In this document: in pieces, positions 1 to 64,000 of the stretch
Numbering within the stretch: position 1 is the first letter of the stretch
How the letters are laid out: the number at the start of each line of letters is the position of its first letter
The notes under the pieces: model-generated
Seen by the model: only the letters and a program-made list of their open reading frames with translations
What the model was told of the DNA's origin: nothing
Databases searched by the model: none
Made by a program: the position numbers and the translations under genes
Source of the DNA: Thermoproteota archaeon
GTDB lineage: Archaea; Korarchaeota; Korarchaeia; Korarchaeales; Korarchaeaceae
Direction: 5' to 3'
Assembly: GCA_027491915.1 (NCBI GenBank)
Contig: JAOZGC010000002.1
Span: 544,001-608,000, forward strand
Length of the DNA: 64,000 nucleotides

Positions 1-1476
1 GAGCCCGGGGGATCGGGGAAATGGGAGAAGATCAGGGGGCTCACCGTCGCGGTCTACGGCAGCGGGGACCTGTCCGACGGGGAGTGGGTGGACGCCGTCC
101 TGGACTTCGCGCGGGACGAGTGCCTGGACTCGGTCGCCCTGGCCGTCTACTGGGTCATGGACGACCTCAGGTCCTCCTCAGTTCACCCGGACCCCTCCGT
201 GACCCCGCCGGACGGGGACGTCAGGGATTTCATCAGGAGGGCCCACGCCAGGGGGCTGAGGGTCGTCCTCAAGCCCTCCTTGTACGTCCTGACGGGCGAT
301 TGGGTGGCCCTGGCCGACCCGGCCGACCCGGACGCCTGGTTCGACGGCTACTCGGACTTCATCCTCGGGTACGCCTCGCTGGCCCAGGAGGAGGGTGTCG
401 AGTTCCTGATCCTGGAGACGGAGCTCAGCTCCCTGGTCGGGGACCCGAGGTGGGTGGACCTGGTCGGGCGGGTCAGGGAGATCTACGGGGGGCTGATAGG
501 GTACGCCCAGCCCCAGGGGTCCCCCTCCGATCCCTCGGAGATCCTGCCCTCCATGGCGGAGGTCGTGGACTTCGTGGGAGTCGACGCCTACTACCCCCTG
601 AACGGCTCCGGCGACTACCGCCGGGCGTGGGACGAGATACACGCCAGCAGGATACTCCCGCTGAGGTTCCTGCTGGGAAAGCCCGTCGTGTTCACGGAGA
701 TCGGGTACAGGAACGTCGAGGGGGCCGACTCAGCCCCCTGGGACTTCGAGTCCCCGGGTCCCAGGGACGACGGGCTCCAGGCCGAGCTCTGGCGCGCCTT
801 CCTCGAGGAGGAGGAGCCGCGGATAGACGGGTTCCTGTACTGGGCGGAGACCAGGGATGAGTGGCTCGTCGGCGGCGACGTGGGATACTCCCTTATGGGA
901 AAGCCGGCGTCCGCGGTCCTAAGGAGGGGGCTCTGCCGCCCGTCCGGGCTCGACTCGGTGGAGGAAGAGGCCCCCCTGACCGCCGTGATCGGATCCGACG
1001 CTGACCTGGCCGCCGCCTACGCGGCCTCCCGGCTCACCTCGGGGGTGGTCAGGCTGGGAGGGGGCGGCCGCGTCCGGCTTCCCCGGGGTCCCCTCCTGGT
1101 TCTGGGGGGCCCGGAGGCCAACCCGGCCGCCGCGATCCTCAACCCGTACCTGGGTGTGGTGGTGGGGCTGGACGGGTCTTCCGGGATCCTGGGGTTCGGG
1201 AACTCGACGATCAGGTTCGAGGTTGACTTCGGGCGCCGGGACGCCGCCGTCCTGGCGGTCGGGGAGGTCAACGGGACCGCGGTCTTCCTGGCGGAGGGCC
1301 TCACCAGGTTCGGGACCGAGGCCGCGGCGGCCTGTCTGGCCTCCCCCTCCTGCAGGCCCAGGGGGAAAGCCTCCCTGGTCTTCTGGGAGGACGTGGACGG
1401 TGACGGGTCGGTCTCACCCGGGGAGCTGGAGGCAGCGCTCCCGGCCGGGCCCTGGGGCGGGGGGGTCCGTCCCTGA
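1..1476 (+). CDS. Secreted glycoside hydrolase, GH113 (beta-mannanase-like), with a C-terminal S-layer/CWB2-like domain; 5' end lies outside the window
   Basis: Frame is open from base 1 (EPGGSGKWEKIRGLTVAV...). GH-A clan motifs: HARGLRVVLKP, LETEL (acid/base), VDFVGVDAYYPL, KPVVFTEIGY (nucleophile), GFLYW. C-terminal LLVLGGPEAN...GLTRFGTEAAA module. Confidence 0.75.
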   Translation, partial: EPGGSGKWEKIRGLTVAVYGSGDLSDGEWVDAVLDFARDECLDSVALAVYWVMDDLRSSSVHPDPSVTPPDGDVRDFIRRAHARGLRVVLKPSLYVLTGDWVALADPADPDAWFDGYSDFILGYASLAQEEGVEFLILETELSSLVGDPRWVDLVGRVREIYGGLIGYAQPQGSPSDPSEILPSMAEVVDFVGVDAYYPLNGSGDYRRAWDEIHASRILPLRFLLGKPVVFTEIGYRNVEGADSAPWDFESPGPRDDGLQAELWRAFLEEEEPRIDGFLYWAETRDEWLVGGDVGYSLMGKPASAVLRRGLCRPSGLDSVEEEAPLTAVIGSDADLAAAYAASRLTSGVVRLGGGGRVRLPRGPLLVLGGPEANPAAAILNPYLGVVVGLDGSSGILGFGNSTIRFEVDFGRRDAAVLAVGEVNGTAVFLAEGLTRFGTEAAAACLASPSCRPRGKASLVFWEDVDGDGSVSPGELEAALPAGPWGGGVRP

Positions 1477-1571
1477 CCGGCCGCCCGGAATATCTTCAAA
1501 ATAATTGAACAGATGGGCCGGCGCGCATTCACTTATAAGCCCTGGGGTCCCGATATAGAGGACGTGGTTCC

Positions 1572-3776
1572 ATGAGGTGCCCGCCGGCCGCAGCCCTGGC
1601 CCTCCTGCTCTCCCTCTCGGCCGTCCCCCCGGCCCCGCCCGGGGGCGCCGGGGCCTCCGTCCCCCGGTCCGGCCCGCCCGGAGTCTTGATACTGGCCAAC
1701 TCGATAGACGCCTCCCTGGCGGACGACCTGATCCGGGAGCTCCAGAGGTACGGGCTCTCCGTCACCGTGGTCGGGGCGTCTGATTTCCCCCCGCACAGGC
1801 GGGACCCGATAGTCGTCGTGCTGGGAGGGCCTGACGCCCCCCAGGGGATAGGGAGCCTGGTGGGCCCCCTCCTCACCCCCGAGGAGAGGAGGGCCGTCAG
1901 GACGCCGGGATCCTCCGAGATGTTCGTCAAGACTGGGGTCTGGGCGCCGGGACAGGTCGTGATCGTGCTGGCCGGCAGCGACAGGTGGGGCACCCAGGAG
2001 GCCCACAGGACGCGCAGGGACGACCTCTTCTCCCTCCTGGCCCCACCCATCGAGATAACGGGGGAGTCGCCCCTGGCCGGGGTGGTCTACGTTTCCTCCC
2101 TCCGCGTGCCCCCGGGCTCGACCCTGAGGCTCACGGGGGACGCCATGATAATCTCCCTGGGGCCGGTGGAGGTGGGGGGGAGGATAAGGGGGAACTGCGT
2201 CAGCCTAGTCCTGGCCGCCAGGGGACCCCTCCACCTCTCGGGCCAGATAGACAACTCCTGCGGGGGGGAGCTGGGCGAGAACGACAGCGGGGGAGGGATC
2301 TACATCTGGTCGGAGGGTAACCTGACCATATCCGGGGCCAACTTCACCACGGACGGCGACGTGCTCGTGTCCAACGGCCTGAACCCCCTCAACTCCAGCG
2401 GGTCCCTGGACTCCAACTCGACCCCCCAGCCGGGTTGGGGGATGACGCCGCCCTCCGGGCGGGGCCTCCCGGCCTGGTGGCCCCCCAACTTCCCGCCGCC
2501 GCCGGCCCCGCCGGGCAACGCCTCCGCCGGCAGGAGGGGGTTCCTGATCGTGGCCAACTCCATATTCGTGCAGAGGGACAGGAGGGGCTGCGTCTGGCGC
2601 GGCGGGGTCAGGTCGAGGTACGTCCTCCACGCCTACGACAACCTGGTGCTCAGGAACGTGATGGTCATCGCCAGGGACGGCAGGCCGGGCTGCAACGGGT
2701 CCGGCCCCGGGAGGGTTGAGGGCGGCAGGGCCGAGCGCGGGGCGTCCATACTGGCGTACGCCGAGGATCCGTTCTACCCGCTCGGCATGCAGGACGCCGG
2801 GAGGCTCGTGGTTGAGGACTGCTGGTTCGTCTCAGGGTCCGGCGGCAGGGGCGGGGACGCCAACGCCACGGGAGATCCAGACGCCCTGGCCCTGGGCGGG
2901 GACGGGGCCCCGGGCGGCGGGATAACCCTGATGGCCACCAGGGAGCTGGTCCTGGAGGGGAGCAACAGGTTCGAGGTGGGCGACGGAGGCAGGGGCGGGG
3001 ACGCGCGCGCCTACGGGGCCCCGGGGGAGGACGGGTGCCCCGGGAAGGGCGGAGGGAAGGCCGAGGCTGTGGCCGGGGACGGTGGAGGGGGTGCCTGGTT
3101 CACCCTCAGGTCTTCGGGCGTCCGGGGGCCCAACCCCTCGGTCTCCGGTGGATCGGGAGGCCGCGGCGGCGACGCCCTGGCCTCCGGGGGCCGCGGCGGC
3201 GACGGGACCGGTCCCGCGTGCGACGGCGGAATCGGGGGGAACTCGAGGGCCGTCGGCGGCGACGGCGGGGCCGCCCAACTCGCCAACCTGGCCGGGATGC
3301 CGATCTCCCCCGGCAGCTTCGTCGGCGGCGACGGCGGGGCGGCCTCGGTGATCTCCGGGAGCAACGGGGGGGACGGGGGCAGCGGGTGCGGCTCAGAACC
3401 GGCCCAGCCCGGGGGCAACGGGGGCCCCGGGGGGAACGTGACGGTCGAGTCCGGCCCCGGCGGGTCGGGGTTCGGGGGGGCCGGTAGGCCCGGGGACGCG
3501 CTGATCAACCTCTCGGGCAACGGGGGCAGCGGCGGCCCGGGTTCCCCGCCCGGATCCGGCGGCCCGGCTGGGGAGAAGTCGGTGGAGACCCACGGCGGGG
3601 CGTCCACCGTCCTGGGATCCTTCCAGGACGGGCCCGACGGGCCCCAGTGCGAGGTCGGGAGGATTCTCCCCGGGGGGAGGGGGAGGGAGGGACCAGCCCC
3701 CGCCGCCCTGGGGTCCGCCGACCGGCGGGCCGCTGACGCGCGGCGCCTCGGGGCCGGCCCGCCGATCCTCCTCTGA
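1572..3776 (+). CDS. Secreted protein with an N-terminal CWB2/S-layer-like domain and a long Gly-rich (PGRS-like) region
   Basis: Hydrophobic signal peptide; VVVLGGPDA...LAGSDRWGT module; many GGxGGxGG(D/N)A repeats from about 2830; TTATAA at 1533. Confidence 0.75.
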   Translation: MRCPPAAALALLLSLSAVPPAPPGGAGASVPRSGPPGVLILANSIDASLADDLIRELQRYGLSVTVVGASDFPPHRRDPIVVVLGGPDAPQGIGSLVGPLLTPEERRAVRTPGSSEMFVKTGVWAPGQVVIVLAGSDRWGTQEAHRTRRDDLFSLLAPPIEITGESPLAGVVYVSSLRVPPGSTLRLTGDAMIISLGPVEVGGRIRGNCVSLVLAARGPLHLSGQIDNSCGGELGENDSGGGIYIWSEGNLTISGANFTTDGDVLVSNGLNPLNSSGSLDSNSTPQPGWGMTPPSGRGLPAWWPPNFPPPPAPPGNASAGRRGFLIVANSIFVQRDRRGCVWRGGVRSRYVLHAYDNLVLRNVMVIARDGRPGCNGSGPGRVEGGRAERGASILAYAEDPFYPLGMQDAGRLVVEDCWFVSGSGGRGGDANATGDPDALALGGDGAPGGGITLMATRELVLEGSNRFEVGDGGRGGDARAYGAPGEDGCPGKGGGKAEAVAGDGGGGAWFTLRSSGVRGPNPSVSGGSGGRGGDALASGGRGGDGTGPACDGGIGGNSRAVGGDGGAAQLANLAGMPISPGSFVGGDGGAASVISGSNGGDGGSGCGSEPAQPGGNGGPGGNVTVESGPGGSGFGGAGRPGDALINLSGNGGSGGPGSPPGSGGPAGEKSVETHGGASTVLGSFQDGPDGPQCEVGRILPGGRGREGPAPAALGSADRRAADARRLGAGPPILL

Positions 3777-3792
3777 TCCGCCCGGTAGGCCC

Positions 3793-4749
3793 TCACTCCG
3801 GGACCACGTGGGTCCCGTCCTCGCCCCTGAGGGCCTCGGCCACCCTGCCGAGCTTCGCTATGATCGCCTCCTTCCCCCCGGCCTCCACGAACCTGATGCA
3901 GGCCTTGACCTTGGGCCCCATGCTCCCCTTCTTGAAGTGGCCCTCCTCGTAGTACCTCTTGGCCTCTTCCAGAGTCATCCTGTCTATCTTCTTCTGCCGC
4001 GGGGTGTTGTAGTTCAGGTAGGCGCCGTCCACGTCGGTGAGGATGACGAACCTGTCGGCCCCTATCAGGGTGGCCAGCCTCTCACCGGCCAGGTCCTTGT
4101 CTATCACGGCCTCGACCCCCCTGGCGTGGATCCCGTCCTCCTCCACTATCGGTATCCCGCCGCCGCCGGAGGCGACCACTATGTACCCGGCCTCCACCAG
4201 GGTCCGTATGGCGCCCCTCTCGGCTATGATCTTGGGGTCCGGGGAGGGCACCACCCTCCTGTACCCCCGGCCGGCGTCCTCCACGATCACCCAGTCCGGC
4301 CTCTCTCTCCTGATCCTCTCGGCCTCCTCCCTGCTGTAGAAGGGGCCCACGGGCTTCGTCGGGTTCTGGAAGGCCGGGTCGTCCGGATCCACTATGACCC
4401 TGGTGACCACCGTCACCACGTACTTGTCTATCCCCCTCTCCTTTAGCTCGTTCCTGAGGGCCTGCTGTATCATGTACCCTATGAACCCCTGGGTCTCGGC
4501 GCCGCAGGCGTCCATGGGGAAGGCCGGGATGCCGAACATCTTCTGGCCCGCGTCGTGCCGCAGGAGCGTGGCCCCGACCTGGGGCCCGTTCCCGTGGGTT
4601 ATGACCAGGTTGTACCCCTGCTCCACCAGGTTGGCCAGATCCTTGGCGGTCTTCTTGACGTTATCGTACTGCTCCTCGAAGGTTCCCCTCTGGCCCCTCT
4701 GGAGGAGGGCGTTCCCGCCCAGCGCGACCACTATGGTCTCTCCCCGCAT
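3793..4749 (-). CDS. arcC: Carbamate kinase
   Basis: [50 protein letters not shown]. Confidence 0.97.
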
Positions 4750-4771
4750 GCCACCACCTCGGACCGGCCGA

Positions 4772-5677
4772 CTAACCTCCCTTGTTTATTTCCTTTACCC
4801 TCCCGGAGCCCGATTCGCCGGCGATCCCCCTGACCCACTCCACGAGCTCCCACGGGGTCAGCGCTCCCCTCGGGGCCCCCAGGTCGGCCAGCGCGTCGGC
4901 CAGCAGGGTTATCTGGGGGGGCTTTATGAAGGCCCTCTCCAGCACCTCCGCCTCCTCGAAGACCTTCCTGGTAGGGGCGTCCATCAGGATCTCCCCGTCG
5001 GCCATGACCACGGTCCTCCTGGCGTACCTGGCCACTATGGGCATGTCGTGCGTTATTATGATGATCGTGTAGCCCTGCCGGTTCAGGTCTGTCAGGAAGT
5101 CCATTATCTCTATCGACTGCTTGAAGTCCTGCCCGGTGGTGGGCTCGTCCACTATTATCACGCTCGGCCTCATGGCCAGTATGGAGGCTATGGCCACCCT
5201 CTGCCTCAGCCCCTTGCTCAGGAAGAACGGGTGCTCCTCCCTGTACTCGTCCGAGAGGCCCGCTATCCTCATGGCCTCCCTCACCCTCTCCTCCACCTCC
5301 TCCGGCGGGAGCTTGAGGTTCCTCGGGCCGTAGGCGACCTCGTTGTAGACCGTGTCGTTGAACAGCTGGTGGTCGGGGTTCTGGAATATGTAACCGACCT
5401 TGGTGGCCAGGTAGGACGTCTTGGCCTCCCTGGTGTCCATCCCGAACACCAGGGCCCTCCCCTCGGTGGGCTTGAGGAGACCGGCTATGACCTTGGATAG
5501 GGTGGTCTTGCCCGACCCGTTCTGGCCTATGAAGGCCAGGAACTCTCCCCTCTCTATCCTGAGGTTCACCCCCCTGAGGGCGACCGTGCCGTCCGGATAG
5601 ACGAAGGTCACGTTCTGGACGTCCACGGCCACCTCACCCTCTCCGGCGCCCGCGCCGCTCACCTCGGCGGATCCCAC
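4772..5677 (-). CDS. ecfA2: ECF transporter ATPase (A' component)
   Basis: Walker [27 protein letters not shown] signature, [14 protein letters not shown]. Confidence 0.92.
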
Positions 5678-5684
5678 GGGTTCA

Positions 5685-6548
5685 TCACCTCCCCCTCAAC
5701 CCGGACAGGGCCTCCCTTGACGCCGATATGGCCTCCTCCAACGTCAGGGGTATCGGCCCGTCATAGAGGCCCATCTTCCTGAGCTCACTCACGAACACCA
5801 TCGGCTCCGGCGGGAACACGCCGTGCTCCAGGAGGAAATCTATGTCGTCGAAGAACTCCCTGGGGGGCGCGTCCCTCAGCACCCGGCCGTCGTGGACCAG
5901 GATGAACCTGTCGGCCAGGGGGGCTATGTCCTCCATCCTGTGCTCCACCACTATTATCGTGGCGTTGTAGCTCCTCCTCATCTCCCTCAGGACCTCTATG
6001 ACCTCCGTCTTGCCCACGGGATCCAGCATGGAGGTGGGCTCGTCCAGGATTATTATCTCCGGCCTCATGGCCAGTATGGAGGCTATGGCAACCCTCTGCT
6101 TCTGTCCCCCGCTCAGCTCGTACGGGGGCTTCTCCAGGTAGTCCATCGGTATGTGGGCCAGCCCCAGGGACCACTCCACCCTCTCCCTTATCTCGTCCAC
6201 GTCCAGCCCTATGTTCTCCAGCCCGAACACCACCTCCTCCTCGACGGTCATGGAGAGGAACTGGCTCTCCGGGTCGGAGAACACGAAGCCCACGTGCCTG
6301 GCTATGTCGGCCACCGGGTGCTCCCTGGTGTCCATCCCCTTCACGACGACGCTCCCCTCTATCACCCCGTAGTAGTTGTTGGGGATCAGGCCGTTCATGG
6401 CCATGACCAGGGTGCTCTTCCCCGAGTCGTTCGGCCCCACGATGGCGACGAACTCGCCCTGCTCCACCGAGAGGTTGACCCCCCTCAGGGCCCACCTCTC
6501 CTGTCCCTCGTACCTCCAGCCGAAGTTCTCCATCCGGATTACCGGCAT
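5685..6548 (-). CDS. ecfA1: ECF transporter ATPase (A component)
   Basis: Walker A GPNDSGKST, LSGGQKQR, LDEPTSMLDP, VEHR. Confidence 0.92.
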   Translation of the reverse strand: MPVIRMENFGWRYEGQERWALRGVNLSVEQGEFVAIVGPNDSGKSTLVMAMNGLIPNNYYGVIEGSVVVKGMDTREHPVADIARHVGFVFSDPESQFLSMTVEEEVVFGLENIGLDVDEIRERVEWSLGLAHIPMDYLEKPPYELSGGQKQRVAIASILAMRPEIIILDEPTSMLDPVGKTEVIEVLREMRRSYNATIIVVEHRMEDIAPLADRFILVHDGRVLRDAPPREFFDDIDFLLEHGVFPPEPMVFVSELRKMGLYDGPIPLTLEEAISASREALSGLRGR

Positions 6549-6552
6549 TGGA

Positions 6553-7413
6553 TCACCCGAACCTGACCCTGTACAGGAGGGAGTTCTCCGCCCTGAGCCA
6601 GCCGTACTGATAGTTCACGAACACTATGGCGGCGAGGAAGGCGAACATGATTGCGATGAGCGCCACGTCTGCCCCCCTGATCTTGTACTTCTTCGGTATG
6701 TAGTCGGTCCTCTTCCCGCCCTTGAACAGGCCGGAGAACCTGAAGGCCCTGGAATCCAGGGCGTTGGAGACCTCTTCGGCCCTCCTTATCGCCAACCCGA
6801 CCAGGGGAACTATGTAGAGCCCGAACTTCTTCACCTTCTCCGAGAAGGGGAGCTCCGCCAGGTCCAGGGCCCTGGCCTTCTCGGCCTCCCTTATGGTGAA
6901 GAAGTCTATTATGGAGAGGCCTATGGACCTGAGGGAGAGGCCCGCCAGGTAGCAGACGACGAAGGGGAGCCTCAGGGTCCTGAGCCCCACCACAACGTCC
7001 CTCTCCCTCATGGTGCTCAGGAAGAAGATTATGACCAGGATGGCCAGCACCAGCTGCAGGTAGACCAGGATGGCCCACCTGAGGTTCTCCCAGCATACCC
7101 TTATCGGCCCGAGCCGCAGGAGGACCGTGTACTCGGGCCTGTATCCCCCGAAGAACGTGTAGGCTATGGCTATGACGAAGAACAGGTTGACGAACGCCAT
7201 CTTGTATCCCTTTATGACGCTCAGGTCGACCTTGGCAGCCTTGAACAGGGCCAGCATGAACAGCGAGCCGGCCAGGTTGGCCTCGGGGAGCTGGGTGAGC
7301 ATGGGGTAGGCGCTGACCACCAGCAGGAAGAGGACCTTGGTCACCGGGTGGAGCGAGAATATCGGCGACTCCTCCGGGAGGTAACCGAGGAGAGACCGTC
7401 TCATCTTTGGCAT
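6553..7413 (-). CDS. ecfT: ECF transporter transmembrane T component
   Basis: LHPVTK N-terminal motif, several TM helices, two conserved Arg motifs (EKARA, LDSRAF); adjacent to two ECF ATPases. Confidence 0.9.
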   Translation of the reverse strand: MPKMRRSLLGYLPEESPIFSLHPVTKVLFLLVVSAYPMLTQLPEANLAGSLFMLALFKAAKVDLSVIKGYKMAFVNLFFVIAIAYTFFGGYRPEYTVLLRLGPIRVCWENLRWAILVYLQLVLAILVIIFFLSTMRERDVVVGLRTLRLPFVVCYLAGLSLRSIGLSIIDFFTIREAEKARALDLAELPFSEKVKKFGLYIVPLVGLAIRRAEEVSNALDSRAFRFSGLFKGGKRTDYIPKKYKIRGADVALIAIMFAFLAAIVFVNYQYGWLRAENSLLYRVRFG

Positions 7414-7490
7414 TCGAGCTCACCCTCGACCCACTCGGGCGCGCGATCGGTCGGCGTCGAGGAGGAGAAATAAAGGGGAGAGATGGGGGC

Positions 7491-8099
7491 TCACGCCCAC
7501 CATCCCTTGACGAAGGACCTGTGCCTCACGACCAGCGGGGACAGGGCCTTCAGCAGGATTATGCCGAAGATCAGGGAGGGGACCCCGTTCCCGATGGTCC
7601 ACCCCGAGAAGAACAGGGGAACGGACTCCACGGTTATCAGGCCGAACCACTGGAGGGCCGTCACGGCCCAGGCGGCCCCGGCCAGGTTGTTCACCACGAC
7701 GCCCCATATGATGTAGTGGAGGTAGTCGGACCCCTTGGTGAGCCGCGGGTCGGCCTTGAAGAACTTGAAGGCCCAGGCCGGTATTATCCCCTGGAGCAGG
7801 TTGGACGGCAGGTAGGCGAAGCTCACGTACAGGGGCGCCCCGGCCAGCGAGTTGGATATGAACGGGAACAGGAAGCCGGCGAGCACGCCCCACATGCCGA
7901 ACCATATGGAGCCCACGGCCTGAACCGCGACGCCCGGCCAGAAACCGGTGACTCCGTAGCCCAGCGGAACCGAAAGGCTGCCGAAGGTACCGGCGACCGC
8001 GCCGACGCCTATCAGGAGGGCCATTATGGCTATGTGGACTGTTCCGGGCTTCCTGACCTCGCCCGGCTCGACCTCCCAGACCGACTTGGCTGATGGCAT
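7491..8099 (-). CDS. ECF transporter substrate-binding S component, substrate unknown
   Basis: About 200 aa with about 6 TM helices; FWPGVAVQAVGSIWFGMWG segment; first gene of the ecf operon; TTTATTA box about 25 nt upstream. Confidence 0.75.
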   Translation of the reverse strand: MPSAKSVWEVEPGEVRKPGTVHIAIMALLIGVGAVAGTFGSLSVPLGYGVTGFWPGVAVQAVGSIWFGMWGVLAGFLFPFISNSLAGAPLYVSFAYLPSNLLQGIIPAWAFKFFKADPRLTKGSDYLHYIIWGVVVNNLAGAAWAVTALQWFGLITVESVPLFFSGWTIGNGVPSLIFGIILLKALSPLVVRHRSFVKGWWA

Positions 8100-8275
8100 A
8101 GTTCTTTGACGATTTCGGTTGCTAATAAACTAGGCGGTCGTCTAACCCCTCGACCGACCCGGTCGTCCGCTATCTCGCCGAGAAACCATAAAAGAGACAC
8201 ATTTCCATTTACGGGACTCGGGTCCCGGACCGAGGGGGGCGGGCGGGCTGGGGCGGTCGGCCGCGCCCCCAACCC

Positions 8276-9169
8276 TCACTCCCTGGAGTAGGGCCTCCCC
8301 ACGGCGGCGGGAGGCCTGACCCTCCCGACGGCCGCGGATACTATGGCCAGGGTTGCGGCGTAGGGGATGGTCTTCAGCAGGAACCCCATGGCCGGGGACC
8401 TCATGACTATCTCCAGGTAGGTGGCCAGGCCGTCGAAGAAGCCGAATATCAGCCCCCCGCCCACCGCGACCAGCGGGTTCCAGTTGCTGAACACCACGTT
8501 TGCCAGCGCTATGAACCCCCTGCCCGCGGTCATCTGCTTGGTGAACTGCCCGACGTAGTCCACGCTCATGTAGGCCCCGGCCAGCCCGGACAGGGCAGCC
8601 CCGATCACCGTCGCCAGGAACCTGACGCGGAACACGTTCACCCCCATGGCCTCCGCCGCCGCCGGGTCCTCGCCGGCGGCCCTCAGCCTCAGCCCCCCCT
8701 TGGTCCTGAACAGGTAGTACCAGGAGGCGGCGGCCACGGCCAGGGTCAGGGGGAAGAACCAGGAGATCTCCCCCAGGGGGCCGGCCGGTATCCTGGGCAC
8801 CTTGGGGACCCACGGGCTCTGCCCGTAGCTGTTCCAGACCCTCATCAGGGTCACCACCGCCACCCCGTACGCCAGTATGTTGACCCCGACCCCGGCCACT
8901 ATCTGGTCCCCCCTGAGGTGGACGGACACCGCGCCGTGGACCAGCCCGACCGCCACGCCCACCGCGACCCCGGCCAGCACCCCGAGGTAGGGGCTCCCGG
9001 AGAAGTAGGACACGTAGGCGGCCCCCAGGGCGCTCATGAGCATTATCCCCTCGAGGCCTATGTTGACCACGCCGGACCTCTCCGTTATCACCTCGCCGAC
9101 CGCCGCCAGGGTCAGGGGTACCATGGCCCTCAGCGCGGTCGAGGTGAGGGTGGCCACCTCCACGCCCAT
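8276..9169 (-). CDS. Nucleoside/simple-sugar ABC transporter permease (CUT2, NupC-like)
   Basis: ERSGVVNIGLEG, GLRLRAAGEDP, TAGRGFIALA, W-N-P motifs. Confidence 0.93.
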   Translation of the reverse strand: MGVEVATLTSTALRAMVPLTLAAVGEVITERSGVVNIGLEGIMLMSALGAAYVSYFSGSPYLGVLAGVAVGVAVGLVHGAVSVHLRGDQIVAGVGVNILAYGVAVVTLMRVWNSYGQSPWVPKVPRIPAGPLGEISWFFPLTLAVAAASWYYLFRTKGGLRLRAAGEDPAAAEAMGVNVFRVRFLATVIGAALSGLAGAYMSVDYVGQFTKQMTAGRGFIALANVVFSNWNPLVAVGGGLIFGFFDGLATYLEIVMRSPAMGFLLKTIPYAATLAIVSAAVGRVRPPAAVGRPYSRE

Positions 9170-10222
9170 TCAGCCGCCCCCCTCCGACGTCCCTCCCGCC
9201 CCCCTCCCGAAGCGCAAGGCGGAGGCCAGCATCCTGTAGGCCTCCGGGACGGCGAGGGCGAATATGACGACCCCGGTGACCGCCTCCACGAGCTCCCTGG
9301 GGACCCCCACCTCCAGCTGCATCCCGTGACCCCCCACCGCCATCAGGGCGAAGAGGGCCGACGACAGCACTATCCCCACCGGGTGGTTCCTGCCGACCAG
9401 GGCCACCCCTATGCCGTCGAAGCCCATGCCGGCCATGACGCTGGCGTGGGAGTCCAGGTAGAAGGACCTCCCTAGGACCACCAGGACGCCCGCCAGCCCG
9501 GAGACCCCGCCGCTCAGGGCCATGGATATGGCCGTTACCCTCCTCGGGTCGGCCCCGCCGTACCTGGCCGCCTTGGGCTGGAGGCCCACCGCCCTTATGT
9601 CGTAGCCGAGGCTGGTCCACCAGAGGAGGTAGAGCATGACCAGGGCCGCCGCGACCGCCACCAGGAAGGCCGTCGGGAGCTCAGACACCCTGGGAAACCT
9701 GGCCGTGACCGGCACGTCCAGAGACCTCCACGGCCTCTGGGGACTCGGGTAGTATATCGTGACGAAGTACCCCAGCAGGAAGTAGGCTATCCAGTTCAGC
9801 ATTATGGTCGAGACCACCTCGTTGACCCCCCTGTAAACCTTCAGGATCCCGGCCAGGGCCCCGTAACCGGCCCCGACGGCCACCCCGGCCAGGGTCGGGA
9901 GCACGGGCTCCCTGGTCGCGAGGGACACCACCAGGGCCACCAGCCCACCCAGGTACATCTGCCCCTCCATGCCTATGTTGAAGAGGCTCGCCCTGGCCGC
10001 GACGGCGAACCCCAGGCCCGTCAGCAGTATTGGGGTGGCCCTGTCCAGGACGGCCGAGGGGTCGGAGAGGGCCCAGGAGAACATGGCGTAGATGCCCCTG
10101 GCCGGGTCGGCCCCGACCCCGGCCAGGACTGCCGCGCCGGCCGCCAGCCCGATGGCCAGGGAGAGGGAGACCTCCGCCAGGGGGCCCGCGTACCTGCCCG
10201 GAGAGCCGAGCCCGAGCCTCAT
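9170..10222 (-). CDS. Nucleoside/simple-sugar ABC transporter permease (CUT2, NupB-like)
   Basis: LFNIGMEGQ, NEVVSTIMLNWIA, GFDGIGVALVGRNHP. Start re-set to the ATG at 10222, which overlaps the upstream stop (ATGA). Confidence 0.93.
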   Translation of the reverse strand: MRLGLGSPGRYAGPLAEVSLSLAIGLAAGAAVLAGVGADPARGIYAMFSWALSDPSAVLDRATPILLTGLGFAVAARASLFNIGMEGQMYLGGLVALVVSLATREPVLPTLAGVAVGAGYGALAGILKVYRGVNEVVSTIMLNWIAYFLLGYFVTIYYPSPQRPWRSLDVPVTARFPRVSELPTAFLVAVAAALVMLYLLWWTSLGYDIRAVGLQPKAARYGGADPRRVTAISMALSGGVSGLAGVLVVLGRSFYLDSHASVMAGMGFDGIGVALVGRNHPVGIVLSSALFALMAVGGHGMQLEVGVPRELVEAVTGVVIFALAVPEAYRMLASALRFGRGAGGTSEGGG

Positions 10223-11781
10223 CCCGCCGCACCTCCCATGAGAAGCCCGAGCCTCTCCTCGGTCAGCTCCTCGGGCCTGCCCCCTCCAACTATCCTCCCC
10301 TCGTACATGACCACCACCCTGTCGCTTATCTGGAGTATCTCGTCCAGGTCGGTGGACACCAGCAGCACGGCGGCCCCCCTGTCCCTCTCCTCGAGCAGCA
10401 GCCTCCTGATGTACTCTGTGGCCGCCACGTCCAGCCCGTGGGTCGGCTGGTCGGCCACTATGACCTTGCCCCCCTTCATGATCTCCCTGCCGACTATCAG
10501 CTTCTGCTGGTTTCCCCCGCTCAGGTGCCTGGCCGGGGCGTCCAGTCCGGGGACCACCACCGAGAACCTGCGGACGATCTCGGCCGCCCTCTCCCTGACG
10601 GTGTCCCACCTCATGACCCACCGGCCCGAGAAGGGGGGGCCGTCGTGGATCCCGAGGACCGAGTTCTCGGCCACCGAGAAGTCCATTATCAGGCCGACCC
10701 CCTGCCTGTCCTCCGGGACGTGGGCCAGCCCGGCCCTGTAGAGCTCCCTGGGGGGGGAGTTGGTCATTTCCCTGCCGGCTATGAGTACTCTTCCCCTATC
10801 AGCCCGCCTGAGCCCAGTTATGGCCTCCACCAGTTCCCTCTGCCCGTTCCCGGCGACGCCCGCCACGCCCAGCACCTCACCGGACCTGACCTCCAGGTCG
10901 ACGCCCCTGACGGCCCACCCGCCCTCCTCGCCCCGGACCCACAGCCCCTCCACCGACAGCAGGACCCCGCCCGGGGAGGGGGGGCGCCTCTCTATCTCCA
11001 TCTCCACCTCCCTGCCCACCATCATCCTGGCCAGGTCCGACTCTGTCACGTCGCCCGTCCTGACCGTCCCGACCACCCTGCCCCTCCTCAGGACCGTGAC
11101 CCTGTCCGTTATGCCCATGACCTCCCTCAGCTTGTGGCTGATGAATATGACGGTGACCCCCCTCTCCCTGAGCCTCCCGAGCAGCGAGAAGAGCTCCCTG
11201 ACCTCCAGGGGGGTCAGCACGGAGGTCGGCTCGTCCAGTATCAGGACCCTGACGTCCCTCATGAGGGCCTTCAGGATCTCCACCCTCTGCCTGATCCCCA
11301 CCGGGAGGTCCTCCACCCTGGCGTCCAGGGGGACTGGGAGGCCGAGCTCCCCCATTATCTCCTCCGCCTTCTCCCTCACGGCGGGATCCCCGATCCTGGA
11401 CAGGCTCCCCCCGGGGATCACCATCGAGAGGTTCTCCATCACGGTGAACACGGGTATCAGGGTGAAGTGCTGGTGGACCATGCCTATCCCCGACTCCAGG
11501 GCCTCCCAGGGCCCCCGGGGGGACGCCTCCCTCCCCCCCACCAGGACCCTCCCGGAGGTCGGCCTGAGCTCGCCGTAGAGGATCCTCATCAGGGTGGTCT
11601 TCCCGGCCCCGTTCTCTCCGAGCAGGCCGTGGATCTCCCCCGGGAGGACCGAGAAGTCGACCCCCCTCAGGGCCACGGTCCCGTCCCTGTAGACCTTGAC
11701 GATCCCCTCCATGGAGACGACGGGCTCCGGCCCGGTTCCCGGCCCCAAGATCGGCACCGGTCCGGCGGATCGGACAATCAA
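10219..11781 (-). CDS. CUT2 ABC transporter ATP-binding protein with tandem ABC domains (NupA-like)
   Basis: GENGAGKTT, MVHQHF, LDEPTSVL, VPEDR, LSGGNQQK; start uncertain. Confidence 0.95.
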   Translation of the reverse strand: MIVRSAGPVPILGPGTGPEPVVSMEGIVKVYRDGTVALRGVDFSVLPGEIHGLLGENGAGKTTLMRILYGELRPTSGRVLVGGREASPRGPWEALESGIGMVHQHFTLIPVFTVMENLSMVIPGGSLSRIGDPAVREKAEEIMGELGLPVPLDARVEDLPVGIRQRVEILKALMRDVRVLILDEPTSVLTPLEVRELFSLLGRLRERGVTVIFISHKLREVMGITDRVTVLRRGRVVGTVRTGDVTESDLARMMVGREVEMEIERRPPSPGGVLLSVEGLWVRGEEGGWAVRGVDLEVRSGEVLGVAGVAGNGQRELVEAITGLRRADRGRVLIAGREMTNSPPRELYRAGLAHVPEDRQGVGLIMDFSVAENSVLGIHDGPPFSGRWVMRWDTVRERAAEIVRRFSVVVPGLDAPARHLSGGNQQKLIVGREIMKGGKVIVADQPTHGLDVAATEYIRRLLLEERDRGAAVLLVSTDLDEILQISDRVVVMYEGRIVGGGRPEELTEERLGLLMGGAAG

Positions 11782-11786
11782 AAAAA
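11780..11786 (-). terminator. Oligo-T archaeal terminator/attenuator after the binding-protein gene
   Basis: A7 run on the + strand (T7 on -) about 18 nt after the bmp stop codon. Confidence 0.5.
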
Positions 11787-11803
11787 GTTAGGGGAGGGGG
11801 CCG

Positions 11804-13090
11804 TCAGCCCCCGGCCAGGGCGGCGCTCAGATCCCCGGCCTCCAGGGCCTGGATCACCTGCTCGTACTGGGTGTGGTCGGCCGGGTTGACGAAGGTGATC
11901 TGGCCCGACTTGATCTGGTTCTCGAGCTGGCTTATCAGGTTCCAGGCGTCCTGGGATATGTACTGGTCCCTGAGCTCGGCCACCCTCTGCCTGACGGACT
12001 CGGGGGTCCACCCTGAGGGCAGCTGCCCGGCGTCGGCCGCGAACTGGGCGAAGGCCTGGACCTCGTCCAGGGTGCTTATGCCCACCCCGTCCTCGGCCAG
12101 CCCCAGGCTGTGGATCCCCCCCTGGAAGTTCCCGCTGACGGCCATCTCAATGGCGTCGTAGACCGCCACGTCGACCTTCTTCCTACCGCTCACGAATATG
12201 TGGTCCGGGTCGTACCACTCCTGGGGCGCGTCCTGCCCTATGGCGAAGACGGTCTCGCCCTGCTGGGCCCTCTCCTTGACCGCCTCGAAGGCCCCTATGT
12301 GGGTGGCGCCGGCCAGGCCGTATATCACGTTGGCACCCTGGTCTATCAGCTGGAGGGTGGCGTCCTTCCCGGTGGCGGGGTCCGTGAAGGTGCCGGTGTA
12401 CACGTACAGGACGTCCACGTCGGTCCCCAGCTGCTGGGCCATCCACTTGGCCCCGTAGAGGTATCCTATGTGGAACCTCCAGAGCGGGGGTATGTCCATG
12501 CCCATCAGCGCGGCTATCTTGTCGTTGCCCGTGTCGTGGGCTATCACCGTGGCTATGGCCCCGACCAGGGCGCCGCACTCCTGCTCCCTGAAGACGTAGC
12601 TGGCCACGTTGGGCTGATCCACCACGGAGTCTATTATGGCGAAGTTCTGGTTCGGATACTCCTGGGAGACGTTGTTTATGGCGTCGGTCAGCAGGAACCC
12701 TATCCCTATGATCACGTCGTAGTCGCCGGAGGAGGCGAGCCCCTCTAGCACGGGGACGAAGTCGGCCATGCTGGCCGGCGTGACGTACTCCACCTCGACG
12801 CCCAGCTCCGACTTGGCCCTCTCGGCGCCCATGTAGGCCAGGTCGTTGAAGCTCAGGTCCCCCCTTCCCCCGACGTCGAACACCACGGCCACCTTGTGGA
12901 CGGCCGGCGGCGGTGGCGGGGGCGGCGGGGTCTGGTTCTGAACGGTGGACGGAGGTGGCGGGGGCGGCGGGGTCGGCTGCGGCTTCTGGGTCAGGAACAT
13001 CACGCCGACGGCCGCCAGGACCAGGATCAGGATGATCAGCCCTATAAGGGCCGACCTGCCTATGCCCGCTCTTCTCATGGGTGGGGACAC
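11804..13090 (-). CDS. BMP family (PnrA/TmpC-like) nucleoside-binding protein with an N-terminal membrane anchor and a Pro-rich linker
   Basis: GGRGDLSFND, NFAIIDS, FREQECGALVG, FAIGQD, SGRKKVD, GLAEDGVG. Confidence 0.92.
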   Translation of the reverse strand: MSPPMRRAGIGRSALIGLIILILVLAAVGVMFLTQKPQPTPPPPPPPSTVQNQTPPPPPPPPAVHKVAVVFDVGGRGDLSFNDLAYMGAERAKSELGVEVEYVTPASMADFVPVLEGLASSGDYDVIIGIGFLLTDAINNVSQEYPNQNFAIIDSVVDQPNVASYVFREQECGALVGAIATVIAHDTGNDKIAALMGMDIPPLWRFHIGYLYGAKWMAQQLGTDVDVLYVYTGTFTDPATGKDATLQLIDQGANVIYGLAGATHIGAFEAVKERAQQGETVFAIGQDAPQEWYDPDHIFVSGRKKVDVAVYDAIEMAVSGNFQGGIHSLGLAEDGVGISTLDEVQAFAQFAADAGQLPSGWTPESVRQRVAELRDQYISQDAWNLISQLENQIKSGQITFVNPADHTQYEQVIQALEAGDLSAALAGG

Positions 13091-13191
13091 CCGATGGCCC
13101 GGTTTTTCGTTGAATAATTTAACCTTTTCTCGGGGGAGGCCGGGGGCGGCGGGCGATATTAGTATTTAGGGTTCCCCGGGCGGGCCCCGGG

Positions 13192-13476
13192 ATGGCGCCC
13201 GGAGGGTCCACCCTGACCACCTTCCTGGCCATAGCCGGGACCGTCTTCGTCATGGAGATGGCCGACAAGACCCAGCTGGCGGCCCTGAGCTTCTCCGCCG
13301 AGGTGCCCGACGCCCGGCTGGTCTACGCCGCCACCGTGCTCGGGTTGGCCCTGGCCTCGCTGGTCTCCGTGTTCGGGGGGAGGGTCCTGAGGGCGGCGCT
13401 GGGATCAGGCCCGCTCAGGCTCGCCGTCGGCGCCGCCCTGGTGCTGGCCGGGATCCTGGTGGTTCTTGGAAGGTGA
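13192..13476 (+). CDS. TMEM165/GDT1 (UPF0016) family half-size Ca2+/Mn2+ transporter
   Basis: VFVMEMADKTQLAA variant of the E-x-G-D-K-T motif; 3 TM helices. Confidence 0.85.
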   Translation: MAPGGSTLTTFLAIAGTVFVMEMADKTQLAALSFSAEVPDARLVYAATVLGLALASLVSVFGGRVLRAALGSGPLRLAVGAALVLAGILVVLGR

Positions 13477-14364
13477 CCTCGTCGGTATGAGGTGGGTCCC
13501 GTCGCAGGAGGGGGCCCGGAAGAACCCGGGATCGGTCAGCCCCTCCCTGCAGGTGGCGTAGGTCAGGCCGACGTCGCGCGCCCTCCCAACGACCGGGGCC
13601 AGCATCCCCTCTCTGACCCGCCTCGGGAGGTACCAGTACCCCCCGATCCACCTCCCCTCGATCCTGTAGGCCCTGCGCCACTCGGCCGCCAGCCCGGGGA
13701 ACGCGGCCTCCATCCTGCGCAGGCCGTCGGGCGTCGCCTTGTACGTGGACGTGACGACGTGGGCCGCGCCGGCCTCGGCGGCCGCCGAGACCAGCTCCCT
13801 CAGATCCGCGGGGTCGTCCGTCAGCCCCGGGATCACCGGGTCCACCCTGACCCCGACCGGTATCCCGAGCTCCGAGAGCTCGGCCGCGGCTCGCAGCCTG
13901 GCTTCCGGATCTGGGGCCCCGGGCTCCAGCCTCCCCGCCGTCCCCGCGTCCAGGGTGGTCACCGTGATCATCACGGCGGCCGCGCCCCTCAGGACGTCGG
14001 CGTCCCTGACCACCAGGTCCCCCTTGGTGGTCACCAGGATGCGGAATCCCGCCGACGCCAGCAGCCGCAGCACCCTCCGGGTGAGCCGCAGCACCCCCTC
14101 CTCCGGGGGATATGGGTCGGAGCTGGTGGAGAGCTCGACGGGGAGCGAGGGGTCCAACCTCCTCAGGTCCCTGATCACCCTGGCCTCGAGGTCTCTCTTG
14201 GGGCGGCTCCTGCCGACCCCCACGTACCTGGTGGCGTAGCAGTACAGGCACCCGTGGCTGCACCTGGTGTACGGCTGGAGGGAGTACTTCGGGGGGCACG
14301 TGCACAGGTGGCTCCCCCAGGGATCGAACCTCCTGATCACGTCCCCCTCCTTCCGGGCGGGCAC
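13405..14364 (-). CDS. Radical SAM protein, SplB-like family
   Basis: PYTRCSHGCLYCYA (CxxxCxxC), STSSDPYP, ILVTTKG, RVDPVIPGLTD, C-terminal CREG...CDG; 3' end overlaps the convergent gene. Confidence 0.88.
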   Translation of the reverse strand: MPARKEGDVIRRFDPWGSHLCTCPPKYSLQPYTRCSHGCLYCYATRYVGVGRSRPKRDLEARVIRDLRRLDPSLPVELSTSSDPYPPEEGVLRLTRRVLRLLASAGFRILVTTKGDLVVRDADVLRGAAAVMITVTTLDAGTAGRLEPGAPDPEARLRAAAELSELGIPVGVRVDPVIPGLTDDPADLRELVSAAAEAGAAHVVTSTYKATPDGLRRMEAAFPGLAAEWRRAYRIEGRWIGGYWYLPRRVREGMLAPVVGRARDVGLTYATCREGLTDPGFFRAPSCDGTHLIPTRSPSKNHQDPGQHQGGADGEPERA

Positions 14365-14416
14365 CCCACCGTCCGACCGGGCGAACCGTTAAAGGTTCCC
14401 CCCGCCGGCGCGGCGT

Positions 14417-15346
14417 ATGAGGCCGGCCCCCATACTGACCTTCAATCCCCGGGGGGATCTTGAGGTGTCGATCCGCCCGGTGGAGGATCCCGAGGACTTC
14501 CACGAGATAGTGAGGGTCCAGCTGGACGCCTGGGACATGCAGGACCCGACCGAGGCCACCCCCTTCCACGTGCTCACCGCCATGGCCAGGAACGGCGGCA
14601 TAGTCCTCGGCGCATACCTCGAGCCCGAGGGGAGGATGGTGGGGGCGGTGTTCGGCTTCCTCGGGAGGGAGGGCGGGAGGAGGGGCCGGATCTACCACTA
14701 CTCCCACCAGGCCGGCGTGATCAGGGAGTTCCAGGGGATGGGGATAGGCCTGGCCCTGAAGCTGGCCCAGAGGGAGGTGGCCCTCTCCCAGGGCCTGGAC
14801 CTGATGAGGTGGACCTTCGACCCGATCCAGGGGGTTAACGCCAGGTTCAACCTGTCCAAGCTGGGGGTCGTCGTCAGGGTGTACAAGAGGAACTACTACG
14901 GGATCATGAGGGACAGGCTCAACCAGGGCCTGAGGACCGACAGGTTCGTGGCCGAGTGGTACCTGGAGAGCCCGAGGGTCAGGCGCAGGATAGAGGGGAG
15001 GCACGTCACCCCCCCTCCCAGGGCGCTGTTGGAGGCCGGGGCCGGCCTCGCCCTGGAGACCGAGGGGGAGGGTCCCCTCAGGCGGCCGGTCTCCGTGAAC
15101 CCGGACCTGGACTCAGAGGTGGTGCTGGTCGAGATCCCCTGGGACCACAGGGCGACCAGGGAGGCGGGAGGCCCGGGGCTGCTGGCGGCCTGGAGGGACG
15201 CCACGGCCGAGGCCTTCGAGTCCTACTTCTCCAGGGGGTACGTGGACGTGGACCACTGCCTGGACGGGGGAGAGAGGAGGAGCTTCCACGTCCTCTGGAG
15301 GAGGCCGCTGGAGGAGATCCTCTCCGGGGAGGAGGTCCCCCGCTGA
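14417..15346 (+). CDS. GNAT family acyltransferase (COG3375-like)
   Basis: HYSHQAGV, QGMGIGLALKLAQR (acyl-CoA motif A), WTFDP, NARFNLSKLG, NYYG, TDRFVAEW. Confidence 0.88.
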   Translation: MRPAPILTFNPRGDLEVSIRPVEDPEDFHEIVRVQLDAWDMQDPTEATPFHVLTAMARNGGIVLGAYLEPEGRMVGAVFGFLGREGGRRGRIYHYSHQAGVIREFQGMGIGLALKLAQREVALSQGLDLMRWTFDPIQGVNARFNLSKLGVVVRVYKRNYYGIMRDRLNQGLRTDRFVAEWYLESPRVRRRIEGRHVTPPPRALLEAGAGLALETEGEGPLRRPVSVNPDLDSEVVLVEIPWDHRATREAGGPGLLAAWRDATAEAFESYFSRGYVDVDHCLDGGERRSFHVLWRRPLEEILSGEEVPR

Positions 15347-15398
15347 CCGGCGCCGGCTGGCGCCGACTTTTTTACCGGCCGGTCCGGGGCCGGACCCG

Positions 15399-15788
15399 AT
15401 GTACGCCCTGGCGGTGAACTTCTCCTCCCCCAGGGAGTGGAGGGAGGCGGTCTCCAGGTTCGCCGAGGAGCTGGAGTCCAGGCTCGGCCCCAGGCTCAGG
15501 ATGGTGGTGGCCCTCCCCTCCCCGGGCGACTCCCTCTACGACTCCAACGTGCTGGTGGTCCTGTCCGGTCGAGTCGCCCCGGGGGACTACCGGGCGGTCA
15601 GGGAGGCCGCCCCGGAGGGATCCGGGATCAACCCCCTGGTGGTCCCGGAGGGGGACGAGGCCGCGGTGGAGGCCTTCGAGCTGGCCGGCGGGTTTCCCTT
15701 TCCCGGTAGATCCGGGCGGGGGAGTCGATCCGCCCGAGGTGGTTCGGAGGAGGGGCGCCGTGGACGGGCGGAGGCCTCTGCTGGATAA
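15399..15788 (+). CDS. MNT-like antitoxin with a degenerate catalytic motif
   Basis: Helix-strand layout of a minimal nucleotidyltransferase (LGPRLRMVVALPS...YDSNVLVVL...INPLVV); directly upstream of a HEPN gene. Confidence 0.65.
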   Translation: MYALAVNFSSPREWREAVSRFAEELESRLGPRLRMVVALPSPGDSLYDSNVLVVLSGRVAPGDYRAVREAAPEGSGINPLVVPEGDEAAVEAFELAGGFPFPGRSGRGSRSARGGSEEGRRGRAEASAG

Positions 15789-16149
15789 GTCGGCCTCCCT
15801 GCTGAGGGAGGCCGAGGTAGACTTGAAGGTGGGCTGCTTCAACAAGGCCGTCTCCGCCGCCTACTTCTCGGTCAGAATGGCCGCCGAGGCCTTCCTCCTC
15901 GGGATGAGGACCAAGAAGGACGACAAGATAGCCAGGGGGTTGAAGCGGCTCTTAACCCCCATCCTGGGTGGGGAGGGGGCCGAGGAGGTCAGGCTGAGCT
16001 TCCTCCAGCTCTTCGACATGAGGAAGGCGGCCGACCACAGACCCACCAAGATGACAAGAGAGGACGCAGAGTTCGCCGTCGGGAGGGCCAGGGAGCTCCG
16101 GGCCGCCATCCTCGAGGCTGCGCGCCGACCGGCACCCGGAGGTGGCTGA
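15760..16149 (+). CDS. HEPN domain protein
   Basis: FNKAVSAAYFSV and LFDMRKAADH motifs; paralog at 37558. Confidence 0.8.
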   Translation: MDGRRPLLDKSASLLREAEVDLKVGCFNKAVSAAYFSVRMAAEAFLLGMRTKKDDKIARGLKRLLTPILGGEGAEEVRLSFLQLFDMRKAADHRPTKMTREDAEFAVGRARELRAAILEAARRPAPGGG

Positions 16150-16224
16150 GGCGACCGATCGACCCGACCGAACCCGGCCCGGACCTCCTCAACGTTTTAT
16201 TTGGGGAGGGGGGCCTTTCCCCCG

Positions 16225-16680
16225 GTGCGGGACTGGTCCTGGCTCCTGGAGGGGCTGCGGGAGGAGTTCGGGGAGGGCCTGATCTCCGTCGCCATCTACG
16301 GCTCGGTGGCGCGGGGGGAGGAGGACGAGGGGAGCGACTTGGACGTGCTCGTCGTCGCCGAAGATCTGCCCCCCGACCCGTCCGAGAGGCTGAGGATCTC
16401 CGGCCGACTGGCCAGGACGGTCAGGCCCCCCCCGGGGACCCCCAGGCCCCTGTCCACCGTGCTGCTCACCCCCGGGGAGACCGAGCGGAACCCCCCCATA
16501 CTCCTAGACCTGGTGGAGGACGCCCTCATACTGTACGACAGGGGAGGGTTCCTCTCCCGGGTCCTCGAGAGGATCCGCGAGAGGCTCAGGGAGCTCGGGG
16601 CCAGGAGGGTCAAGACCGATCGCGGCTGGTACTGGATCCTCAAGCCGGACGCGGAGTTCGGGGAGGTGGTCAGGATCTGA
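16225..16680 (+). CDS. Minimal nucleotidyltransferase (MNT) antitoxin
   Basis: YGSVARG...SDLDVLVV; C-terminal WYWILKP; TTTTATTT box about 25 nt upstream of the GTG at 16225. Confidence 0.88.
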   Translation: MRDWSWLLEGLREEFGEGLISVAIYGSVARGEEDEGSDLDVLVVAEDLPPDPSERLRISGRLARTVRPPPGTPRPLSTVLLTPGETERNPPILLDLVEDALILYDRGGFLSRVLERIRERLRELGARRVKTDRGWYWILKPDAEFGEVVRI

Positions 16681-16691
16681 TAAACCTCGAG

Positions 16692-17120
16692 ATGGCCGCC
16701 GATTACCTCAGGAGGTCTCTCTCTTGCTTGGATGAGGCTAGATCGGCCCTCGCCCGGGGGGATCCGGCCCTCTGCATAAGGAGGTCTCAGGAATCCGTGG
16801 AGCTGGCCGCGAAAGCCCTCCTGAGGGCGGCCTCGGTGGAATACCCCCGGAGGCACGACGTCAGCGACGCCCTCTTGGAGGCCGCCCCCAGGCTGCCGGG
16901 CCGGGTGAGAGGCCGGGTGCGGGAGCTGGCCGACCTGGTGTCGGAGCTGGCAGCCGTCAGGGGCCCGGCCATGTACGGCTATGAGGATCGCGGGATACCG
17001 GCCTCGAGGGCGTTCTCCAACTCCTACGCGGACGAGGTGCTGGCCAGGACGACCACCGCCGTCCGGACCATCGAGGAGGTCCTGGTTCCGAGGCTGAGGG
17101 ATGCCGGATGCTGGCCGTAG
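16692..17120 (+). CDS. HEPN domain protein
   Basis: SQESVELAAKALL, YPRRHDV, RGPAMYG; paired with the MNT. Confidence 0.88.
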   Translation: MAADYLRRSLSCLDEARSALARGDPALCIRRSQESVELAAKALLRAASVEYPRRHDVSDALLEAAPRLPGRVRGRVRELADLVSELAAVRGPAMYGYEDRGIPASRAFSNSYADEVLARTTTAVRTIEEVLVPRLRDAGCWP

Positions 17121-18145
17121 CCCGCCCCGCCGACGGCACTCCCCACGGGGCCCGGACCGCCCCGACCCTCCCCGAGGGGCCGCCGGGGGATCGCGCCCGA
17201 GACCCCCCCGGGCGCGGGACGGGTCCGCCCCGGGCGCCCGCCCAGGGGTCCCCGCCCGAACCCCGATCAGGCCGCCCGGCGCGGGGCCGACCCTCAAATC
17301 AGGGCGCCCCGGGGCGCCGGGCGGTTCGGGTCTACAGGGTCACGGCCAAGAGGATCTTCACCCCGACCAGGATACCGGGGGCCAGATTCGTCGTCAACCA
17401 ATACGTCGGCTGCGAGCACGCCTGCTCCTACTGCTACGCCCGCTTCACCTGCAGGTGGAGGCGGGACAGGGGTCCCTGGGGGACCTGGGTTGAGGCCAAG
17501 GTCAACGCCCCGGACCTCGTCAGGGGCAGGCCGGTCAGGGGAAGGGTGGTGATGTCCAGCGTCTCCGACGCGTACCAGCCGGTCGAGAGGGAGCTGGAGC
17601 TTACGAGGCGCGTGCTCGAGGCCATGGACAGGGCGGTGGAGCTCTCCATACTGACGAAGTCGGACCTGGTGCTGAGGGACGTCGACCTCCTGTCGGAGTT
17701 CCCCCGCCTGGAGGTGGGGCTCACCGTCAACGGCCTGGAGGGGAGGGCGGCTCGGCTGCTGGAGCCCCTGGCTCCGGGACACGGCAGGAGGGTGGAGGCC
17801 CTGGAGGGGCTGAGGGCGGCCGGGCTGAGGACCTTCGCCTTCGTCAGCCCGGTGATACCGGGCCTGGTGGATCCGGCGGCCGTCATGGAGGAGGTGGCCC
17901 CCCTGGTCGACTTCTTCTACGTGGAGTTCATCAACGCCCGGGCCGCCGGGTCGGGGTTCCGCCGCATCCTGACGAGGGAGTTCCCGGAGAGCGCCGAGGT
18001 GGTCTACGACGGGTTCAGGTTTCGGGAGTACGTCCGGAGGACCGCGGCCGAGGTTAGGGGGACCGGGCTGATGGTCAGGGAGGTCGTGACCCACCTCCGC
18101 GGCCGGAGGGGCGGCGGGAGACAGACCTCCCTCCCGCTGGGCTGA
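17108..18145 (+). CDS. Radical SAM protein, SplB-like family; the conserved part starts near 17324
   Basis: NQYVGCEHACSYCYA, SSVSDAYQP, ILTKSDLVLRD, SPVIPGL. The first ~70 codons are low-complexity, so the start is uncertain. Confidence 0.85.
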   Translation: MLAVARPADGTPHGARTAPTLPEGPPGDRARDPPGRGTGPPRAPAQGSPPEPRSGRPARGRPSNQGAPGRRAVRVYRVTAKRIFTPTRIPGARFVVNQYVGCEHACSYCYARFTCRWRRDRGPWGTWVEAKVNAPDLVRGRPVRGRVVMSSVSDAYQPVERELELTRRVLEAMDRAVELSILTKSDLVLRDVDLLSEFPRLEVGLTVNGLEGRAARLLEPLAPGHGRRVEALEGLRAAGLRTFAFVSPVIPGLVDPAAVMEEVAPLVDFFYVEFINARAAGSGFRRILTREFPESAEVVYDGFRFREYVRRTAAEVRGTGLMVREVVTHLRGRRGGGRQTSLPLG

Positions 18146-18196
18146 CCGGCCGAGGCGGACCGGTGGGTTTAAGGGCCGGGGAGGGGCGGCGGACCC

Positions 18197-18382
18197 GTGG
18201 AACTCAGGGACCTGGCCGCTCTGGTCGCGGCGGTGGTCCTGGCCTACGTGCTGTGGAGGGTGATCTGGCTCCTGCTGAAGCTGGCGGTCTTCGCCGCCCT
18301 GGTGCTGGTCATGTTCTTTCTGGTGAGGTCCCTCCTCTCCGGGAGAGGGCCGGGCCCCGGTCCGGGGGCTCCCCCAGCCTGA
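18197..18382 (+). CDS. Small two-helix membrane protein
   Basis: 61 aa, two hydrophobic helices; TTTAAG box about 25 nt upstream. Confidence 0.65.
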   Translation: MELRDLAALVAAVVLAYVLWRVIWLLLKLAVFAALVLVMFFLVRSLLSGRGPGPGPGAPPA

Positions 18383-18424
18383 GCCGGGGCGCCAATTTTT
18401 AACTCTCCCCGCGGCGCCCGGCCG

Positions 18425-19126
18425 ATGACCGAGAGGACCGACAGGGACCCCAGGATAGCCGCCGCCGAGCTCATGACGGCGGGCCTGGAGGCCTCTCTGA
18501 GCTCTCTCCCGCGGCCGGCGGCCAGGGAAACGTCGAACCTGGCCCGGGGGCTCAGGTCCTCCGCCGCGGCCCTGAGGTACTCCTTCCTCTCCTCCCGAGA
18601 GGCGGACGACCAGGGGCTCCTCGATCCGCTGGTGGCCGGCGGGAGGAGGCTCCTGGAGGTTTGGAGGGGGCTGGCCGGGAGGGGGCCGTCTCCCTCCGTC
18701 CCGGCGGCCTGGCTCAGGGCCGCGGGACTGACCCTCTCCACGCTCAGGCGCAGGATGCTGGAGGGGGAGCCGACCTTCGCCTGGGCCGTCCCGTCGATGC
18801 GGGCCGCCGTGAAGGCGGCGATCCCGTCCGGCGGGCTGACGGCCCTGGACCTGGACGTCCGGGGAGAGAGGTTCTCCGTGGTGACCAGCCTGCCCGGGGT
18901 GGGGAGGGGGGACGTGGTGGCCTTCGCCATCCTGCCGCCCAGGAAGTTCGGCTCCGTCGTCAGCGAGGGGATGCTGGTGGAGGCCCGCCCCGCCGGGGGC
19001 GGGGAGGGAGGGGAGGCCGAGGGGGAGGGAGAGCCGGGGGAGCCGGCCCTTCCCGTCGGGAGGTCGGTCGGTGAGGTGGAGGCCGCCCTGAGGGCGGAGG
19101 CCGCGAGGCTCGGGGTCAGGATATGA
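18425..19126 (+). CDS. Archaeal tRNA-binding protein with a C-terminal EMAP/Trbp OB fold (COG2517-like)
   Basis: DPRIAAAE N-terminus; VVTSL...GDVVAFAILPPRKFGSVVSEGML. Confidence 0.75.
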   Translation: MTERTDRDPRIAAAELMTAGLEASLSSLPRPAARETSNLARGLRSSAAALRYSFLSSREADDQGLLDPLVAGGRRLLEVWRGLAGRGPSPSVPAAWLRAAGLTLSTLRRRMLEGEPTFAWAVPSMRAAVKAAIPSGGLTALDLDVRGERFSVVTSLPGVGRGDVVAFAILPPRKFGSVVSEGMLVEARPAGGGEGGEAEGEGEPGEPALPVGRSVGEVEAALRAEAARLGVRI

Positions 19127-19191
19127 CCGGCCGACCGCCGCGCCCCCGCCCGGCTCGCGGGTTTAAATGGGGGGGCTCCCCGGGGCCCCGG

Positions 19192-19613
19192 ATGGGGGCG
19201 AGGTTCGAGTCCCTGCTGAGGGAGATGTCCGAGGTCCTGAGGTTCGCCGGGAGCTGGTGGGGGTGGAGGAGGGGGAGTTCCTCAGGGACGCCAAGGCCAG
19301 GTACGCCCTCAGGATGGCGCTGGTCGAGGCGGTGGAGTCCGCCTCCGGGCTCGCCCTGGAGATCCTGAGGGTCAGGGGGAGGGTGGCGGGGGCTGAGGAG
19401 TATCCCCGGCTGTTCAGGCTCTTGGGGGAGGAGGGAGTCATCTCACCCGAGGCGGCCTCCGGCATGGTCAGGCTGGCGAGGCTCAGGAACCCCATAGTCC
19501 GCGGGTATTGGGAGGTGGACGACCTGAGGATCTACAGGGAGGCCAGGTCGGGCGGCCTCGAGCTCTTGAGGAGGTTCCTCTCGGAGGTGATGGAGGCTGC
19601 CCCTGGAGGTTGA
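19192..19613 (+). pseudogene. Frameshifted HepT-like (DUF86) HEPN toxin
   Basis: ATG at 19192 (MGARFESLLREMSEVLRFA) shifts near 19250 into ELVGVEEGEFLRD...YALR...RLRNPIVRGYWEVDD. The RNxxxH motif reads RNPIVR. Confidence 0.7.
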
Positions 19614-20034
19614 GTCGGCCGAGAGGTTCAGGTTCCGGAGGATCTCGGGGGACGAGAGGGATAGGGTCATCGGCAGGCTCAGGGAGATCCTGGAATCCAG
19701 GCGGGAGGTGGGGCTGGCGGTCCTGCACGGCTCCCTCCTCCGAGGAGGCCCCTTCAGGGACGTGGACGTGGCCGTCTACGTCCTAGGGCGGGTCGACCCG
19801 CTGGACTACAAGCATGGGCATGGACGAGCTCCTGTCCTCCGAGGTGGGGCTGCCGGTGGACGTCCACGTGCTGAACGCGGCCCCCCGAGATTCGTCCTGG
19901 AGGCCCTGGGGCGGGGGCTCATCCTGGTGGACAGGGGGCCTCCCCCGGGGGCCCTGATCCTGGCGGCCGTCGACTCGCTGTGGCTCGGCCGGTGGCTGGG
20001 CGGGGACCGGGGAGCCTCACCTCGGGATCCTTGA
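19609..20034 (+). pseudogene. MNT antitoxin with two compensating frameshifts
   Basis: LHGSLLRGGPFRDVDVAV is in one frame; MDELLSSEVGLPVDVHVLNAAP is in a shifted frame (about 19814-19885); the original frame resumes at RFVLEALGRGLIL. No clear start codon. Confidence 0.65.
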
Positions 20035-21091
20035 GCCCGCTCCCGGTCAGCACCAGGACCGCCTCCTCCTCGGCCGACAGGATCCCCTCCTCCAGGGCCC
20101 TCCTGTACCCGGCCAGGGCGGCCGCCGAGGCGGTCTCGACGAAGAGCCCCTCCCTCCTGGCCAGCTCCAGCCTGGCGCGGTCTATCTCCCAGTCAGACAC
20201 GGCCAGGATCGTCCCCCCCGACTCCCTGACGGCCCTGACGGCCTTCGGCCAGTTCACGGGCCTCCCTATCCTTATGGCCGAGGCCACCGTCTCCGGCTCC
20301 CCCACGGGGTCCAGCCTCCCGGTCTCCATGGCCCGGACCAGGGGGGCGGCCCCCGCGGCCTGGACCCCCACCATCCTCGGCGTCCCGTCCACCAGCCCCA
20401 GCCCCGCCAGCTCCCTGAACCCCTTCCATATGGCGCTTATGTTCCCGGCGTTCCCGACGGGGACCACCACGGCGTCGGGGGCGCGCCCCAGCTGGACCAC
20501 CAGCTCGTAGGCCAGGGTCTTCTGCCCCTCCAGCCTGTATGGGTTGACCGAGTTCATTAGGTAGGCTCCCCCCCGGGCCGCGGCCAGGGCGGCGTCCAGC
20601 GCGTCGTCGAAGTACCCGTCCACCTCCTCCACCGATGCGCCGTGGGCGACCAGCTGGGCCACCTTGCCCGGCGCCACCTTCCCCCTGGGCACGATCACCC
20701 TGGCCTCCAGCCCGGCCCTGGCGCAGTAGGCCGCCATGGAGGCGGCGGTGTTCCCGGTGGAGGCGCAGACCGCCTCCCCGCACCTCAGATCCAGGGCGTG
20801 GGAGACGGCCACGGCCATCCCCCTGTCCTTGAACGAGCCCGTGGGGTTCGACCCCTCATACTTCAGCCAGGCCCCGGACCTCCCCCTGACCAGCGGCGTC
20901 CACCCCTCGCCGAGGCTCACCCTCTCCCGGACCGGGAGGGCCCCGGAGAAGGACCAGATGCTCTCCCCCCTCTCCAGCCTGATCTCGAGGCGGTCGTACT
21001 CCACCTCCAGGAGGCCCCCGCAGCTGGGGCACCTGTAGGCGAACCCCTCCACGACCCGACCGCACTCGACGCACCTGAGCCAGGTCCTCAA
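19919..21091 (-). CDS. thrC: Threonine synthase
   Basis: N-terminal CxxC...CxxC, SLGEGWTP, NPTGSFKDRG (PLP Lys), CASTGNT, PVGNAGN, LTGSGLKD. Confidence 0.95.
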   Translation of the reverse strand: MRTWLRCVECGRVVEGFAYRCPSCGGLLEVEYDRLEIRLERGESIWSFSGALPVRERVSLGEGWTPLVRGRSGAWLKYEGSNPTGSFKDRGMAVAVSHALDLRCGEAVCASTGNTAASMAAYCARAGLEARVIVPRGKVAPGKVAQLVAHGASVEEVDGYFDDALDAALAAARGGAYLMNSVNPYRLEGQKTLAYELVVQLGRAPDAVVVPVGNAGNISAIWKGFRELAGLGLVDGTPRMVGVQAAGAAPLVRAMETGRLDPVGEPETVASAIRIGRPVNWPKAVRAVRESGGTILAVSDWEIDRARLELARREGLFVETASAAALAGYRRALEEGILSAEEEAVLVLTGSGLKDPEVRLPGPRPATGRATASRRPPGSGPPGEAPCPPG

Positions 21092-21984
21092 CCCACCACC
21101 TCCGCCCCGCCCGCCGGCCTGGTCAGGGTCGGCCTGACCCGGAGCCCCGCCCTCCAGAAGGCCTCCACCACCGCCCGGGAGACCCTACCCTCGGAGCCGG
21201 GCTCGACCAGGGCGAAGGTGGAGGGGCCGGCGCCGCATATGTTGAAGCCGGACGCCCCGGCCGCCAGCGCGGCCTCCTTGGCCTCCCCATACCCCGGGAT
21301 GGTACCGGCCCTGAAGGGCTCCGCCAGGTTGTCCGATAGAACCCTCCCCATGACGTCCGCCCTCCCCAGCCCGGCGGCGGCCACCAGGACCGCGGCCCTG
21401 GAGAGGTTCTCCACGGCCTCCCTGAATCCGACGGACCGGGGCAGGATCTCCCTGGCCGCCCTGGTCTTCCCCTCCCCGCCGGGGGCCTCCGGGACGAACA
21501 CAAGGAGCCTGAGGTCCTCCGGCGGGTCCACCCTGAGCACCACCCGGTCGGACGGGGAGACGACAGTCATCCCGCCCAGCAGGCTGGCCGAGACGTTGTC
21601 GTAGTGGAGCGCCCCGGACCCCGCCAGCTCCCCCTCGGCCGCCAGCCTGACGGCCTCCCACTCCTCCAGCCCTATGCCCAGCAGCCGATCCACCGCGGCC
21701 ACGGCCGCGGCGGCGCTGGCCCCGCTGCTCCCGAGCCCCAGCCCCGGTGGGATCCCCTTCTCCAGGACCACCCTGACGCCCGACCCCGGGGCGTACTCCC
21801 TCAGGACCCTCAGGGCCGCGGCGCCGGCCGAGTTCCTCTCGGGATCGCTCGGGACGTCCCCGCGGGCGAAGAACTCGAAGTCCCACGACCTGGACGCGAC
21901 CACCCTGTCCCACGCCAGGTCCACCGCCAGGGCGACGGAGTCGAATCCCGGGCCCACGTTGGCCACGGAGGCCGGGGCCCTCAC
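21088..21984 (-). CDS. thrB: Homoserine kinase
   Basis: APASVANVGPGFD, KGIPPGLGLGSSGAS (GHMP motif), HYDNV, GAGPS. Confidence 0.95.
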   Translation of the reverse strand: MRAPASVANVGPGFDSVALAVDLAWDRVVASRSWDFEFFARGDVPSDPERNSAGAAALRVLREYAPGSGVRVVLEKGIPPGLGLGSSGASAAAAVAAVDRLLGIGLEEWEAVRLAAEGELAGSGALHYDNVSASLLGGMTVVSPSDRVVLRVDPPEDLRLLVFVPEAPGGEGKTRAAREILPRSVGFREAVENLSRAAVLVAAAGLGRADVMGRVLSDNLAEPFRAGTIPGYGEAKEAALAAGASGFNICGAGPSTFALVEPGSEGRVSRAVVEAFWRAGLRVRPTLTRPAGGAEVVG

Positions 21985-22071
21985 CGCCAGGTTTGGCGCA
22001 CGCTCTCACCGCCGACCCGGCTGGCAGGGGTCAATATAACCGTTTCCTCCGGCGCCGATTCCGCCTGATCC

Positions 22072-25008
22072 TCACTCCAGGTAGAGGGCCGGCCTCCCCG
22101 GGAGGGCCCTGGCCGCCCTCCCCTCCGGGTCGGACCCGGGCTCCTCCTCGGTGGCCACCGCAACCTCCACCCCGAGCGCCCCGGAGATGTAGGCCCTCCC
22201 CTCCTCCAGGGCCCTGATCTCCTCATCCCTGTTCTCGAGCCAGGTCCACCCCCCCGCCTTGGCGTAAGTCCTGGCGATCCCGGAGACCTCCCTATCCCTC
22301 CCCGCCACCAACCCCGCCTCCGCGGCGGCCCTGATCAGCGTGGGGGGGTCCATCCTGCCGGACCTCTCCGCGGCCTCCTCCATGACCCTGAAGAGGTCGT
22401 ACTTCCACCCCGCGGCGACGTACACCCTGAGCCTCTCCGGCCTCCTCCCCCTCCTCTCCCCGACGGTCCTCATGACCGTTCTGGCGTCCTCCACGAGCCT
22501 GTCTATGACCTCCACCATCTTCTCGGCCCGCTCGTCGATCAGATTCTCGTCTTCCTCGGGCCACGGCGCGAGCGAGACGAAGCCATCCCTCCCCATAGAG
22601 CTCCAGGCTTCCTCCGCCACGTGAGGAGCGAACGGCGCGAGGAGCCTGATCCAGGCGTCCATCACGGTGGCCATGACCCTCCTGGTGGACTCGGCCTCCT
22701 CGTCGACCGCCTGCAGGTACTTGGACACGTCCCTGCCCAGGTTGTAGAACGCGGCCAGGAGGGCCCTCCTGGTCTCGCAGGACTCCATGGCCTCCGTGGC
22801 CTCGGCTATCCTCCTCTGCAGGGTGGACAGCATCCACCTGTCCCACATCCCGAGGGAGGACGGGTCCGGGGGGATCGCCTCCCCCCCGTACCTCCTGGCC
22901 ATCCTCAGGAGCCTCTCCAGCCTCCCGAGGGTCGACCTGGCGACGTCCCTCTTGAAGTCCGCGTCAGACATCAGGTCGGCCGCCCCCATGATGGTGACCC
23001 TGATCGGATCCGCCCCGAACTCCCTGACCGCGTCCCTTATGGGGATTATGTTGCCCAGGGTCTTGCTCATCTTCTGGCCCTCCATGAGGACCGACCCGTT
23101 CACGACTATCTGCCTCGGCCAGAGCTCCTCCGGAAACACGGCGGCGTGGTTGAACACGAAGAAGGTCAGGTGGTTCCAGACCAGGTCCCTGCCGCTGTGC
23201 CTGGAGTCCAGGGGGTACCAGTACAGGAACTCCTCCCTCATGGCCCTCACCTCCCCCTCCGGGATCCCGAGCCTCTCGGCCACCGAGGCCGGGTCCCCCT
23301 CGCCCAGCATGACGTAGTCGAAGAAGTAGTCCCCCAGCCTGTCCGGGTCGACGCCGAGCCTCCTGAGCCTGTGGCTTATGGTGTAGTAGGCCATGTATAT
23401 GGTGGAGTCGCTGAGGCTCTCTATCACCCACCTGGGGTCCATGGGCAGCCTGGTGCCTAGCCCCCTGCTCCTGGCGCAGGCCTTCTCCCTGACCCACTCG
23501 ATGACGTCCTGGAACTCCCCCCTGAGGGCCTCCGGCAGGATGCGCATCCTGGAGAGGAGCCTCCTGGCGTCCTCCTTCCATCCCGGGTTGGAGTAGTCTA
23601 TGAACCACTGGTCCTCCACCACCTTGACCACGACCTCGGCCCCGCACCTGCAGTAGACTGGCCTGTTGGCCACCTCGTAGAACCGGAAGGCCTTCCCCGC
23701 GGCCTCCAGGTCCCTCCTCACCTCCTCCTTCGCCTCGGAGACCGGCAGGCCAGCGTACCTCCCGACGTTCTCCCTCATCACCCCGGAGTGGTACTCCGCC
23801 CTGTAGACCTCCTTGGTGGCCTCCTCCGCCTCCGGATCAGACTGGTCCTCTATTCCCCTGGACTCGACCGCGTCCCGGGCCGGGAGCTCAGAGTACCCCT
23901 CCACCCTGATTATGGAGATCGGCTCGATCCCCGCCAGGATGGACGGATCGATTCCCAGGCCCCTCAGGGGATCGGGGTTCCTCTTGAGGTCCCTCAGGGC
24001 CAGGTAGTCGTAGGGGGCGTGTCCCGGGACCGACATGACCAGGCCCGTCCCGTAGTCCGGGTCCACGAACCGGGCGGGGAGCACGGGGACCCTCTCCCCG
24101 GTGGCCGGGTTCTCGGCCCACCTCCCTACCAGCTCCGCCCCCCCGATCCTGCCCACCTCCCTCGCGTCGAACCCCTGGAACCCGAGCTTCAGCAGGCCCC
24201 TGTCGCTGACCACCCACCTCTCCCCCCCGACCTGGGCCACGGCGTACTCCACGTCCGGGTTGACCCAGAGGTTCGTCACCCCGTAGACCGTCTCGGGCCT
24301 GAACGTGGCCACCGGGAACACGGTCCCGTCCTCCAGCCGGAACTTGATCACCGTCACCTCCTCTATCTCCGGCTCCACGTCCCCCTTGGTGTCGTGCTGG
24401 CCCACAGCCATGTCGTCCCTGGGGCACCACCCGACCGGGTGCCTCCCCTTCACCAGGTAACCCCTGGACGCGAGCCTGCGGAACTGCCACTCTATGAACC
24501 GGTTGTACGCCGGGTCTATGGTGGTGAACTCCCTCCTCCAGTCTATCGAGTATCCCATGAGCCTCATGCCCTCCTTTATCTCCTCGTGGAAGTACCTGGC
24601 CAGCCTCAGCGGGTCGGTGAACTCCCTTATCTTATCCTCCGGCACCCCGTAAACTTCCCTGAACAGCCTGATGAGCTCCTCCTCACCGTCCTGGATCCTC
24701 TCGGCCATGGCCAGTATGGGCGTCCCGGTGTAGTGGAAGGCCATGGGGAGGAGGACGTTGTACCCCCTCATCCTCTTGTACCGGGCGTAGGCGTCGGTTA
24801 TCCCGTAGGTCCTGCCGTGCCCCACGTGCTGCGGGGAGTTCGGGTATGGGTAGGCGACGGTCAGGTAGAACTTGGGCCTGGTCGGGTCCGGGTCGGCCTC
24901 GAATATCCCGGCCTCCGCCCACCTCCTCTGCCACTTCCGCTCTATCTCCCTGAGGGACTCGAGGAACTCCTCGGACAAGGCGGGTCCGGCGCCGGGCGTC
25001 TCGGGCAA
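22072..25008 (-). CDS. leuS: Leucine--tRNA ligase, archaeal type
   Basis: AYPYPN..HVGH, DWRREFTT, ATFRPET, GTGLVMSVPGHAPYD (editing domain), IESLSDSTIY, KMSKT. The TTG at 24978 is an alternative start. Confidence 0.97.
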   Translation of the reverse strand: MPETPGAGPALSEEFLESLREIERKWQRRWAEAGIFEADPDPTRPKFYLTVAYPYPNSPQHVGHGRTYGITDAYARYKRMRGYNVLLPMAFHYTGTPILAMAERIQDGEEELIRLFREVYGVPEDKIREFTDPLRLARYFHEEIKEGMRLMGYSIDWRREFTTIDPAYNRFIEWQFRRLASRGYLVKGRHPVGWCPRDDMAVGQHDTKGDVEPEIEEVTVIKFRLEDGTVFPVATFRPETVYGVTNLWVNPDVEYAVAQVGGERWVVSDRGLLKLGFQGFDAREVGRIGGAELVGRWAENPATGERVPVLPARFVDPDYGTGLVMSVPGHAPYDYLALRDLKRNPDPLRGLGIDPSILAGIEPISIIRVEGYSELPARDAVESRGIEDQSDPEAEEATKEVYRAEYHSGVMRENVGRYAGLPVSEAKEEVRRDLEAAGKAFRFYEVANRPVYCRCGAEVVVKVVEDQWFIDYSNPGWKEDARRLLSRMRILPEALRGEFQDVIEWVREKACARSRGLGTRLPMDPRWVIESLSDSTIYMAYYTISHRLRRLGVDPDRLGDYFFDYVMLGEGDPASVAERLGIPEGEVRAMREEFLYWYPLDSRHSGRDLVWNHLTFFVFNHAAVFPEELWPRQIVVNGSVLMEGQKMSKTLGNIIPIRDAVREFGADPIRVTIMGAADLMSDADFKRDVARSTLGRLERLLRMARRYGGEAIPPDPSSLGMWDRWMLSTLQRRIAEATEAMESCETRRALLAAFYNLGRDVSKYLQAVDEEAESTRRVMATVMDAWIRLLAPFAPHVAEEAWSSMGRDGFVSLAPWPEEDENLIDERAEKMVEVIDRLVEDARTVMRTVGERRGRRPERLRVYVAAGWKYDLFRVMEEAAERSGRMDPPTLIRAAAEAGLVAGRDREVSGIARTYAKAGGWTWLENRDEEIRALEEGRAYISGALGVEVAVATEEEPGSDPEGRAARALPGRPALYLE

Positions 25009-25065
25009 ATATAGATGTTCCGCCCGACCGGCGGCGTTTTATTGCGCCGCGCCGCAGGGGGCGAG

Positions 25066-25121
25066 GCGGGATGAGGAGGTCTGCCTACTGATCCGTGATG
25101 ACTTTGCCGAGTCCCGACCGC
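25066..25121 (+). ncRNA. C/D-box guide sRNA (2'-O-methylation)
   Basis: C ATGAGGA 25071-77; guide GGTCTGCCTA; D' CTGA 25088-91; C' GTGATGA 25095-101; guide CTTTGCCGAGTC; D CCGA 25114-17; terminal GCGG/CCGC stem; TTTTATT box about 25 nt upstream. Confidence 0.8.
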
Positions 25122-25133
25122 TCCCGCGATGCG

Positions 25134-25165
25134 GGGCCCTTATAAGGGCCCTATCCGGATAGGGC
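25134..25165. repeat. Two overlapping perfect 18-bp palindromes, the first centred on TTATAA
   Basis: GGGCCCTTATAAGGGCCC (25134-25151) and GCCCTATCCGGATAGGGC (25148-25165). Confidence 0.85.
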
Positions 25166-25488
25166 GAGGCGCGAACGCCTCTCCCCCCGGGGGGTTTCGT
25201 CCCGGGTGTCCGTCCGTGCCCGCCACCCCACGGGACCTGGGTGGGGGCCCACTCGGGGACGAGCCCCCCTGGGATGCCCATCTGGGGTCCAGATCTCGGC
25301 GTCGGATACCTGAGGGGGGGAATGGGCGTCCAGAAACTGCTGGACCTTTCGGTGAAGGCCGCCGGAGTTCGCCATCTCGGATCTCCTCGATTGGGCGCAC
25401 CTTCCACCCCACCCCGGTGCGGCGCGCGGCGCGTATCCGCCCCCCCGATAGATGGGAAATCTTAAAATTCCCACCAACTCGAGATGGG

Positions 25489-25737
25489 ATGATGAGTTTC
25501 GCGGTCGAGGTGGATGGGAGGGGGAGGGTCACGATCCCCAAGAGGTTGAGGGACTCCCTCAGGATCGGTCGGAAGGTCAGGATGAAGGTTGAGGGTCGCA
25601 GAATAATAATAGAGCCGATTGAGGATCCGCTGGACGAGCTGACCGACCTCGTGAGGGGGTCCAAGCTCAGCTCCGACAGGGCGGGGGAGATAGGGCGCGC
25701 GGCCTCGGAGCAGCTCCTCAGGGAGGCTCGGCGATGA
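25489..25737 (+). CDS. vapB: AbrB/MazE/SpoVT-type antitoxin
   Basis: VEVDGRGRVTIPKRLRDSLRI...IIIEP; ATGA overlap with the PIN gene. Confidence 0.88.
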   Translation: MMSFAVEVDGRGRVTIPKRLRDSLRIGRKVRMKVEGRRIIIEPIEDPLDELTDLVRGSKLSSDRAGEIGRAASEQLLREARR

Positions 25738-26141
25738 GGTGGATGGTGGAAACCGATATAATCTTGTCCGCGATATGCAGGGGGGATCCAAACCACGATC
25801 TCTCCAGAGAGGTCCTCAGGGGACTCAGGAGGGCCTTCCTATCTCCGTACTCCCTGATGGAACTGGATCTCCTCATGAGATCGGGTAATCTGGAGGTGGA
25901 GAGTTACGAAGAGTTCTGGAGTTCCTTCGATGAGTTCATGAGGCAGTACGGCATTAAGCTGACACCCTCCAAGCCATTGCACTTCTCTGAGGCTGAGAGG
26001 GTGAGGAATACCCATGGCCTGTCCTACTTCGACAGCCTCCACGCCGCCGCGGCGATCCACGAGGGCGTGACGCTGATCAGCTACGATGGGTCCTACTCCA
26101 GAGTCGACGGGCTCAGGCACGTCCACCCCAAGGAACTTTAG
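25734..26141 (+). CDS. vapC: PIN domain toxin
   Basis: MVETDII, SPYSLMEL, LSYFDSLHAAAA, LISYDGSY. Confidence 0.88.
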   Translation: MRWMVETDIILSAICRGDPNHDLSREVLRGLRRAFLSPYSLMELDLLMRSGNLEVESYEEFWSSFDEFMRQYGIKLTPSKPLHFSEAERVRNTHGLSYFDSLHAAAAIHEGVTLISYDGSYSRVDGLRHVHPKEL

Positions 26142-27054
26142 GGCTGTTATCGGAGGACGCTCAACAGCCTTCCATTCGAAGTCGATGCCGGACTGGATCG
26201 AGACTACGTCGCCTGGAATGATGGTCCGCGGTGTTCGCCCGCCCGCTCCTCCCTCCGTCCCCCCGCCAGCACCCTCCGACCATCCGTGGCCCGCTCTAAC
26301 TAGTCCCTTGCTCCCTGGGAACACCCAGAAGAGAAGAAGGGGGAAGGAAGGCCTCTCCCCTATCGTCACCTTTCTACATGCGATATCCGGGAGGGCGATC
26401 CGGCCACGTCCCGCGTTATGGGCTGGCCGGCTGTAGGACCTCAGAAACAGGGTGAGGACTCTCTGGGAGCAGATAATGGCTCTGGACTCTCATAGAGACC
26501 ATCAGATCGGCCAGTATTACGTACCTGATGACTTCCCCCGCGTAAAGCTTCCTGTTGGCCAGCGGGGGAGCGGGGAGGTATGGAGTGCCAGTCGTCAGCT
26601 CTGGAGACACGGGGATGAGATGGTAGCCGGGGGATTCGCCCTGGAGAGGGCCGAGGTAATCGGGGATGATCGAAGTGATGCCCTACCTCGGCGGGTCCGC
26701 GAGGAACGCGGTTCAGTTCGGTGCCTGGGGGACTCCGACATACCCTCTCGCTGAGCCACGGGATCGCCGCGGCCAGCAGGGGAAGGGACGGGTGGAGGGG
26801 GCCGTCCTGGCGAGAGTCGACGAGATGCTGAGGAGTCGACGAGATGCTGGGGTTGGGCAGGAGGGCCAGGCTCCCGGTGGCCAGGCTGGAGGAGATGGTA
26901 GGTGGTCAGGGTCAACTCTGGGCCGGGGCGCTCGGCGCGGGCCCGGGCGCGTCGATCCTACCTGCAGCCTCTGGTTCGGCGGCGTAGCGGCCGCGGCCGT
27001 CGGGGTCGCGTCCCGCATACCGGTTTAAATTCCCGCCCGGCCGCCGACCCAGAC

Positions 27055-27551
27055 ATGCACCGCGGGAGGGGCAGGGGCAGGGGGAGGCGCGGCGGCAGGG
27101 GGTGGGCCTGGAGGGCCGGCCGCCGCCAGGATGGGGGATGGGGACGGGGAGAGGGCCAGGCCCTGGGCCGGGGATGGGCCGCGGTCCCGGACCAGGGACC
27201 TCCGGCCTCGGCAGGGGTTTTGGCCGCGGCTGGGGTCTGGGCCGGGGCCGCGGGACGGGCTGGCCCGGGGGCGCGGGCCCCCCGGACCGGTCGGCTCTCA
27301 TCCCCCGGGTCGGGCCGCCTCCCTCTACCCCCGTCGGGCCCGCCCCGGGGCAGGTCCACCCGACTCGGACCGAAGCGAGCAAGGTGGAGGCCATCTACGA
27401 TCTTCTCCCAAAGTTGGACTGCAGGGCGTGCGGTTTCTCCGGTTGTAGGGAATGCGCCGAGGCCATGGTCTCGGGCAGGGCCCCGCCGGACGCTTGCAGG
27501 GTGGCCGGAGATCGGGTGGCGCTCAGGATAAGGGAGATCCTGGGGGGCTAG
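27055..27551 (+). CDS. Gly/Arg-rich protein with a C-terminal 4Fe-4S (RnfB N-terminal-like) domain; apparent 1-nt frameshift near 27120
   Basis: TTTAAAT box then ATG at 27055 (MHRGRGRGRG...). The frame carrying LLPKLDCRACGFSGCRECAEA...C differs, and a GTG at 27102 is in that frame. Confidence 0.7.
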
Positions 27552-27630
27552 CCGAGGGTCTGGTCGGATCGGGTTGGGCGGGAGGGAGGGGGGACCGCCG
27601 CGTCCCCGCCGGATCCCGGACCGCCACCCG

Positions 27631-29829
27631 TCACCTGCCCCTGCGCCAGATCGCGGCCGCGAGGGCGGCGAGGGCCGCGGCGACCGCCAGCAGGAGCAGG
27701 AGGAACGTCCTGTCCTCCCACCAGGCCCCGCCGGGAGGCGGCCCCTCCTCGACTCCCCCGGATGGGGCGGCCCCGCCGCCTCCCGCCCCCGCCCCGGTCA
27801 CGTGCAGGTTGATGGTCTCGGCGTCCTCCGCCCCGTCGGCCGAGGCCCTGACCACGACTAGGTAGTCCCCCGGGGAGCCGGCCGCGAGGTAGACGACGGC
27901 CCTCTGCCCGGGCCTGACCTGGGCGGGGGTGACGTTCCACTCGACCCCGGGCGGCGCCTCCACGGTCAGGGACACGGAGGGCGCCTCCCCCCGGACGACC
28001 TCGGCGGCGGCCCAGGTCCTCACGGGCCTCCCGACTTCGGAGGAGAGGTTACCCTCCCCCAGCCTCAGGTCTATCCGGACCTCGCCCCCGTGGGGCTGCT
28101 GGCCCCCGCCGCCCCCTCCCGCCGCGGCCGACACGTGGAGGGTGACCGCGGCCTGCCTGACCAGGGAGCCGCTGGTCCCGACCACCTGCACCTCGTAGTC
28201 GCCTGGCGGGGTGTCCCCTGTCGGCATGACCCTGAGGTACGCCGTCCCCCCGGGGGACAGCGGGCTCCCGTGCACCAGGTGGAGGGATCCCGGCGGGGCG
28301 CCCGCCACCGACAGCTCGACCTCCCCGGAGAAGTCTCCCACCGCCTCCAGGTGGACCTCGAACGTGGCGGCCCTCCCCTGGACGGTCGTCGCCTCCGTCG
28401 GGTCGGGGATCAGGGCGAAGTCGCCCTGTCCCGCGGGGGGCTGCCCTCCTCCTGGAGGCTGCTGCCCTCCCCCTCCCCCTCCCCCGCCTCCGCCCCCGCC
28501 GCCGGCCTGCTGCTGGGGCGGCTGCAGGACCATGATCCAGGCCGACGCCGAGTCCTCCAGCCCGCCCCCCTGGCCGATCACCGTGACCAGGTAGTTCCCC
28601 GGCTCAGCCCAGTCTGGGACCCCCACCGTCAGCTGGGCCTCGGCCCCCTCCCCCGGGACGGCGGCCTCGGGGCTCACTGAGATGGACGCCCCGACGGGAC
28701 CGCCGGACGCCGAGAAGTGGACCTCCTCGGAGAATCCGAAGTGCGGGACGGCGTCAACCGAGAGGGAGGCCTCCTCCCCCGGGTGGACCGACACCAGGGG
28801 CGGACTGAGGAAGACGGAGAACGTCGGAGGGTACTCGGGCTGGGCGCCTGGGGGAGGCTGGAACCCCCCGGGTCCTGGGATCGGCACCTCCTCGGGCGGG
28901 GGGCCGGCCGGCGGCCCGGGATCCGCCGGCAGAAGGTCGCTCACGTCGGGCACCTGGCCGGGGGGTATGTTGGGCAGGGGGAAGACGTTCTCGCCCTCCC
29001 CCTGGTCCTCCGGCGGTATTCCCGGGATCTGACCCATCCAGGACGGTATGGAGGGGATCCCCGGGATCAATGGGATGGGAGGAGGCTGCTCGCCCCCTCC
29101 TCCGCCCGCCCCGCCCCCGTACTCCACGTACAGGGTCGGCGACTGCCCCATCTCCTTCGAGCGGAGTATGACCTCGCACCCCATCTCCGGCTCCCAGTCG
29201 TACCCCCACCAGTCCGAGTCCGGCGCCAGGGCCAGCCTCACCTCACCCCCGGCCGACACCTCCCCCTTCAGCTCGTCCGTCAGGTCCAGGACCAGGGGGC
29301 TCTTTCCCTCCGGGGTGACGTAGAAGGATCCCAGGTCGTGGAGGTGATCCCAGGGATCCCAGGCCTCGCCGGGGGACAGCTCCTCCCAGGTCACCCCGTG
29401 CTCCGAGAATTCTACGTCGACCCTGGACACGGCGAACCTGCACAGCTCCGAGGGCGGCCCGGGCACCGCGTCGTATATGCCCTGGAGGGGGAGGATCAGC
29501 AGGACCTTGGAGACCACGCCCTGGGACTCGATCCCGGTCAGGTCGAACTTCAGGAGGGTTATCGAGTCCCACCTCTCCAGGTAGACCATGCACGGCCCGC
29601 CGTCCTGACAGGCCGGCTCGCCGTAGTCGAAGAAGTAGCCCGCGGTCAGGAGCTCGTCGTCCCCCCAGTTCTGGGACGAGTAGGCCGGGTGCTCGTAGAT
29701 CGACACGTCGGCGGCGGCGTAGGAGTACACCTTGACCACGTCGCCGGGAGAGGCGGCCGCCGGGGCGGCCGCCAGGATCAGGACCAGGATCGGGATGGCC
29801 GCCGGGAGGAGGACCTTCCTCTTCATCAA
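27631..29829 (-). CDS. Membrane-anchored surface protein: DNRLRE/CBM96-like domain, Pro-rich linker, three Ig-like repeats, C-terminal TM
   Basis: Signal peptide MKRK-hydrophobic-AAA; D(V)SI...NWG...LLKFDL...VTW...SKE....PTLYVEY; repeats of F(S/A)L...V.L.S..G.P.G...TP.G.Y.V.V.G; TM then RRGR. Confidence 0.75.
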   Translation of the reverse strand: MMKRKVLLPAAIPILVLILAAAPAAASPGDVVKVYSYAAADVSIYEHPAYSSQNWGDDELLTAGYFFDYGEPACQDGGPCMVYLERWDSITLLKFDLTGIESQGVVSKVLLILPLQGIYDAVPGPPSELCRFAVSRVDVEFSEHGVTWEELSPGEAWDPWDHLHDLGSFYVTPEGKSPLVLDLTDELKGEVSAGGEVRLALAPDSDWWGYDWEPEMGCEVILRSKEMGQSPTLYVEYGGGAGGGGGEQPPPIPLIPGIPSIPSWMGQIPGIPPEDQGEGENVFPLPNIPPGQVPDVSDLLPADPGPPAGPPPEEVPIPGPGGFQPPPGAQPEYPPTFSVFLSPPLVSVHPGEEASLSVDAVPHFGFSEEVHFSASGGPVGASISVSPEAAVPGEGAEAQLTVGVPDWAEPGNYLVTVIGQGGGLEDSASAWIMVLQPPQQQAGGGGGGGGGGGGGQQPPGGGQPPAGQGDFALIPDPTEATTVQGRAATFEVHLEAVGDFSGEVELSVAGAPPGSLHLVHGSPLSPGGTAYLRVMPTGDTPPGDYEVQVVGTSGSLVRQAAVTLHVSAAAGGGGGGQQPHGGEVRIDLRLGEGNLSSEVGRPVRTWAAAEVVRGEAPSVSLTVEAPPGVEWNVTPAQVRPGQRAVVYLAAGSPGDYLVVVRASADGAEDAETINLHVTGAGAGGGGAAPSGGVEEGPPPGGAWWEDRTFLLLLLAVAAALAALAAAIWRRGR

Positions 29830-29937
29830 CTCGAGCGACTCCCCTTGCTTATAACCTCCGGCGGCTCATCCCCCCGTCCCACCCCCCGCCCCCCTCCGAC
29901 CCGAAAAGGATTAACCCCCGGGCGGCCGCCCGCCCCG

Positions 29938-32001
29938 GTGGGGAAGGTGAGGCTCGCCCCCCTGGTGGTCCCCCTGCTGATCCCCCTCATCGCGGCGGCC
30001 CGACCCGCGGCCCCGTCGGCCCAGGGCCTGACGGTGGTGGAGAGGCTCTGGGTCAAGCCCCTGTGGGGTTCCGTCGGGGGGCTGGGGTGGACGCCCGACG
30101 GATCGGCCCTGGTAGCTGGCACGGGCACGGGATCCGTCTTCTCGATCTCCCCCGAGGGGGTCGGCCTGTGGACCAGGGGGGTCGGATCCACCGTCACCGC
30201 CCTCTCCCTTTCCGGCGGGACAATCCTGGTCGGCACCGATTCGGGGATCCTGGCGGCCTACGACGAGTCCGGCGGGATATCCTGGTCCGCGGACCTGGGG
30301 ATCCCCGTCTACTCCCTCGTCCCCGTCCCCGGGGGCTGGATCGCCGCCGCAGGCGGGGACCTCCTGTACGCGCGGAACGGCTCGGTCGCCCCGGTCGGCG
30401 TCAACCTCAGCTTCCCCCCCAGGATCGTCTCCGGGTGCGGCGGGAGGCTCGTCGCCGCGGGCCCGGGGGCGGCGGCGATCATCGACCTCCCCAACATGAC
30501 CGTCTCCCTCACCGTGGACCTGCCCGGGGCGGCCTCCTCCCTGGCCTGCGGCCCCTCTGGGGTGGCCCTCGGGGACGATGAGGGGATGCTGACGGTGGTG
30601 GAGGGCAACTCAACCCTGTCCTTCGACCTGGGAGTCGGGATCGAGGCGCTCTCCTGGTCGCCGGGGGACCTCCTGGCCGCCGGCCTGGCGGACGGGAGGG
30701 TGGTGGTCCTGACCCCGACCGGGGAGGTCGTCTGGAACTCCACGTCGCCGTCCCCGGTGACTACCCTGGCTTGGGACCCGTCAGGATCCCTCCTGGCCGT
30801 CGGGACCTCCTCGGGGTGGTTCTACGTGTACACCGGCGCCGGGACCGAGTCCCACCGGGTCGACCTCGGGGACCGGGTGTGCTCCCTCTCCTGGTCGCCG
30901 GACGGATCCCTCCTGGCCGTCGGGACCTGGGACGTTCACCTCTTCGCCGTCTCCAGGCCGGGGTTCAGGCTGGAGGTCTCTCCCTCCCCAGACGGCTCCG
31001 CCCTGGAGGTGTTGGTGTCCGTCTCCCCTCCCCTGCCCTCGCCGCTGGAGGCGGTCGTCTCTGCCGTCGAGGGGGGTGTGGAGGTGGCCCGGGGACCCGT
31101 CCTGATATCGGGGGGCGGCGGGACCGCCGGGCTGAACCTGACCCTCCCGCCCGGGGATCACGCGCTGGCGGTCAGGCTCCTGGTGTCGGGGAAGGAGGCT
31201 GCCTCCCGGGTCGTGGAGGTCTCCGTCCCACCCTCCGTCTCCGGGGCCGCCTCCTGGTCTCGGGGGCGGCTCCGCGTTAACCTGACGGTGGTCGGCGGCC
31301 CCCTATCCGGGAGGCTCGAGGTCTCCGAGTCCGGCCGGACCCTGGCGAGGGTGGACCTCAACCTGCCCGAGGGAAACTCCCCTCTGGAGGTCCCCCTGGA
31401 ACTACCCCCGGGGGATCACCGGCTCTCGGTGGCGGTCACCGGCAGGTGGGGCGGGCTGTGGGAGGGGGAGGTGTCGGCCGCCGTCAGGGGTTTCTCGGTT
31501 CTGGCCTCCCCCTCCGGGGAGGGGGGCGCGCTGTCCGTCACGGTGTCGGCGGACCCTCCCCCGTCCCCCGGCGAGACCCTGAACCTGACCCTGAGGCTCT
31601 CCGAGGGTGGGGTGGAGGTGTGGGTCGGTCGGGTCTCCCTCTCCGGTCCTTCCTCCCACCTGGAGGTCCCCCTGGAACTACCCCCCGGGGATCACTCGAT
31701 CCTGGTCGAGGCGGTCTCCGGCGGGGAGGTGGTCGCCTCTACCAGGGTCGAGATCCGCGCGCCCGGCGGCCCCCAGATCCTCCCCTACGCGGGCCTGGTC
31801 GCGGCGGCCGCGGTCGGGGCGGCCGCCTTCAGACTCAGGAGGAGATCGACCGACGCCGAACTCAAGTTAAGGATCCTGGAGGAGGCCCTCTCCGGGCGGG
31901 ACCTCACCCCGGAGCTGGTCGCCTCGAGGCTCGGGATCTCCAGATCCAGGGCCGCGAGGCTCCTGGAGGAGCTCAGGGAGGAGGGATCCCTGGAGGGGTG
32001 A
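29938..32001 (+). CDS. Surface beta-propeller (WD40/PQQ-like) plus three Ig-like repeats, TM helix and cytoplasmic winged-helix domain
   Basis: Signal peptide; LxWSPDGSLLAVG repeats; LELPPGDH repeats (also near-identical at DNA level); TM-RRR; LRILEE...TPELVASRLGISRSRAARLLEELREEG. Confidence 0.78.
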   Translation: MGKVRLAPLVVPLLIPLIAAARPAAPSAQGLTVVERLWVKPLWGSVGGLGWTPDGSALVAGTGTGSVFSISPEGVGLWTRGVGSTVTALSLSGGTILVGTDSGILAAYDESGGISWSADLGIPVYSLVPVPGGWIAAAGGDLLYARNGSVAPVGVNLSFPPRIVSGCGGRLVAAGPGAAAIIDLPNMTVSLTVDLPGAASSLACGPSGVALGDDEGMLTVVEGNSTLSFDLGVGIEALSWSPGDLLAAGLADGRVVVLTPTGEVVWNSTSPSPVTTLAWDPSGSLLAVGTSSGWFYVYTGAGTESHRVDLGDRVCSLSWSPDGSLLAVGTWDVHLFAVSRPGFRLEVSPSPDGSALEVLVSVSPPLPSPLEAVVSAVEGGVEVARGPVLISGGGGTAGLNLTLPPGDHALAVRLLVSGKEAASRVVEVSVPPSVSGAASWSRGRLRVNLTVVGGPLSGRLEVSESGRTLARVDLNLPEGNSPLEVPLELPPGDHRLSVAVTGRWGGLWEGEVSAAVRGFSVLASPSGEGGALSVTVSADPPPSPGETLNLTLRLSEGGVEVWVGRVSLSGPSSHLEVPLELPPGDHSILVEAVSGGEVVASTRVEIRAPGGPQILPYAGLVAAAAVGAAAFRLRRRSTDAELKLRILEEALSGRDLTPELVASRLGISRSRAARLLEELREEGSLEG

Positions 32002-32038
32002 GGTACCGGCAGCCGAAGTCCGGTCGGAGGTAGTCCGG

Positions 32039-32494
32039 ATGACCTACAGGCTACCCAGGACCGTCAGGATCCTGCTCGAGGATTACAGGGCCAGGCTCAG
32101 CGAGTGCGAGTCCCGGGCCTCCGAGCTCGCGGAGAGGGTCGCCGAGCTGGAGGCCAGGCTGAGGGACCTGGAGGCGGCGGCCTCCCCGGGGGGCGAGCCC
32201 GGCCCGGCGGACCGGGGGGCGGACCTGGTCCGGGACCGAGACCAGGACCGGGACCTGGAGGTGGAGAGGCTCAGGGCCAGGGTCGAGGAGCTGACCAGGA
32301 GGCTGGAGGAGCTGGAGTCCCTGGACATGGGCAAGTTGGAGGAGGATCTGCTGAGGCACCTGGCCGCCTCTGGGGGATGGTTCGACCTGCAGAAGGCCAG
32401 CGAGGAGCTTGGAGTCTCGCCCAGGGCCGTCATGGCCGCCGCCAGGTCCCTGGCCTCCAAGGGGGCCCTGATCCTGGTGGAGAGGGAGGGCTGA
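32039..32494 (+). CDS. Coiled-coil protein with a C-terminal winged-helix domain
   Basis: Heptad-rich N-terminus; LEEDLLRHLAASGGWFDLQKASEELGVSPRAVMAAARSLASKGALIL. Confidence 0.75.
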   Translation: MTYRLPRTVRILLEDYRARLSECESRASELAERVAELEARLRDLEAAASPGGEPGPADRGADLVRDRDQDRDLEVERLRARVEELTRRLEELESLDMGKLEEDLLRHLAASGGWFDLQKASEELGVSPRAVMAAARSLASKGALILVEREG

Positions 32495-33810
32495 TGGACC
32501 CGCCGGGGGACCCGCGCGAGTTCGTGAGGAGGCTGCCCCTGATGGCCGGCTGCCCCCCCAGGGTGAGGGCCGGGCTGCTGGCGGAGATGGGGGAAGAGAG
32601 GGCCGCCCCCTCCTCGGGCCACGCCCTGCCCCCGGAGGTCGTGCTGACCCCCATGGCCTACTTCCTCTACGAGTTCCTGAAGGAGGCCGCCAGGGTGATC
32701 CAGGAGGAGGCCGGGGAGAGCCTGGGCGGCGCCCTGGGGAGGAGGGCCTTCGAGAGGGTGCGCAGGAGGCTGGCGGGCAGGGTGCCCCGGGGGGCGATGC
32801 CCACCCAGGAGGAGGCGGTCCAGATAGCCGCCCTCTACCTGAGGCCCGCCTCCGTACCTCCCCCTCCCTCCCCCTCGGCCAGGAGGGTCAGGACCTCGGA
32901 CGACCTGGCATCCGGCAGGTGGGCCGTCAGGGTTTTCCGGCCGGGCACCGTCGAGGCGGCCGCGGCCAGGCTCCTGCTGCTGTCCAGGGTGTCCGGCCTC
33001 TCCCGCCGGGAGCTGGGGGAGCTCTCCTCCCTGATCCTGGGGCTGGCCCGGGAGAGGCTGGGCGTGGACCCCGGGGACTACCCGGTCTCCTTCGACCGCC
33101 TCGCCCCCGCGGCCTCCGCCCACCCGTCCGGCGGGGCGGTGATCCCCTACGACCCGGATTCGGCCATCCCGGACGCCGGGAGGCTCGCGGCCCACCTGGC
33201 GCACGAGGCGGCGGGCCACGGCTTCTTCTACAGGAAGACCGCGGCCGGCCGGATCCTGTCCAGGCTCGCCGCGGCCGAGGCCTCCGCCTCCGGGGTGGAG
33301 GCCGCCGAGGCCTCCGACAGGCTCAGGATCTTCGGGTGGACCACCGTGGTGGTGGACGAGGGGTTCGCCCTCTGGGTCGAGCTGGCCGTCCTCAGGGAGC
33401 TGAGGCCGGTGCTGGGGGAGGCCATCCTCGAGGAGGAGATGATGAGGTACCTCCTGCCCGACTCCGATCCCTACGGTCGGACCGACTCGGAGTACTTCGA
33501 GCGGGTCTACGGGAGGGCCGTCAACCCCTACAAGGAGGGGTACTCGGCCCTCTTCGACCTGGAGAGGATCTGGGGGAGGAGGTGCGCCGTGGAGGCCGTC
33601 AGGGTGGCGGCCGGGATCGCGGACTACGGGCCCGAGGGCAGGGGGGTGGCCGATCTGAGGGAGCTGGTGTCTTCCCACCCGGAGTTCTGCCCGGATCAGA
33701 GGCTGATGGCCGTCAGGGCCGCGGCCCTGGACGACCCCGGGGCCGCCAGGCCCAACGGCCCGGGCGCCTTCAGGGAATTCGCCCGGCGGGCCCTGTCCCG
33801 CCTGGGGTAG
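32494..33810 (+). CDS. Putative cytoplasmic zincin metallopeptidase (HExxGH plus DEGFA)
   Basis: LAHEAAGH at 33202-33219, VDEGFALWVE, NPYKEGY; ATG overlaps the upstream stop; no signal peptide. Confidence 0.65.
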   Translation: MDPPGDPREFVRRLPLMAGCPPRVRAGLLAEMGEERAAPSSGHALPPEVVLTPMAYFLYEFLKEAARVIQEEAGESLGGALGRRAFERVRRRLAGRVPRGAMPTQEEAVQIAALYLRPASVPPPPSPSARRVRTSDDLASGRWAVRVFRPGTVEAAAARLLLLSRVSGLSRRELGELSSLILGLARERLGVDPGDYPVSFDRLAPAASAHPSGGAVIPYDPDSAIPDAGRLAAHLAHEAAGHGFFYRKTAAGRILSRLAAAEASASGVEAAEASDRLRIFGWTTVVVDEGFALWVELAVLRELRPVLGEAILEEEMMRYLLPDSDPYGRTDSEYFERVYGRAVNPYKEGYSALFDLERIWGRRCAVEAVRVAAGIADYGPEGRGVADLRELVSSHPEFCPDQRLMAVRAAALDDPGAARPNGPGAFREFARRALSRLG

Positions 33811-33863
33811 GTCCTCCGGCCCCAGGGCGGCAACTATATTTACCGGGGACGCGGGAGATCTGT

Positions 33864-35252
33864 GTGGCGGGTTCCGGCTCTATAGGAGAGGATGATAGAC
33901 TGCCCGATTTCCTGAGGGAATTCTTCGGCCTCCCCTGGACCAAGGTGGCCGTGATAAGGGGGGGACCCGGAACCGGGAAGACCGCCCTGGCCCTGACCAT
34001 CTCGGAGTGGCTGGTCGAGACCGGCCGTGAGGTGATATACTCCAGCTCCGACGTGTCGGAGGAGAGGCTGGCGGGCCAGTTCCCATGGATACGGGACCTC
34101 CTCGGATCCGGCCTCTCGGTGAGGGCGGGGCCGGTCCGGGCCAGGGAGCCGCGCCACCTTCCACTGATATTCTACGAACACGTCGAGGAGGCCCCGGACG
34201 CCATAGTCATAGACTCCTGGAACTCCTTCACCTACGAGCTGGACGAGAGGGACGCCCTCAGGGCCGCCAGGTCGGTCAGCGAGATGACCAGGAAGTACGG
34301 CGGGAAGGTCGTGCTCATAGAGGAGGGGGACGGCTGGTCCCCCCTGGACTACGTGGCGGACGTCCTGATCGGGCTGGACAGGACCCTCCTGGGCGGGAGG
34401 GTGATGCGGAAGGTGACCCTGGAGAAGGTCAGGGGGCTCGGGGTCTCCTGGGCCAGATCCCCCTTCACCCTGGCCGGGGGGAGGTTCAGGATCCTGAGGC
34501 CCCGGAGCTTCTCCCCGCCCCCCAGGGGGGAGAGGGAGCCCTTCCCCCCGGCCGACCTATCCCGGGATCGCCTGCCGCCCGGGGTCGCCGGGATGGACGA
34601 GATCCTGGGGGGAGGGTGGAGGAGGGGGACGGTCAACCTGATCAAGCTCGGGCCCGGGGCCGGGGTGGCCTACATGCCCCTGCTGGCCAACCCCATAATG
34701 GCCTTCCTCAACGGGGGAGGGGCGTACGTGAGCATCCTCTCTGGCAGGTTCAGCCCAGAGTCGGTGGTGGACGTCCTCCTGGGCGGGTACGTGCCCGACG
34801 TGGAGGACAGGGTGGCCTTCGCCTTCCCGGGGAGGTACCGCTACTCCGGCCGCCTGAGGGTGCTCTCCCCCGAGGGCGAGAGCGCCGAGGAGTTCCTCAT
34901 AGTCCTGGACGAGGCCGAGGAGGCGATGAGGGCCAGGTCCGGCGACGGGAGCATAATCTGGTTCGTGGGGCTGGACAGCCTCGAGTGGTCCCTGGGCATG
35001 GAGGGGGCCCTGAGGGCCTTCCGCGCGATATCCATCAAGACCAGGACCAGGGGGGACCTGTGCTTCGCGGTCTCCAGGGAGGACCAGCTCCTGCCCGGGT
35101 ACGTGGCCGACTCGGCCGACACCCTCTGGGAGATCTCGTCGGAGGAGGGGGTCCCCATACTCTACGGCCTCAACCCCCACACCGGGGCCTTCGGCGTGGA
35201 GGCGGACTACTCCGGCCCGCTGCCCAGGGCCGAGGTGATCCCCATACTCTGA
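33864..35252 (+). CDS. KaiC/RAD55-superfamily ATPase, GvpD-like (active domain plus degenerate second domain)
   Basis: IRGGPGTGKT, IVIDSWN, LDYVADVLI, LEKVRG. The second domain (GMDEILGGG) lacks Walker A. Confidence 0.82.
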   Translation: MAGSGSIGEDDRLPDFLREFFGLPWTKVAVIRGGPGTGKTALALTISEWLVETGREVIYSSSDVSEERLAGQFPWIRDLLGSGLSVRAGPVRAREPRHLPLIFYEHVEEAPDAIVIDSWNSFTYELDERDALRAARSVSEMTRKYGGKVVLIEEGDGWSPLDYVADVLIGLDRTLLGGRVMRKVTLEKVRGLGVSWARSPFTLAGGRFRILRPRSFSPPPRGEREPFPPADLSRDRLPPGVAGMDEILGGGWRRGTVNLIKLGPGAGVAYMPLLANPIMAFLNGGGAYVSILSGRFSPESVVDVLLGGYVPDVEDRVAFAFPGRYRYSGRLRVLSPEGESAEEFLIVLDEAEEAMRARSGDGSIIWFVGLDSLEWSLGMEGALRAFRAISIKTRTRGDLCFAVSREDQLLPGYVADSADTLWEISSEEGVPILYGLNPHTGAFGVEADYSGPLPRAEVIPIL

Positions 35253-36443
35253 TCACCGGAGGAACCTCTCCCGGGCCTCCGCCGCCAGCCTCCTGCCCAA
35301 CTCCCCGGCCTCCGCCAGCTCCCCCTCCGAGGGGGATCCCCTCACCTCCAGGGAGGCCACCACCGGCAGGCCCGCCGACTCCAGCCTCTCCCTGGCCACC
35401 CTGACCCCGCCGCCGGCCCAGCCGTGGACCCCGACCACGGCGGCCACCTTGTTCTTGGGCCTGTACTCCTCCAGCAGGTCCAGGTAGAAGGTTATCCCCA
35501 GGAAGGGGCGCCCGTTGTGGGTGCTGGTGGCGATCAGCAGGGCCGCGGCGTCCAGGGTCTCGGCCAGGAGGTCGTCCGGATCCCAGGAGGCCGAGTCCGC
35601 GACCGTGACCTCCAGCCCTCCCTCGGCCAGGCCCCCCGCGGCCGCCCGGGCCAGGGCCTCGGTCCTCCCGTACTGGCTGCCAACCACCACCAGGGCCCGG
35701 GCCAGGGGCCTCCAGGAGGCCCACCTCTCGTAGAGGTCCAGGATCTCCCCCACCTCCCTGTGGAGGGCCCCGTGGGACGGGGCCAGGATCCGGGGCCCCA
35801 GCTCCCTGACCCTGGAGACAGCCCGGCCCACCATAGCCGGGTATATGCCGAGTATCGACGCGTAGTAGTCCCTAAGCTCGAAGGACTCGGGATCCTCGTC
35901 GTAGAACTCCGCCTCGGACGCCCCGTGGGACCCGAAGAGGTCGCACGTGAACAGGACTCCCTCCTCCGGCAGGTGGGTCATCATGGTCTCCGGCCAGTGG
36001 ACGAAGGGGGCCGCGACGAACCTGAGGGTCCTCCCGCCCAGGTCCACCGAGTCCCCGTCCCCCACCTCCCTGAACCTGCCGGAGGGGAGACCCGCCAGCT
36101 TCTCCCCTATCTCCAGCGCCCTCTTGGTCCCCAGCAGGGCGGCCCCGGGGGCCCTCTCCAGGACCCTGGCCAGGGTCCCCGAGTGGTCCGGCTCCACGTG
36201 CTGCGCGACCACGTGGGTTATCTCCGCCGGGTCGACCTCGGACTCCAGAGCATCCCAGAACGGGTCCGAGACCCTCTCGTCGGCTCCGTCTATCAGGGCC
36301 GTTCCCTCGGATCCCCTCACCAGGTAGAAGTTGTAGGAGGTCCCCCTGGGGATCGGCCAGAAGTTCTCAAACCTCTCGAAGGCGTCGTTCAGTATCCTGA
36401 ACGCGGTGATCCCCGGGGCCAGCTCGAACTTGACGTACCTCAA
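35253..36443 (-). CDS. fprA: Flavodiiron protein (O2/NO reductase, class A)
   Basis: GTSYNFYL, HVEPDHSG, HWPETM, CDLFGSH, PSHG; flavodoxin SQYGRT. Start re-set to the TTG at 36443. Confidence 0.92.
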   Translation of the reverse strand: MRYVKFELAPGITAFRILNDAFERFENFWPIPRGTSYNFYLVRGSEGTALIDGADERVSDPFWDALESEVDPAEITHVVAQHVEPDHSGTLARVLERAPGAALLGTKRALEIGEKLAGLPSGRFREVGDGDSVDLGGRTLRFVAAPFVHWPETMMTHLPEEGVLFTCDLFGSHGASEAEFYDEDPESFELRDYYASILGIYPAMVGRAVSRVRELGPRILAPSHGALHREVGEILDLYERWASWRPLARALVVVGSQYGRTEALARAAAGGLAEGGLEVTVADSASWDPDDLLAETLDAAALLIATSTHNGRPFLGITFYLDLLEEYRPKNKVAAVVGVHGWAGGGVRVARERLESAGLPVVASLEVRGSPSEGELAEAGELGRRLAAEARERFLR

Positions 36444-36505
36444 CCCGCCGCACCCCGGCCCGCCTCCGGAAAACCTCAAAAAGTTCTCCCTCGCGGACCG
36501 GCGGG

Positions 36506-37195
36506 TTGATCGTCCGGGGCACGCTGAGGTTCGGCCGGTTCAGGGAGAGGCTCAACAGGTTCGCGGTCTCGCTGGACGACCTCTCGGGCCGCAGGAGGAG
36601 GTGCCACCTCAGGGACCCTGGGAGGCTGTCCGAGCTCCTGCTGCCGGGCGCCGGGATCCTCTTCCTGGAGAGGAGGTCCCCGGGCAGGTCCACCGACTGC
36701 GAGGTCCTGGCCGTCTGGGACGGGGTCCTCTGGACGGTGGTGAACTCCGGCCTCCACTCGGGCCTGGCCGAGGAGCTGATATCATCCGGGAGGGCGCGGC
36801 CCATACCGGCGGCCCCCCTGAGGAGAGAGGTCAGGTTCCGGGACAGCCGCCTGGATTTCCTTGTGTCCTCCGACCCGCCGTGGCTCGTGGAGGTGAAGGG
36901 CTGCACCCTGGTCAGGGACGGGCTGGCCCTCTTCCCGGACGCGCCGACCGAGAGGGGGACCAGGCACGTCTCGGCCCTGGAGGCCGCCCTGGGGGAGGGC
37001 TACCGGGCGGCCGTCCTCTTCCTGGTGATGAGGCCCGACGCCCGGGCCCTGGTCCCGAACCGGGAGGCCGACCCGAGGTTCGCCGAGGCCCTGATCTCGG
37101 CGGCCGACGCCGGGGTGGAGACCCTGGCCCACACCTTCAGGCTCTCCGGGAGGGTCGTGGAGCCCGTCGAGCCCATACCCGTGCTGCTGGGGTGA
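36506..37195 (+). CDS. sfsA: SfsA DNA/RNA nuclease
   Basis: RLNRF, HLRDPGRL, SRLDF, VEVKGCTL, FPDAPTERGTRH. Confidence 0.93.
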   Translation: MIVRGTLRFGRFRERLNRFAVSLDDLSGRRRRCHLRDPGRLSELLLPGAGILFLERRSPGRSTDCEVLAVWDGVLWTVVNSGLHSGLAEELISSGRARPIPAAPLRREVRFRDSRLDFLVSSDPPWLVEVKGCTLVRDGLALFPDAPTERGTRHVSALEAALGEGYRAAVLFLVMRPDARALVPNREADPRFAEALISAADAGVETLAHTFRLSGRVVEPVEPIPVLLG

Positions 37196-37280
37196 GCCCG
37201 CGCCAGCCCCGAGTGGCCGCGCCTCGGGATCCGGGCCCGAGACCGTCCCCCTTTAAAATACCACGATCCCCGGGGAACCC

Positions 37281-37577
37281 GTGGGCGTCTCCTACCTGGT
37301 CGACCTCTCCGCCGGGCGCGACTGGCTGGACCTGGTCTCCGAGTTCCGCAGGGAGCTGGAGTCCAGGCTCGGCCCCAGGCTCAGGAGGGTGGTCGCCAGG
37401 GGATCCCCGGACGACCTGGTCTACGACAGCAACGTCTTCGTCTTCGTGGACAGGGTGGACGGGGACGTCCTCAGGGCCGTCGCGGCCGCTGCCCTTGAGG
37501 TCCAGGAGAGGCTCGGGGCCGAGGGCCTGAACCCCATGACCGTGGAGGAGGGGGAGGTTGAGCCTCGACAAGGCTAG
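37281..37577 (+). CDS. MNT-like antitoxin with a degenerate motif (paralog of 15399)
   Basis: FRRELESRLGPRLRRVVARGS.DDLVYDSNVFVFV...LNPMTV. Confidence 0.7.
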   Translation: MGVSYLVDLSAGRDWLDLVSEFRRELESRLGPRLRRVVARGSPDDLVYDSNVFVFVDRVDGDVLRAVAAAALEVQERLGAEGLNPMTVEEGEVEPRQG

Positions 37578-37935
37578 GCTCCTCCTGATCCAGGCCGAGA
37601 GGGACCTGGAGATCGGGTGCTTCGACAAGGCCGCCAGCGCGGCCTACATGGCGGCCAGGATGGCCGCCGAGGTCCTCCTCAGGTCCCTGGGTCAGAGGGG
37701 GATCCCGAGGAGGGACGACAAGCTGGCGAGGGCCGTCGCCAACCTTGGGATGAGGCCCGAGGCGGAGGAGCTGATGAGGCTCTACGAGGTCAGGAAGAGG
37801 GCCGACTACTCCAGATACCCCGTGGACGCGGCCTCCGCGTCGGACTGCGTCCGCGCGGCCGGGCGCCTGGTGGAATCCTTCGTCTCCAGGGTGACCCGGG
37901 GCGCCGGCGGTCGACCGGGGGGCGGGAGAACCTGA
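37558..37935 (+). CDS. HEPN domain protein (paralog of 15760)
   Basis: GCFDKAASAAYMAARMAAE, DDKLARA, LYEVRKRADY. Confidence 0.82.
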   Translation: MSLDKARLLLIQAERDLEIGCFDKAASAAYMAARMAAEVLLRSLGQRGIPRRDDKLARAVANLGMRPEAEELMRLYEVRKRADYSRYPVDAASASDCVRAAGRLVESFVSRVTRGAGGRPGGGRT

Positions 37936-38210
37936 TCGGGCGGATTCCCCTCGGCCAGCCCTCGGCCCGCATCTGGGGGGTCAGCCCGACCCCTCCTCTC
38001 CCCCCTCGGCCCATTCCCCACCCCTGGGGGTCACGGGGTCCCGGAAGCCTCCGCCCCTGATCCGGAGGTCCCCGTCGGCCAGAGGGGGACCACCTGCTCC
38101 CCGACGTGGGCCTCGACGGCCTCGGACCGCACGCGGCCGTGCTGCGTCCCCCACCTGATGGAGACGCACGCGGCCGACAGCGGGTGGCGCCTGAGGGGAT
38201 CAGGAGGGGA

Positions 38211-38260
38211 TCAGAAAGAGAAGGGGGAAGAAGATAAGGGAAGGGAAGGGAAGGAAGGGG
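38211..38260 (-). terminator. Pyrimidine-rich tract downstream of the cydAA' operon
   Basis: A purine-only run on + (C/T-rich on -) just after the cydA' stop codon. Confidence 0.4.
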
Positions 38261-38287
38261 GCCGGGGGCGGTGCGGCGGCCGGCCGG

Positions 38288-39472
38288 TCAGCCCCCCTCC
38301 CCCTCGCCCTTCACCATGAAGTAGAAGAGGGCGGCCACGGCAGCCAGCAGCGGCACCAGCATGGCGGCGGTGATCCAGTAGAGCTCCGGCAGGTTGGCCA
38401 GGGAGTTCACGTTCTCCGCGGATATGGCCTGCACTATGGGCTCCGGCAGCGCCGCGGCCAGGTCCGGCCTGGCCACGAAGTAGGGGAGCTGGCTGAACAT
38501 GTTGAGGAGCTCCCCGGATACGACCGTTGCCAGGGCCGCCGGCCCAGCCACCTTGGCCCACCTGAGGGCCGACGGGTCCACCGCCCCGCCAGCCAGGAGG
38601 GGCCTCCTCAGCAGGTAGGCGGCGGCCGCCAGCTGGACGGCCACCAGCGCCATCTTGAGTATGAAGAGCCAGCTGTAGTCCGACTGGGCCGCCATCCCCA
38701 TCAGGGAACCGATCACGTTGGCGAACTTGAAGGGGGTCGTCCACCACAGTCCCGCCAGGTACCAGACGCCCAGCGGCACCATGATCACCACGGCGATGGC
38801 GCCGTACTTCGCCGCCGTCGAGGCCAGCTCCGCGTACCTCCTCCTGGCCTCCCCCTCCACCTCGGTCAGGCGCCAGGCGTAGGCAGACGCCAGGACCAGC
38901 GCGCCCACGGCCAGGCCGCCCACGACGCTCTTCAGGTACAGGGGGGCGAAGCTGGGGTTGGCGAGGGCCTCCGCCACGTCCAAGTAGGGCTTGGGCTCCA
39001 GGTGCAGTCCCTCTGGCGAGTTCAAGAAGGCGAAGACCGCCCTGAACCCCAGGGGGACGAGGAACCCCGTGAGGGCCATCGCGGCCCCTATGGCGGCGTG
39101 CAGCCCGGAGGATATCTTGTCCCACAGGTACCAGTAGCCCACTATGGAAAGGAACCTGAGGGCTATGGCCATTATGGCCAGCCCGAACGGCACCCAGGTC
39201 AGGTGCCCCGCCAGTCCTATGAACTGGGGGTAGAAGCTCAGGAGGGCCACCGTGAAGGCGGTGCCGAACACCCCGGCTATGGCGTAGGTCCCGGCGTAGT
39301 ACCTCATCAGGGTCTTGGACCTCTCGACCAGGAACCCGTCCCCCTTCTTCTCCCCGGTCCACTTCATCAGCGGTATGGCGGTGCTGAGCCCTATGTCCAG
39401 GTTGACCAGGGCTATGTGGACCCCGAAGACGAAGGGTATCAGGAACTCCACGGGCAGGGGTATGCCGGGCAT
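38288..39472 (-). CDS. Cytochrome bd second subunit of CydA-like type (CydA')
   Basis: CydA-like N-terminus (FGVHIALVNLDIGL...YAIAGVFGT...YPQF) rather than CydB; degenerate GELLNMFSQLPY end motif. Confidence 0.75.
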   Translation of the reverse strand: MPGIPLPVEFLIPFVFGVHIALVNLDIGLSTAIPLMKWTGEKKGDGFLVERSKTLMRYYAGTYAIAGVFGTAFTVALLSFYPQFIGLAGHLTWVPFGLAIMAIALRFLSIVGYWYLWDKISSGLHAAIGAAMALTGFLVPLGFRAVFAFLNSPEGLHLEPKPYLDVAEALANPSFAPLYLKSVVGGLAVGALVLASAYAWRLTEVEGEARRRYAELASTAAKYGAIAVVIMVPLGVWYLAGLWWTTPFKFANVIGSLMGMAAQSDYSWLFILKMALVAVQLAAAAYLLRRPLLAGGAVDPSALRWAKVAGPAALATVVSGELLNMFSQLPYFVARPDLAAALPEPIVQAISAENVNSLANLPELYWITAAMLVPLLAAVAALFYFMVKGEGEGG

Positions 39473-39476
39473 GCCA

Positions 39477-41069
39477 TCACCTCCTCCTCCACAGGAACAC
39501 GTAGACGGCGGCCAGCAGCAGGGCCAGCATCAGGGCCAGGTAGAGGGCCACGGCCGCCAGCTGCCAGGCGGGCGGCGGGTTTATCGTCAGCTCCGTCTGG
39601 ACGTCCATTATCCCGTAGATGGCCCAGGGCTTCCTCCCGAGCTCCCTGGTTCCCCACCCGAGGAAGCTCGTCACGTGGGCTATAGCCGGGGAGATCGCGG
39701 TCAGCCAGAGGATCCAATTGGCCTTCGAGCCGCGCCACGCCGAGATCGCCAGGAGCAGTCCTATCAGCCCCAGCAGGACGCCCAGGCCTATCTTCACGTA
39801 GTACATGTAGTGGACCAGCAGGGGTGGCCTGTAGTCCGGGTCTATGTCGTCGTAGTTGGGTATCTTGGCGTCCGGGCTCCCGTACGACAGGGCGGGCATC
39901 ACGCCCCTGATCAGGCCGCCGAGCCCCAGGGAGTCGGGCAGGCTGACTATTTGGGAGCTGGTTCCCTCCATGGCCGCGAACTTCTCCGGGTTGTGCTTGG
40001 CGACGGCGGATCCCATGGCGTGGCCCAGGGCGGTCCCCTGCAGGGCGATGGCCACCAGCGCGAACGTCGACGCGAACTTGAGGGCCTTCCTGAAGTACTC
40101 GGAGTCGGGATCCTCGGCGGAGGACCTCAGGATCCTCAGGGCGTAGGCCCCGGCCACCGTGAAGGAGGACACGGTGACGGCCGCGCCGAGGGCGTGCATC
40201 AGGGTCGCCAGGTATCCCCCGGACATGAAGGTTATCTGGAAGATCCCGGCCCTCTCGATGGTGTGGGCAACTATCTGGTCGAGGACGGCCTTGAGCGGGA
40301 CCGATCCTATGGCCTGGGCGGCCTCGGGGGTGGCCACGGCCGCCAGGGTGCTCTCCGCCACGGTCTTGCCCGAGAAGGCCTCGGCCATCAGGGTCCTCAC
40401 CAGGCCGGACGGTATGGCCACGGTGACGTCCCCTGCCCCGGAGCCCAGGATCCTGATGCCGACGGCCGACAGCTTGTTGGGATCGAGGGCCTGGGCTATC
40501 TGGGTTGGGACGTAGAGCAGGACGTCTGGGGGGGCCCAGGACCCGGTGGACGGGTCGTAGTTGGCCACGACGTTGGCCGGCGACTGCATGAAGGAGTTGA
40601 CGCTCAGGATCATGGAGGCCGAGTACCAGGCGCCCGCCATGGCCAGCAGCCCGACGACCAGGTGGACCTTGGGGGACATCCTCCGCTCCGCGTAGTAGTA
40701 GAGGTAGATGAAGGCCCCCTCCATTATGAAGGCGAAGATCTCCATGTAGAGGGGGAAGTAGATGTACCTGCCCGCGGCCTCGGTCAGGTTCGGCCACAGC
40801 AGCACCAGGCCGAACTCTGAGGCGGTCCCGGTGGCGGCGCCGACGGCGAAGACGGCCACGAATCCCTTGGCCAGGGTTCTGGAGAGCCTCTTCCAGTCTT
40901 CATCCCCGCTCCTCAGCCACAGGGCCTCGGCGACCACGGCCAGCAGCGGGAGGCCCAGGACGTACTGCAGGATGAACCAGTGGACCTCTATCCCGACCAT
41001 GGAGAGGAGCCTCTCGCCGCCGGCCGGGTACCCGGCCAGCCACTGGGAGATCAGATCCAGACCCGGCAA
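39477..41069 (-). CDS. cydA: Cytochrome bd quinol oxidase subunit I
   Basis: H19-like HWFI, FAVGAATG, EIFAFIME, NSFMQSP, H186-like MHALGAA, PEKFAAMEG, GWGTRELGRKPW. Confidence 0.92.
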   Translation of the reverse strand: MPGLDLISQWLAGYPAGGERLLSMVGIEVHWFILQYVLGLPLLAVVAEALWLRSGDEDWKRLSRTLAKGFVAVFAVGAATGTASEFGLVLLWPNLTEAAGRYIYFPLYMEIFAFIMEGAFIYLYYYAERRMSPKVHLVVGLLAMAGAWYSASMILSVNSFMQSPANVVANYDPSTGSWAPPDVLLYVPTQIAQALDPNKLSAVGIRILGSGAGDVTVAIPSGLVRTLMAEAFSGKTVAESTLAAVATPEAAQAIGSVPLKAVLDQIVAHTIERAGIFQITFMSGGYLATLMHALGAAVTVSSFTVAGAYALRILRSSAEDPDSEYFRKALKFASTFALVAIALQGTALGHAMGSAVAKHNPEKFAAMEGTSSQIVSLPDSLGLGGLIRGVMPALSYGSPDAKIPNYDDIDPDYRPPLLVHYMYYVKIGLGVLLGLIGLLLAISAWRGSKANWILWLTAISPAIAHVTSFLGWGTRELGRKPWAIYGIMDVQTELTINPPPAWQLAAVALYLALMLALLLAAVYVFLWRRR

Positions 41070-41130
41070 TTTAGGTCTTCGCCCCGACTTCCGGAACTAA
41101 ACTTAAATCTCTCGTTCGGGGATCGAACCT

Positions 41131-41505
41131 ATGCCCGGACCGGGAGGACGGGCGCGCCGCGGGTCCCCCGGCTTCGGTGGGGGGTCACGGCCGGGGACGT
41201 TCCCGATCGATGCGATCCTCAGGGCCGTGGAGAGGTTCAACTCGCTCAGGAGCCCGGAGGCCACGGCCTGGTTGGTCGGGGTTGGCGGGGAGGGGAGGGT
41301 GCTGGTCAGGGTGAGCGGCCCCTTCTGCGCCTCCTGCGGCCTCTACGACTACTTCGACGACCTGGCCCTGGAGATAGAGGACATGCTCGGCGAGGAGGTG
41401 AGGCCCGAGTCGGTCGAGGAGGAGGGGGGCGACTCCTTCCTGGTGACCCTCTCGATAGGCCGCCGGGGTCGGGACCGGGCCGGGGGCGGGGAGGGAGAAG
41501 GGTAG
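41131..41505 (+). CDS. Small conserved archaeal CxxC protein (NifU-C-like fold suspected)
   Basis: AVERFNSLRSPEATA...VRVSGPFCASCGLYDYFDDL; start uncertain. Confidence 0.6.
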   Translation: MPGPGGRARRGSPGFGGGSRPGTFPIDAILRAVERFNSLRSPEATAWLVGVGGEGRVLVRVSGPFCASCGLYDYFDDLALEIEDMLGEEVRPESVEEEGGDSFLVTLSIGRRGRDRAGGGEGEG

Positions 41506-41575
41506 CTGACCAGCAGGCGCAGGCGCAGGCGACCAACCGGCGTCCTCTCGGGGCCCCGCGCCCCCGAACCGATCT

Positions 41576-42073
41576 TCAGGGTCTTGGTCTCAACCTGAAG
41601 ACGCACGAGTCCCCGCCGTGGGCTATGGTCTGGATCTCCTCGGAGCACCACCTGCCCCCCATGAGGGAGGCCGCGAGGGACTCCAGGAAGCTGGCCGTTA
41701 TCCTGCAGAAGAGGGGGTGCTCCGCGGCCCAGGGCATGAAGTGGCACTCCGATATGCGGACGATCATCCCGTCTCCATCGGGGCTGGCCTTTATCTCGGG
41801 CCCTCCCCTCTCCCTTATGAGCCCCGCCAGGTCACGGAAGGCCTCCCCGGGATCCCTGCCGACCACCTCGGAGGGATCCACCCTGAGGACCGTCATGAGG
41901 TTCCGCGCGGCGTTCCTGCCTATCCCGTAGCTCAAGACCTGCCTAATGAGACCCTCCCCGCCGATCGAGTCCAGGGCGGCGACGATCTCCTTCAGTAGGG
42001 AGGAGCAGTGTTCCATGCAGATGGAGTGCTCCCCCTCAGGCCCGACCCCGCCCAATTCACGGGTCGCCCCCAC
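41576..42073 (-). CDS. V4R/MetOD1-like ligand-binding domain protein
   Basis: ECHF...FC......G.....QTIAHGGDSCVFRL Cys pattern. Confidence 0.65.
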   Translation of the reverse strand: MGATRELGGVGPEGEHSICMEHCSSLLKEIVAALDSIGGEGLIRQVLSYGIGRNAARNLMTVLRVDPSEVVGRDPGEAFRDLAGLIRERGGPEIKASPDGDGMIVRISECHFMPWAAEHPLFCRITASFLESLAASLMGGRWCSEEIQTIAHGGDSCVFRLRPRP

Positions 42074-42091
42074 CAGCCGATCGGCGCCACG

Positions 42092-42113
42092 ACTTAACCA
42101 TTAAGTTAACCAT
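42092..42113. promoter_or_regulatory. AT-rich inverted repeat ACTTAA-CCA-TTAAGT with a direct repeat of TTAACCAT
   Basis: Seen about 20-40 nt upstream of the 42073 start; probable promoter/operator. Confidence 0.45.
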
Positions 42114-43602
42114 CTGCACCCTGGCCCTTGAGGTGGGAGGGGGTCCTGACCCACGTCGCCGATCCCCCCGCCGCCGGGGCAACCTCCACCGCGGGGCACC
42201 CGGGATCCGGCCCGAGCACGCTCCCGTGGTAGGCGTAGGCCCTGGCCCTGCACCCGCCGCACACGTACCTGTACGGGCAGGAGGAGCAGGCGTAGTCCGG
42301 GGAATCTCTCCCCCTGAGGACCTCGAGGACGGGGCTCTCCCTCCAGATCCTCTCGAAGCCGTCCCTCAACACGTTGCCGACGACCACCGGGAGGAAGACG
42401 CAGGGTTGGACGTCCCCGTTGTGCTCCACGGAGCAGTAGATCCTCCCGGCGCCGCACCCCCCCAGGAGCTCCGCCAGGGCAACGGCCTGGGAGCCCCCTC
42501 CAGCCGGGACGGGGAGGTCGGCGAAGTGGGTCGGGACCACCCTGTTCCTGCCCCCCATCTCAACCTCGCCGAGGGCTATCACGGCGTAGCTGGGGGAGGT
42601 GGAGAAGACCTGGAGCCCGTTGTCCTCGACCAGCTTCCCGTAGAGGAACTCCAGCAGGTGCCCCCTCTCGGCCGCCGAGAGGTCCGCGTCCGCCATCCCG
42701 GCCCCCCTGCCGGTGGGCACGAAGTTGAACACCACCAGCCTGTCGGCCCCCAGCTCGAGCGCCAGGTCGACCATGTCCCCGATCTCCCTGTAGTTGTGCT
42801 TGGTCGCCGTCGTCGCTATGCCCACCTCCATCCCCGCGGCCTTCGCGTTCCTTATGCCCCTGACCGCGGCCTCCCAGGCTCCGGGGACCCCCCTGAACCT
42901 GTCGTGGGCCTCCGGGTTCGGGGAGTCGAGGCTGACCTCCACGTACCTGACCCCCACCTCCCTCAGCCTGCGGGCCACCGACCGGGTCAGGAGGGTCCCG
43001 TTGGTGGCGACGCTCACGTAGAATCCCCTCCTGGCGGCCTCCGCGGCCACGGGCCAGAAGTCCGGGCTGGCCAGCGGCTCTCCCCCCGAGAAGGCCAGGG
43101 CGGGGACCCCCGCCTCGTCCAGCTGCCTCAGGACCTCCATCTTCTCCCCCAGACTCAGCTCGTCCGGGGCCGGTTCCGGGCCGGCGCCGGCGTAGCAGTG
43201 CTGGCACCTCAGGTTGCACCTCTTTGTGAAGTCCCAGACCACCAGCAGGGGGGCCAGGAATCTCTGGGGCCTCGTCAGCCCGTACTCCGCCAGGCTCCCC
43301 ATCAGGTTGGCCACCCCCCTCCTGACGTAGGGGAGGGAGAGGGCCTCCCTGACGGTCGGCTCCTCCACCCCCAGCTTCGAGGCTGCCCTGTCAATCATCT
43401 TCGAGATCAGCGCGGCCGCCAGGGACTCCCTCACCCCCTCGGGCTCCCTCACCCCGGCGTACACCTCGAGCGCGGCCTCCAATCCCTTCTGAGACGGGAG
43501 CAGCCTCAGCGCGAGCGAGATCAGCCTGGCGTCCAGCGCCCTCCTCAGCCCGGCCACCAGCCCGGCCGGCCCGCCGGAGACTCGGGATCCCGCCGGCATC
43601 AT
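42106..43602 (-). CDS. Radical SAM/SPASM protein (NirJ/AhbD/PqqE-like) with an N-terminal extension
   Basis: WDFTKRCNLRCQHCY, FSGGEPL, TNGTLL, CGAGRIYC...GDVQPC, CSSCPYRYVCGGCRARA...DPGC. Confidence 0.88.
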   Translation of the reverse strand: MMPAGSRVSGGPAGLVAGLRRALDARLISLALRLLPSQKGLEAALEVYAGVREPEGVRESLAAALISKMIDRAASKLGVEEPTVREALSLPYVRRGVANLMGSLAEYGLTRPQRFLAPLLVVWDFTKRCNLRCQHCYAGAGPEPAPDELSLGEKMEVLRQLDEAGVPALAFSGGEPLASPDFWPVAAEAARRGFYVSVATNGTLLTRSVARRLREVGVRYVEVSLDSPNPEAHDRFRGVPGAWEAAVRGIRNAKAAGMEVGIATTATKHNYREIGDMVDLALELGADRLVVFNFVPTGRGAGMADADLSAAERGHLLEFLYGKLVEDNGLQVFSTSPSYAVIALGEVEMGGRNRVVPTHFADLPVPAGGGSQAVALAELLGGCGAGRIYCSVEHNGDVQPCVFLPVVVGNVLRDGFERIWRESPVLEVLRGRDSPDYACSSCPYRYVCGGCRARAYAYHGSVLGPDPGCPAVEVAPAAGGSATWVRTPSHLKGQGADG

Positions 43603-43631
43603 ACCGGTATGCTTATGTACTGGTATATACC
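43601..43631. promoter_or_regulatory. Operator-like palindromes between divergent genes
   Basis: ATACCGGTAT (43601-10), TACTGGTA (43618-25) and GGTATATACC (43622-31) in an AT-rich island. Confidence 0.55.
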
Positions 43632-43641
43632 CATATCGGTC

Positions 43642-44088
43642 GTGCTCGAGCGCCTGTCCGACCACCACCTGAGGATACTGGACGCCCTCCTCGCCTCCGA
43701 GTCGGGCCTCTCCTTCAACAGGCTGGTCGACTCGCTCAGGGGGAGAGTTTCCAGGTCCGTGATATCCAGGGAGGTGAGGAGGCTCGTGGAGGAGGGGCTG
43801 ATCAGGACCGAGAGGGACGCGCGCCACAGGCAGAGGATCCTCTACAGGCTGGACGGCCGGATCAGGGAGCTGGCGGTCAGGATCCTGGGGAACGTCGGCC
43901 GCGCCGGCCGGGCCGGGATGGGGGTGGAGGAGGCCGTCGAGAGGATCTCCGGGTTGATCAGGAGGTACGGCGAGGTCTCCAGGGGGCTGCGGGACGGGCT
44001 GATCGCGGCCTACCTGAGGCACCGCGTGCTGGAGGAGGTGAGGGAGATCCTGCTGGCGTGGGGTCCCCTGCCCCCCTCGAATGGGTAA
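43642..44088 (+). CDS. Winged-helix transcriptional regulator (HxlR/MarR-like)
   Basis: ILDALL...LSFNRLVDSL...VSRSVISREVRRLVEEGLI...ILYRL. Confidence 0.8.
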   Translation: MLERLSDHHLRILDALLASESGLSFNRLVDSLRGRVSRSVISREVRRLVEEGLIRTERDARHRQRILYRLDGRIRELAVRILGNVGRAGRAGMGVEEAVERISGLIRRYGEVSRGLRDGLIAAYLRHRVLEEVREILLAWGPLPPSNG

Positions 44089-44171
44089 TATTTGAGGCCC
44101 GCCCGGCCCCGCGGGCGCCGCGCCCGGCGCCGCGCCCGGCGGGCACCCGGTCCGGGGATCGGTGAGGCGGG

Positions 44172-45998
44172 TTGGGGGAGCTGAGGCTGTTCTTCAAGAT
44201 CAAGCACGACGTCCAGAACGACTCCGAGATCCCGCTGGCCAGGGCGGAGCTGGAGTCGATCCTGGGGGAGGGGGTGACCGAGGTCGTCAACCCGGTCGAC
44301 CTCATGGCCGGCGGCGGCCCGCTCGGCCCCCTCCTCACACCGGGGCCGCCCAGGCTCCAGGACTGGATCACCCGGCACGCGTACCCGGGCAGGGTCCAGG
44401 GATTCTACGCCGAGGTGGGGTGGAGAAGAGACCTCTCCGACCTGCTGAGGCTCTCCTACTTCCGGGAGATCTACGCGGCCGCCAGCTCCGACGAGATCCC
44501 CCCAGGCTCCGTCGGCGGGCTCATGCCCGGGATCCTGGCTAGGCCCGATCCCTCCGGCCCCCGAGAGCAGGATCTGGCCCCCTTCGCCAGGATATTCCTC
44601 CTGGACGGGCTCTGGGTCCTCAGGATCGTCCCCTTCCAGGCCATGTACGAGTTCTCTGACTTCGTGATCAGGCTGGCCAACTCCCCCCGGGACGTGGAGA
44701 GGATGTTCGAGGCCGGGATAGAGCACCTCCGGCGCGGGATCTACAGGCCCTACTCCGCCGAGTCATCCCGCCTATTCAAGACCATAGAGGACTTCATGGA
44801 CGACCGCAGGGCCCCCCAGCTCTACCTGACCCACTGGTTCTTTGGGATACACGGGAAATTCTTCCCGCGGATGATCAGGGCCGCCATGAACGCCGTGGGC
44901 CTGAGGGAGGGGGACCTGGTCCTGGACCCCTTCGCCGGATGCGGGACCCTGAACGTGGAGGCGTCCCTGATGGGGATCAGGTCCGTCGGGGTGGAGGTTA
45001 ACCCCCTCCTGGCCGAGGTGAGCAGGGTGAAGGTCCGGGCCCTGTCCATGGATCCGGAGGAGGTCGGGCGGGCGGTGAGGGAGATGGAGTCGGCCCTCTC
45101 CGGGTCGGACTGGTTGAGCTTGGAACTGGCGGCCGAGCTGGGGGCCAGGCTGCCCGAGAAGCTCAGGTCTAGGGTGAGGCCCGACTCTCTGGCCGCCGTG
45201 GCCTCGATACTGGAGGCGGCCGAGGGGGCGGGGGATCCTGACCTCCGGGCCCTCCTCAGGGTCCCCCTCATGTACTGGATGAGGAGCATGCTCACCAAGC
45301 AGGATCCGGACAGGGTTCGCAGGACGTACCTGGACCACCTCCGCCGCATGCACCACGCCCTCCTCTTCCTGGAGCTGTTCAGGGACAGGGTGGCCCCCCT
45401 AGAACCGGCGCCCGCGAAGGTGCTGGTCGGGGACTCCACGGACCTGGCGGGCGCGCTGGGGGCCGGGGCCGCCGGCGAGCTGCGCGAGGGGTTCGACGCG
45501 GCGGTTACCAGCCCGCCCTACATGACCGCCATAGACTACGTCGGGGAGCAGCTATACGCCCTCTACGTCCTCGGGTTCACCAGAGACCACCTGGAGATAG
45601 ACAGGAGGACCTTGGGATCCAAGAGGGCCGTCGACGACGCCCCAGGGCCGGAGGAGGCCGGGCTTCCCGAGTCCGTCGTCCGCCTCGTCGGGGAGATCGC
45701 CTCCAGCAGGAGGAGGCACGCCTCCGCCCTCCTGAAGTACTTCTCCGGGATCCTGAGGTCCATGGAGGGGCTGGCCAGGGTGATGAAGCCCGGGGGTCAC
45801 GTTGTCTGGGTGATAGGGAGGCGGCAGGTCATGAGGATCGGTGGCAGGAGAGTGGAGGTCCCCGTGGCAGAGCTGATGACCGAGCTGGGGTGGCGCGCGG
45901 GGCTGAGGAGGGTCGGGACCGTCCACGTGGAGCTGGCCAAGTCCTCGGAGAGGGGAGCCATCCCGACCGAGAGCCTGATATTCTTCGAGGTACCCTGA
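44172..45998 (+). CDS. SAM-dependent amino-methyltransferase, probably DNA N4-cytosine type, with an extra N-terminal domain
   Basis: HGKFFPRMI, VLDPFAGCGT (motif I), VTSPPY (motif IV), VMKPGGHVVWVIG. Confidence 0.75.
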   Translation: MGELRLFFKIKHDVQNDSEIPLARAELESILGEGVTEVVNPVDLMAGGGPLGPLLTPGPPRLQDWITRHAYPGRVQGFYAEVGWRRDLSDLLRLSYFREIYAAASSDEIPPGSVGGLMPGILARPDPSGPREQDLAPFARIFLLDGLWVLRIVPFQAMYEFSDFVIRLANSPRDVERMFEAGIEHLRRGIYRPYSAESSRLFKTIEDFMDDRRAPQLYLTHWFFGIHGKFFPRMIRAAMNAVGLREGDLVLDPFAGCGTLNVEASLMGIRSVGVEVNPLLAEVSRVKVRALSMDPEEVGRAVREMESALSGSDWLSLELAAELGARLPEKLRSRVRPDSLAAVASILEAAEGAGDPDLRALLRVPLMYWMRSMLTKQDPDRVRRTYLDHLRRMHHALLFLELFRDRVAPLEPAPAKVLVGDSTDLAGALGAGAAGELREGFDAAVTSPPYMTAIDYVGEQLYALYVLGFTRDHLEIDRRTLGSKRAVDDAPGPEEAGLPESVVRLVGEIASSRRRHASALLKYFSGILRSMEGLARVMKPGGHVVWVIGRRQVMRIGGRRVEVPVAELMTELGWRAGLRRVGTVHVELAKSSERGAIPTESLIFFEVP

Positions 45999-46129
45999 TC
46001 CTTTCGGATCCGAACCTGGCCGGGTCGGCCGCGGGAGGCCGCCGGTCGCCTGACCGGTGACGCCCCCAGGACCCGCCGCGGGGACCGGCGGACGCGACTT
46101 TATAACGTCCGCCTCCCGACGTCGCCGGG

Positions 46130-46513
46130 ATGAGGGAGGAGGCCAGGCGACTGTGGCGGCAGGCCCTGGAGGACCTGGAGACGGCCAAGGTCTTGTTGAA
46201 CTCCGGCAGGTACTACGCCGCGGCCTTCTTCTCGCATCAGGCCGCCAAGAAATCTTTGAAGGCCGTCCACGTGGAGCTTAGGCGGGAGATCCCACCCAGG
46301 ACCCACAACCTGGTGGAGCTGGGTAGGGTCCTCGAGGTGGGAGACCTGATGGAGGATCTGATGGAGCTCAACCCGGAATACACGGTCTCCAGGTATCCGG
46401 ACGCCGCCAACGGCGTCCCGGCGGAGATGTACAGCGAGTCCATCGCCCGCAGGCAGGTGGAGAGGGCCGAGAGGGTGGTGAGGAGGTGCGGGGAGATCCT
46501 AAAGGCGTCTTGA
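46130..46513 (+). CDS. HEPN domain protein
   Basis: YYAAAFFSHQAAKKSLKA, RTHNL, YTVSRYPDA; TTTATAA box upstream. Confidence 0.9.
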   Translation: MREEARRLWRQALEDLETAKVLLNSGRYYAAAFFSHQAAKKSLKAVHVELRREIPPRTHNLVELGRVLEVGDLMEDLMELNPEYTVSRYPDAANGVPAEMYSESIARRQVERAERVVRRCGEILKAS

Positions 46514-46854
46514 GCAGGCTGGCCTCGTCCCTCAGATCTTGGGATCCCTCCGTCCGCCTGATACTATTCGGCTCCCGGGCCCGCGGGGACGAACTGGTGG
46601 ACTCGGACTACGACCTGATCGTGATCTCTGAGAGGTTCTCCGGGATTCCCTTCCCACGGAGGGCGGTCGAGGTATGGAGGGTTCTCCTGAGGTCCGGAGT
46701 CCTCGGCGACTTCGAGTTCCTCTGCTACACCCCGAGGGAGTTCGAGAGGAAGGCCCGCGAGATAGGGGTGGTCTCCCTGGCCGCCCGGGAGGGGGTGAAA
46801 GTCGACCCCCGCCGGCGGGGGGGGACGGGGATCGATCGGGCTGCCGGGCCCTAG
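46510..46854 (+). CDS. MNT antitoxin
   Basis: LFGSRARGD...SDYDLIVIS..F, CYTPREF; TTGA overlap with the HEPN stop. Confidence 0.9.
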   Translation: MSRLASSLRSWDPSVRLILFGSRARGDELVDSDYDLIVISERFSGIPFPRRAVEVWRVLLRSGVLGDFEFLCYTPREFERKAREIGVVSLAAREGVKVDPRRRGGTGIDRAAGP

Positions 46855-46909
46855 TGGGCTCGACCGGAACTGCCGTCCCCGGGATACCCTGACTCGACCC
46901 GAACCGTCC

Positions 46910-47524
46910 CTATCCGCGCCCAACCGGCCACCCCGACCCGCGGGCCGCGCAGGGCGTCTCCCAGTCGTTCAGCCTGCAGACCTCGTCCAGCCCCAGCCTC
47001 GGCCTCTGCCTGCCCTCACCGGCCGGCCTCCCCACCGGCAGCACGACCTGCAGGATCAGGTCGTCAGGCGCGCCCGCGGCCGCCGCCACGGCCGCCGGGT
47101 CCGACGGCGTGTAGGTGACCGTGCCCAGGCCGGCCTCCTCCAGGGCCAGCAGTATGTAGCCCACGGCCAGCCAGGTGGACTGGATCGAGTAGGGGGCGCC
47201 CGACTTTGAGAACACCAGCACCAAGACGGGCGCCTCCTCCAGGAAGGGCTTCTCCGGCCCGAAGCCCATGGACAGGAGCCACTCCCTCAGCCCGCCGGAG
47301 ACCCGGGAGTAGAACCTCCTCTCCCCCTCCTCCGCGGCCCTCCTGATCCTCGCCTTCACCTCGGGATCCGTCACGATCAGGAACCTCCAGGGCTGGGAGT
47401 TGGCCCCGGACGGGGCGTGCCTCGCCGCGTCCAGCGCCTTGAGAACGTCCCCGAGGCTCACCCCCTCTCCCGAGAACTCCCTGACGGTTCTCCTCCTGGC
47501 GGCCAGTTCCAGCACCGAGGGCAT
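46910..47524 (-). CDS. Nitroreductase family protein, iodotyrosine-deiodinase-like
   Basis: RRTVREF, APSGANSQPW, EEGERRFY, KPFLEEAP, GLGTVTYTP. Confidence 0.85.
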   Translation of the reverse strand: MPSVLELAARRRTVREFSGEGVSLGDVLKALDAARHAPSGANSQPWRFLIVTDPEVKARIRRAAEEGERRFYSRVSGGLREWLLSMGFGPEKPFLEEAPVLVLVFSKSGAPYSIQSTWLAVGYILLALEEAGLGTVTYTPSDPAAVAAAAGAPDDLILQVVLPVGRPAGEGRQRPRLGLDEVCRLNDWETPCAARGSGWPVGRG

Positions 47525-47646
47525 CCCGGGGGGACGCGCCGCCCGCTTTTATAGCCGCCCGGGCCCGGCGGCCGGGCCGCCGGCCGCCCCGATCCCGACT
47601 CCGGGGACCGGGCGCCCTTAATATGGGGGCCCTCCCCTGGACCCGG

Positions 47647-49521
47647 ATGGTCGGGGAGGAGGGACCAGGGGGGATATCGGAGAACAGGAGACTGGTGCTC
47701 GCGCTGCTCCTGGCGGTCCTGTCCGTCGGGGCGGCCACCGGGGTGCAGAGGACCGTCCTGTCTCTCTACTCCAGCGGCCTGGTGGGGGGTCCAGGCGGCC
47801 CGCTCGCCTACCTCCTGATATACCTCCCCATACTGAGCTTCGGCCTCCTGAAGGGGACCGTGGACCTGGCCGGGGGATGGCTCTCGGACAGGCTCGGCAG
47901 GAGGTGGGCGGCCGTCCTGGGGAGCGGGATCTACCTGGCCGGCGCCGCCGCCGTGGTCTGCGGCCGGGGTCTGGAGACGCTGGTGGCGGCCAACCTGCTG
48001 ATAGGGGGAGGGGAGGGCATGCTCATGGCGGCGGCCATGATAGCCCTCTCGGACGTCGGGACCCCGGGAGAGCAGGCCTTCGGCTTTGGCCTGATGGAGG
48101 GGGCCGTCTACGGGGGGTACGGGGTGGGCTCCGTCCTGGCAGGGTACGTAGCCAGCCTCAGGGGGTACCACGACGCCTTCTGGATCTCCCTCCTGGCGGC
48201 CGCCGCGGCGTTCGCCGCCGCGGCCGGGGCGTCGGACACCAGGTCGGCCGCCTGGAGGAAAAGGGCCGGATCGGGGCCGCGATCGGGATCCGGGGCCGAC
48301 ATGACCACCTTGGAGGTCTACAGGAGGTGCCTGAGGAGTTGGACGCTGAGGGCCGCCTACTTCCTGGGTCACCTGGCCAAGTTCTCCGACGCCCTGATCT
48401 GGGGAGCCTTCCCGCTGTACCTGGCCTCCCTGGGATTCGGGGAGGATACGATAGGGTGGGTTCAGGGGGCGGCAACCTTCTCCTGGGCGGCATCCATGCC
48501 CCTGGCCGGCAGGCTCTCGGACAGGCTGGGCAGGAAGGTCCCGGCGGCCGCCGGCCTGGGACTCAAGGCCCTGGGGATAGCCGGGGTCTACTACGGCGCC
48601 GGCGCCCCGGCGGTCATCGCGTCCGCCGCAGCCATAGGGGTAGGGGTCGGCATGTACTACCCGATAATGCCGGCCATCTCCGCCGACGTGGTCCCCTCCG
48701 GGGTGAGGGGCAGGGCCTTGGGCCTGTACAGGTCCCTGAGGGACTACGGGTACTTCACCGGCGCCCTGGCCCTGGCCCTGATGTCCTCCCTCGGCATGGG
48801 GTACGCCTTCCTCCTGACCGTGGCCCTGCTGGGGGCGGGCGTGCTCGTGGTTGCCCTGGGTGTCAAGGAGACCAGACCCTACTGGCCCGCCTACGAGCAG
48901 GCCGTCAGGCACGCCGAGACGGTCTTCTCCTCCGTCAGGACCCTGAGGAAGATGGTTGAGGCCCACGCCTCCGGGGACAGGGGGGAGGTGGAGAGGCTGG
49001 CCCCCTCTGTCAAGGAGCTGGAGGCCGAGGCCGACGGGATAAGGCTGGTGGTCGACAGGATACTGTGGCTCAGCCCCTTGAAGGGGCAGGATAAGGCCGA
49101 TTTCGCCAGGCTCGTCGCAAGGATGGATAGGATAGCGGCCTACGCCCTCGGTTCGTCCCGGAGGCTCGTCCTCATAGATCCGGCACGCCTGTCGGACGGG
49201 ATCAGGGAGCTCCTAGTGAAATTCGTCAGGGGGCTGGAGCTGGAGGTGGAGACCCTGGTCGGGTCCCTCAGGACCATGGGGGTCGACCTGGAGGGCTCCA
49301 TCGACTCGATAGAGAGGGTTGGGGAGATAGAGAGCGAGCTGGACTCCGTCCACGGGGAGGCCATGGAGGAGCTGGACGAGCACGGGGAGAGGCTGGACGT
49401 CCTTACCCTCCTCAACCTCAGGGACCTGATAGAGTTCATGGAGTACGCCGCCGACGTGGCTGAGGACGCCGCCGACGTCATGAGGGTCATAGTGTTCAAG
49501 CACAGCGCCTGGTCGGCCTAG
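47647..49521 (+). CDS. MFS transporter fused to a C-terminal DUF47/PhoU-like domain
   Basis: Two motif-A copies (GWLSDRLGRR, GRLSDRLGRK), about 12 TM; then ELEAEADGI...MDRIA...ESELD...EYAADVAEDAAD. Confidence 0.85.
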   Translation: MVGEEGPGGISENRRLVLALLLAVLSVGAATGVQRTVLSLYSSGLVGGPGGPLAYLLIYLPILSFGLLKGTVDLAGGWLSDRLGRRWAAVLGSGIYLAGAAAVVCGRGLETLVAANLLIGGGEGMLMAAAMIALSDVGTPGEQAFGFGLMEGAVYGGYGVGSVLAGYVASLRGYHDAFWISLLAAAAAFAAAAGASDTRSAAWRKRAGSGPRSGSGADMTTLEVYRRCLRSWTLRAAYFLGHLAKFSDALIWGAFPLYLASLGFGEDTIGWVQGAATFSWAASMPLAGRLSDRLGRKVPAAAGLGLKALGIAGVYYGAGAPAVIASAAAIGVGVGMYYPIMPAISADVVPSGVRGRALGLYRSLRDYGYFTGALALALMSSLGMGYAFLLTVALLGAGVLVVALGVKETRPYWPAYEQAVRHAETVFSSVRTLRKMVEAHASGDRGEVERLAPSVKELEAEADGIRLVVDRILWLSPLKGQDKADFARLVARMDRIAAYALGSSRRLVLIDPARLSDGIRELLVKFVRGLELEVETLVGSLRTMGVDLEGSIDSIERVGEIESELDSVHGEAMEELDEHGERLDVLTLLNLRDLIEFMEYAADVAEDAADVMRVIVFKHSAWSA

Positions 49522-50704
49522 ACTCGGGGGGCCGCCGACGTCCGGCGGTCCCGGACGGTCCGGGCGCCTCACCGGCGGGCGGCAGTGAGACCACCCTCCT
49601 CCTGCCGACCCTCTCGGAGACCACCAGGCCGAACCTCTCCAGGAGGTCGACGTTCCTCTTGACGGTCTCCGTCGACAGACCCAGCCTGGAGGCCAGCCCC
49701 CTGATGGAGGCCGGACCCTCCCCGGCCAGGGACTCGAGTATCCTCCTCCTGGTCCTGCTCCTGACGGCAGCCCTTAGCAGGGCCCCCTCCCTCCCCCCGG
49801 GGGGGAAGAACATCTTCTCCCCGACCAGGTCCTCCGAGGATAGGAGGCCCTCTCTCTCCAGCACGGAGAGGTGGTAGGCGAGGGTGGACCTGGGCAGCCC
49901 GAGCCTGGAGCTCAGCTCCCCCAGGCTGGCAGCCCCGGCGTCCCTTATCAGGGCGAAGAGCACGGCGCGCGTGGGGTGGGCCAGGGGGCCTGCCTCCGGT
50001 TCCCGCCCAGCCTCCTCCCCCGGTCCCAGCTCCCCCATCCCGAGGCCGGCGAGCAGCGCGGCGGCCCCTCCCAGCCCCAGCCCGGCCGCCAGGGGGGCCA
50101 TCCCCCCTCCGACCGGGGAGACCGAGTCCAGCACCCCCCTGACCAGGCAGGCCGCGCCGGCCGGATCCTCCGAGAGCCACTCGGTCAGGTTGGCGGCGAT
50201 CAGAACGATCTCAGGCCTTCCGCCCACCGACAGTACCGCGGGAAACCCGTTCTCGTAGACGTAGAGCAGCCTGACCCCGTCCGCCGCCACCTCGTACCTC
50301 TCCACCCCAGCGGGGACCGGCACCTCCATCAGCCTGCCCGGGACCTCCCCCCACGGGATGGCTGTCCCCGGGGCCCGATAGACCCCGAGGACCTCTACGT
50401 GGGATCCGCTCGGGATCAGAACCGTTCCGACCTCGGCCAGGACCATCCTCGCCCCCTCCGGGATTCCGCTCAGGCCGGAGAAGGTGACGACCAGGTCTCC
50501 GCCGGGAGATGCGGTCCAGACCACGCCGCAGGTCCCGTTCGAATATCTCAGGGCCTCCAAGATGCCCCGAGGCGGCGACGCCAGGAGAGCCCTCCTGGTC
50601 CCCCCGCCCGGCGGCCAGGACCGACCGACGGCCGCCGATAAGGCCGCCGCGGCGAGGGCGGTCAGCACCGCGCAGGCGGCGATCCTCCTCCCCCTCCCCC
50701 CCAT
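49496..50704 (-). CDS. Membrane-anchored regulator: external domain, TM, two tandem wHTH domains (COG3398-like)
   Basis: N-terminal hydrophobic helix; TM near aa 200; LAHPTR...STLAYHLSVLEREGL and TRRRILE...ETVKRNVDLLERFGLV. Confidence 0.8.
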   Translation of the reverse strand: MGGRGRRIAACAVLTALAAAALSAAVGRSWPPGGGTRRALLASPPRGILEALRYSNGTCGVVWTASPGGDLVVTFSGLSGIPEGARMVLAEVGTVLIPSGSHVEVLGVYRAPGTAIPWGEVPGRLMEVPVPAGVERYEVAADGVRLLYVYENGFPAVLSVGGRPEIVLIAANLTEWLSEDPAGAACLVRGVLDSVSPVGGGMAPLAAGLGLGGAAALLAGLGMGELGPGEEAGREPEAGPLAHPTRAVLFALIRDAGAASLGELSSRLGLPRSTLAYHLSVLEREGLLSSEDLVGEKMFFPPGGREGALLRAAVRSRTRRRILESLAGEGPASIRGLASRLGLSTETVKRNVDLLERFGLVVSERVGRRRVVSLPPAGEAPGPSGTAGRRRPPESRPTRRCA

Positions 50705-50762
50705 GCTCGCCGCCGGACGGGCGGGTCATCGATTTACGCTTTCCCGACCGGGCCGGGTCCAC

Positions 50763-51224
50763 TCACTCCCAGGTGATCCCCCGTATGACCACCAGACCCT
50801 CCCTCTCAAGCCTGAGCAGGGCGGCCGTTATCTCGAACACGCTAACCCCCCACTCCTCTGCCAGCTGGGCGGGGGTGAAGACCGCGTGCTCCGCCAGGTA
50901 GCCCAGGAGCCTGAGCTCCAGCTCCCCCAGGTCGCCCGCCTCGGCGGCCGCGGAGGTGACCCCAACCATCAGCCTGTACCTGGTGGGCACCGACGGGAGG
51001 ACCTCGGAGTGGTAGCTCGACAGGCCGGCGAAGACGCCGGCGAGCGCGGCCAGAGCGGCGGAGACGACCACCTGGACCTCGCTCAGCCAGGACGAGAGGA
51101 CCGCCACAACCATGAGGGACAGGGCCGAGACGGCCAGCCCCATCTCCAGCGCCGCGGCCGTCCTCCTCCTCTTCCTCCTCCTGAGGGCCTCGTCCAACCC
51201 CAGGATTCCCCCTCTCCTCATCAA
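50763..51224 (-). CDS. Two-TM membrane protein with a C-terminal wHTH
   Basis: Two hydrophobic helices; LELRLLGYL...TPAQLAEEWGVSVFEITAALLRLEREGLV. Confidence 0.75.
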   Translation of the reverse strand: MMRRGGILGLDEALRRRKRRRTAAALEMGLAVSALSLMVVAVLSSWLSEVQVVVSAALAALAGVFAGLSSYHSEVLPSVPTRYRLMVGVTSAAAEAGDLGELELRLLGYLAEHAVFTPAQLAEEWGVSVFEITAALLRLEREGLVVIRGITWE

Positions 51225-51226
51225 GG

Positions 51227-54200
51227 CTATCGCCTCCCTCCTCCCGGGAGGAGGGGTATCAGGATCACCTCAAAACCCATGTCCGCGGCGAGGGCGGCCC
51301 CCCTGGCGTCCGACAGGGCCACCCCGCGGACCCCGACCTCTGCGGCGGCCAGCAGGCCGGCCGCCAACTCCAATCCCATGCCCGTCCCCCTCGCGAGCGC
51401 GAGGGCCTCCACGAACCTACCCTCGTCCAAGCCTATCACCTCGACCTCCCCCCCGACGAGGAGTCTCTCCACCATCGGAGCCACGGCCGGGTCTCCCATC
51501 GCCACGGACAGCGTGGCCTCGGACACGGCCGCCCTGAACCCCCCCGTGAGCTCCTCCAGGCCGCCGCCCGAGAGCGCGGCGAACCTCAGGGAGCCGTAGT
51601 CGAGGAGGGTCAGCCTGCCCCCCCTTCTCCTCCTTATGGCCAGCATCAGGAGGGCCGCGGCCGGCAGGGCGAGCGGACCCTCGAACGAGGCCGCCGCCAG
51701 GGAGGACCTGGGTATGGTGACGACGCTGGAGGCCCTCAACCCGTAGGGCGGCAGCTCGGCCACGTTGATCACGTCCCCGGTAAGCCCGGCCGATGCCCTG
51801 GCCCTGAAGGAGACCACCATGACCTCGCCCCCGCCCACGCGGGCCTCCACCCTGACGACCCCGCCGGAGGCCGAGGCCGCCCTGACGAGCGCCCCCTCCA
51901 CCGAGAGCGAGCCCGGCACGACCCTGACACCGCCCGGGAGATTGTCGACCAGGGTCACGTCCGCGGCCCCGTCGCTGCGGACCGTCACGACGTACGATAT
52001 GGCCCCGCCGCCGAGGTAGCTCCCCGCCTTGCTCAGGCTCACGTTGGGTGGCGGGGGGAGGACCCTCAAGGCGCAGTCGGCCGACAGGTTCCCCGCCGTC
52101 ACCGAGTTCACTACCTCCCCGCCCGCCCCCCCGACGACGACGGCCTGGAAGGAGGCCCTGAAGGCCTCTCCCGGGGAGAGCGGCCCCACCCTCCACCTGA
52201 GCGTCCCCGAGGAGTACTCAGCTTCCGGGGAGGCCGTCCCGGCCACGTACCTCAGGTCGGCCGGCAGCCTGTCCTCCACGACGACCTCCCCGGAGGGTCC
52301 GTCCCCGGAGTTCTCCAAGGAGATGGTGAAGGTGACCGCGCTCCCCAGCGCCACACCGCCGGCCGGGCAGGTCTTCCTCAGGGTGAGCCTCGGGGCTGCC
52401 GTGACGTTCGGCCCGCGCGCCGGCCCGGGGGGGTAACCGCCCACTATCCTCACGGCGGCCCTGGCCACCTCTTCCCCGCCGTAAACCACCGTGTTGTAGA
52501 CCACGTCCGTCCCCCTGGGCCTGGCCACCGCCTCGGCCTCGAACTCGACGTCCGCCGCCTCCCCCGGGTCGAGCGGCGGGAGGCTCCAGGTGAGGGAGCC
52601 CCCATCCCGGGCGGGCTCGGCCGGGACGCCGTCGACGGAACCCGACCCCCCGACGTACCTGAGCTCCGGCGGCAGCCTGTCGGTCAGGACGACGCCGGAG
52701 ACCCTGGTCTCCCCGACGTTCTCCACGACTATCCTGAACCCGACCCTATCCCCGACCCCTATAGTCCCGGGACGGGCCTCCTTCGTGAACCTGAGCTCCG
52801 GCGGCCGGGGCCTGACTCCCGGCCGGGGACAGGCCAGGTCCGGCTCCACGACCTCCGCCCCTACCAGCCCTCCTCCCCTCAGCGGGATCTGGGAGCCGGA
52901 AGGGTGGAATGTCACCGTGAAGTTGACCGAGGCGTAGTACCGCGGGAGGTCCGGGGCCGCCGGGTCAGGCCACCAGGATCCCACCCACTCCCCCCCGGGG
53001 GGGACCGGGGCGCCCGGGCTCTCGCACCGGACGAGCCTGGATCCCGCCCCCCCGGGGGGTCCCCCCTCCCAGACGCAGACCCCGTCCAGCTCGTAGTCCA
53101 GCCCGGAGGCCAGGTTCTCGAAGGAGGGCCTGACCAAGTACCCGGACTCGGTTCTGTTCTTCTCCACGCCCGCCGCGGCCGGCCCGACCGCCCTAAGGGA
53201 GGTCACCCTGCCCAGTATGGAGGCCCAGTCCCTCTCGTAGTAGAGGATGGCCGCCGGCAGCCGGGCGGACGCGGTCAGGGTGGCCCTCCCCCTCAGGGTC
53301 GCCGAGCAGGACTGCCCCGCCGAGACCGAACCGATCGTCCAGTTGAGGACCCCGCCGTCGATCGATACGGATCCGCAGCTGGCCGACGCCGACGTCGGCC
53401 TCAGCCAGCCCGGGATCTCCTTGGTGAGGCGGACCCCCCGGAGGTCGCGTGAGAAGTCCAGCCTTATCTCCACCCTGACCACCCCGGGGGACCCGCAGGC
53501 GGCGGAGTAGGACGTCGACTCTGAGGCGGACGCCGGGAAGTCCGCCAGCGACGGGTCCGCCTCGTACCTCCACCTCACCCTCCCCCCGGGCGGGAGCTGC
53601 GGGACGTGCAGCGGGGGGGCGGCGGTCGAGTTCGAGGGGATCGGGTAGTCCGGGTAGATCGAGTAGCCCGACGGGTCCAGGTCCACCCACACGTCGTAAA
53701 CCGGATCCGGGCTCGGGTTGGAGACCGTCAGGAGACCCCAGAGCCTCGACACCTCCGCGGTGCCGTTGGGATAGAGAGTGGCCTCGACGAACTCCCGGGC
53801 CGACAGGTTGATCCCGCCCGGCGGGTCCAGGCCAACCTCGAGCGCCTCCGACAGCTCGTAGTCGGAGGAGCCGCAGGCGGCCGACCCCATCGTGTACCTG
53901 ACCAGCGCGCTGTCGTCCGCCGATCCGGCCGGGCCCAGGTCCACCCTCCACCAGTAGACTCCCCCCGAGCTGCCGGCGTGCGGGGGGTCCTCCCAGGTGA
54001 GGCCCATCCCGTCGGGGATCTCGTCGTAAACCAGGATCCCGACGGCCGGATTATAGGCCCAGTTCGTCACGTTCAGGGTCACGTTGTACTCGCAGGGGGA
54101 CGCCGGCTCGATGGACTTCCTCACCGTCAGGTTGAGGGAGAGCCTCCCCACCCTGACGTCGGGGCCGAACTCCGAGGTCCCGTTGCCCGGGAGGCTGGCC

Positions 54201-57200
54201 GTGGCCGTGACCAGGTCCCCCTCCTCCACCGTCACCGCCGCCCCGGACAGGTTTATCCACCCGGAGAAGTTGCCCGCGGGATCGACCGTCAGGTTCCCCA
54301 GGTAGATCCACCCCTCGCCGTAGAGCTCGCCCGTCCCCGGGTAGTAGTTGCCGGCCAGGTCGTCCCCGCCGACCGACGAGTTAACCAGGAAGACCTCCAC
54401 CCTGGCGCCCGCGAAGTTCGGGGATCCCGCGCCGGCCCCCTCCGAGTTCAGGAACCCCCTCACGTAGAGCAGGTCCCCCTCCAGGCCGGCCACCGATATG
54501 ACCGGGTAGTCCACCCCCCAGTCGGCCGCCGAGGAGTTGAGGAGCCCGTCGTTCTCGGTGACCCCGTCCCCGTCCCCGTCCGAGTTCGGGTCGGCCGACC
54601 CGGCGTCCAGGTCTATCCCGAGGCCCGAGTTGTTGTAGAAAGAGTTCTCCGATATCGTCACGTTCGCCGCGGGGGACTTCACCGTCAGACCGGAGCCGGC
54701 GTTGCCGGCGATCACGTTCCCGCGGACGATCACCCCACCCGAGAAGTTGGGGAAGAAGACGACGCCCACGTCCTCCGGGCTCGGGGCGCCGCCGGAGAAG
54801 CCGTTGTGCCTGACCGTGTTCTCCTCCAGGGAGCCGCCCACCCTGCCCAGCACCTCCATCCCCGCGCCCACCTGGTCCTCGACCAGGTTCCACCTGACCG
54901 TCAGGTTCCTTATCTCCCCGCCGTAGGCTATGGCCAGGATCCCGTCGTAGGTGCTGGTCTGCCCGCTCGTCGGGGCGCCCACGACGTTCTCCTCTATCGT
55001 CACGTCCGAGGCCAGCTGCGCGGACGAGGTCTCCACCCTTATCCCCGAGTTGTCGACCCTGACGTAGTTGTGTCTCACCATCGCCCCGCTGGTGGACCCC
55101 AGGATCCCTATACCGTAGTACGCCCCGGTCGGGGTCGGATCCGAGCCGTTGGCCATCATCCCCACCAGGTTGTCCTGGACCGCCAGGTTGTCCGCCCCGA
55201 CCCCCCTCACGGTCCCCCCGTAGAGGGCCAGCCGGGATATCCCGCAGCGCGCGCCGGTCACCTCCAGGGCGACCGAGTTCCACCCGTCCACCTCGACCTC
55301 CGGCCTGTCGAACGGCCGCACGTGGTGGCCCCAGACGCCCACGTCCCACCCTGAACCCATCCAACCCGGGTTCGAGTCCCTGACCGTTCCGTTCGGCCAG
55401 AACACCGTCCCGTTCAGGGAGGTGTCGTCGTCCGATATCTGTGGGAGCGGTCCCATCGTGGAATTCAGGGCGATGTTCCACCACGCGCCCGAGGCGTCTC
55501 CGGAGTTGGGAGGAGTCGCCATGACGAACCAGCTCCTGTCCGCCCCCGATATGGCATTTGCGTTTTGGAGGAACTGCCTCAGGGTTCCCTGGGCTGTCCT
55601 CGGCGCCGACGGATCCTGATCGGAGTCCGCCGGGTTGACCACCAGGTCGAAGCTGAACCCGAAGTCCAGGCTCTCCCCCCGGTACTTCCCGGCTTCCACC
55701 CGGGAGAAGTGCTCGCACGGGCTTCCGGGCCTCCAGAGCATTAGGTCGTCCACGTAGTACTCCCATCCGCCGTGGACGACCACCCGGTCGAACTCCCCGT
55801 AGGCGGAGTCCGTCGCCCTCACCTCGGCCAGCACGTGGCCTGACTGGTCGAGGACCTGAAAGGCCAGGGTGTGGTTCTCGAAGAAGATCATCCTCCAGAA
55901 GTACCAGGAGTCCTCCGGGGGATCCCAGCTGACCGTGGCCGATATCCTGGTCGGGGAGCCGTCGGTCCTCCTGTCTATCCAGATCTTCCCGGTGTTGTGG
56001 TTCACGGCGAAGGTGTAGCCGTCGAAAGACCCGTTTTCGAGCCCTATCCTGTCTATCGGTCCTCCAGACCAACCGCTCGGCCTGTACACGTATCCCTGGA
56101 GTATGTAGCCCCAGCCCACCGTCTCCCCGAGGAGCTTATATCCGCCGTTGGGGTCGTTGTGCAGGGTCTTCTTCAGGCTGTACCTGCCCCCGTGGGCCTG
56201 CTCGGAGGATCGCACCACCACGCCGGAGAGGTAGTTGTTCCACCCTGACCAGACCTCGAAGTCGTCCCTGAAGGGGACGGTCAGGCTGCAGGCGTCGCTG
56301 ACGGTCGGATCGGCGCCCCCGAACTTCTCCTCCCCGGAGTGGGCCGTCCCGTTCCAGCCGACCTGATAGGTCTGCTCCGCCCAAGTCTCATCCCATGATC
56401 TGCCGGGGTTCAGCCCCCTGGGCGACGTGAGGCTCCTGGAATCCACGGCCACCAGGTAGGTGCGGTTCCCGGCCAGGAAGGAGTATCTCCCGGAGGCTGA
56501 CGTGGACGTCACGTCCACCAGCGCGTCCATGTAGGGGTCGAGCTCCCCGTCCCCGTCGTCCAGGAAGAGGCCGACCCTGGCCCCGCCTATGGGGGAGTCG
56601 GCGGGCCCGTACCCCGACGCGAGGGGCCAGGAGTCCTCGAACACGACGCCCGTCAGGTTGGCCCTGACCTCGAAGGGGGCCTCGCCGACGTTGAAGAAGT
56701 CCGTGTAGTTCACCCCGGTCGGCCTCCCGGGGATGTGTATCAGGCCGTCGTACCTCGGCCCCAGGAGAGAGGAGGTGGAGTCGTTGGCCAGCACCACGAC
56801 CCTCCACACCCCGAGGGGGGCCCCGGGCGGTATGTCGTAGACGTCCGAGTTCGTGAACTCCCCGTCGTTCGCGGCCGGGTCCCCGTGGGTTCCGTCGTCG
56901 TACAGGGGGGCCGAGGCCACGAGGTTACCGGACGGGTCGTAGACCCTGCAGACCACCGACTCCGGGGCGGCGTCCACGGCCGCCCTGACCTCCAGGGGGC
57001 CGTAGGTCTCCACCCCCCGGGGCGCGGTCACGTTGACCCCGAACCCCTCCACCATATCCGCCTCGACCACCGCCGTCGAGTTCGCCCAGGTCAGGTTGTC
57101 CACGTAGGCCCACGTCTTGTAGAGGTCGTCGGAGAAGGTGTGGACGGTGAAGTTGATCCTGACCAGCTCCCCCTCGTAGGCGGAGAGGTCGTACGAGGCG

Positions 57201-60200
57201 GACAGCCACCCGGAATCGTTGAACCTCCCGTAGCCGTTCCCGGGATTCGGGTTGTACGGCGCCAGGATGGTGTCCAGCAGGCTGTTGTCCGTGGCGTTCC
57301 TCAGGGTGACGGTCAGGTAGTCGTAGTTCTCCGAGTCCCACGACTCCACCCTGTACCAGAAGTGGATCTCGCCCCCCCCTTTGGGGACCATGATGTCGTA
57401 GGAGGCCCACGTGTCCTCGCCCGCCGAGGTGTAATCCTCGGTCGCGTTCACCCTGTACCCCACCACCACCGAGTACCCCCCGAACAGGGGCAGCCCGTCG
57501 TCCGCGACCTGAGACGGGGTCCCGTAGGAAGAGTTGGCCAACACCAGGTAGGGGCCGGGCGGGCTCGCCTCCACGATGGACTCTATCCCGGCGGGGCTCT
57601 CGCCCCAGGACCACCCGGTCAGGGTGCCCGAGTCGGCCCCGCTGTTCAGGGTGTTCAGCTGGGACTTGGCCCCGTTCTCGAGCACGTCGAAGTAGACGTA
57701 GAAGGTGGATGTGGACGGGAGATCTTTCGGCAGGAGGAACTTCACCAGCCCGGAGCTTGGGCCCGTCGGGATGTACTCCTGTCGGGGGACCAGCGCCCCG
57801 CTCGGGTCCACCACCCTGACCGAGTTGTTGTCGAAGGTCCCCGAAACGTTGAGCCTGGACAGAAGGGACCCAAAGTCGACCGAGGCCAGGACGGTGTGCC
57901 ACGCCGTCAGGGCGGGGACCTTCAGCGGCACCCTGTAGTGCCAGTCCTCCCCCCGATCCGGTCCGTCGGGATCCCACCACGGGGGGACCCCGTACAGGAC
58001 GTAGTAGTACTGGTTGGGATCGTCGTAGAACACGACCTCGTCTCCCGCCTGATACCACTCGTCCACCCGGCGCGTCGAGTTGTTCCCCACCGCCAGGACC
58101 CCGCGGCATTCGGCCCCGGGGGGGAGGCGGACCTCGACCCTGCGCCAGGCTGCGGCCGACTTCCCCCCAACCTCAACCAGCAGCCTCCCGGCGCCGGCCG
58201 ATCTCACCCTCGGCGCCGGGGCCGGCTCCGGGAGGGGGGAGGAGGGCCTCTCGATGAAGACGGTGCCGCTCGAGTTGATGAGGACCTCCCCCCGCCCGAT
58301 CTCGATTTCCCTCCCGCCCGAGATGAGGCGGCCGCCGACCCACTCCCCCCCCAGGCGGAGGACGCCGGGCTCCTCCACCTCCAGCACCTTGACCGACCAG
58401 AGCGACTCCGTCCCCTCGGCCTCCAGCCCCGCGATCTCGTTTACCCTCGCCTCCCCCCAGCCCCCGCGGGTTGGGGCGGCCCCCGGGGTTCCGACCCGGG
58501 CCGGACCGGGCGCCGCCAGGACGAGTTCCACCCTACCGTCGGCCGACCCGTCCGGATCGGAGGGGCCCCCGTCCTCCACGGCGATGGAGACCGTATCCCC
58601 CGCCGGCCCGACGGCGGCCCTGACGGCCGGGAGGAGGGTGCGGGGGTCCAGCGCCGCGAGGCCGGCGGGCGCCGACAGGTTTGCGGAGAAGCCCGGGTCC
58701 CCCTCCAGGGAGACCCTCACCAGGGTCCACCCCTCCCACCTCCCCTCGCCGGGGGACAACCCCCCAGGCGAGAGGCACGCCCCGGCCGCCTCGACCGTCA
58801 GGTTCCCCACAGAAACCTCTGATCCGCACCCGGCCGTCACGTGCACCTCCACCACCTTGGAGGCCGTCAGGTTCCCGCGGGCCGCGCGGATCTCCAGCTC
58901 GTAGTCCCCGGGGTCTAGCCTCCCGAGGTCTATCCGGACCGACCCCTCCGCCTTGACGGAGCCCTCCCTCACCGGCCCGCCGCCCCCCCGGAGAGTGAAG
59001 TTCAGGGTGGCGTTCGCCGGCCGCCCGTCCTCCAGTACCCCTATCTCGACCTCGACCTCGCCGGCCGGCAGCCAGAGCTCCCCCCCGACCTGGAGGCTCA
59101 GGCCCCCCTCCGGGGCGCCGCCGGGGATCGAGACGGGGACCTCCTCCTCGGCCCCGAGCCCCATCCACTCGGCGGAAGCGACGACCACGTAGTCGCCCGG
59201 GGGGAGGTCGGGCAGCCTCACCAGGGCCTCTCCCCCCTCGGTCTCCGACGAGAGGGACAGGTTCTCCCCCCCGACCCCGGGGACAGTCACGGTCACGTTG
59301 GCCCCGTCCAGCGGGCCGGAGGCGACGCCGGCGACCGATATCCTCAGGGCGCCGTCGACCGCCGTCGCGTTGAGCGAGATCACGTCCACGAGGAATTCCG
59401 CCGACGCCTCCTCCTCCACCCCGGAGACGTTGGCCCTAACCTCCACCGAGTACAGGCCCAGCTCCACGGACGAGTTCAGAGGCACCTCGCACGCCCACCC
59501 TCGCCCCATGGGTCTAGGCCTCAGGGTTCTCTCCAATCCCCCCGGCAGCCTGAGAGTCACCTCGGGCGCCCCCGAAATCTCGCCCGACGATCCCACCGTG
59601 ATGCTGACGGTGTCCCCCGGAGAGTAGGCCCCCCTATCGGTCTCAACCCACACCAGGCCCGACGGGGCGGTGAGGCTAACCGAGACCTCCCCGTATACCC
59701 CGGCGGTGCTCGAGATTCGGATCGAGACGCTGTACTCCCCGGGAGACCAGGGCTCGAAGTTCAGGTGGCACGACCCCCCGGAAACCTCCCCCCGGACGGA
59801 CGAGTTCCTCCCGTCCGGCCCTCTTATCAGGGCTGTGGCGTTCCCGTCGACCGGGGACCCGTTCACCCCGTCCGAGACCGTCAGGTTCACCAGGCAGACT
59901 CCCGCCCGGCACCCAGCCCTTGCCCTCACGTCCAGGACGTCCACCTCGAACGCGGCCGACGCCTCCAATCCGCCGGCCTCGGCCGTCGCCCGGTACTCCC
60001 CCAGCGGGGTGGGGGTGCCCGGGAGGAAGATCCCGCGCCACCAGGTCTCGTTGATGGCCTCCACCTCCACCCGGAGGGTGGTCCCGGTCGGATCTGTCAC
60101 CTCCAGGGACGGCTCCCCCCTCCCGTTCCAGGCCACCCAGATGGTCACCCCCTCCCCCGGTCGGTGGACCCCCCCTCCCTCCACCCGGAGCCAGAGCGCC

Positions 60201-60841
60201 TGGGGGAGGTCCGCCGAGGCCGCCCCCTCCAGGGGCCCCGACTCGGCCCTGACCTCCACGGCCGACGATCCCGGGGGTATGGAGAACTCTGCCTTTCCCT
60301 CAGAGGCAGCGGCGATCTCCAGTCCGGCCGGGAGGACCACCAGGGTCAGGTTGGCCGGGATCTCCCGGCCGGAGACAGCCGAGGTCGTCCTGATCCTGAT
60401 CGTGAGGTTCTCGGCGTAGGGCGAGGGATCCACATCTACCTCGACCGCGTCGAGCGTGAGCTCGGTCGAGGCCAGGACGCCCCCCCCGGGGGACCTGACC
60501 TCCAGCCGGTAGGGGCCGGGGTCGAGCCCGGAGGTGTCAATCTCGAACTCCACCCCGGAAGGGGTCCGCCTCACCCCGGAGACCGGGGACCCCGGGAAAG
60601 CCTCGATCCTTCCACCGGGGTCGGCCCCGACCAGGGGCTCCGTCCACCCGGTCGGGGCGATCAGGAGCACCTCCCACGGTCCGGGGACTGTGCACTCCAC
60701 CCGCACCTCCTCCCCGAGGCCGTGCAGCCCCCCGCCCTCGACCCTTACGCCGGGCCCGCCGGGCAGCCCGGAGGCCCGGCCCGAGGCGCCAACCGCAAGG
60801 AAGATCAGGGCGAGCGGGATCACGGGGGAGGTCCTGGACAC
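51227..60841 (-). CDS. Giant (3204 aa) surface adhesin: MG2/Ig-like repeats, lectin-like and Ca-binding modules, beta-helix, pilin-like module, three DUF11 domains, TM, cytoplasmic PIN-like domain
   Basis: Signal peptide; TDRGAYSPGDTV; WWD...WHYRVP; LYDDGTHGD..ANDGEFT; GTLRQFLQNAN; PbH1-like repeats with NSGLGIDL...TSEFG; K-x-N-x-D.LP DUF11 repeats; TM-RRRR; about 125 aa tail. Confidence 0.85.
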   Translation of the reverse strand: MSRTSPVIPLALIFLAVGASGRASGLPGGPGVRVEGGGLHGLGEEVRVECTVPGPWEVLLIAPTGWTEPLVGADPGGRIEAFPGSPVSGVRRTPSGVEFEIDTSGLDPGPYRLEVRSPGGGVLASTELTLDAVEVDVDPSPYAENLTIRIRTTSAVSGREIPANLTLVVLPAGLEIAAASEGKAEFSIPPGSSAVEVRAESGPLEGAASADLPQALWLRVEGGGVHRPGEGVTIWVAWNGRGEPSLEVTDPTGTTLRVEVEAINETWWRGIFLPGTPTPLGEYRATAEAGGLEASAAFEVDVLDVRARAGCRAGVCLVNLTVSDGVNGSPVDGNATALIRGPDGRNSSVRGEVSGGSCHLNFEPWSPGEYSVSIRISSTAGVYGEVSVSLTAPSGLVWVETDRGAYSPGDTVSITVGSSGEISGAPEVTLRLPGGLERTLRPRPMGRGWACEVPLNSSVELGLYSVEVRANVSGVEEEASAEFLVDVISLNATAVDGALRISVAGVASGPLDGANVTVTVPGVGGENLSLSSETEGGEALVRLPDLPPGDYVVVASAEWMGLGAEEEVPVSIPGGAPEGGLSLQVGGELWLPAGEVEVEIGVLEDGRPANATLNFTLRGGGGPVREGSVKAEGSVRIDLGRLDPGDYELEIRAARGNLTASKVVEVHVTAGCGSEVSVGNLTVEAAGACLSPGGLSPGEGRWEGWTLVRVSLEGDPGFSANLSAPAGLAALDPRTLLPAVRAAVGPAGDTVSIAVEDGGPSDPDGSADGRVELVLAAPGPARVGTPGAAPTRGGWGEARVNEIAGLEAEGTESLWSVKVLEVEEPGVLRLGGEWVGGRLISGGREIEIGRGEVLINSSGTVFIERPSSPLPEPAPAPRVRSAGAGRLLVEVGGKSAAAWRRVEVRLPPGAECRGVLAVGNNSTRRVDEWYQAGDEVVFYDDPNQYYYVLYGVPPWWDPDGPDRGEDWHYRVPLKVPALTAWHTVLASVDFGSLLSRLNVSGTFDNNSVRVVDPSGALVPRQEYIPTGPSSGLVKFLLPKDLPSTSTFYVYFDVLENGAKSQLNTLNSGADSGTLTGWSWGESPAGIESIVEASPPGPYLVLANSSYGTPSQVADDGLPLFGGYSVVVGYRVNATEDYTSAGEDTWASYDIMVPKGGGEIHFWYRVESWDSENYDYLTVTLRNATDNSLLDTILAPYNPNPGNGYGRFNDSGWLSASYDLSAYEGELVRINFTVHTFSDDLYKTWAYVDNLTWANSTAVVEADMVEGFGVNVTAPRGVETYGPLEVRAAVDAAPESVVCRVYDPSGNLVASAPLYDDGTHGDPAANDGEFTNSDVYDIPPGAPLGVWRVVVLANDSTSSLLGPRYDGLIHIPGRPTGVNYTDFFNVGEAPFEVRANLTGVVFEDSWPLASGYGPADSPIGGARVGLFLDDGDGELDPYMDALVDVTSTSASGRYSFLAGNRTYLVAVDSRSLTSPRGLNPGRSWDETWAEQTYQVGWNGTAHSGEEKFGGADPTVSDACSLTVPFRDDFEVWSGWNNYLSGVVVRSSEQAHGGRYSLKKTLHNDPNGGYKLLGETVGWGYILQGYVYRPSGWSGGPIDRIGLENGSFDGYTFAVNHNTGKIWIDRRTDGSPTRISATVSWDPPEDSWYFWRMIFFENHTLAFQVLDQSGHVLAEVRATDSAYGEFDRVVVHGGWEYYVDDLMLWRPGSPCEHFSRVEAGKYRGESLDFGFSFDLVVNPADSDQDPSAPRTAQGTLRQFLQNANAISGADRSWFVMATPPNSGDASGAWWNIALNSTMGPLPQISDDDTSLNGTVFWPNGTVRDSNPGWMGSGWDVGVWGHHVRPFDRPEVEVDGWNSVALEVTGARCGISRLALYGGTVRGVGADNLAVQDNLVGMMANGSDPTPTGAYYGIGILGSTSGAMVRHNYVRVDNSGIRVETSSAQLASDVTIEENVVGAPTSGQTSTYDGILAIAYGGEIRNLTVRWNLVEDQVGAGMEVLGRVGGSLEENTVRHNGFSGGAPSPEDVGVVFFPNFSGGVIVRGNVIAGNAGSGLTVKSPAANVTISENSFYNNSGLGIDLDAGSADPNSDGDGDGVTENDGLLNSSAADWGVDYPVISVAGLEGDLLYVRGFLNSEGAGAGSPNFAGARVEVFLVNSSVGGDDLAGNYYPGTGELYGEGWIYLGNLTVDPAGNFSGWINLSGAAVTVEEGDLVTATASLPGNGTSEFGPDVRVGRLSLNLTVRKSIEPASPCEYNVTLNVTNWAYNPAVGILVYDEIPDGMGLTWEDPPHAGSSGGVYWWRVDLGPAGSADDSALVRYTMGSAACGSSDYELSEALEVGLDPPGGINLSAREFVEATLYPNGTAEVSRLWGLLTVSNPSPDPVYDVWVDLDPSGYSIYPDYPIPSNSTAAPPLHVPQLPPGGRVRWRYEADPSLADFPASASESTSYSAACGSPGVVRVEIRLDFSRDLRGVRLTKEIPGWLRPTSASASCGSVSIDGGVLNWTIGSVSAGQSCSATLRGRATLTASARLPAAILYYERDWASILGRVTSLRAVGPAAAGVEKNRTESGYLVRPSFENLASGLDYELDGVCVWEGGPPGGAGSRLVRCESPGAPVPPGGEWVGSWWPDPAAPDLPRYYASVNFTVTFHPSGSQIPLRGGGLVGAEVVEPDLACPRPGVRPRPPELRFTKEARPGTIGVGDRVGFRIVVENVGETRVSGVVLTDRLPPELRYVGGSGSVDGVPAEPARDGGSLTWSLPPLDPGEAADVEFEAEAVARPRGTDVVYNTVVYGGEEVARAAVRIVGGYPPGPARGPNVTAAPRLTLRKTCPAGGVALGSAVTFTISLENSGDGPSGEVVVEDRLPADLRYVAGTASPEAEYSSGTLRWRVGPLSPGEAFRASFQAVVVGGAGGEVVNSVTAGNLSADCALRVLPPPPNVSLSKAGSYLGGGAISYVVTVRSDGAADVTLVDNLPGGVRVVPGSLSVEGALVRAASASGGVVRVEARVGGGEVMVVSFRARASAGLTGDVINVAELPPYGLRASSVVTIPRSSLAAASFEGPLALPAAALLMLAIRRRRGGRLTLLDYGSLRFAALSGGGLEELTGGFRAAVSEATLSVAMGDPAVAPMVERLLVGGEVEVIGLDEGRFVEALALARGTGMGLELAAGLLAAAEVGVRGVALSDARGAALAADMGFEVILIPLLPGGGRR

Positions 60842-60847
60842 CGGGGC

Positions 60848-61642
60848 TCACCCAACCCCCCGGGAGGGGCCGCCGCGACCGGTCCTAGACCTGAGGATGG
60901 TCGCGATCCCCGCCGCCGCGACCGCCGCGGCCGCGGATCCCCAGAGCGCGGCGTAACCGGGCACCGGAAGCCTCGGCAGCGGGAGCCTGCTGGTCTCCAC
61001 CCGGACGTCCAGGGTCCGCCCCGGCCCCAGGCCGGAGAGGGGCCAGCCGTCCCCCTCGGGTGGGGGATCGGCGTAGGTTATGACCTCGCCCTCGGGTGGG
61101 GTGATCAGGAGGCGACCCCCCTCCACCTCGGAGGACAGGGGGCCCAGGGTCAGCCGCGACTCCTCGAACAGCACCCCCCTGGTCGAGACGCCCCCCACCT
61201 CGAACCGGATCTCGAACCGCTCGCTCTCCCCGGGCCTGAGGGGCTGCCACATGGAGCACCTGATGATCAGTGTGTCCCCCTCCCTCATGGCCACCACCTC
61301 GAGCTCGGCGCCCCTGGTTGGGTCCCTCCCCTCCAGTCCCTCCACCGAGAGGTTCCCTCCGCCCCTGGGGGCCAGCCTAAGGATCACATATCCGGGGACC
61401 ACCGGCACCTCCCCGTCGTTCCTCAGGACTCCGGCCACCCTGAACCCGGCCGAGCCCGAGTCGCTCAGGCTGACGTCAACGTCCAGCCTCTCGAAGACTA
61501 TCGGGTTCTCGGCCTGGGCCGCCGCGCCGCGGACCCCGGGGGACGCGAGGGCCAGGGCGATCGCGAGGATGAGAAAGAGACCGGGCGGCGGGATCGGTCC
61601 GACCCGGATCCCCCGCCCGAGCGGGCGCGTATGGACCCTCAC
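60848..61642 (-). CDS. Secreted beta-sandwich protein with a C-terminal TM anchor
   Basis: GTG overlaps the upstream stop (GTGA); signal peptide; LRNDGEVPVVPG, QPLRPGE, LPLPRLP followed by TM. Confidence 0.75.
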   Translation of the reverse strand: MRVHTRPLGRGIRVGPIPPPGLFLILAIALALASPGVRGAAAQAENPIVFERLDVDVSLSDSGSAGFRVAGVLRNDGEVPVVPGYVILRLAPRGGGNLSVEGLEGRDPTRGAELEVVAMREGDTLIIRCSMWQPLRPGESERFEIRFEVGGVSTRGVLFEESRLTLGPLSSEVEGGRLLITPPEGEVITYADPPPEGDGWPLSGLGPGRTLDVRVETSRLPLPRLPVPGYAALWGSAAAAVAAAGIATILRSRTGRGGPSRGVG

Positions 61643-63798
61643 CCTCGGCGCGACCTCCACCGCAGAAGGAGCGCCTCCAGCGCGGCCGCCGCCAGGACCA
61701 CCGCCGCCACCAGCGGCTCCGGCGTGGACGCCCCCAGCGCCACGCCGGCGCTCGGGGTGATCACGGCCGAGGCGTCGAGGGTGTTCCTGGGGTCGACGCC
61801 GACCACGTAGACGTCGGACACGTTGTAGTCTCCCGACCCCTGGAGGCAGTAGTGGACCACCACCGGGTTGTAGATCGGCATGTTGAGGTTGGGGTACAGG
61901 CCCTGGGCGGATATCACCACCTTTCCGCCCCCGGATATCCCGTCCTGGACCCAGGAGACCGTGAAGTTGGTCTCGCCCGGCTGGCCGTCGTAGACCGTGA
62001 AGGTGGACCCCTCCGCCCTGTCGGTCCCGTTGACGTTGACCGTTGAGTCGTCCACGGGGTACACGTGCAGGTGGACCGTCGTCCCGTTGGCCAGCACCAC
62101 CGGCTCGTCCCTGGCGTTCCCGCTCCCGGTGCCGGCGAACCAGTCGGAGAATCCCCTCTGGGGCGCCGGTATCGGGTAGCTCTTCCAGACGTACCCGGAG
62201 GAGTAGCCGGTCGGGTTGGTCTTCAGGCTGTAGTCCGGCGGGCTGCCGCCCGGATCGGCGTCCTGGGCCAGCATCGAGAGGGGCCTGAATATCATGTTCC
62301 CCTCGGTGGCCGCCGGGTTGGCGGCGAATCCGGCGGGCACGAGGTCGTAGAACTCCACGTAGGGGGTCGGCCACTCGCCCACGTTGTGGAGCTCCACCGT
62401 CACGCACACCACGTTGCTGGTGCCGTTCCCCCTGACCTCCTTCCTGGCCTTGACCAGGTATCCCCTGACTGCCCAGATCTTCTCCCTGACCACGTAGACC
62501 GAGTAACCGGACGAGTTCTCCCCGTTGATCGATCCAGTGTAGTTCCACCAGCCGTTGACCTCATCCCTCTGTATCCTGAACCTGAAGCTGGCCCACACCT
62601 TGGGCACCCCGGAGTAGGTGAAGTTATAGGGGGAGGAGGGGTGCCGGTAGGATGTGGAGGCCTCGCCCGGGCCCACCGAGGCCAGCGGGGAGCCGCTGGA
62701 GGTCTGGTTGGTCCCTGATATGAGCCCGGTCCCCGGATCCCTGCCGGTGGTGGCCCAGACGCTGGCCCTGACCACCTCGTAGTCGAAGGTCCCGCTCGTG
62801 TCGTAGAACACGGCGGCCTCGGTCCAGCTGTCAGCCTTCTTGGTCCCCTGCTCCTTCTGCGTCTCCAGATCAGCCCTGCCGACGGAGTACACGTAGCCGA
62901 CGTAGTTCCCGGTCAGGGTCCCCCCGTAGTGGAACTGGACGAAGATGGTGCCCATCCCTATCTTCTGGGTGCTCCCGCCCACCTCGGACAGGTCAGGCGT
63001 CCCCTGGATCTTGGCGTTCCTCAGGTGTACCGGGCTGCCCGCCGTCACGGTGAACCAGTTGTCCGGCCAGCTCCCATCCCCCGTCCAGTACAGCGACTTG
63101 CCGTCCGCCGAGAGCGACGTCCCCCCCGCGTCCGGGGTCCCGCCGTCCGTGAACACGGGGTTGTTGGCGGCGTTGGCCCACCCGTCGCCGGCCTTGTTGT
63201 CCGCCGGGAGGACCTTCCTGACCCTGACGCTGACCGAGGGCAGCGTGGTGTCGATGGTCAGATTGAGGCTTATCTGCTGGCTCTGCCCGTCCACTATCTT
63301 CTCCGGGTAGATGGACTCGCTGACCTCTATGGGGGGGCAGGCGGACATCCTCGACCCGTTGACCACGTACCGCAGGACCACCCTGTCCCCGGGGCGGAGC
63401 TCCGTTATGTGCACCCAGGTCATGGCGGCAGGGTCACCGTATCCGGCGGCCGGGTAGGTGTTGATCACCCAGTTGGGCGCCGACTCCTGGGTCACCGAGG
63501 CGTAGGAGGGGCTCTCCTCCACAGTCAGGGCGGTTATGTAGTAGCCAGAGGGCACCCCGCCCAGGTAGAGCGGCACCCACAGGTCGGACGCGACCTCCGG
63601 CGCGCCGTTCTTTATGGTCACGTTCCCGGTCACGTTCCACGGACCGCAGAGGGAGTGCACCCCGTCCGTCTCGACGGTCGCGTTGACGGACTCCGTCAGG
63701 TATATGCTCAGGGGGGCGTCCGGGTTTGCCGCGACCCTCAGGACGTAGGCCGAGGAGGAGAGGAGGAGGGACAGGACGGCGAATCCCAGGATTCGCAT
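61639..63798 (-). CDS. Pilin/S-layer-like surface glycoprotein with VGVDP and a PEP-TM-basic C-terminus
   Basis: Signal peptide, many NxT/S sequons, terminal CnaB/DUF11-like domain. From memory it resembles the uncharacterised M. jannaschii MJ1393/A. fulgidus AF2028 family (unverified). TTG at 63825 is an alternative start. Confidence 0.8.
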   Translation of the reverse strand: MRILGFAVLSLLLSSSAYVLRVAANPDAPLSIYLTESVNATVETDGVHSLCGPWNVTGNVTIKNGAPEVASDLWVPLYLGGVPSGYYITALTVEESPSYASVTQESAPNWVINTYPAAGYGDPAAMTWVHITELRPGDRVVLRYVVNGSRMSACPPIEVSESIYPEKIVDGQSQQISLNLTIDTTLPSVSVRVRKVLPADNKAGDGWANAANNPVFTDGGTPDAGGTSLSADGKSLYWTGDGSWPDNWFTVTAGSPVHLRNAKIQGTPDLSEVGGSTQKIGMGTIFVQFHYGGTLTGNYVGYVYSVGRADLETQKEQGTKKADSWTEAAVFYDTSGTFDYEVVRASVWATTGRDPGTGLISGTNQTSSGSPLASVGPGEASTSYRHPSSPYNFTYSGVPKVWASFRFRIQRDEVNGWWNYTGSINGENSSGYSVYVVREKIWAVRGYLVKARKEVRGNGTSNVVCVTVELHNVGEWPTPYVEFYDLVPAGFAANPAATEGNMIFRPLSMLAQDADPGGSPPDYSLKTNPTGYSSGYVWKSYPIPAPQRGFSDWFAGTGSGNARDEPVVLANGTTVHLHVYPVDDSTVNVNGTDRAEGSTFTVYDGQPGETNFTVSWVQDGISGGGKVVISAQGLYPNLNMPIYNPVVVHYCLQGSGDYNVSDVYVVGVDPRNTLDASAVITPSAGVALGASTPEPLVAAVVLAAAALEALLLRWRSRRG

Positions 63799-63918
63799 CC
63801 CTCGCAATCCTACCACCTTATTCAAGCTTTAGATTTGACTTTCTCGCCGATACGGCCACGGTCAAGCGAGTTTGAGATCCTAATAAACCCTGTAGCCGCG
63901 GATCCAAACGCCGGGACC

Positions 63919-64000
63919 TCACCTGCTCACGAAGCGGACCCGCGCGGCCGGCACCCCCGCGGCGGCCAGCCTCTCCCCTATCACCCACCTCAGCCGGTCG
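63919..64000 (-). CDS. 3' end of a gene running in from beyond the window
   Basis: Open frame DRLRWVIGERLAAAGVPAARVRFVSR* with typical codon usage. Confidence 0.4.
   Translation of the reverse strand, partial: DRLRWVIGERLAAAGVPAARVRFVSR

Follow-up and report, generated by a model that had tools for sequence, protein, structure and literature searches.

Genes and Features of the Locus

The window, by which we mean the whole 64,000-nucleotide stretch of korarchaeal DNA analysed, contains a gene for a surface protein of 3204 residues that continues beyond its C-terminal membrane helix into a compact tail. The gene, its parts and its neighbours are listed in coordinate order.

49496..50704, minus strand: 402-aa protein with an N-terminal hydrophobic segment, an outer part of about 190 aa, a transmembrane (TM) helix and two winged-helix domains
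50763..51224, minus strand: downstream gene, 153-aa protein that starts with a basic stretch, contains two TM helices and ends in a winged helix; it is the tail's candidate partner
51227..60841, minus strand: gene of the giant surface protein, an uninterrupted frame of 3204 codons and a stop
51227..51259, minus strand: unstructured last 10 residues and stop codon (pLDDT <50 at tail residues 132–135)
51260..51613, minus strand: PIN-fold core according to the predicted model, tail residues 8–125 (protein residues 3077–3194)
51623..51634, minus strand: RRRR cluster directly after the helix, residues 3070–3073, a positive-inside signal
51635..51691, minus strand: C-terminal membrane anchor helix, residues 3051–3069, the most hydrophobic window
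60767..60841, minus strand: N-terminal signal-like hydrophobic segment by hydrophobicity window, residues 1 to about 25
60848..61650, minus strand: upstream gene of about 260 aa, start uncertain, with a hydrophobic N-terminus and a C-terminal helix followed by a short basic tail
61639..63825, minus strand: upstream gene, 728-aa protein with a signal-like N-terminus and many N-x-S/T sequons

From the N- to the C-terminus, the 3204-residue protein consists of a signal-like segment, MG2, CarboxypepD_reg, a beta-helix/NosD region, three DUF11 repeats, the TM anchor and the PIN-fold tail. The best domain matches were DUF11 (1.1e-36) and Beta_helix (2.2e-12) in Pfam and TIGR01451 (1.1e-29) in NCBIfam. 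Among 19-residue windows, residues 3051–3069 rank first in hydrophobicity and the signal-like residues 1–19 rank second. All 63 N-x-S/T sequons lie N-terminal to the anchor helix and none follow it, while a basic cluster succeeds the helix in all 27 aligned tails. The helix is more evident in the homologues than in this protein, and it occupies the same position. From these sequence signals we place the tail in the cytoplasm, on the inner side of the single anchor helix.

Pfam assigned no family to either upstream protein. The 728-aa protein also ends in a hydrophobic helix with a short basic tail, and only the C-terminal part of the 566-aa open reading frame (ORF) that contains the gene of about 260 aa is protein-like. 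The 402-aa protein gave strong matches to HTH_20 (1.5e-19) and HTH_24 (2.8e-17), and homologues at the same position were found at genus-g2 loci only. PADLOC matched this protein only with generic winged-helix models; the tail and the 153-aa protein drew no match.

The Tail Is a Predicted PIN-Fold Domain

The initial annotation had proposed a PIN-like domain after the TM helix on the basis of five short strings, all of which we located within the last 132 residues of the ORF. Using an alignment of 27 homologues, AlphaFold (AF2) predicted the tail with a pLDDT of 90.9 and a pTM of 0.84. The topology of this model, b1-a1-a2-b2-a3-a4-b3-a5-a6-b4-a7-b5 in a three-layer alpha/beta/alpha arrangement, follows the canonical PIN order. 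Single-sequence AF2 prediction reached a pLDDT of 51, and Foldseek matches of that model had E values of at least 0.13 and were already mostly PIN entries. A Foldseek comparison, which the initial annotation had suggested, placed PIN structures at the top for the alignment-based model: all five matches at E ≤ 0.001 are chains of the PIN protein PAE2754, followed further down by VapC, Nob1 and other PIN entries. With VIA-align, 111 of 999 chains scored Z ≥ 8, and the best match was SSO1118 (2mdt) with Z 12.0 and an rmsd of 2.6 over 106 residues. A structure search independent of Foldseek (48,161 chains) found 33 chains at Z ≥ 8; ranks 1 to 35 are all PIN-type, and the first non-PIN folds (HAD-like) appear at Z 6.2 or lower. 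In the ESM Atlas, 28 of 30 named matches fell in two family sets labelled PF01850 (PIN), the first at 0.92, which we take as a lead only. Judged from the predicted model, the last 132 residues of the 3204-residue protein are a PIN-fold domain.

Relation to Known PIN Families

Standard family models do not recognize this domain. Pfam and NCBIfam searches of the tail returned nothing at E ≤ 1, PF01850 and TRAM included, and Pfam searches of 10 other homologous tails gave chance-level matches only, with PF11848 absent at E ≤ 1. The PF01850 model matched 10 places in this genome (nine above cut-off), the tail not among them, and a PF11848 search of this genome found nothing. A precomputed PF11848 label on fragment P0012 was rejected, as hmmscan did not reproduce it at E ≤ 10. 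Against PDB sequences, phmmer with the tail gave just two chance-level matches; the tail profile gave a marginal match to Nob1 (2lcq, E 0.014), the sole match that is itself a PIN domain.

Profile-to-profile comparison provided the closest family, where the initial annotation had recognized none. In another phylum, 38 of 133 genomes contain open frames of 123–214 aa that the tail profile matched; the best of these, the one of five DUF3368 proteins scanned against Pfam, is itself matched by PF11848 at 1.8e-8. Aligned with these five DUF3368 proteins by hhalign, the tail profile scored 96.5% (E 7.8e-10, 138 columns); aligned with eight PF01850 ORFs of the genome studied here it scored 75.6%, in the C-terminal half only. 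Matelska et al. assign 2mdt to COG2405. We therefore classify the tail, from profile and structure comparison, as a divergent branch of the PIN-like family COG2405/DUF3368.

This family supplies both the best structural match (SSO1118, 2mdt) and the best profile match of the tail, and a C-terminal extension present in the genus-g3 tails aligns with the DUF3368 segment. In contrast to its members, which are free-standing proteins of about 155–185 aa, the domain described here is the C-terminal tail of a 3204-residue membrane-anchored protein, stops before the DUF3368 segment, carries DY in place of the usual first-strand motif and is recognized by no Pfam model. VapC proteins (PF01850) share the fold (Z 10–11.4 to several VapC structures), acidic residues that in this tail lie at or adjoining the four catalytic positions, and a DNA-binding-type protein encoded alongside. 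However, the tail is fused to a surface protein and has no PF01850 match at E ≤ 1. A VapBC pair consists of two small adjacent genes, one for a toxin free in the cytoplasm and one, usually upstream, for an antitoxin that has a DNA-binding domain, whereas the neighbour of the tail is membrane-bound and downstream. Nob1, the archaeal 16S rRNA 3′-end endonuclease (2lcq), matches the tail at Z 11.3. Unlike the tail, Nob1 is soluble, acts in ribosome maturation and carries a zinc ribbon. Structures of the YacL-like membrane PIN-TRAM group PIN.COG4956 (3ix7, 3i8o) match at Z 9.6–9.8. Among the PIN groups covered here from the classification of Matelska et al., it is the only one described with transmembrane helices, but it combines four N-terminal TM helices with PIN and TRAM domains and has no ectodomain, whereas here a single helix follows a 3050-aa ectodomain and TRAM is absent.

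The Fusion Occurs throughout the Phylum

In 29 of the 43 genomes of the phylum, a homologous tail follows a TM helix and a basic cluster; of the 45 places found in these genomes, 42 lie in open frames of 411–3328 aa. The host proteins form a short class of about 1260 aa and a giant class of 2500–3500 aa, with the tail at the end of the frame. All eight tail pairs tested gave dN/dS values between 0.08 and 0.34. Because 29 of 43 genomes carry homologues in this position, and because these are under such constraint and support a fold predicted at pLDDT 90.9, the tail is more than a chance extension of the frame. The homologues also have a continuous frame after the helix, which upholds the earlier proposal of a PIN tail fused to an adhesin and answers the concern, raised with it, that a stop codon had been lost after RRRR. 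In genome G020, a candidate read-through past a TGA was rejected: this TGA is a true stop, and the next gene begins in the same frame.

A phmmer search of 1.84 billion representative sequences with the tail yielded five proteins at E ≤ 0.001, three giants matched at their C-termini and two proteins with 6–7 matched stretches. Two database relatives are assigned to Candidatus Korarchaeum by NCBI. A search for homologous proteins of near the length of the tail, using the tail alone, found none. Occurrence outside the phylum was judged from nine other-phylum genomes, the 133 genomes of one other phylum and database searches. Within the phylum, we conclude that a COG2405-like PIN domain is fused to DUF11/beta-helix surface proteins throughout.

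A Membrane-Bound Winged-Helix Protein Accompanies the Giant Class

The initial annotation had also linked the tail to neighbouring winged-helix proteins. For the 153-aa protein, Pfam matches to winged helix-turn-helix (HTH) families are weak and below cut-offs (MarR_2 7.3e-5, GntR 1.5e-4). With a profile for the two-TM winged-helix protein built from 13 of the 17 giant-class loci, we found that such a gene immediately follows the tail in all 17 giant-class loci (5e-31, 1e-30, 4e-6 and 3e-4 at the four loci outside profile building) and in none of 15 short-class loci. The link to this neighbour is thereby supported at the level of gene order, and complex prediction adds weak support. The tail with its anchor and the 153-aa protein scored 0.41 (runs 0.41, 0.44 and 0.34) compared to 0.00 for the best of three controls; the runs share at least 44% of contacts, and the pLDDT of the partner is at least 64. 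In all, 116 of 157 solved complexes pass the mark applied, as do 2 of 215 mismatches. The range up to 0.60 holds 18 of the 157 solved complexes and both passing mismatches, and a score of 0.41 lies where predictions are more often wrong than right absent a good prior. Membrane helices in both modelled chains could also account for the score. These models lend weak support to a complex between the tail and the 153-aa protein.

Free-standing COG2405/DUF3368 members are described as predicted toxins paired with small HTH antitoxins, encoded by an upstream UPF0175 HTH gene (Matelska 2017, Makarova 2009). In relatives, a UPF0175 HTH gene adjoins free-standing DUF3368 genes at 11 of 13 places. The PF03683 (UPF0175) model has no match in this genome and matches none of the two-TM winged-helix genes, and on the basis of this Pfam model we discarded the idea that these are UPF0175 relatives.

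As the best explanation, held with slightly less than even confidence, we propose that the tail is a toxin–antitoxin-type PIN module that the surface protein has co-opted as its docking or output end in the cytoplasm. The tail would form the inside end of this protein and, in the giant class, would dock the co-encoded two-TM winged-helix protein, akin to a VapC-type PIN domain holding its DNA-binding antitoxin. A membrane-tethered regulator may thus be informed of how much surface protein the membrane contains, or in what state. RNA cleavage is not required for this reading. Several observations stand against it. The class of about 1260 aa has the best-kept tails and no winged-helix neighbour; docking of this partner can therefore not be the general function of the tail. 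Furthermore, the PIN-coding part precedes the partner gene, the reverse of the usual toxin–antitoxin order.

Acidic Residues and Alternative Functions

PIN domains carry a cluster of three or four conserved acidic residues, placed behind b1, where a3 and a6 begin, and behind b4. The key residues of the tail are D3081 (D12), E3108 (E39), T3110 (T41), D3117 (D48), E3158 (E89) and D3178 (D109). D12, E39 and D109 align with canonical columns, and E89 precedes the third column by one residue in both profile alignments. The initial annotation had described the first and last Asp as kept; the central acidic residues are less degenerate than it supposed, E39 being canonical and E89 one position off. 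Among the 27 tails, position 12 is Asp in every case; 23 have an acidic residue at 39/40, 25 have one at 89/90 and 15 have one at 109. Acidic residues at or adjoining all four positions are present in 12 of the 27, the 3204-residue protein included, and T41 and D48 are kept in 25. An invariant first position and this conservation near the second and third argue for a metal site, and for catalysis beyond docking alone. On sequence grounds, RNA cleavage by the tails with the full acidic set, that of the 3204-residue protein among them, is possible.

The tail might then be an active membrane-tethered, Mg2+/Mn2+-dependent ribonuclease that is switched by clustering of the ectodomain upon contact with a surface, a cell or a virus, comparable to sensor-RNases such as IRE1. 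Induced dimerisation of the PIN domains would lead to cutting of RNA near the membrane. In addition to the acidic set and the T41/D48 pair, this reading is favoured by the short-class tails, which retain positions 1–3 throughout and have no partner gene. We nevertheless regard it as unlikely: position 2 and/or 3 is lost in the nearest relatives, from genus g2, the giants of genus g4 stop at the end of helix a6 without b4-a7-b5 yet are under purifying selection (dN/dS 0.13), and the third acidic residue lies off its canonical column. Moreover, 2mdt, which is the closest structure, serves Matelska et al. as an example of a member predicted to be inactive.

We give rather little credence to a PIN-fold scaffold that lacks catalytic activity, serves only for oligomerisation or anchoring and has no specific tie to the winged-helix protein. 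Such a scaffold would hold copies of the surface protein together inside the cell or tie them to a cytoplasmic structure. This alternative fits with the common dimerisation of PIN domains, with variation in the C-terminal third and at the fourth acidic residue, with the occurrence of truncated forms and with the absence of a partner gene in the short class. On the other hand, it leaves aside the strict 17 of 17 association of giant-class tails with the two-TM winged-helix gene, and acidic residues are conserved near the active-site positions.

A more elaborate proposal, which we consider speculative and improbable, joins the giant protein with its PIN tail and the winged-helix protein tethered in the membrane into an archaeal outside-in signalling device, a toxin–antitoxin module turned trans-membrane sensor. 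On contact, stretching or loss of the surface protein, for instance when the cell attaches or a virus binds, the PIN tails would pair differently, and the altered pairing would cause either RNA cleavage at the membrane or release of the winged-helix protein to act on DNA. Finally, a separate small PIN gene joined through a lost stop, a sequencing error or a chance frame can be practically dismissed, since despite the 72% G+C of the region and its many long spurious ORFs on both strands, independent genomes of five further genera carry the same stop-free frame and the tails combine purifying selection with a high-confidence predicted fold.

Our literature searches found no report of a PIN domain at the cytoplasmic end of a giant surface protein; PIN domains are known as free toxins, as RNA-processing enzymes and within soluble or polytopic proteins. 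Should the tail bind the co-encoded winged-helix protein or cleave RNA, it would offer a rare handle on how archaea couple their surface to gene expression and would represent a toxin–antitoxin module domesticated for envelope biology. It would also provide a function for a region that is conserved and unannotated in the largest proteins of a little-studied phylum.

The giant surface protein and its tail

With a G+C content of about 70%, the window is a place where long chance open reading frames are common on both strands. Despite such frames around it, the 3204-codon minus-strand frame at 51227..60841 is a real gene. Its domains and neighbors are as follows.

Features of the giant gene and its neighborhood
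51227..60841 (within), minus: three DUF11 repeats (Pfam, 1.1e-36)
51227..60841 (within), minus: right-handed beta-helix/NosD region (Pfam, 2.2e-12)
51227..60841 (within), minus: MG2 and CarboxypepD_reg (weaker Pfam matches)
50763..51224, minus: directly downstream, 153-aa protein, basic at its N-terminus, that has two hydrophobic helices and matches the winged helix weakly
Next downstream after the 153-aa gene: 402-aa protein with outer part, helix and two strong winged-helix domains
Two upstream genes, same strand: each product has hydrophobic segments at both termini and no more than a short basic tail

NCBIfam agrees with Pfam on the giant protein (TIGR01451, 1.1e-29). Measured over 19-residue windows, its hydrophobicity peaks at residues 1–19, which resemble a signal, and at residues 3051–3069, and all 63 N-x-S/T sequons lie N-terminal to this second helix. 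The helix is followed by RRRR and 132 residues, which contain every sequence string quoted in the initial annotation. The signal-like start, the single late helix and the basic cluster behind it suggest that this tail resides in the cytoplasm.

The tail as sole query retrieved relatives from other genomes of the family and phylum at E values from 2e-19 to 1e-4, each C-terminal in an open frame of 1079–3475 aa without internal stops. A profile built from 14 tails (A1) matched in 29 of 43 genomes of the phylum. It listed 45 places: 42 within open frames of 411–3328 aa, one in a 181-aa frame truncated by the end of a contig, and two that are free-standing canonical PIN genes (PF01850) in relatives. 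All 26 tails extracted from other genomes are directly preceded by a hydrophobic helix and a basic cluster. Since the homologous frames continue past the helix without stops and the tails evolve with dN/dS of 0.08–0.34 (8 pairs), we can eliminate, as far as homologues allow, a chance frame or the lost stop codon after RRRR that the initial annotation had considered. An assembly artifact is hardly conceivable as the source of the fusion. That the tail is genuinely fused and conserved is secure. Two database relatives filed under the NCBI name Candidatus Korarchaeum are called "DUF11 domain-containing protein" and "hypothetical protein", and neither name mentions the tail. An in-match TGA in one relative (G020) was considered as read-through and rejected: it is a true stop, and the next gene continues in the same frame.

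Elsewhere in the window, overlapping HEPN (2e-26) and nucleotidyltransferase (1.5e-8) genes at 46130–46854 (plus strand) form the usual HEPN-MNT toxin-antitoxin arrangement. In the 632-aa product of 47623–49521 (plus), an MFS transporter part (8e-35) is followed by a PhoU_div/DUF47 domain at the C-terminus (3.2e-17), giving a transporter with a phosphate-regulator-like tail. A 608-aa frame at 44172–45998 (plus) has a partial DNA methylase match (N6_N4_Mtase, 4.7e-10). At 42106–44088, a minus-strand radical SAM/SPASM gene (3.1e-30) is nearly covered by a 651-aa plus-strand frame (MarR_2, weak, 1.9e-6); one or the other frame is probably spurious, a chance product of the G+C-rich DNA.

Fold and family of the tail

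Neither Pfam nor NCBIfam has a match in the tail. Modeling from the sequence alone gave a poor result (pLDDT 51), yet the weak Foldseek matches of that model were already mostly PIN proteins. AlphaFold2 supplied with an alignment of 27 tails (A2) gave a model with pLDDT 90.9 and pTM 0.84 and the element order b1-a1-a2-b2-a3-a4-b3-a5-a6-b4-a7-b5. Foldseek against the PDB returned PAE2754, Nob1, VapC11, VapC15, AF0591, PAE0151 and other PIN entries (TM 0.53–0.64), with five matches at E≤0.001. By VIA-align the closest structure is SSO1118 (2mdt; Z 12.0, rmsd 2.6 over 106 residues), ahead of 49 entries with Z 9.3–11.4. A Foldseek-independent search of 48,161 chains gave Z≥8 for 33; ranks 1–35 are of PIN type, by title for entries other than ribosome and exosome chains, which we take to be PIN subunits, and HAD-like and other folds appear from Z 6.2 down. 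Because PIN structures lead all these comparisons, the PIN-like fold guessed from sequence was right.

The best PDB sequence for the tail profile is Nob1 (2lcq, E 0.014). Comparison by hhalign with eight PF01850 frames of the same genome gave 75.6% (E 2.4e-5), in the C-terminal half only. In another archaeal phylum the profile matched 38 of 133 genomes, always in open frames of 123–214 aa; the best match is a 158-aa protein with PF11848 (DUF3368) at 1.8e-8. Five proteins of this kind (A6) aligned to the tails with 96.5% and E 7.8e-10 over 138 columns, a comparison that takes in the DUF3368 segment. This segment of free-standing COG2405 proteins aligns with the C-terminal extension of the longer tails of genus g3 (161–163 aa; L042, L043), which look like an intermediate between the free COG2405 family and the short tails.

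In the passages of Matelska et al. (PMC5499597) on COG2405/DUF3368, this is a PIN-like family in the VapC group, "potential toxins" with 2–5 active-site residues, active and inactive members both predicted, UPF0175 as exclusive HTH partner and 2mdt, the top structural match of the tail, as its structure. A passage of Makarova et al. (PMC2701414) describes the partner family as COG2886. In relatives, 11 of 13 PF11848 places have a same-strand PF03683 (UPF0175) place no more than about 0.7 kb away. Neither gene was found in the genome of the window (1.12 Mb), where contigs C2 and C4 hold ten Pfam PIN places, nine above the cut-off. The A6 match and the 2mdt similarity thus identify the tail as a diverged COG2405-type PIN domain that has lost the DUF3368 segment in most lineages. 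We regard the identity of the tail as a cytoplasmic, COG2405-derived PIN fold as secure.

Fold and family are therefore already known. Neither full-text searches nor the cited passages yielded the combination of a giant DUF11/beta-helix ectodomain, one helix, a PIN-like tail and a two-TM winged-helix neighbor, and the supplement of Matelska et al. could list such fusions. The only membrane-linked PIN group noted in the passages of that work is the PIN-TRAM type (PMC5499597), which has four helices, whereas the giant protein has one before its PIN-like domain.

Active-site residues

Among 27 aligned tails D12 is invariant, and T41 and D48 are kept in 25. Position 39/40 is acidic in 23 tails, 89/90 in 25 and 109 in 15. 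The full set of four is present in 12, including the tail of the window (D12, E39, E89, D109), for which catalysis is possible. Both profile alignments put the canonical third acidic column at position 90; in most tails the acidic residue kept is the one before it. In genus g2, which holds the nearest relatives, acidic position 2 and/or 3 is lost, and in genus g4 giants the tail stops after a6, without b4-a7-b5, and is still under constraint. Judged from these sequences, catalysis is clearly not required across the whole family.

Shortened tails recur in two forms, one of about 95–103 aa ending after a6 and one of about 104 aa ending FLPDLLLGR, at loci L005–L008 and L038 (genus g4 giants) and at L010, L011, L040, L041 and L044. 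At L010, L041 and L044 the membrane winged-helix protein encoded downstream is longer, with about 130 additional residues at its N-terminus. These belong to no Pfam family, and the G011 homologue likewise had no Pfam match.

A candidate partner in the membrane

A profile of the 153-aa family (A5) matches right behind the tail in all 17 distinct loci of the giant class (surface proteins of about 2500–3500 aa). It was built from 13 of them; the other four score 5e-31, 1e-30, 4e-6 and 3e-4. For the roughly 1260-aa class, the count is 0 of 15 loci. The complete genome G011 (genus g4) contains both classes: its short-class gene is solitary, flanked by a topoisomerase gene and a convergent gene, and its giant-class locus repeats the order of the window (two upstream genes, giant, small membrane protein). 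G29, Y71, P77, L139 and G143 are invariant in the A5 family, and a Y-x-S-E/N motif is conserved immediately behind the second helix. The missing partner and the better kept acidic residues of the short class suggest that the two classes may differ.

Complex prediction was run for one pair, the tail with its anchor helix (A4) and the 153-aa protein. The score was 0.41 (runs 0.41, 0.44 and 0.34) against 0.00 for the best of three controls, a verdict of weak support, with contact agreement between runs of at least 44% and partner pLDDT of at least 64. Of 157 solved complexes, 116 passed the mark for this score, as did 2 of 215 mismatches; at scores ≤0.60, only 18 of the solved complexes but both mismatches passed it. 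The membrane helices present in both chains may drive the score.

Given the 17/17 gene link, the toxin-antitoxin ancestry and this weak complex signal, the best single model, which we hold tentatively, is that the giant-class tail docks the membrane-tethered winged-helix protein. An active RNase switched by clustering is less likely: it would suit the partner-less short class with its better kept acidic residues, but not the losses in genus g2 or the absence of b4-a7-b5 from genus g4 giants. A scaffold acting independently of the partner seems a little less likely again. In the docking model, the giant-class tail would be the inside docking end for the co-encoded two-TM winged-helix protein.
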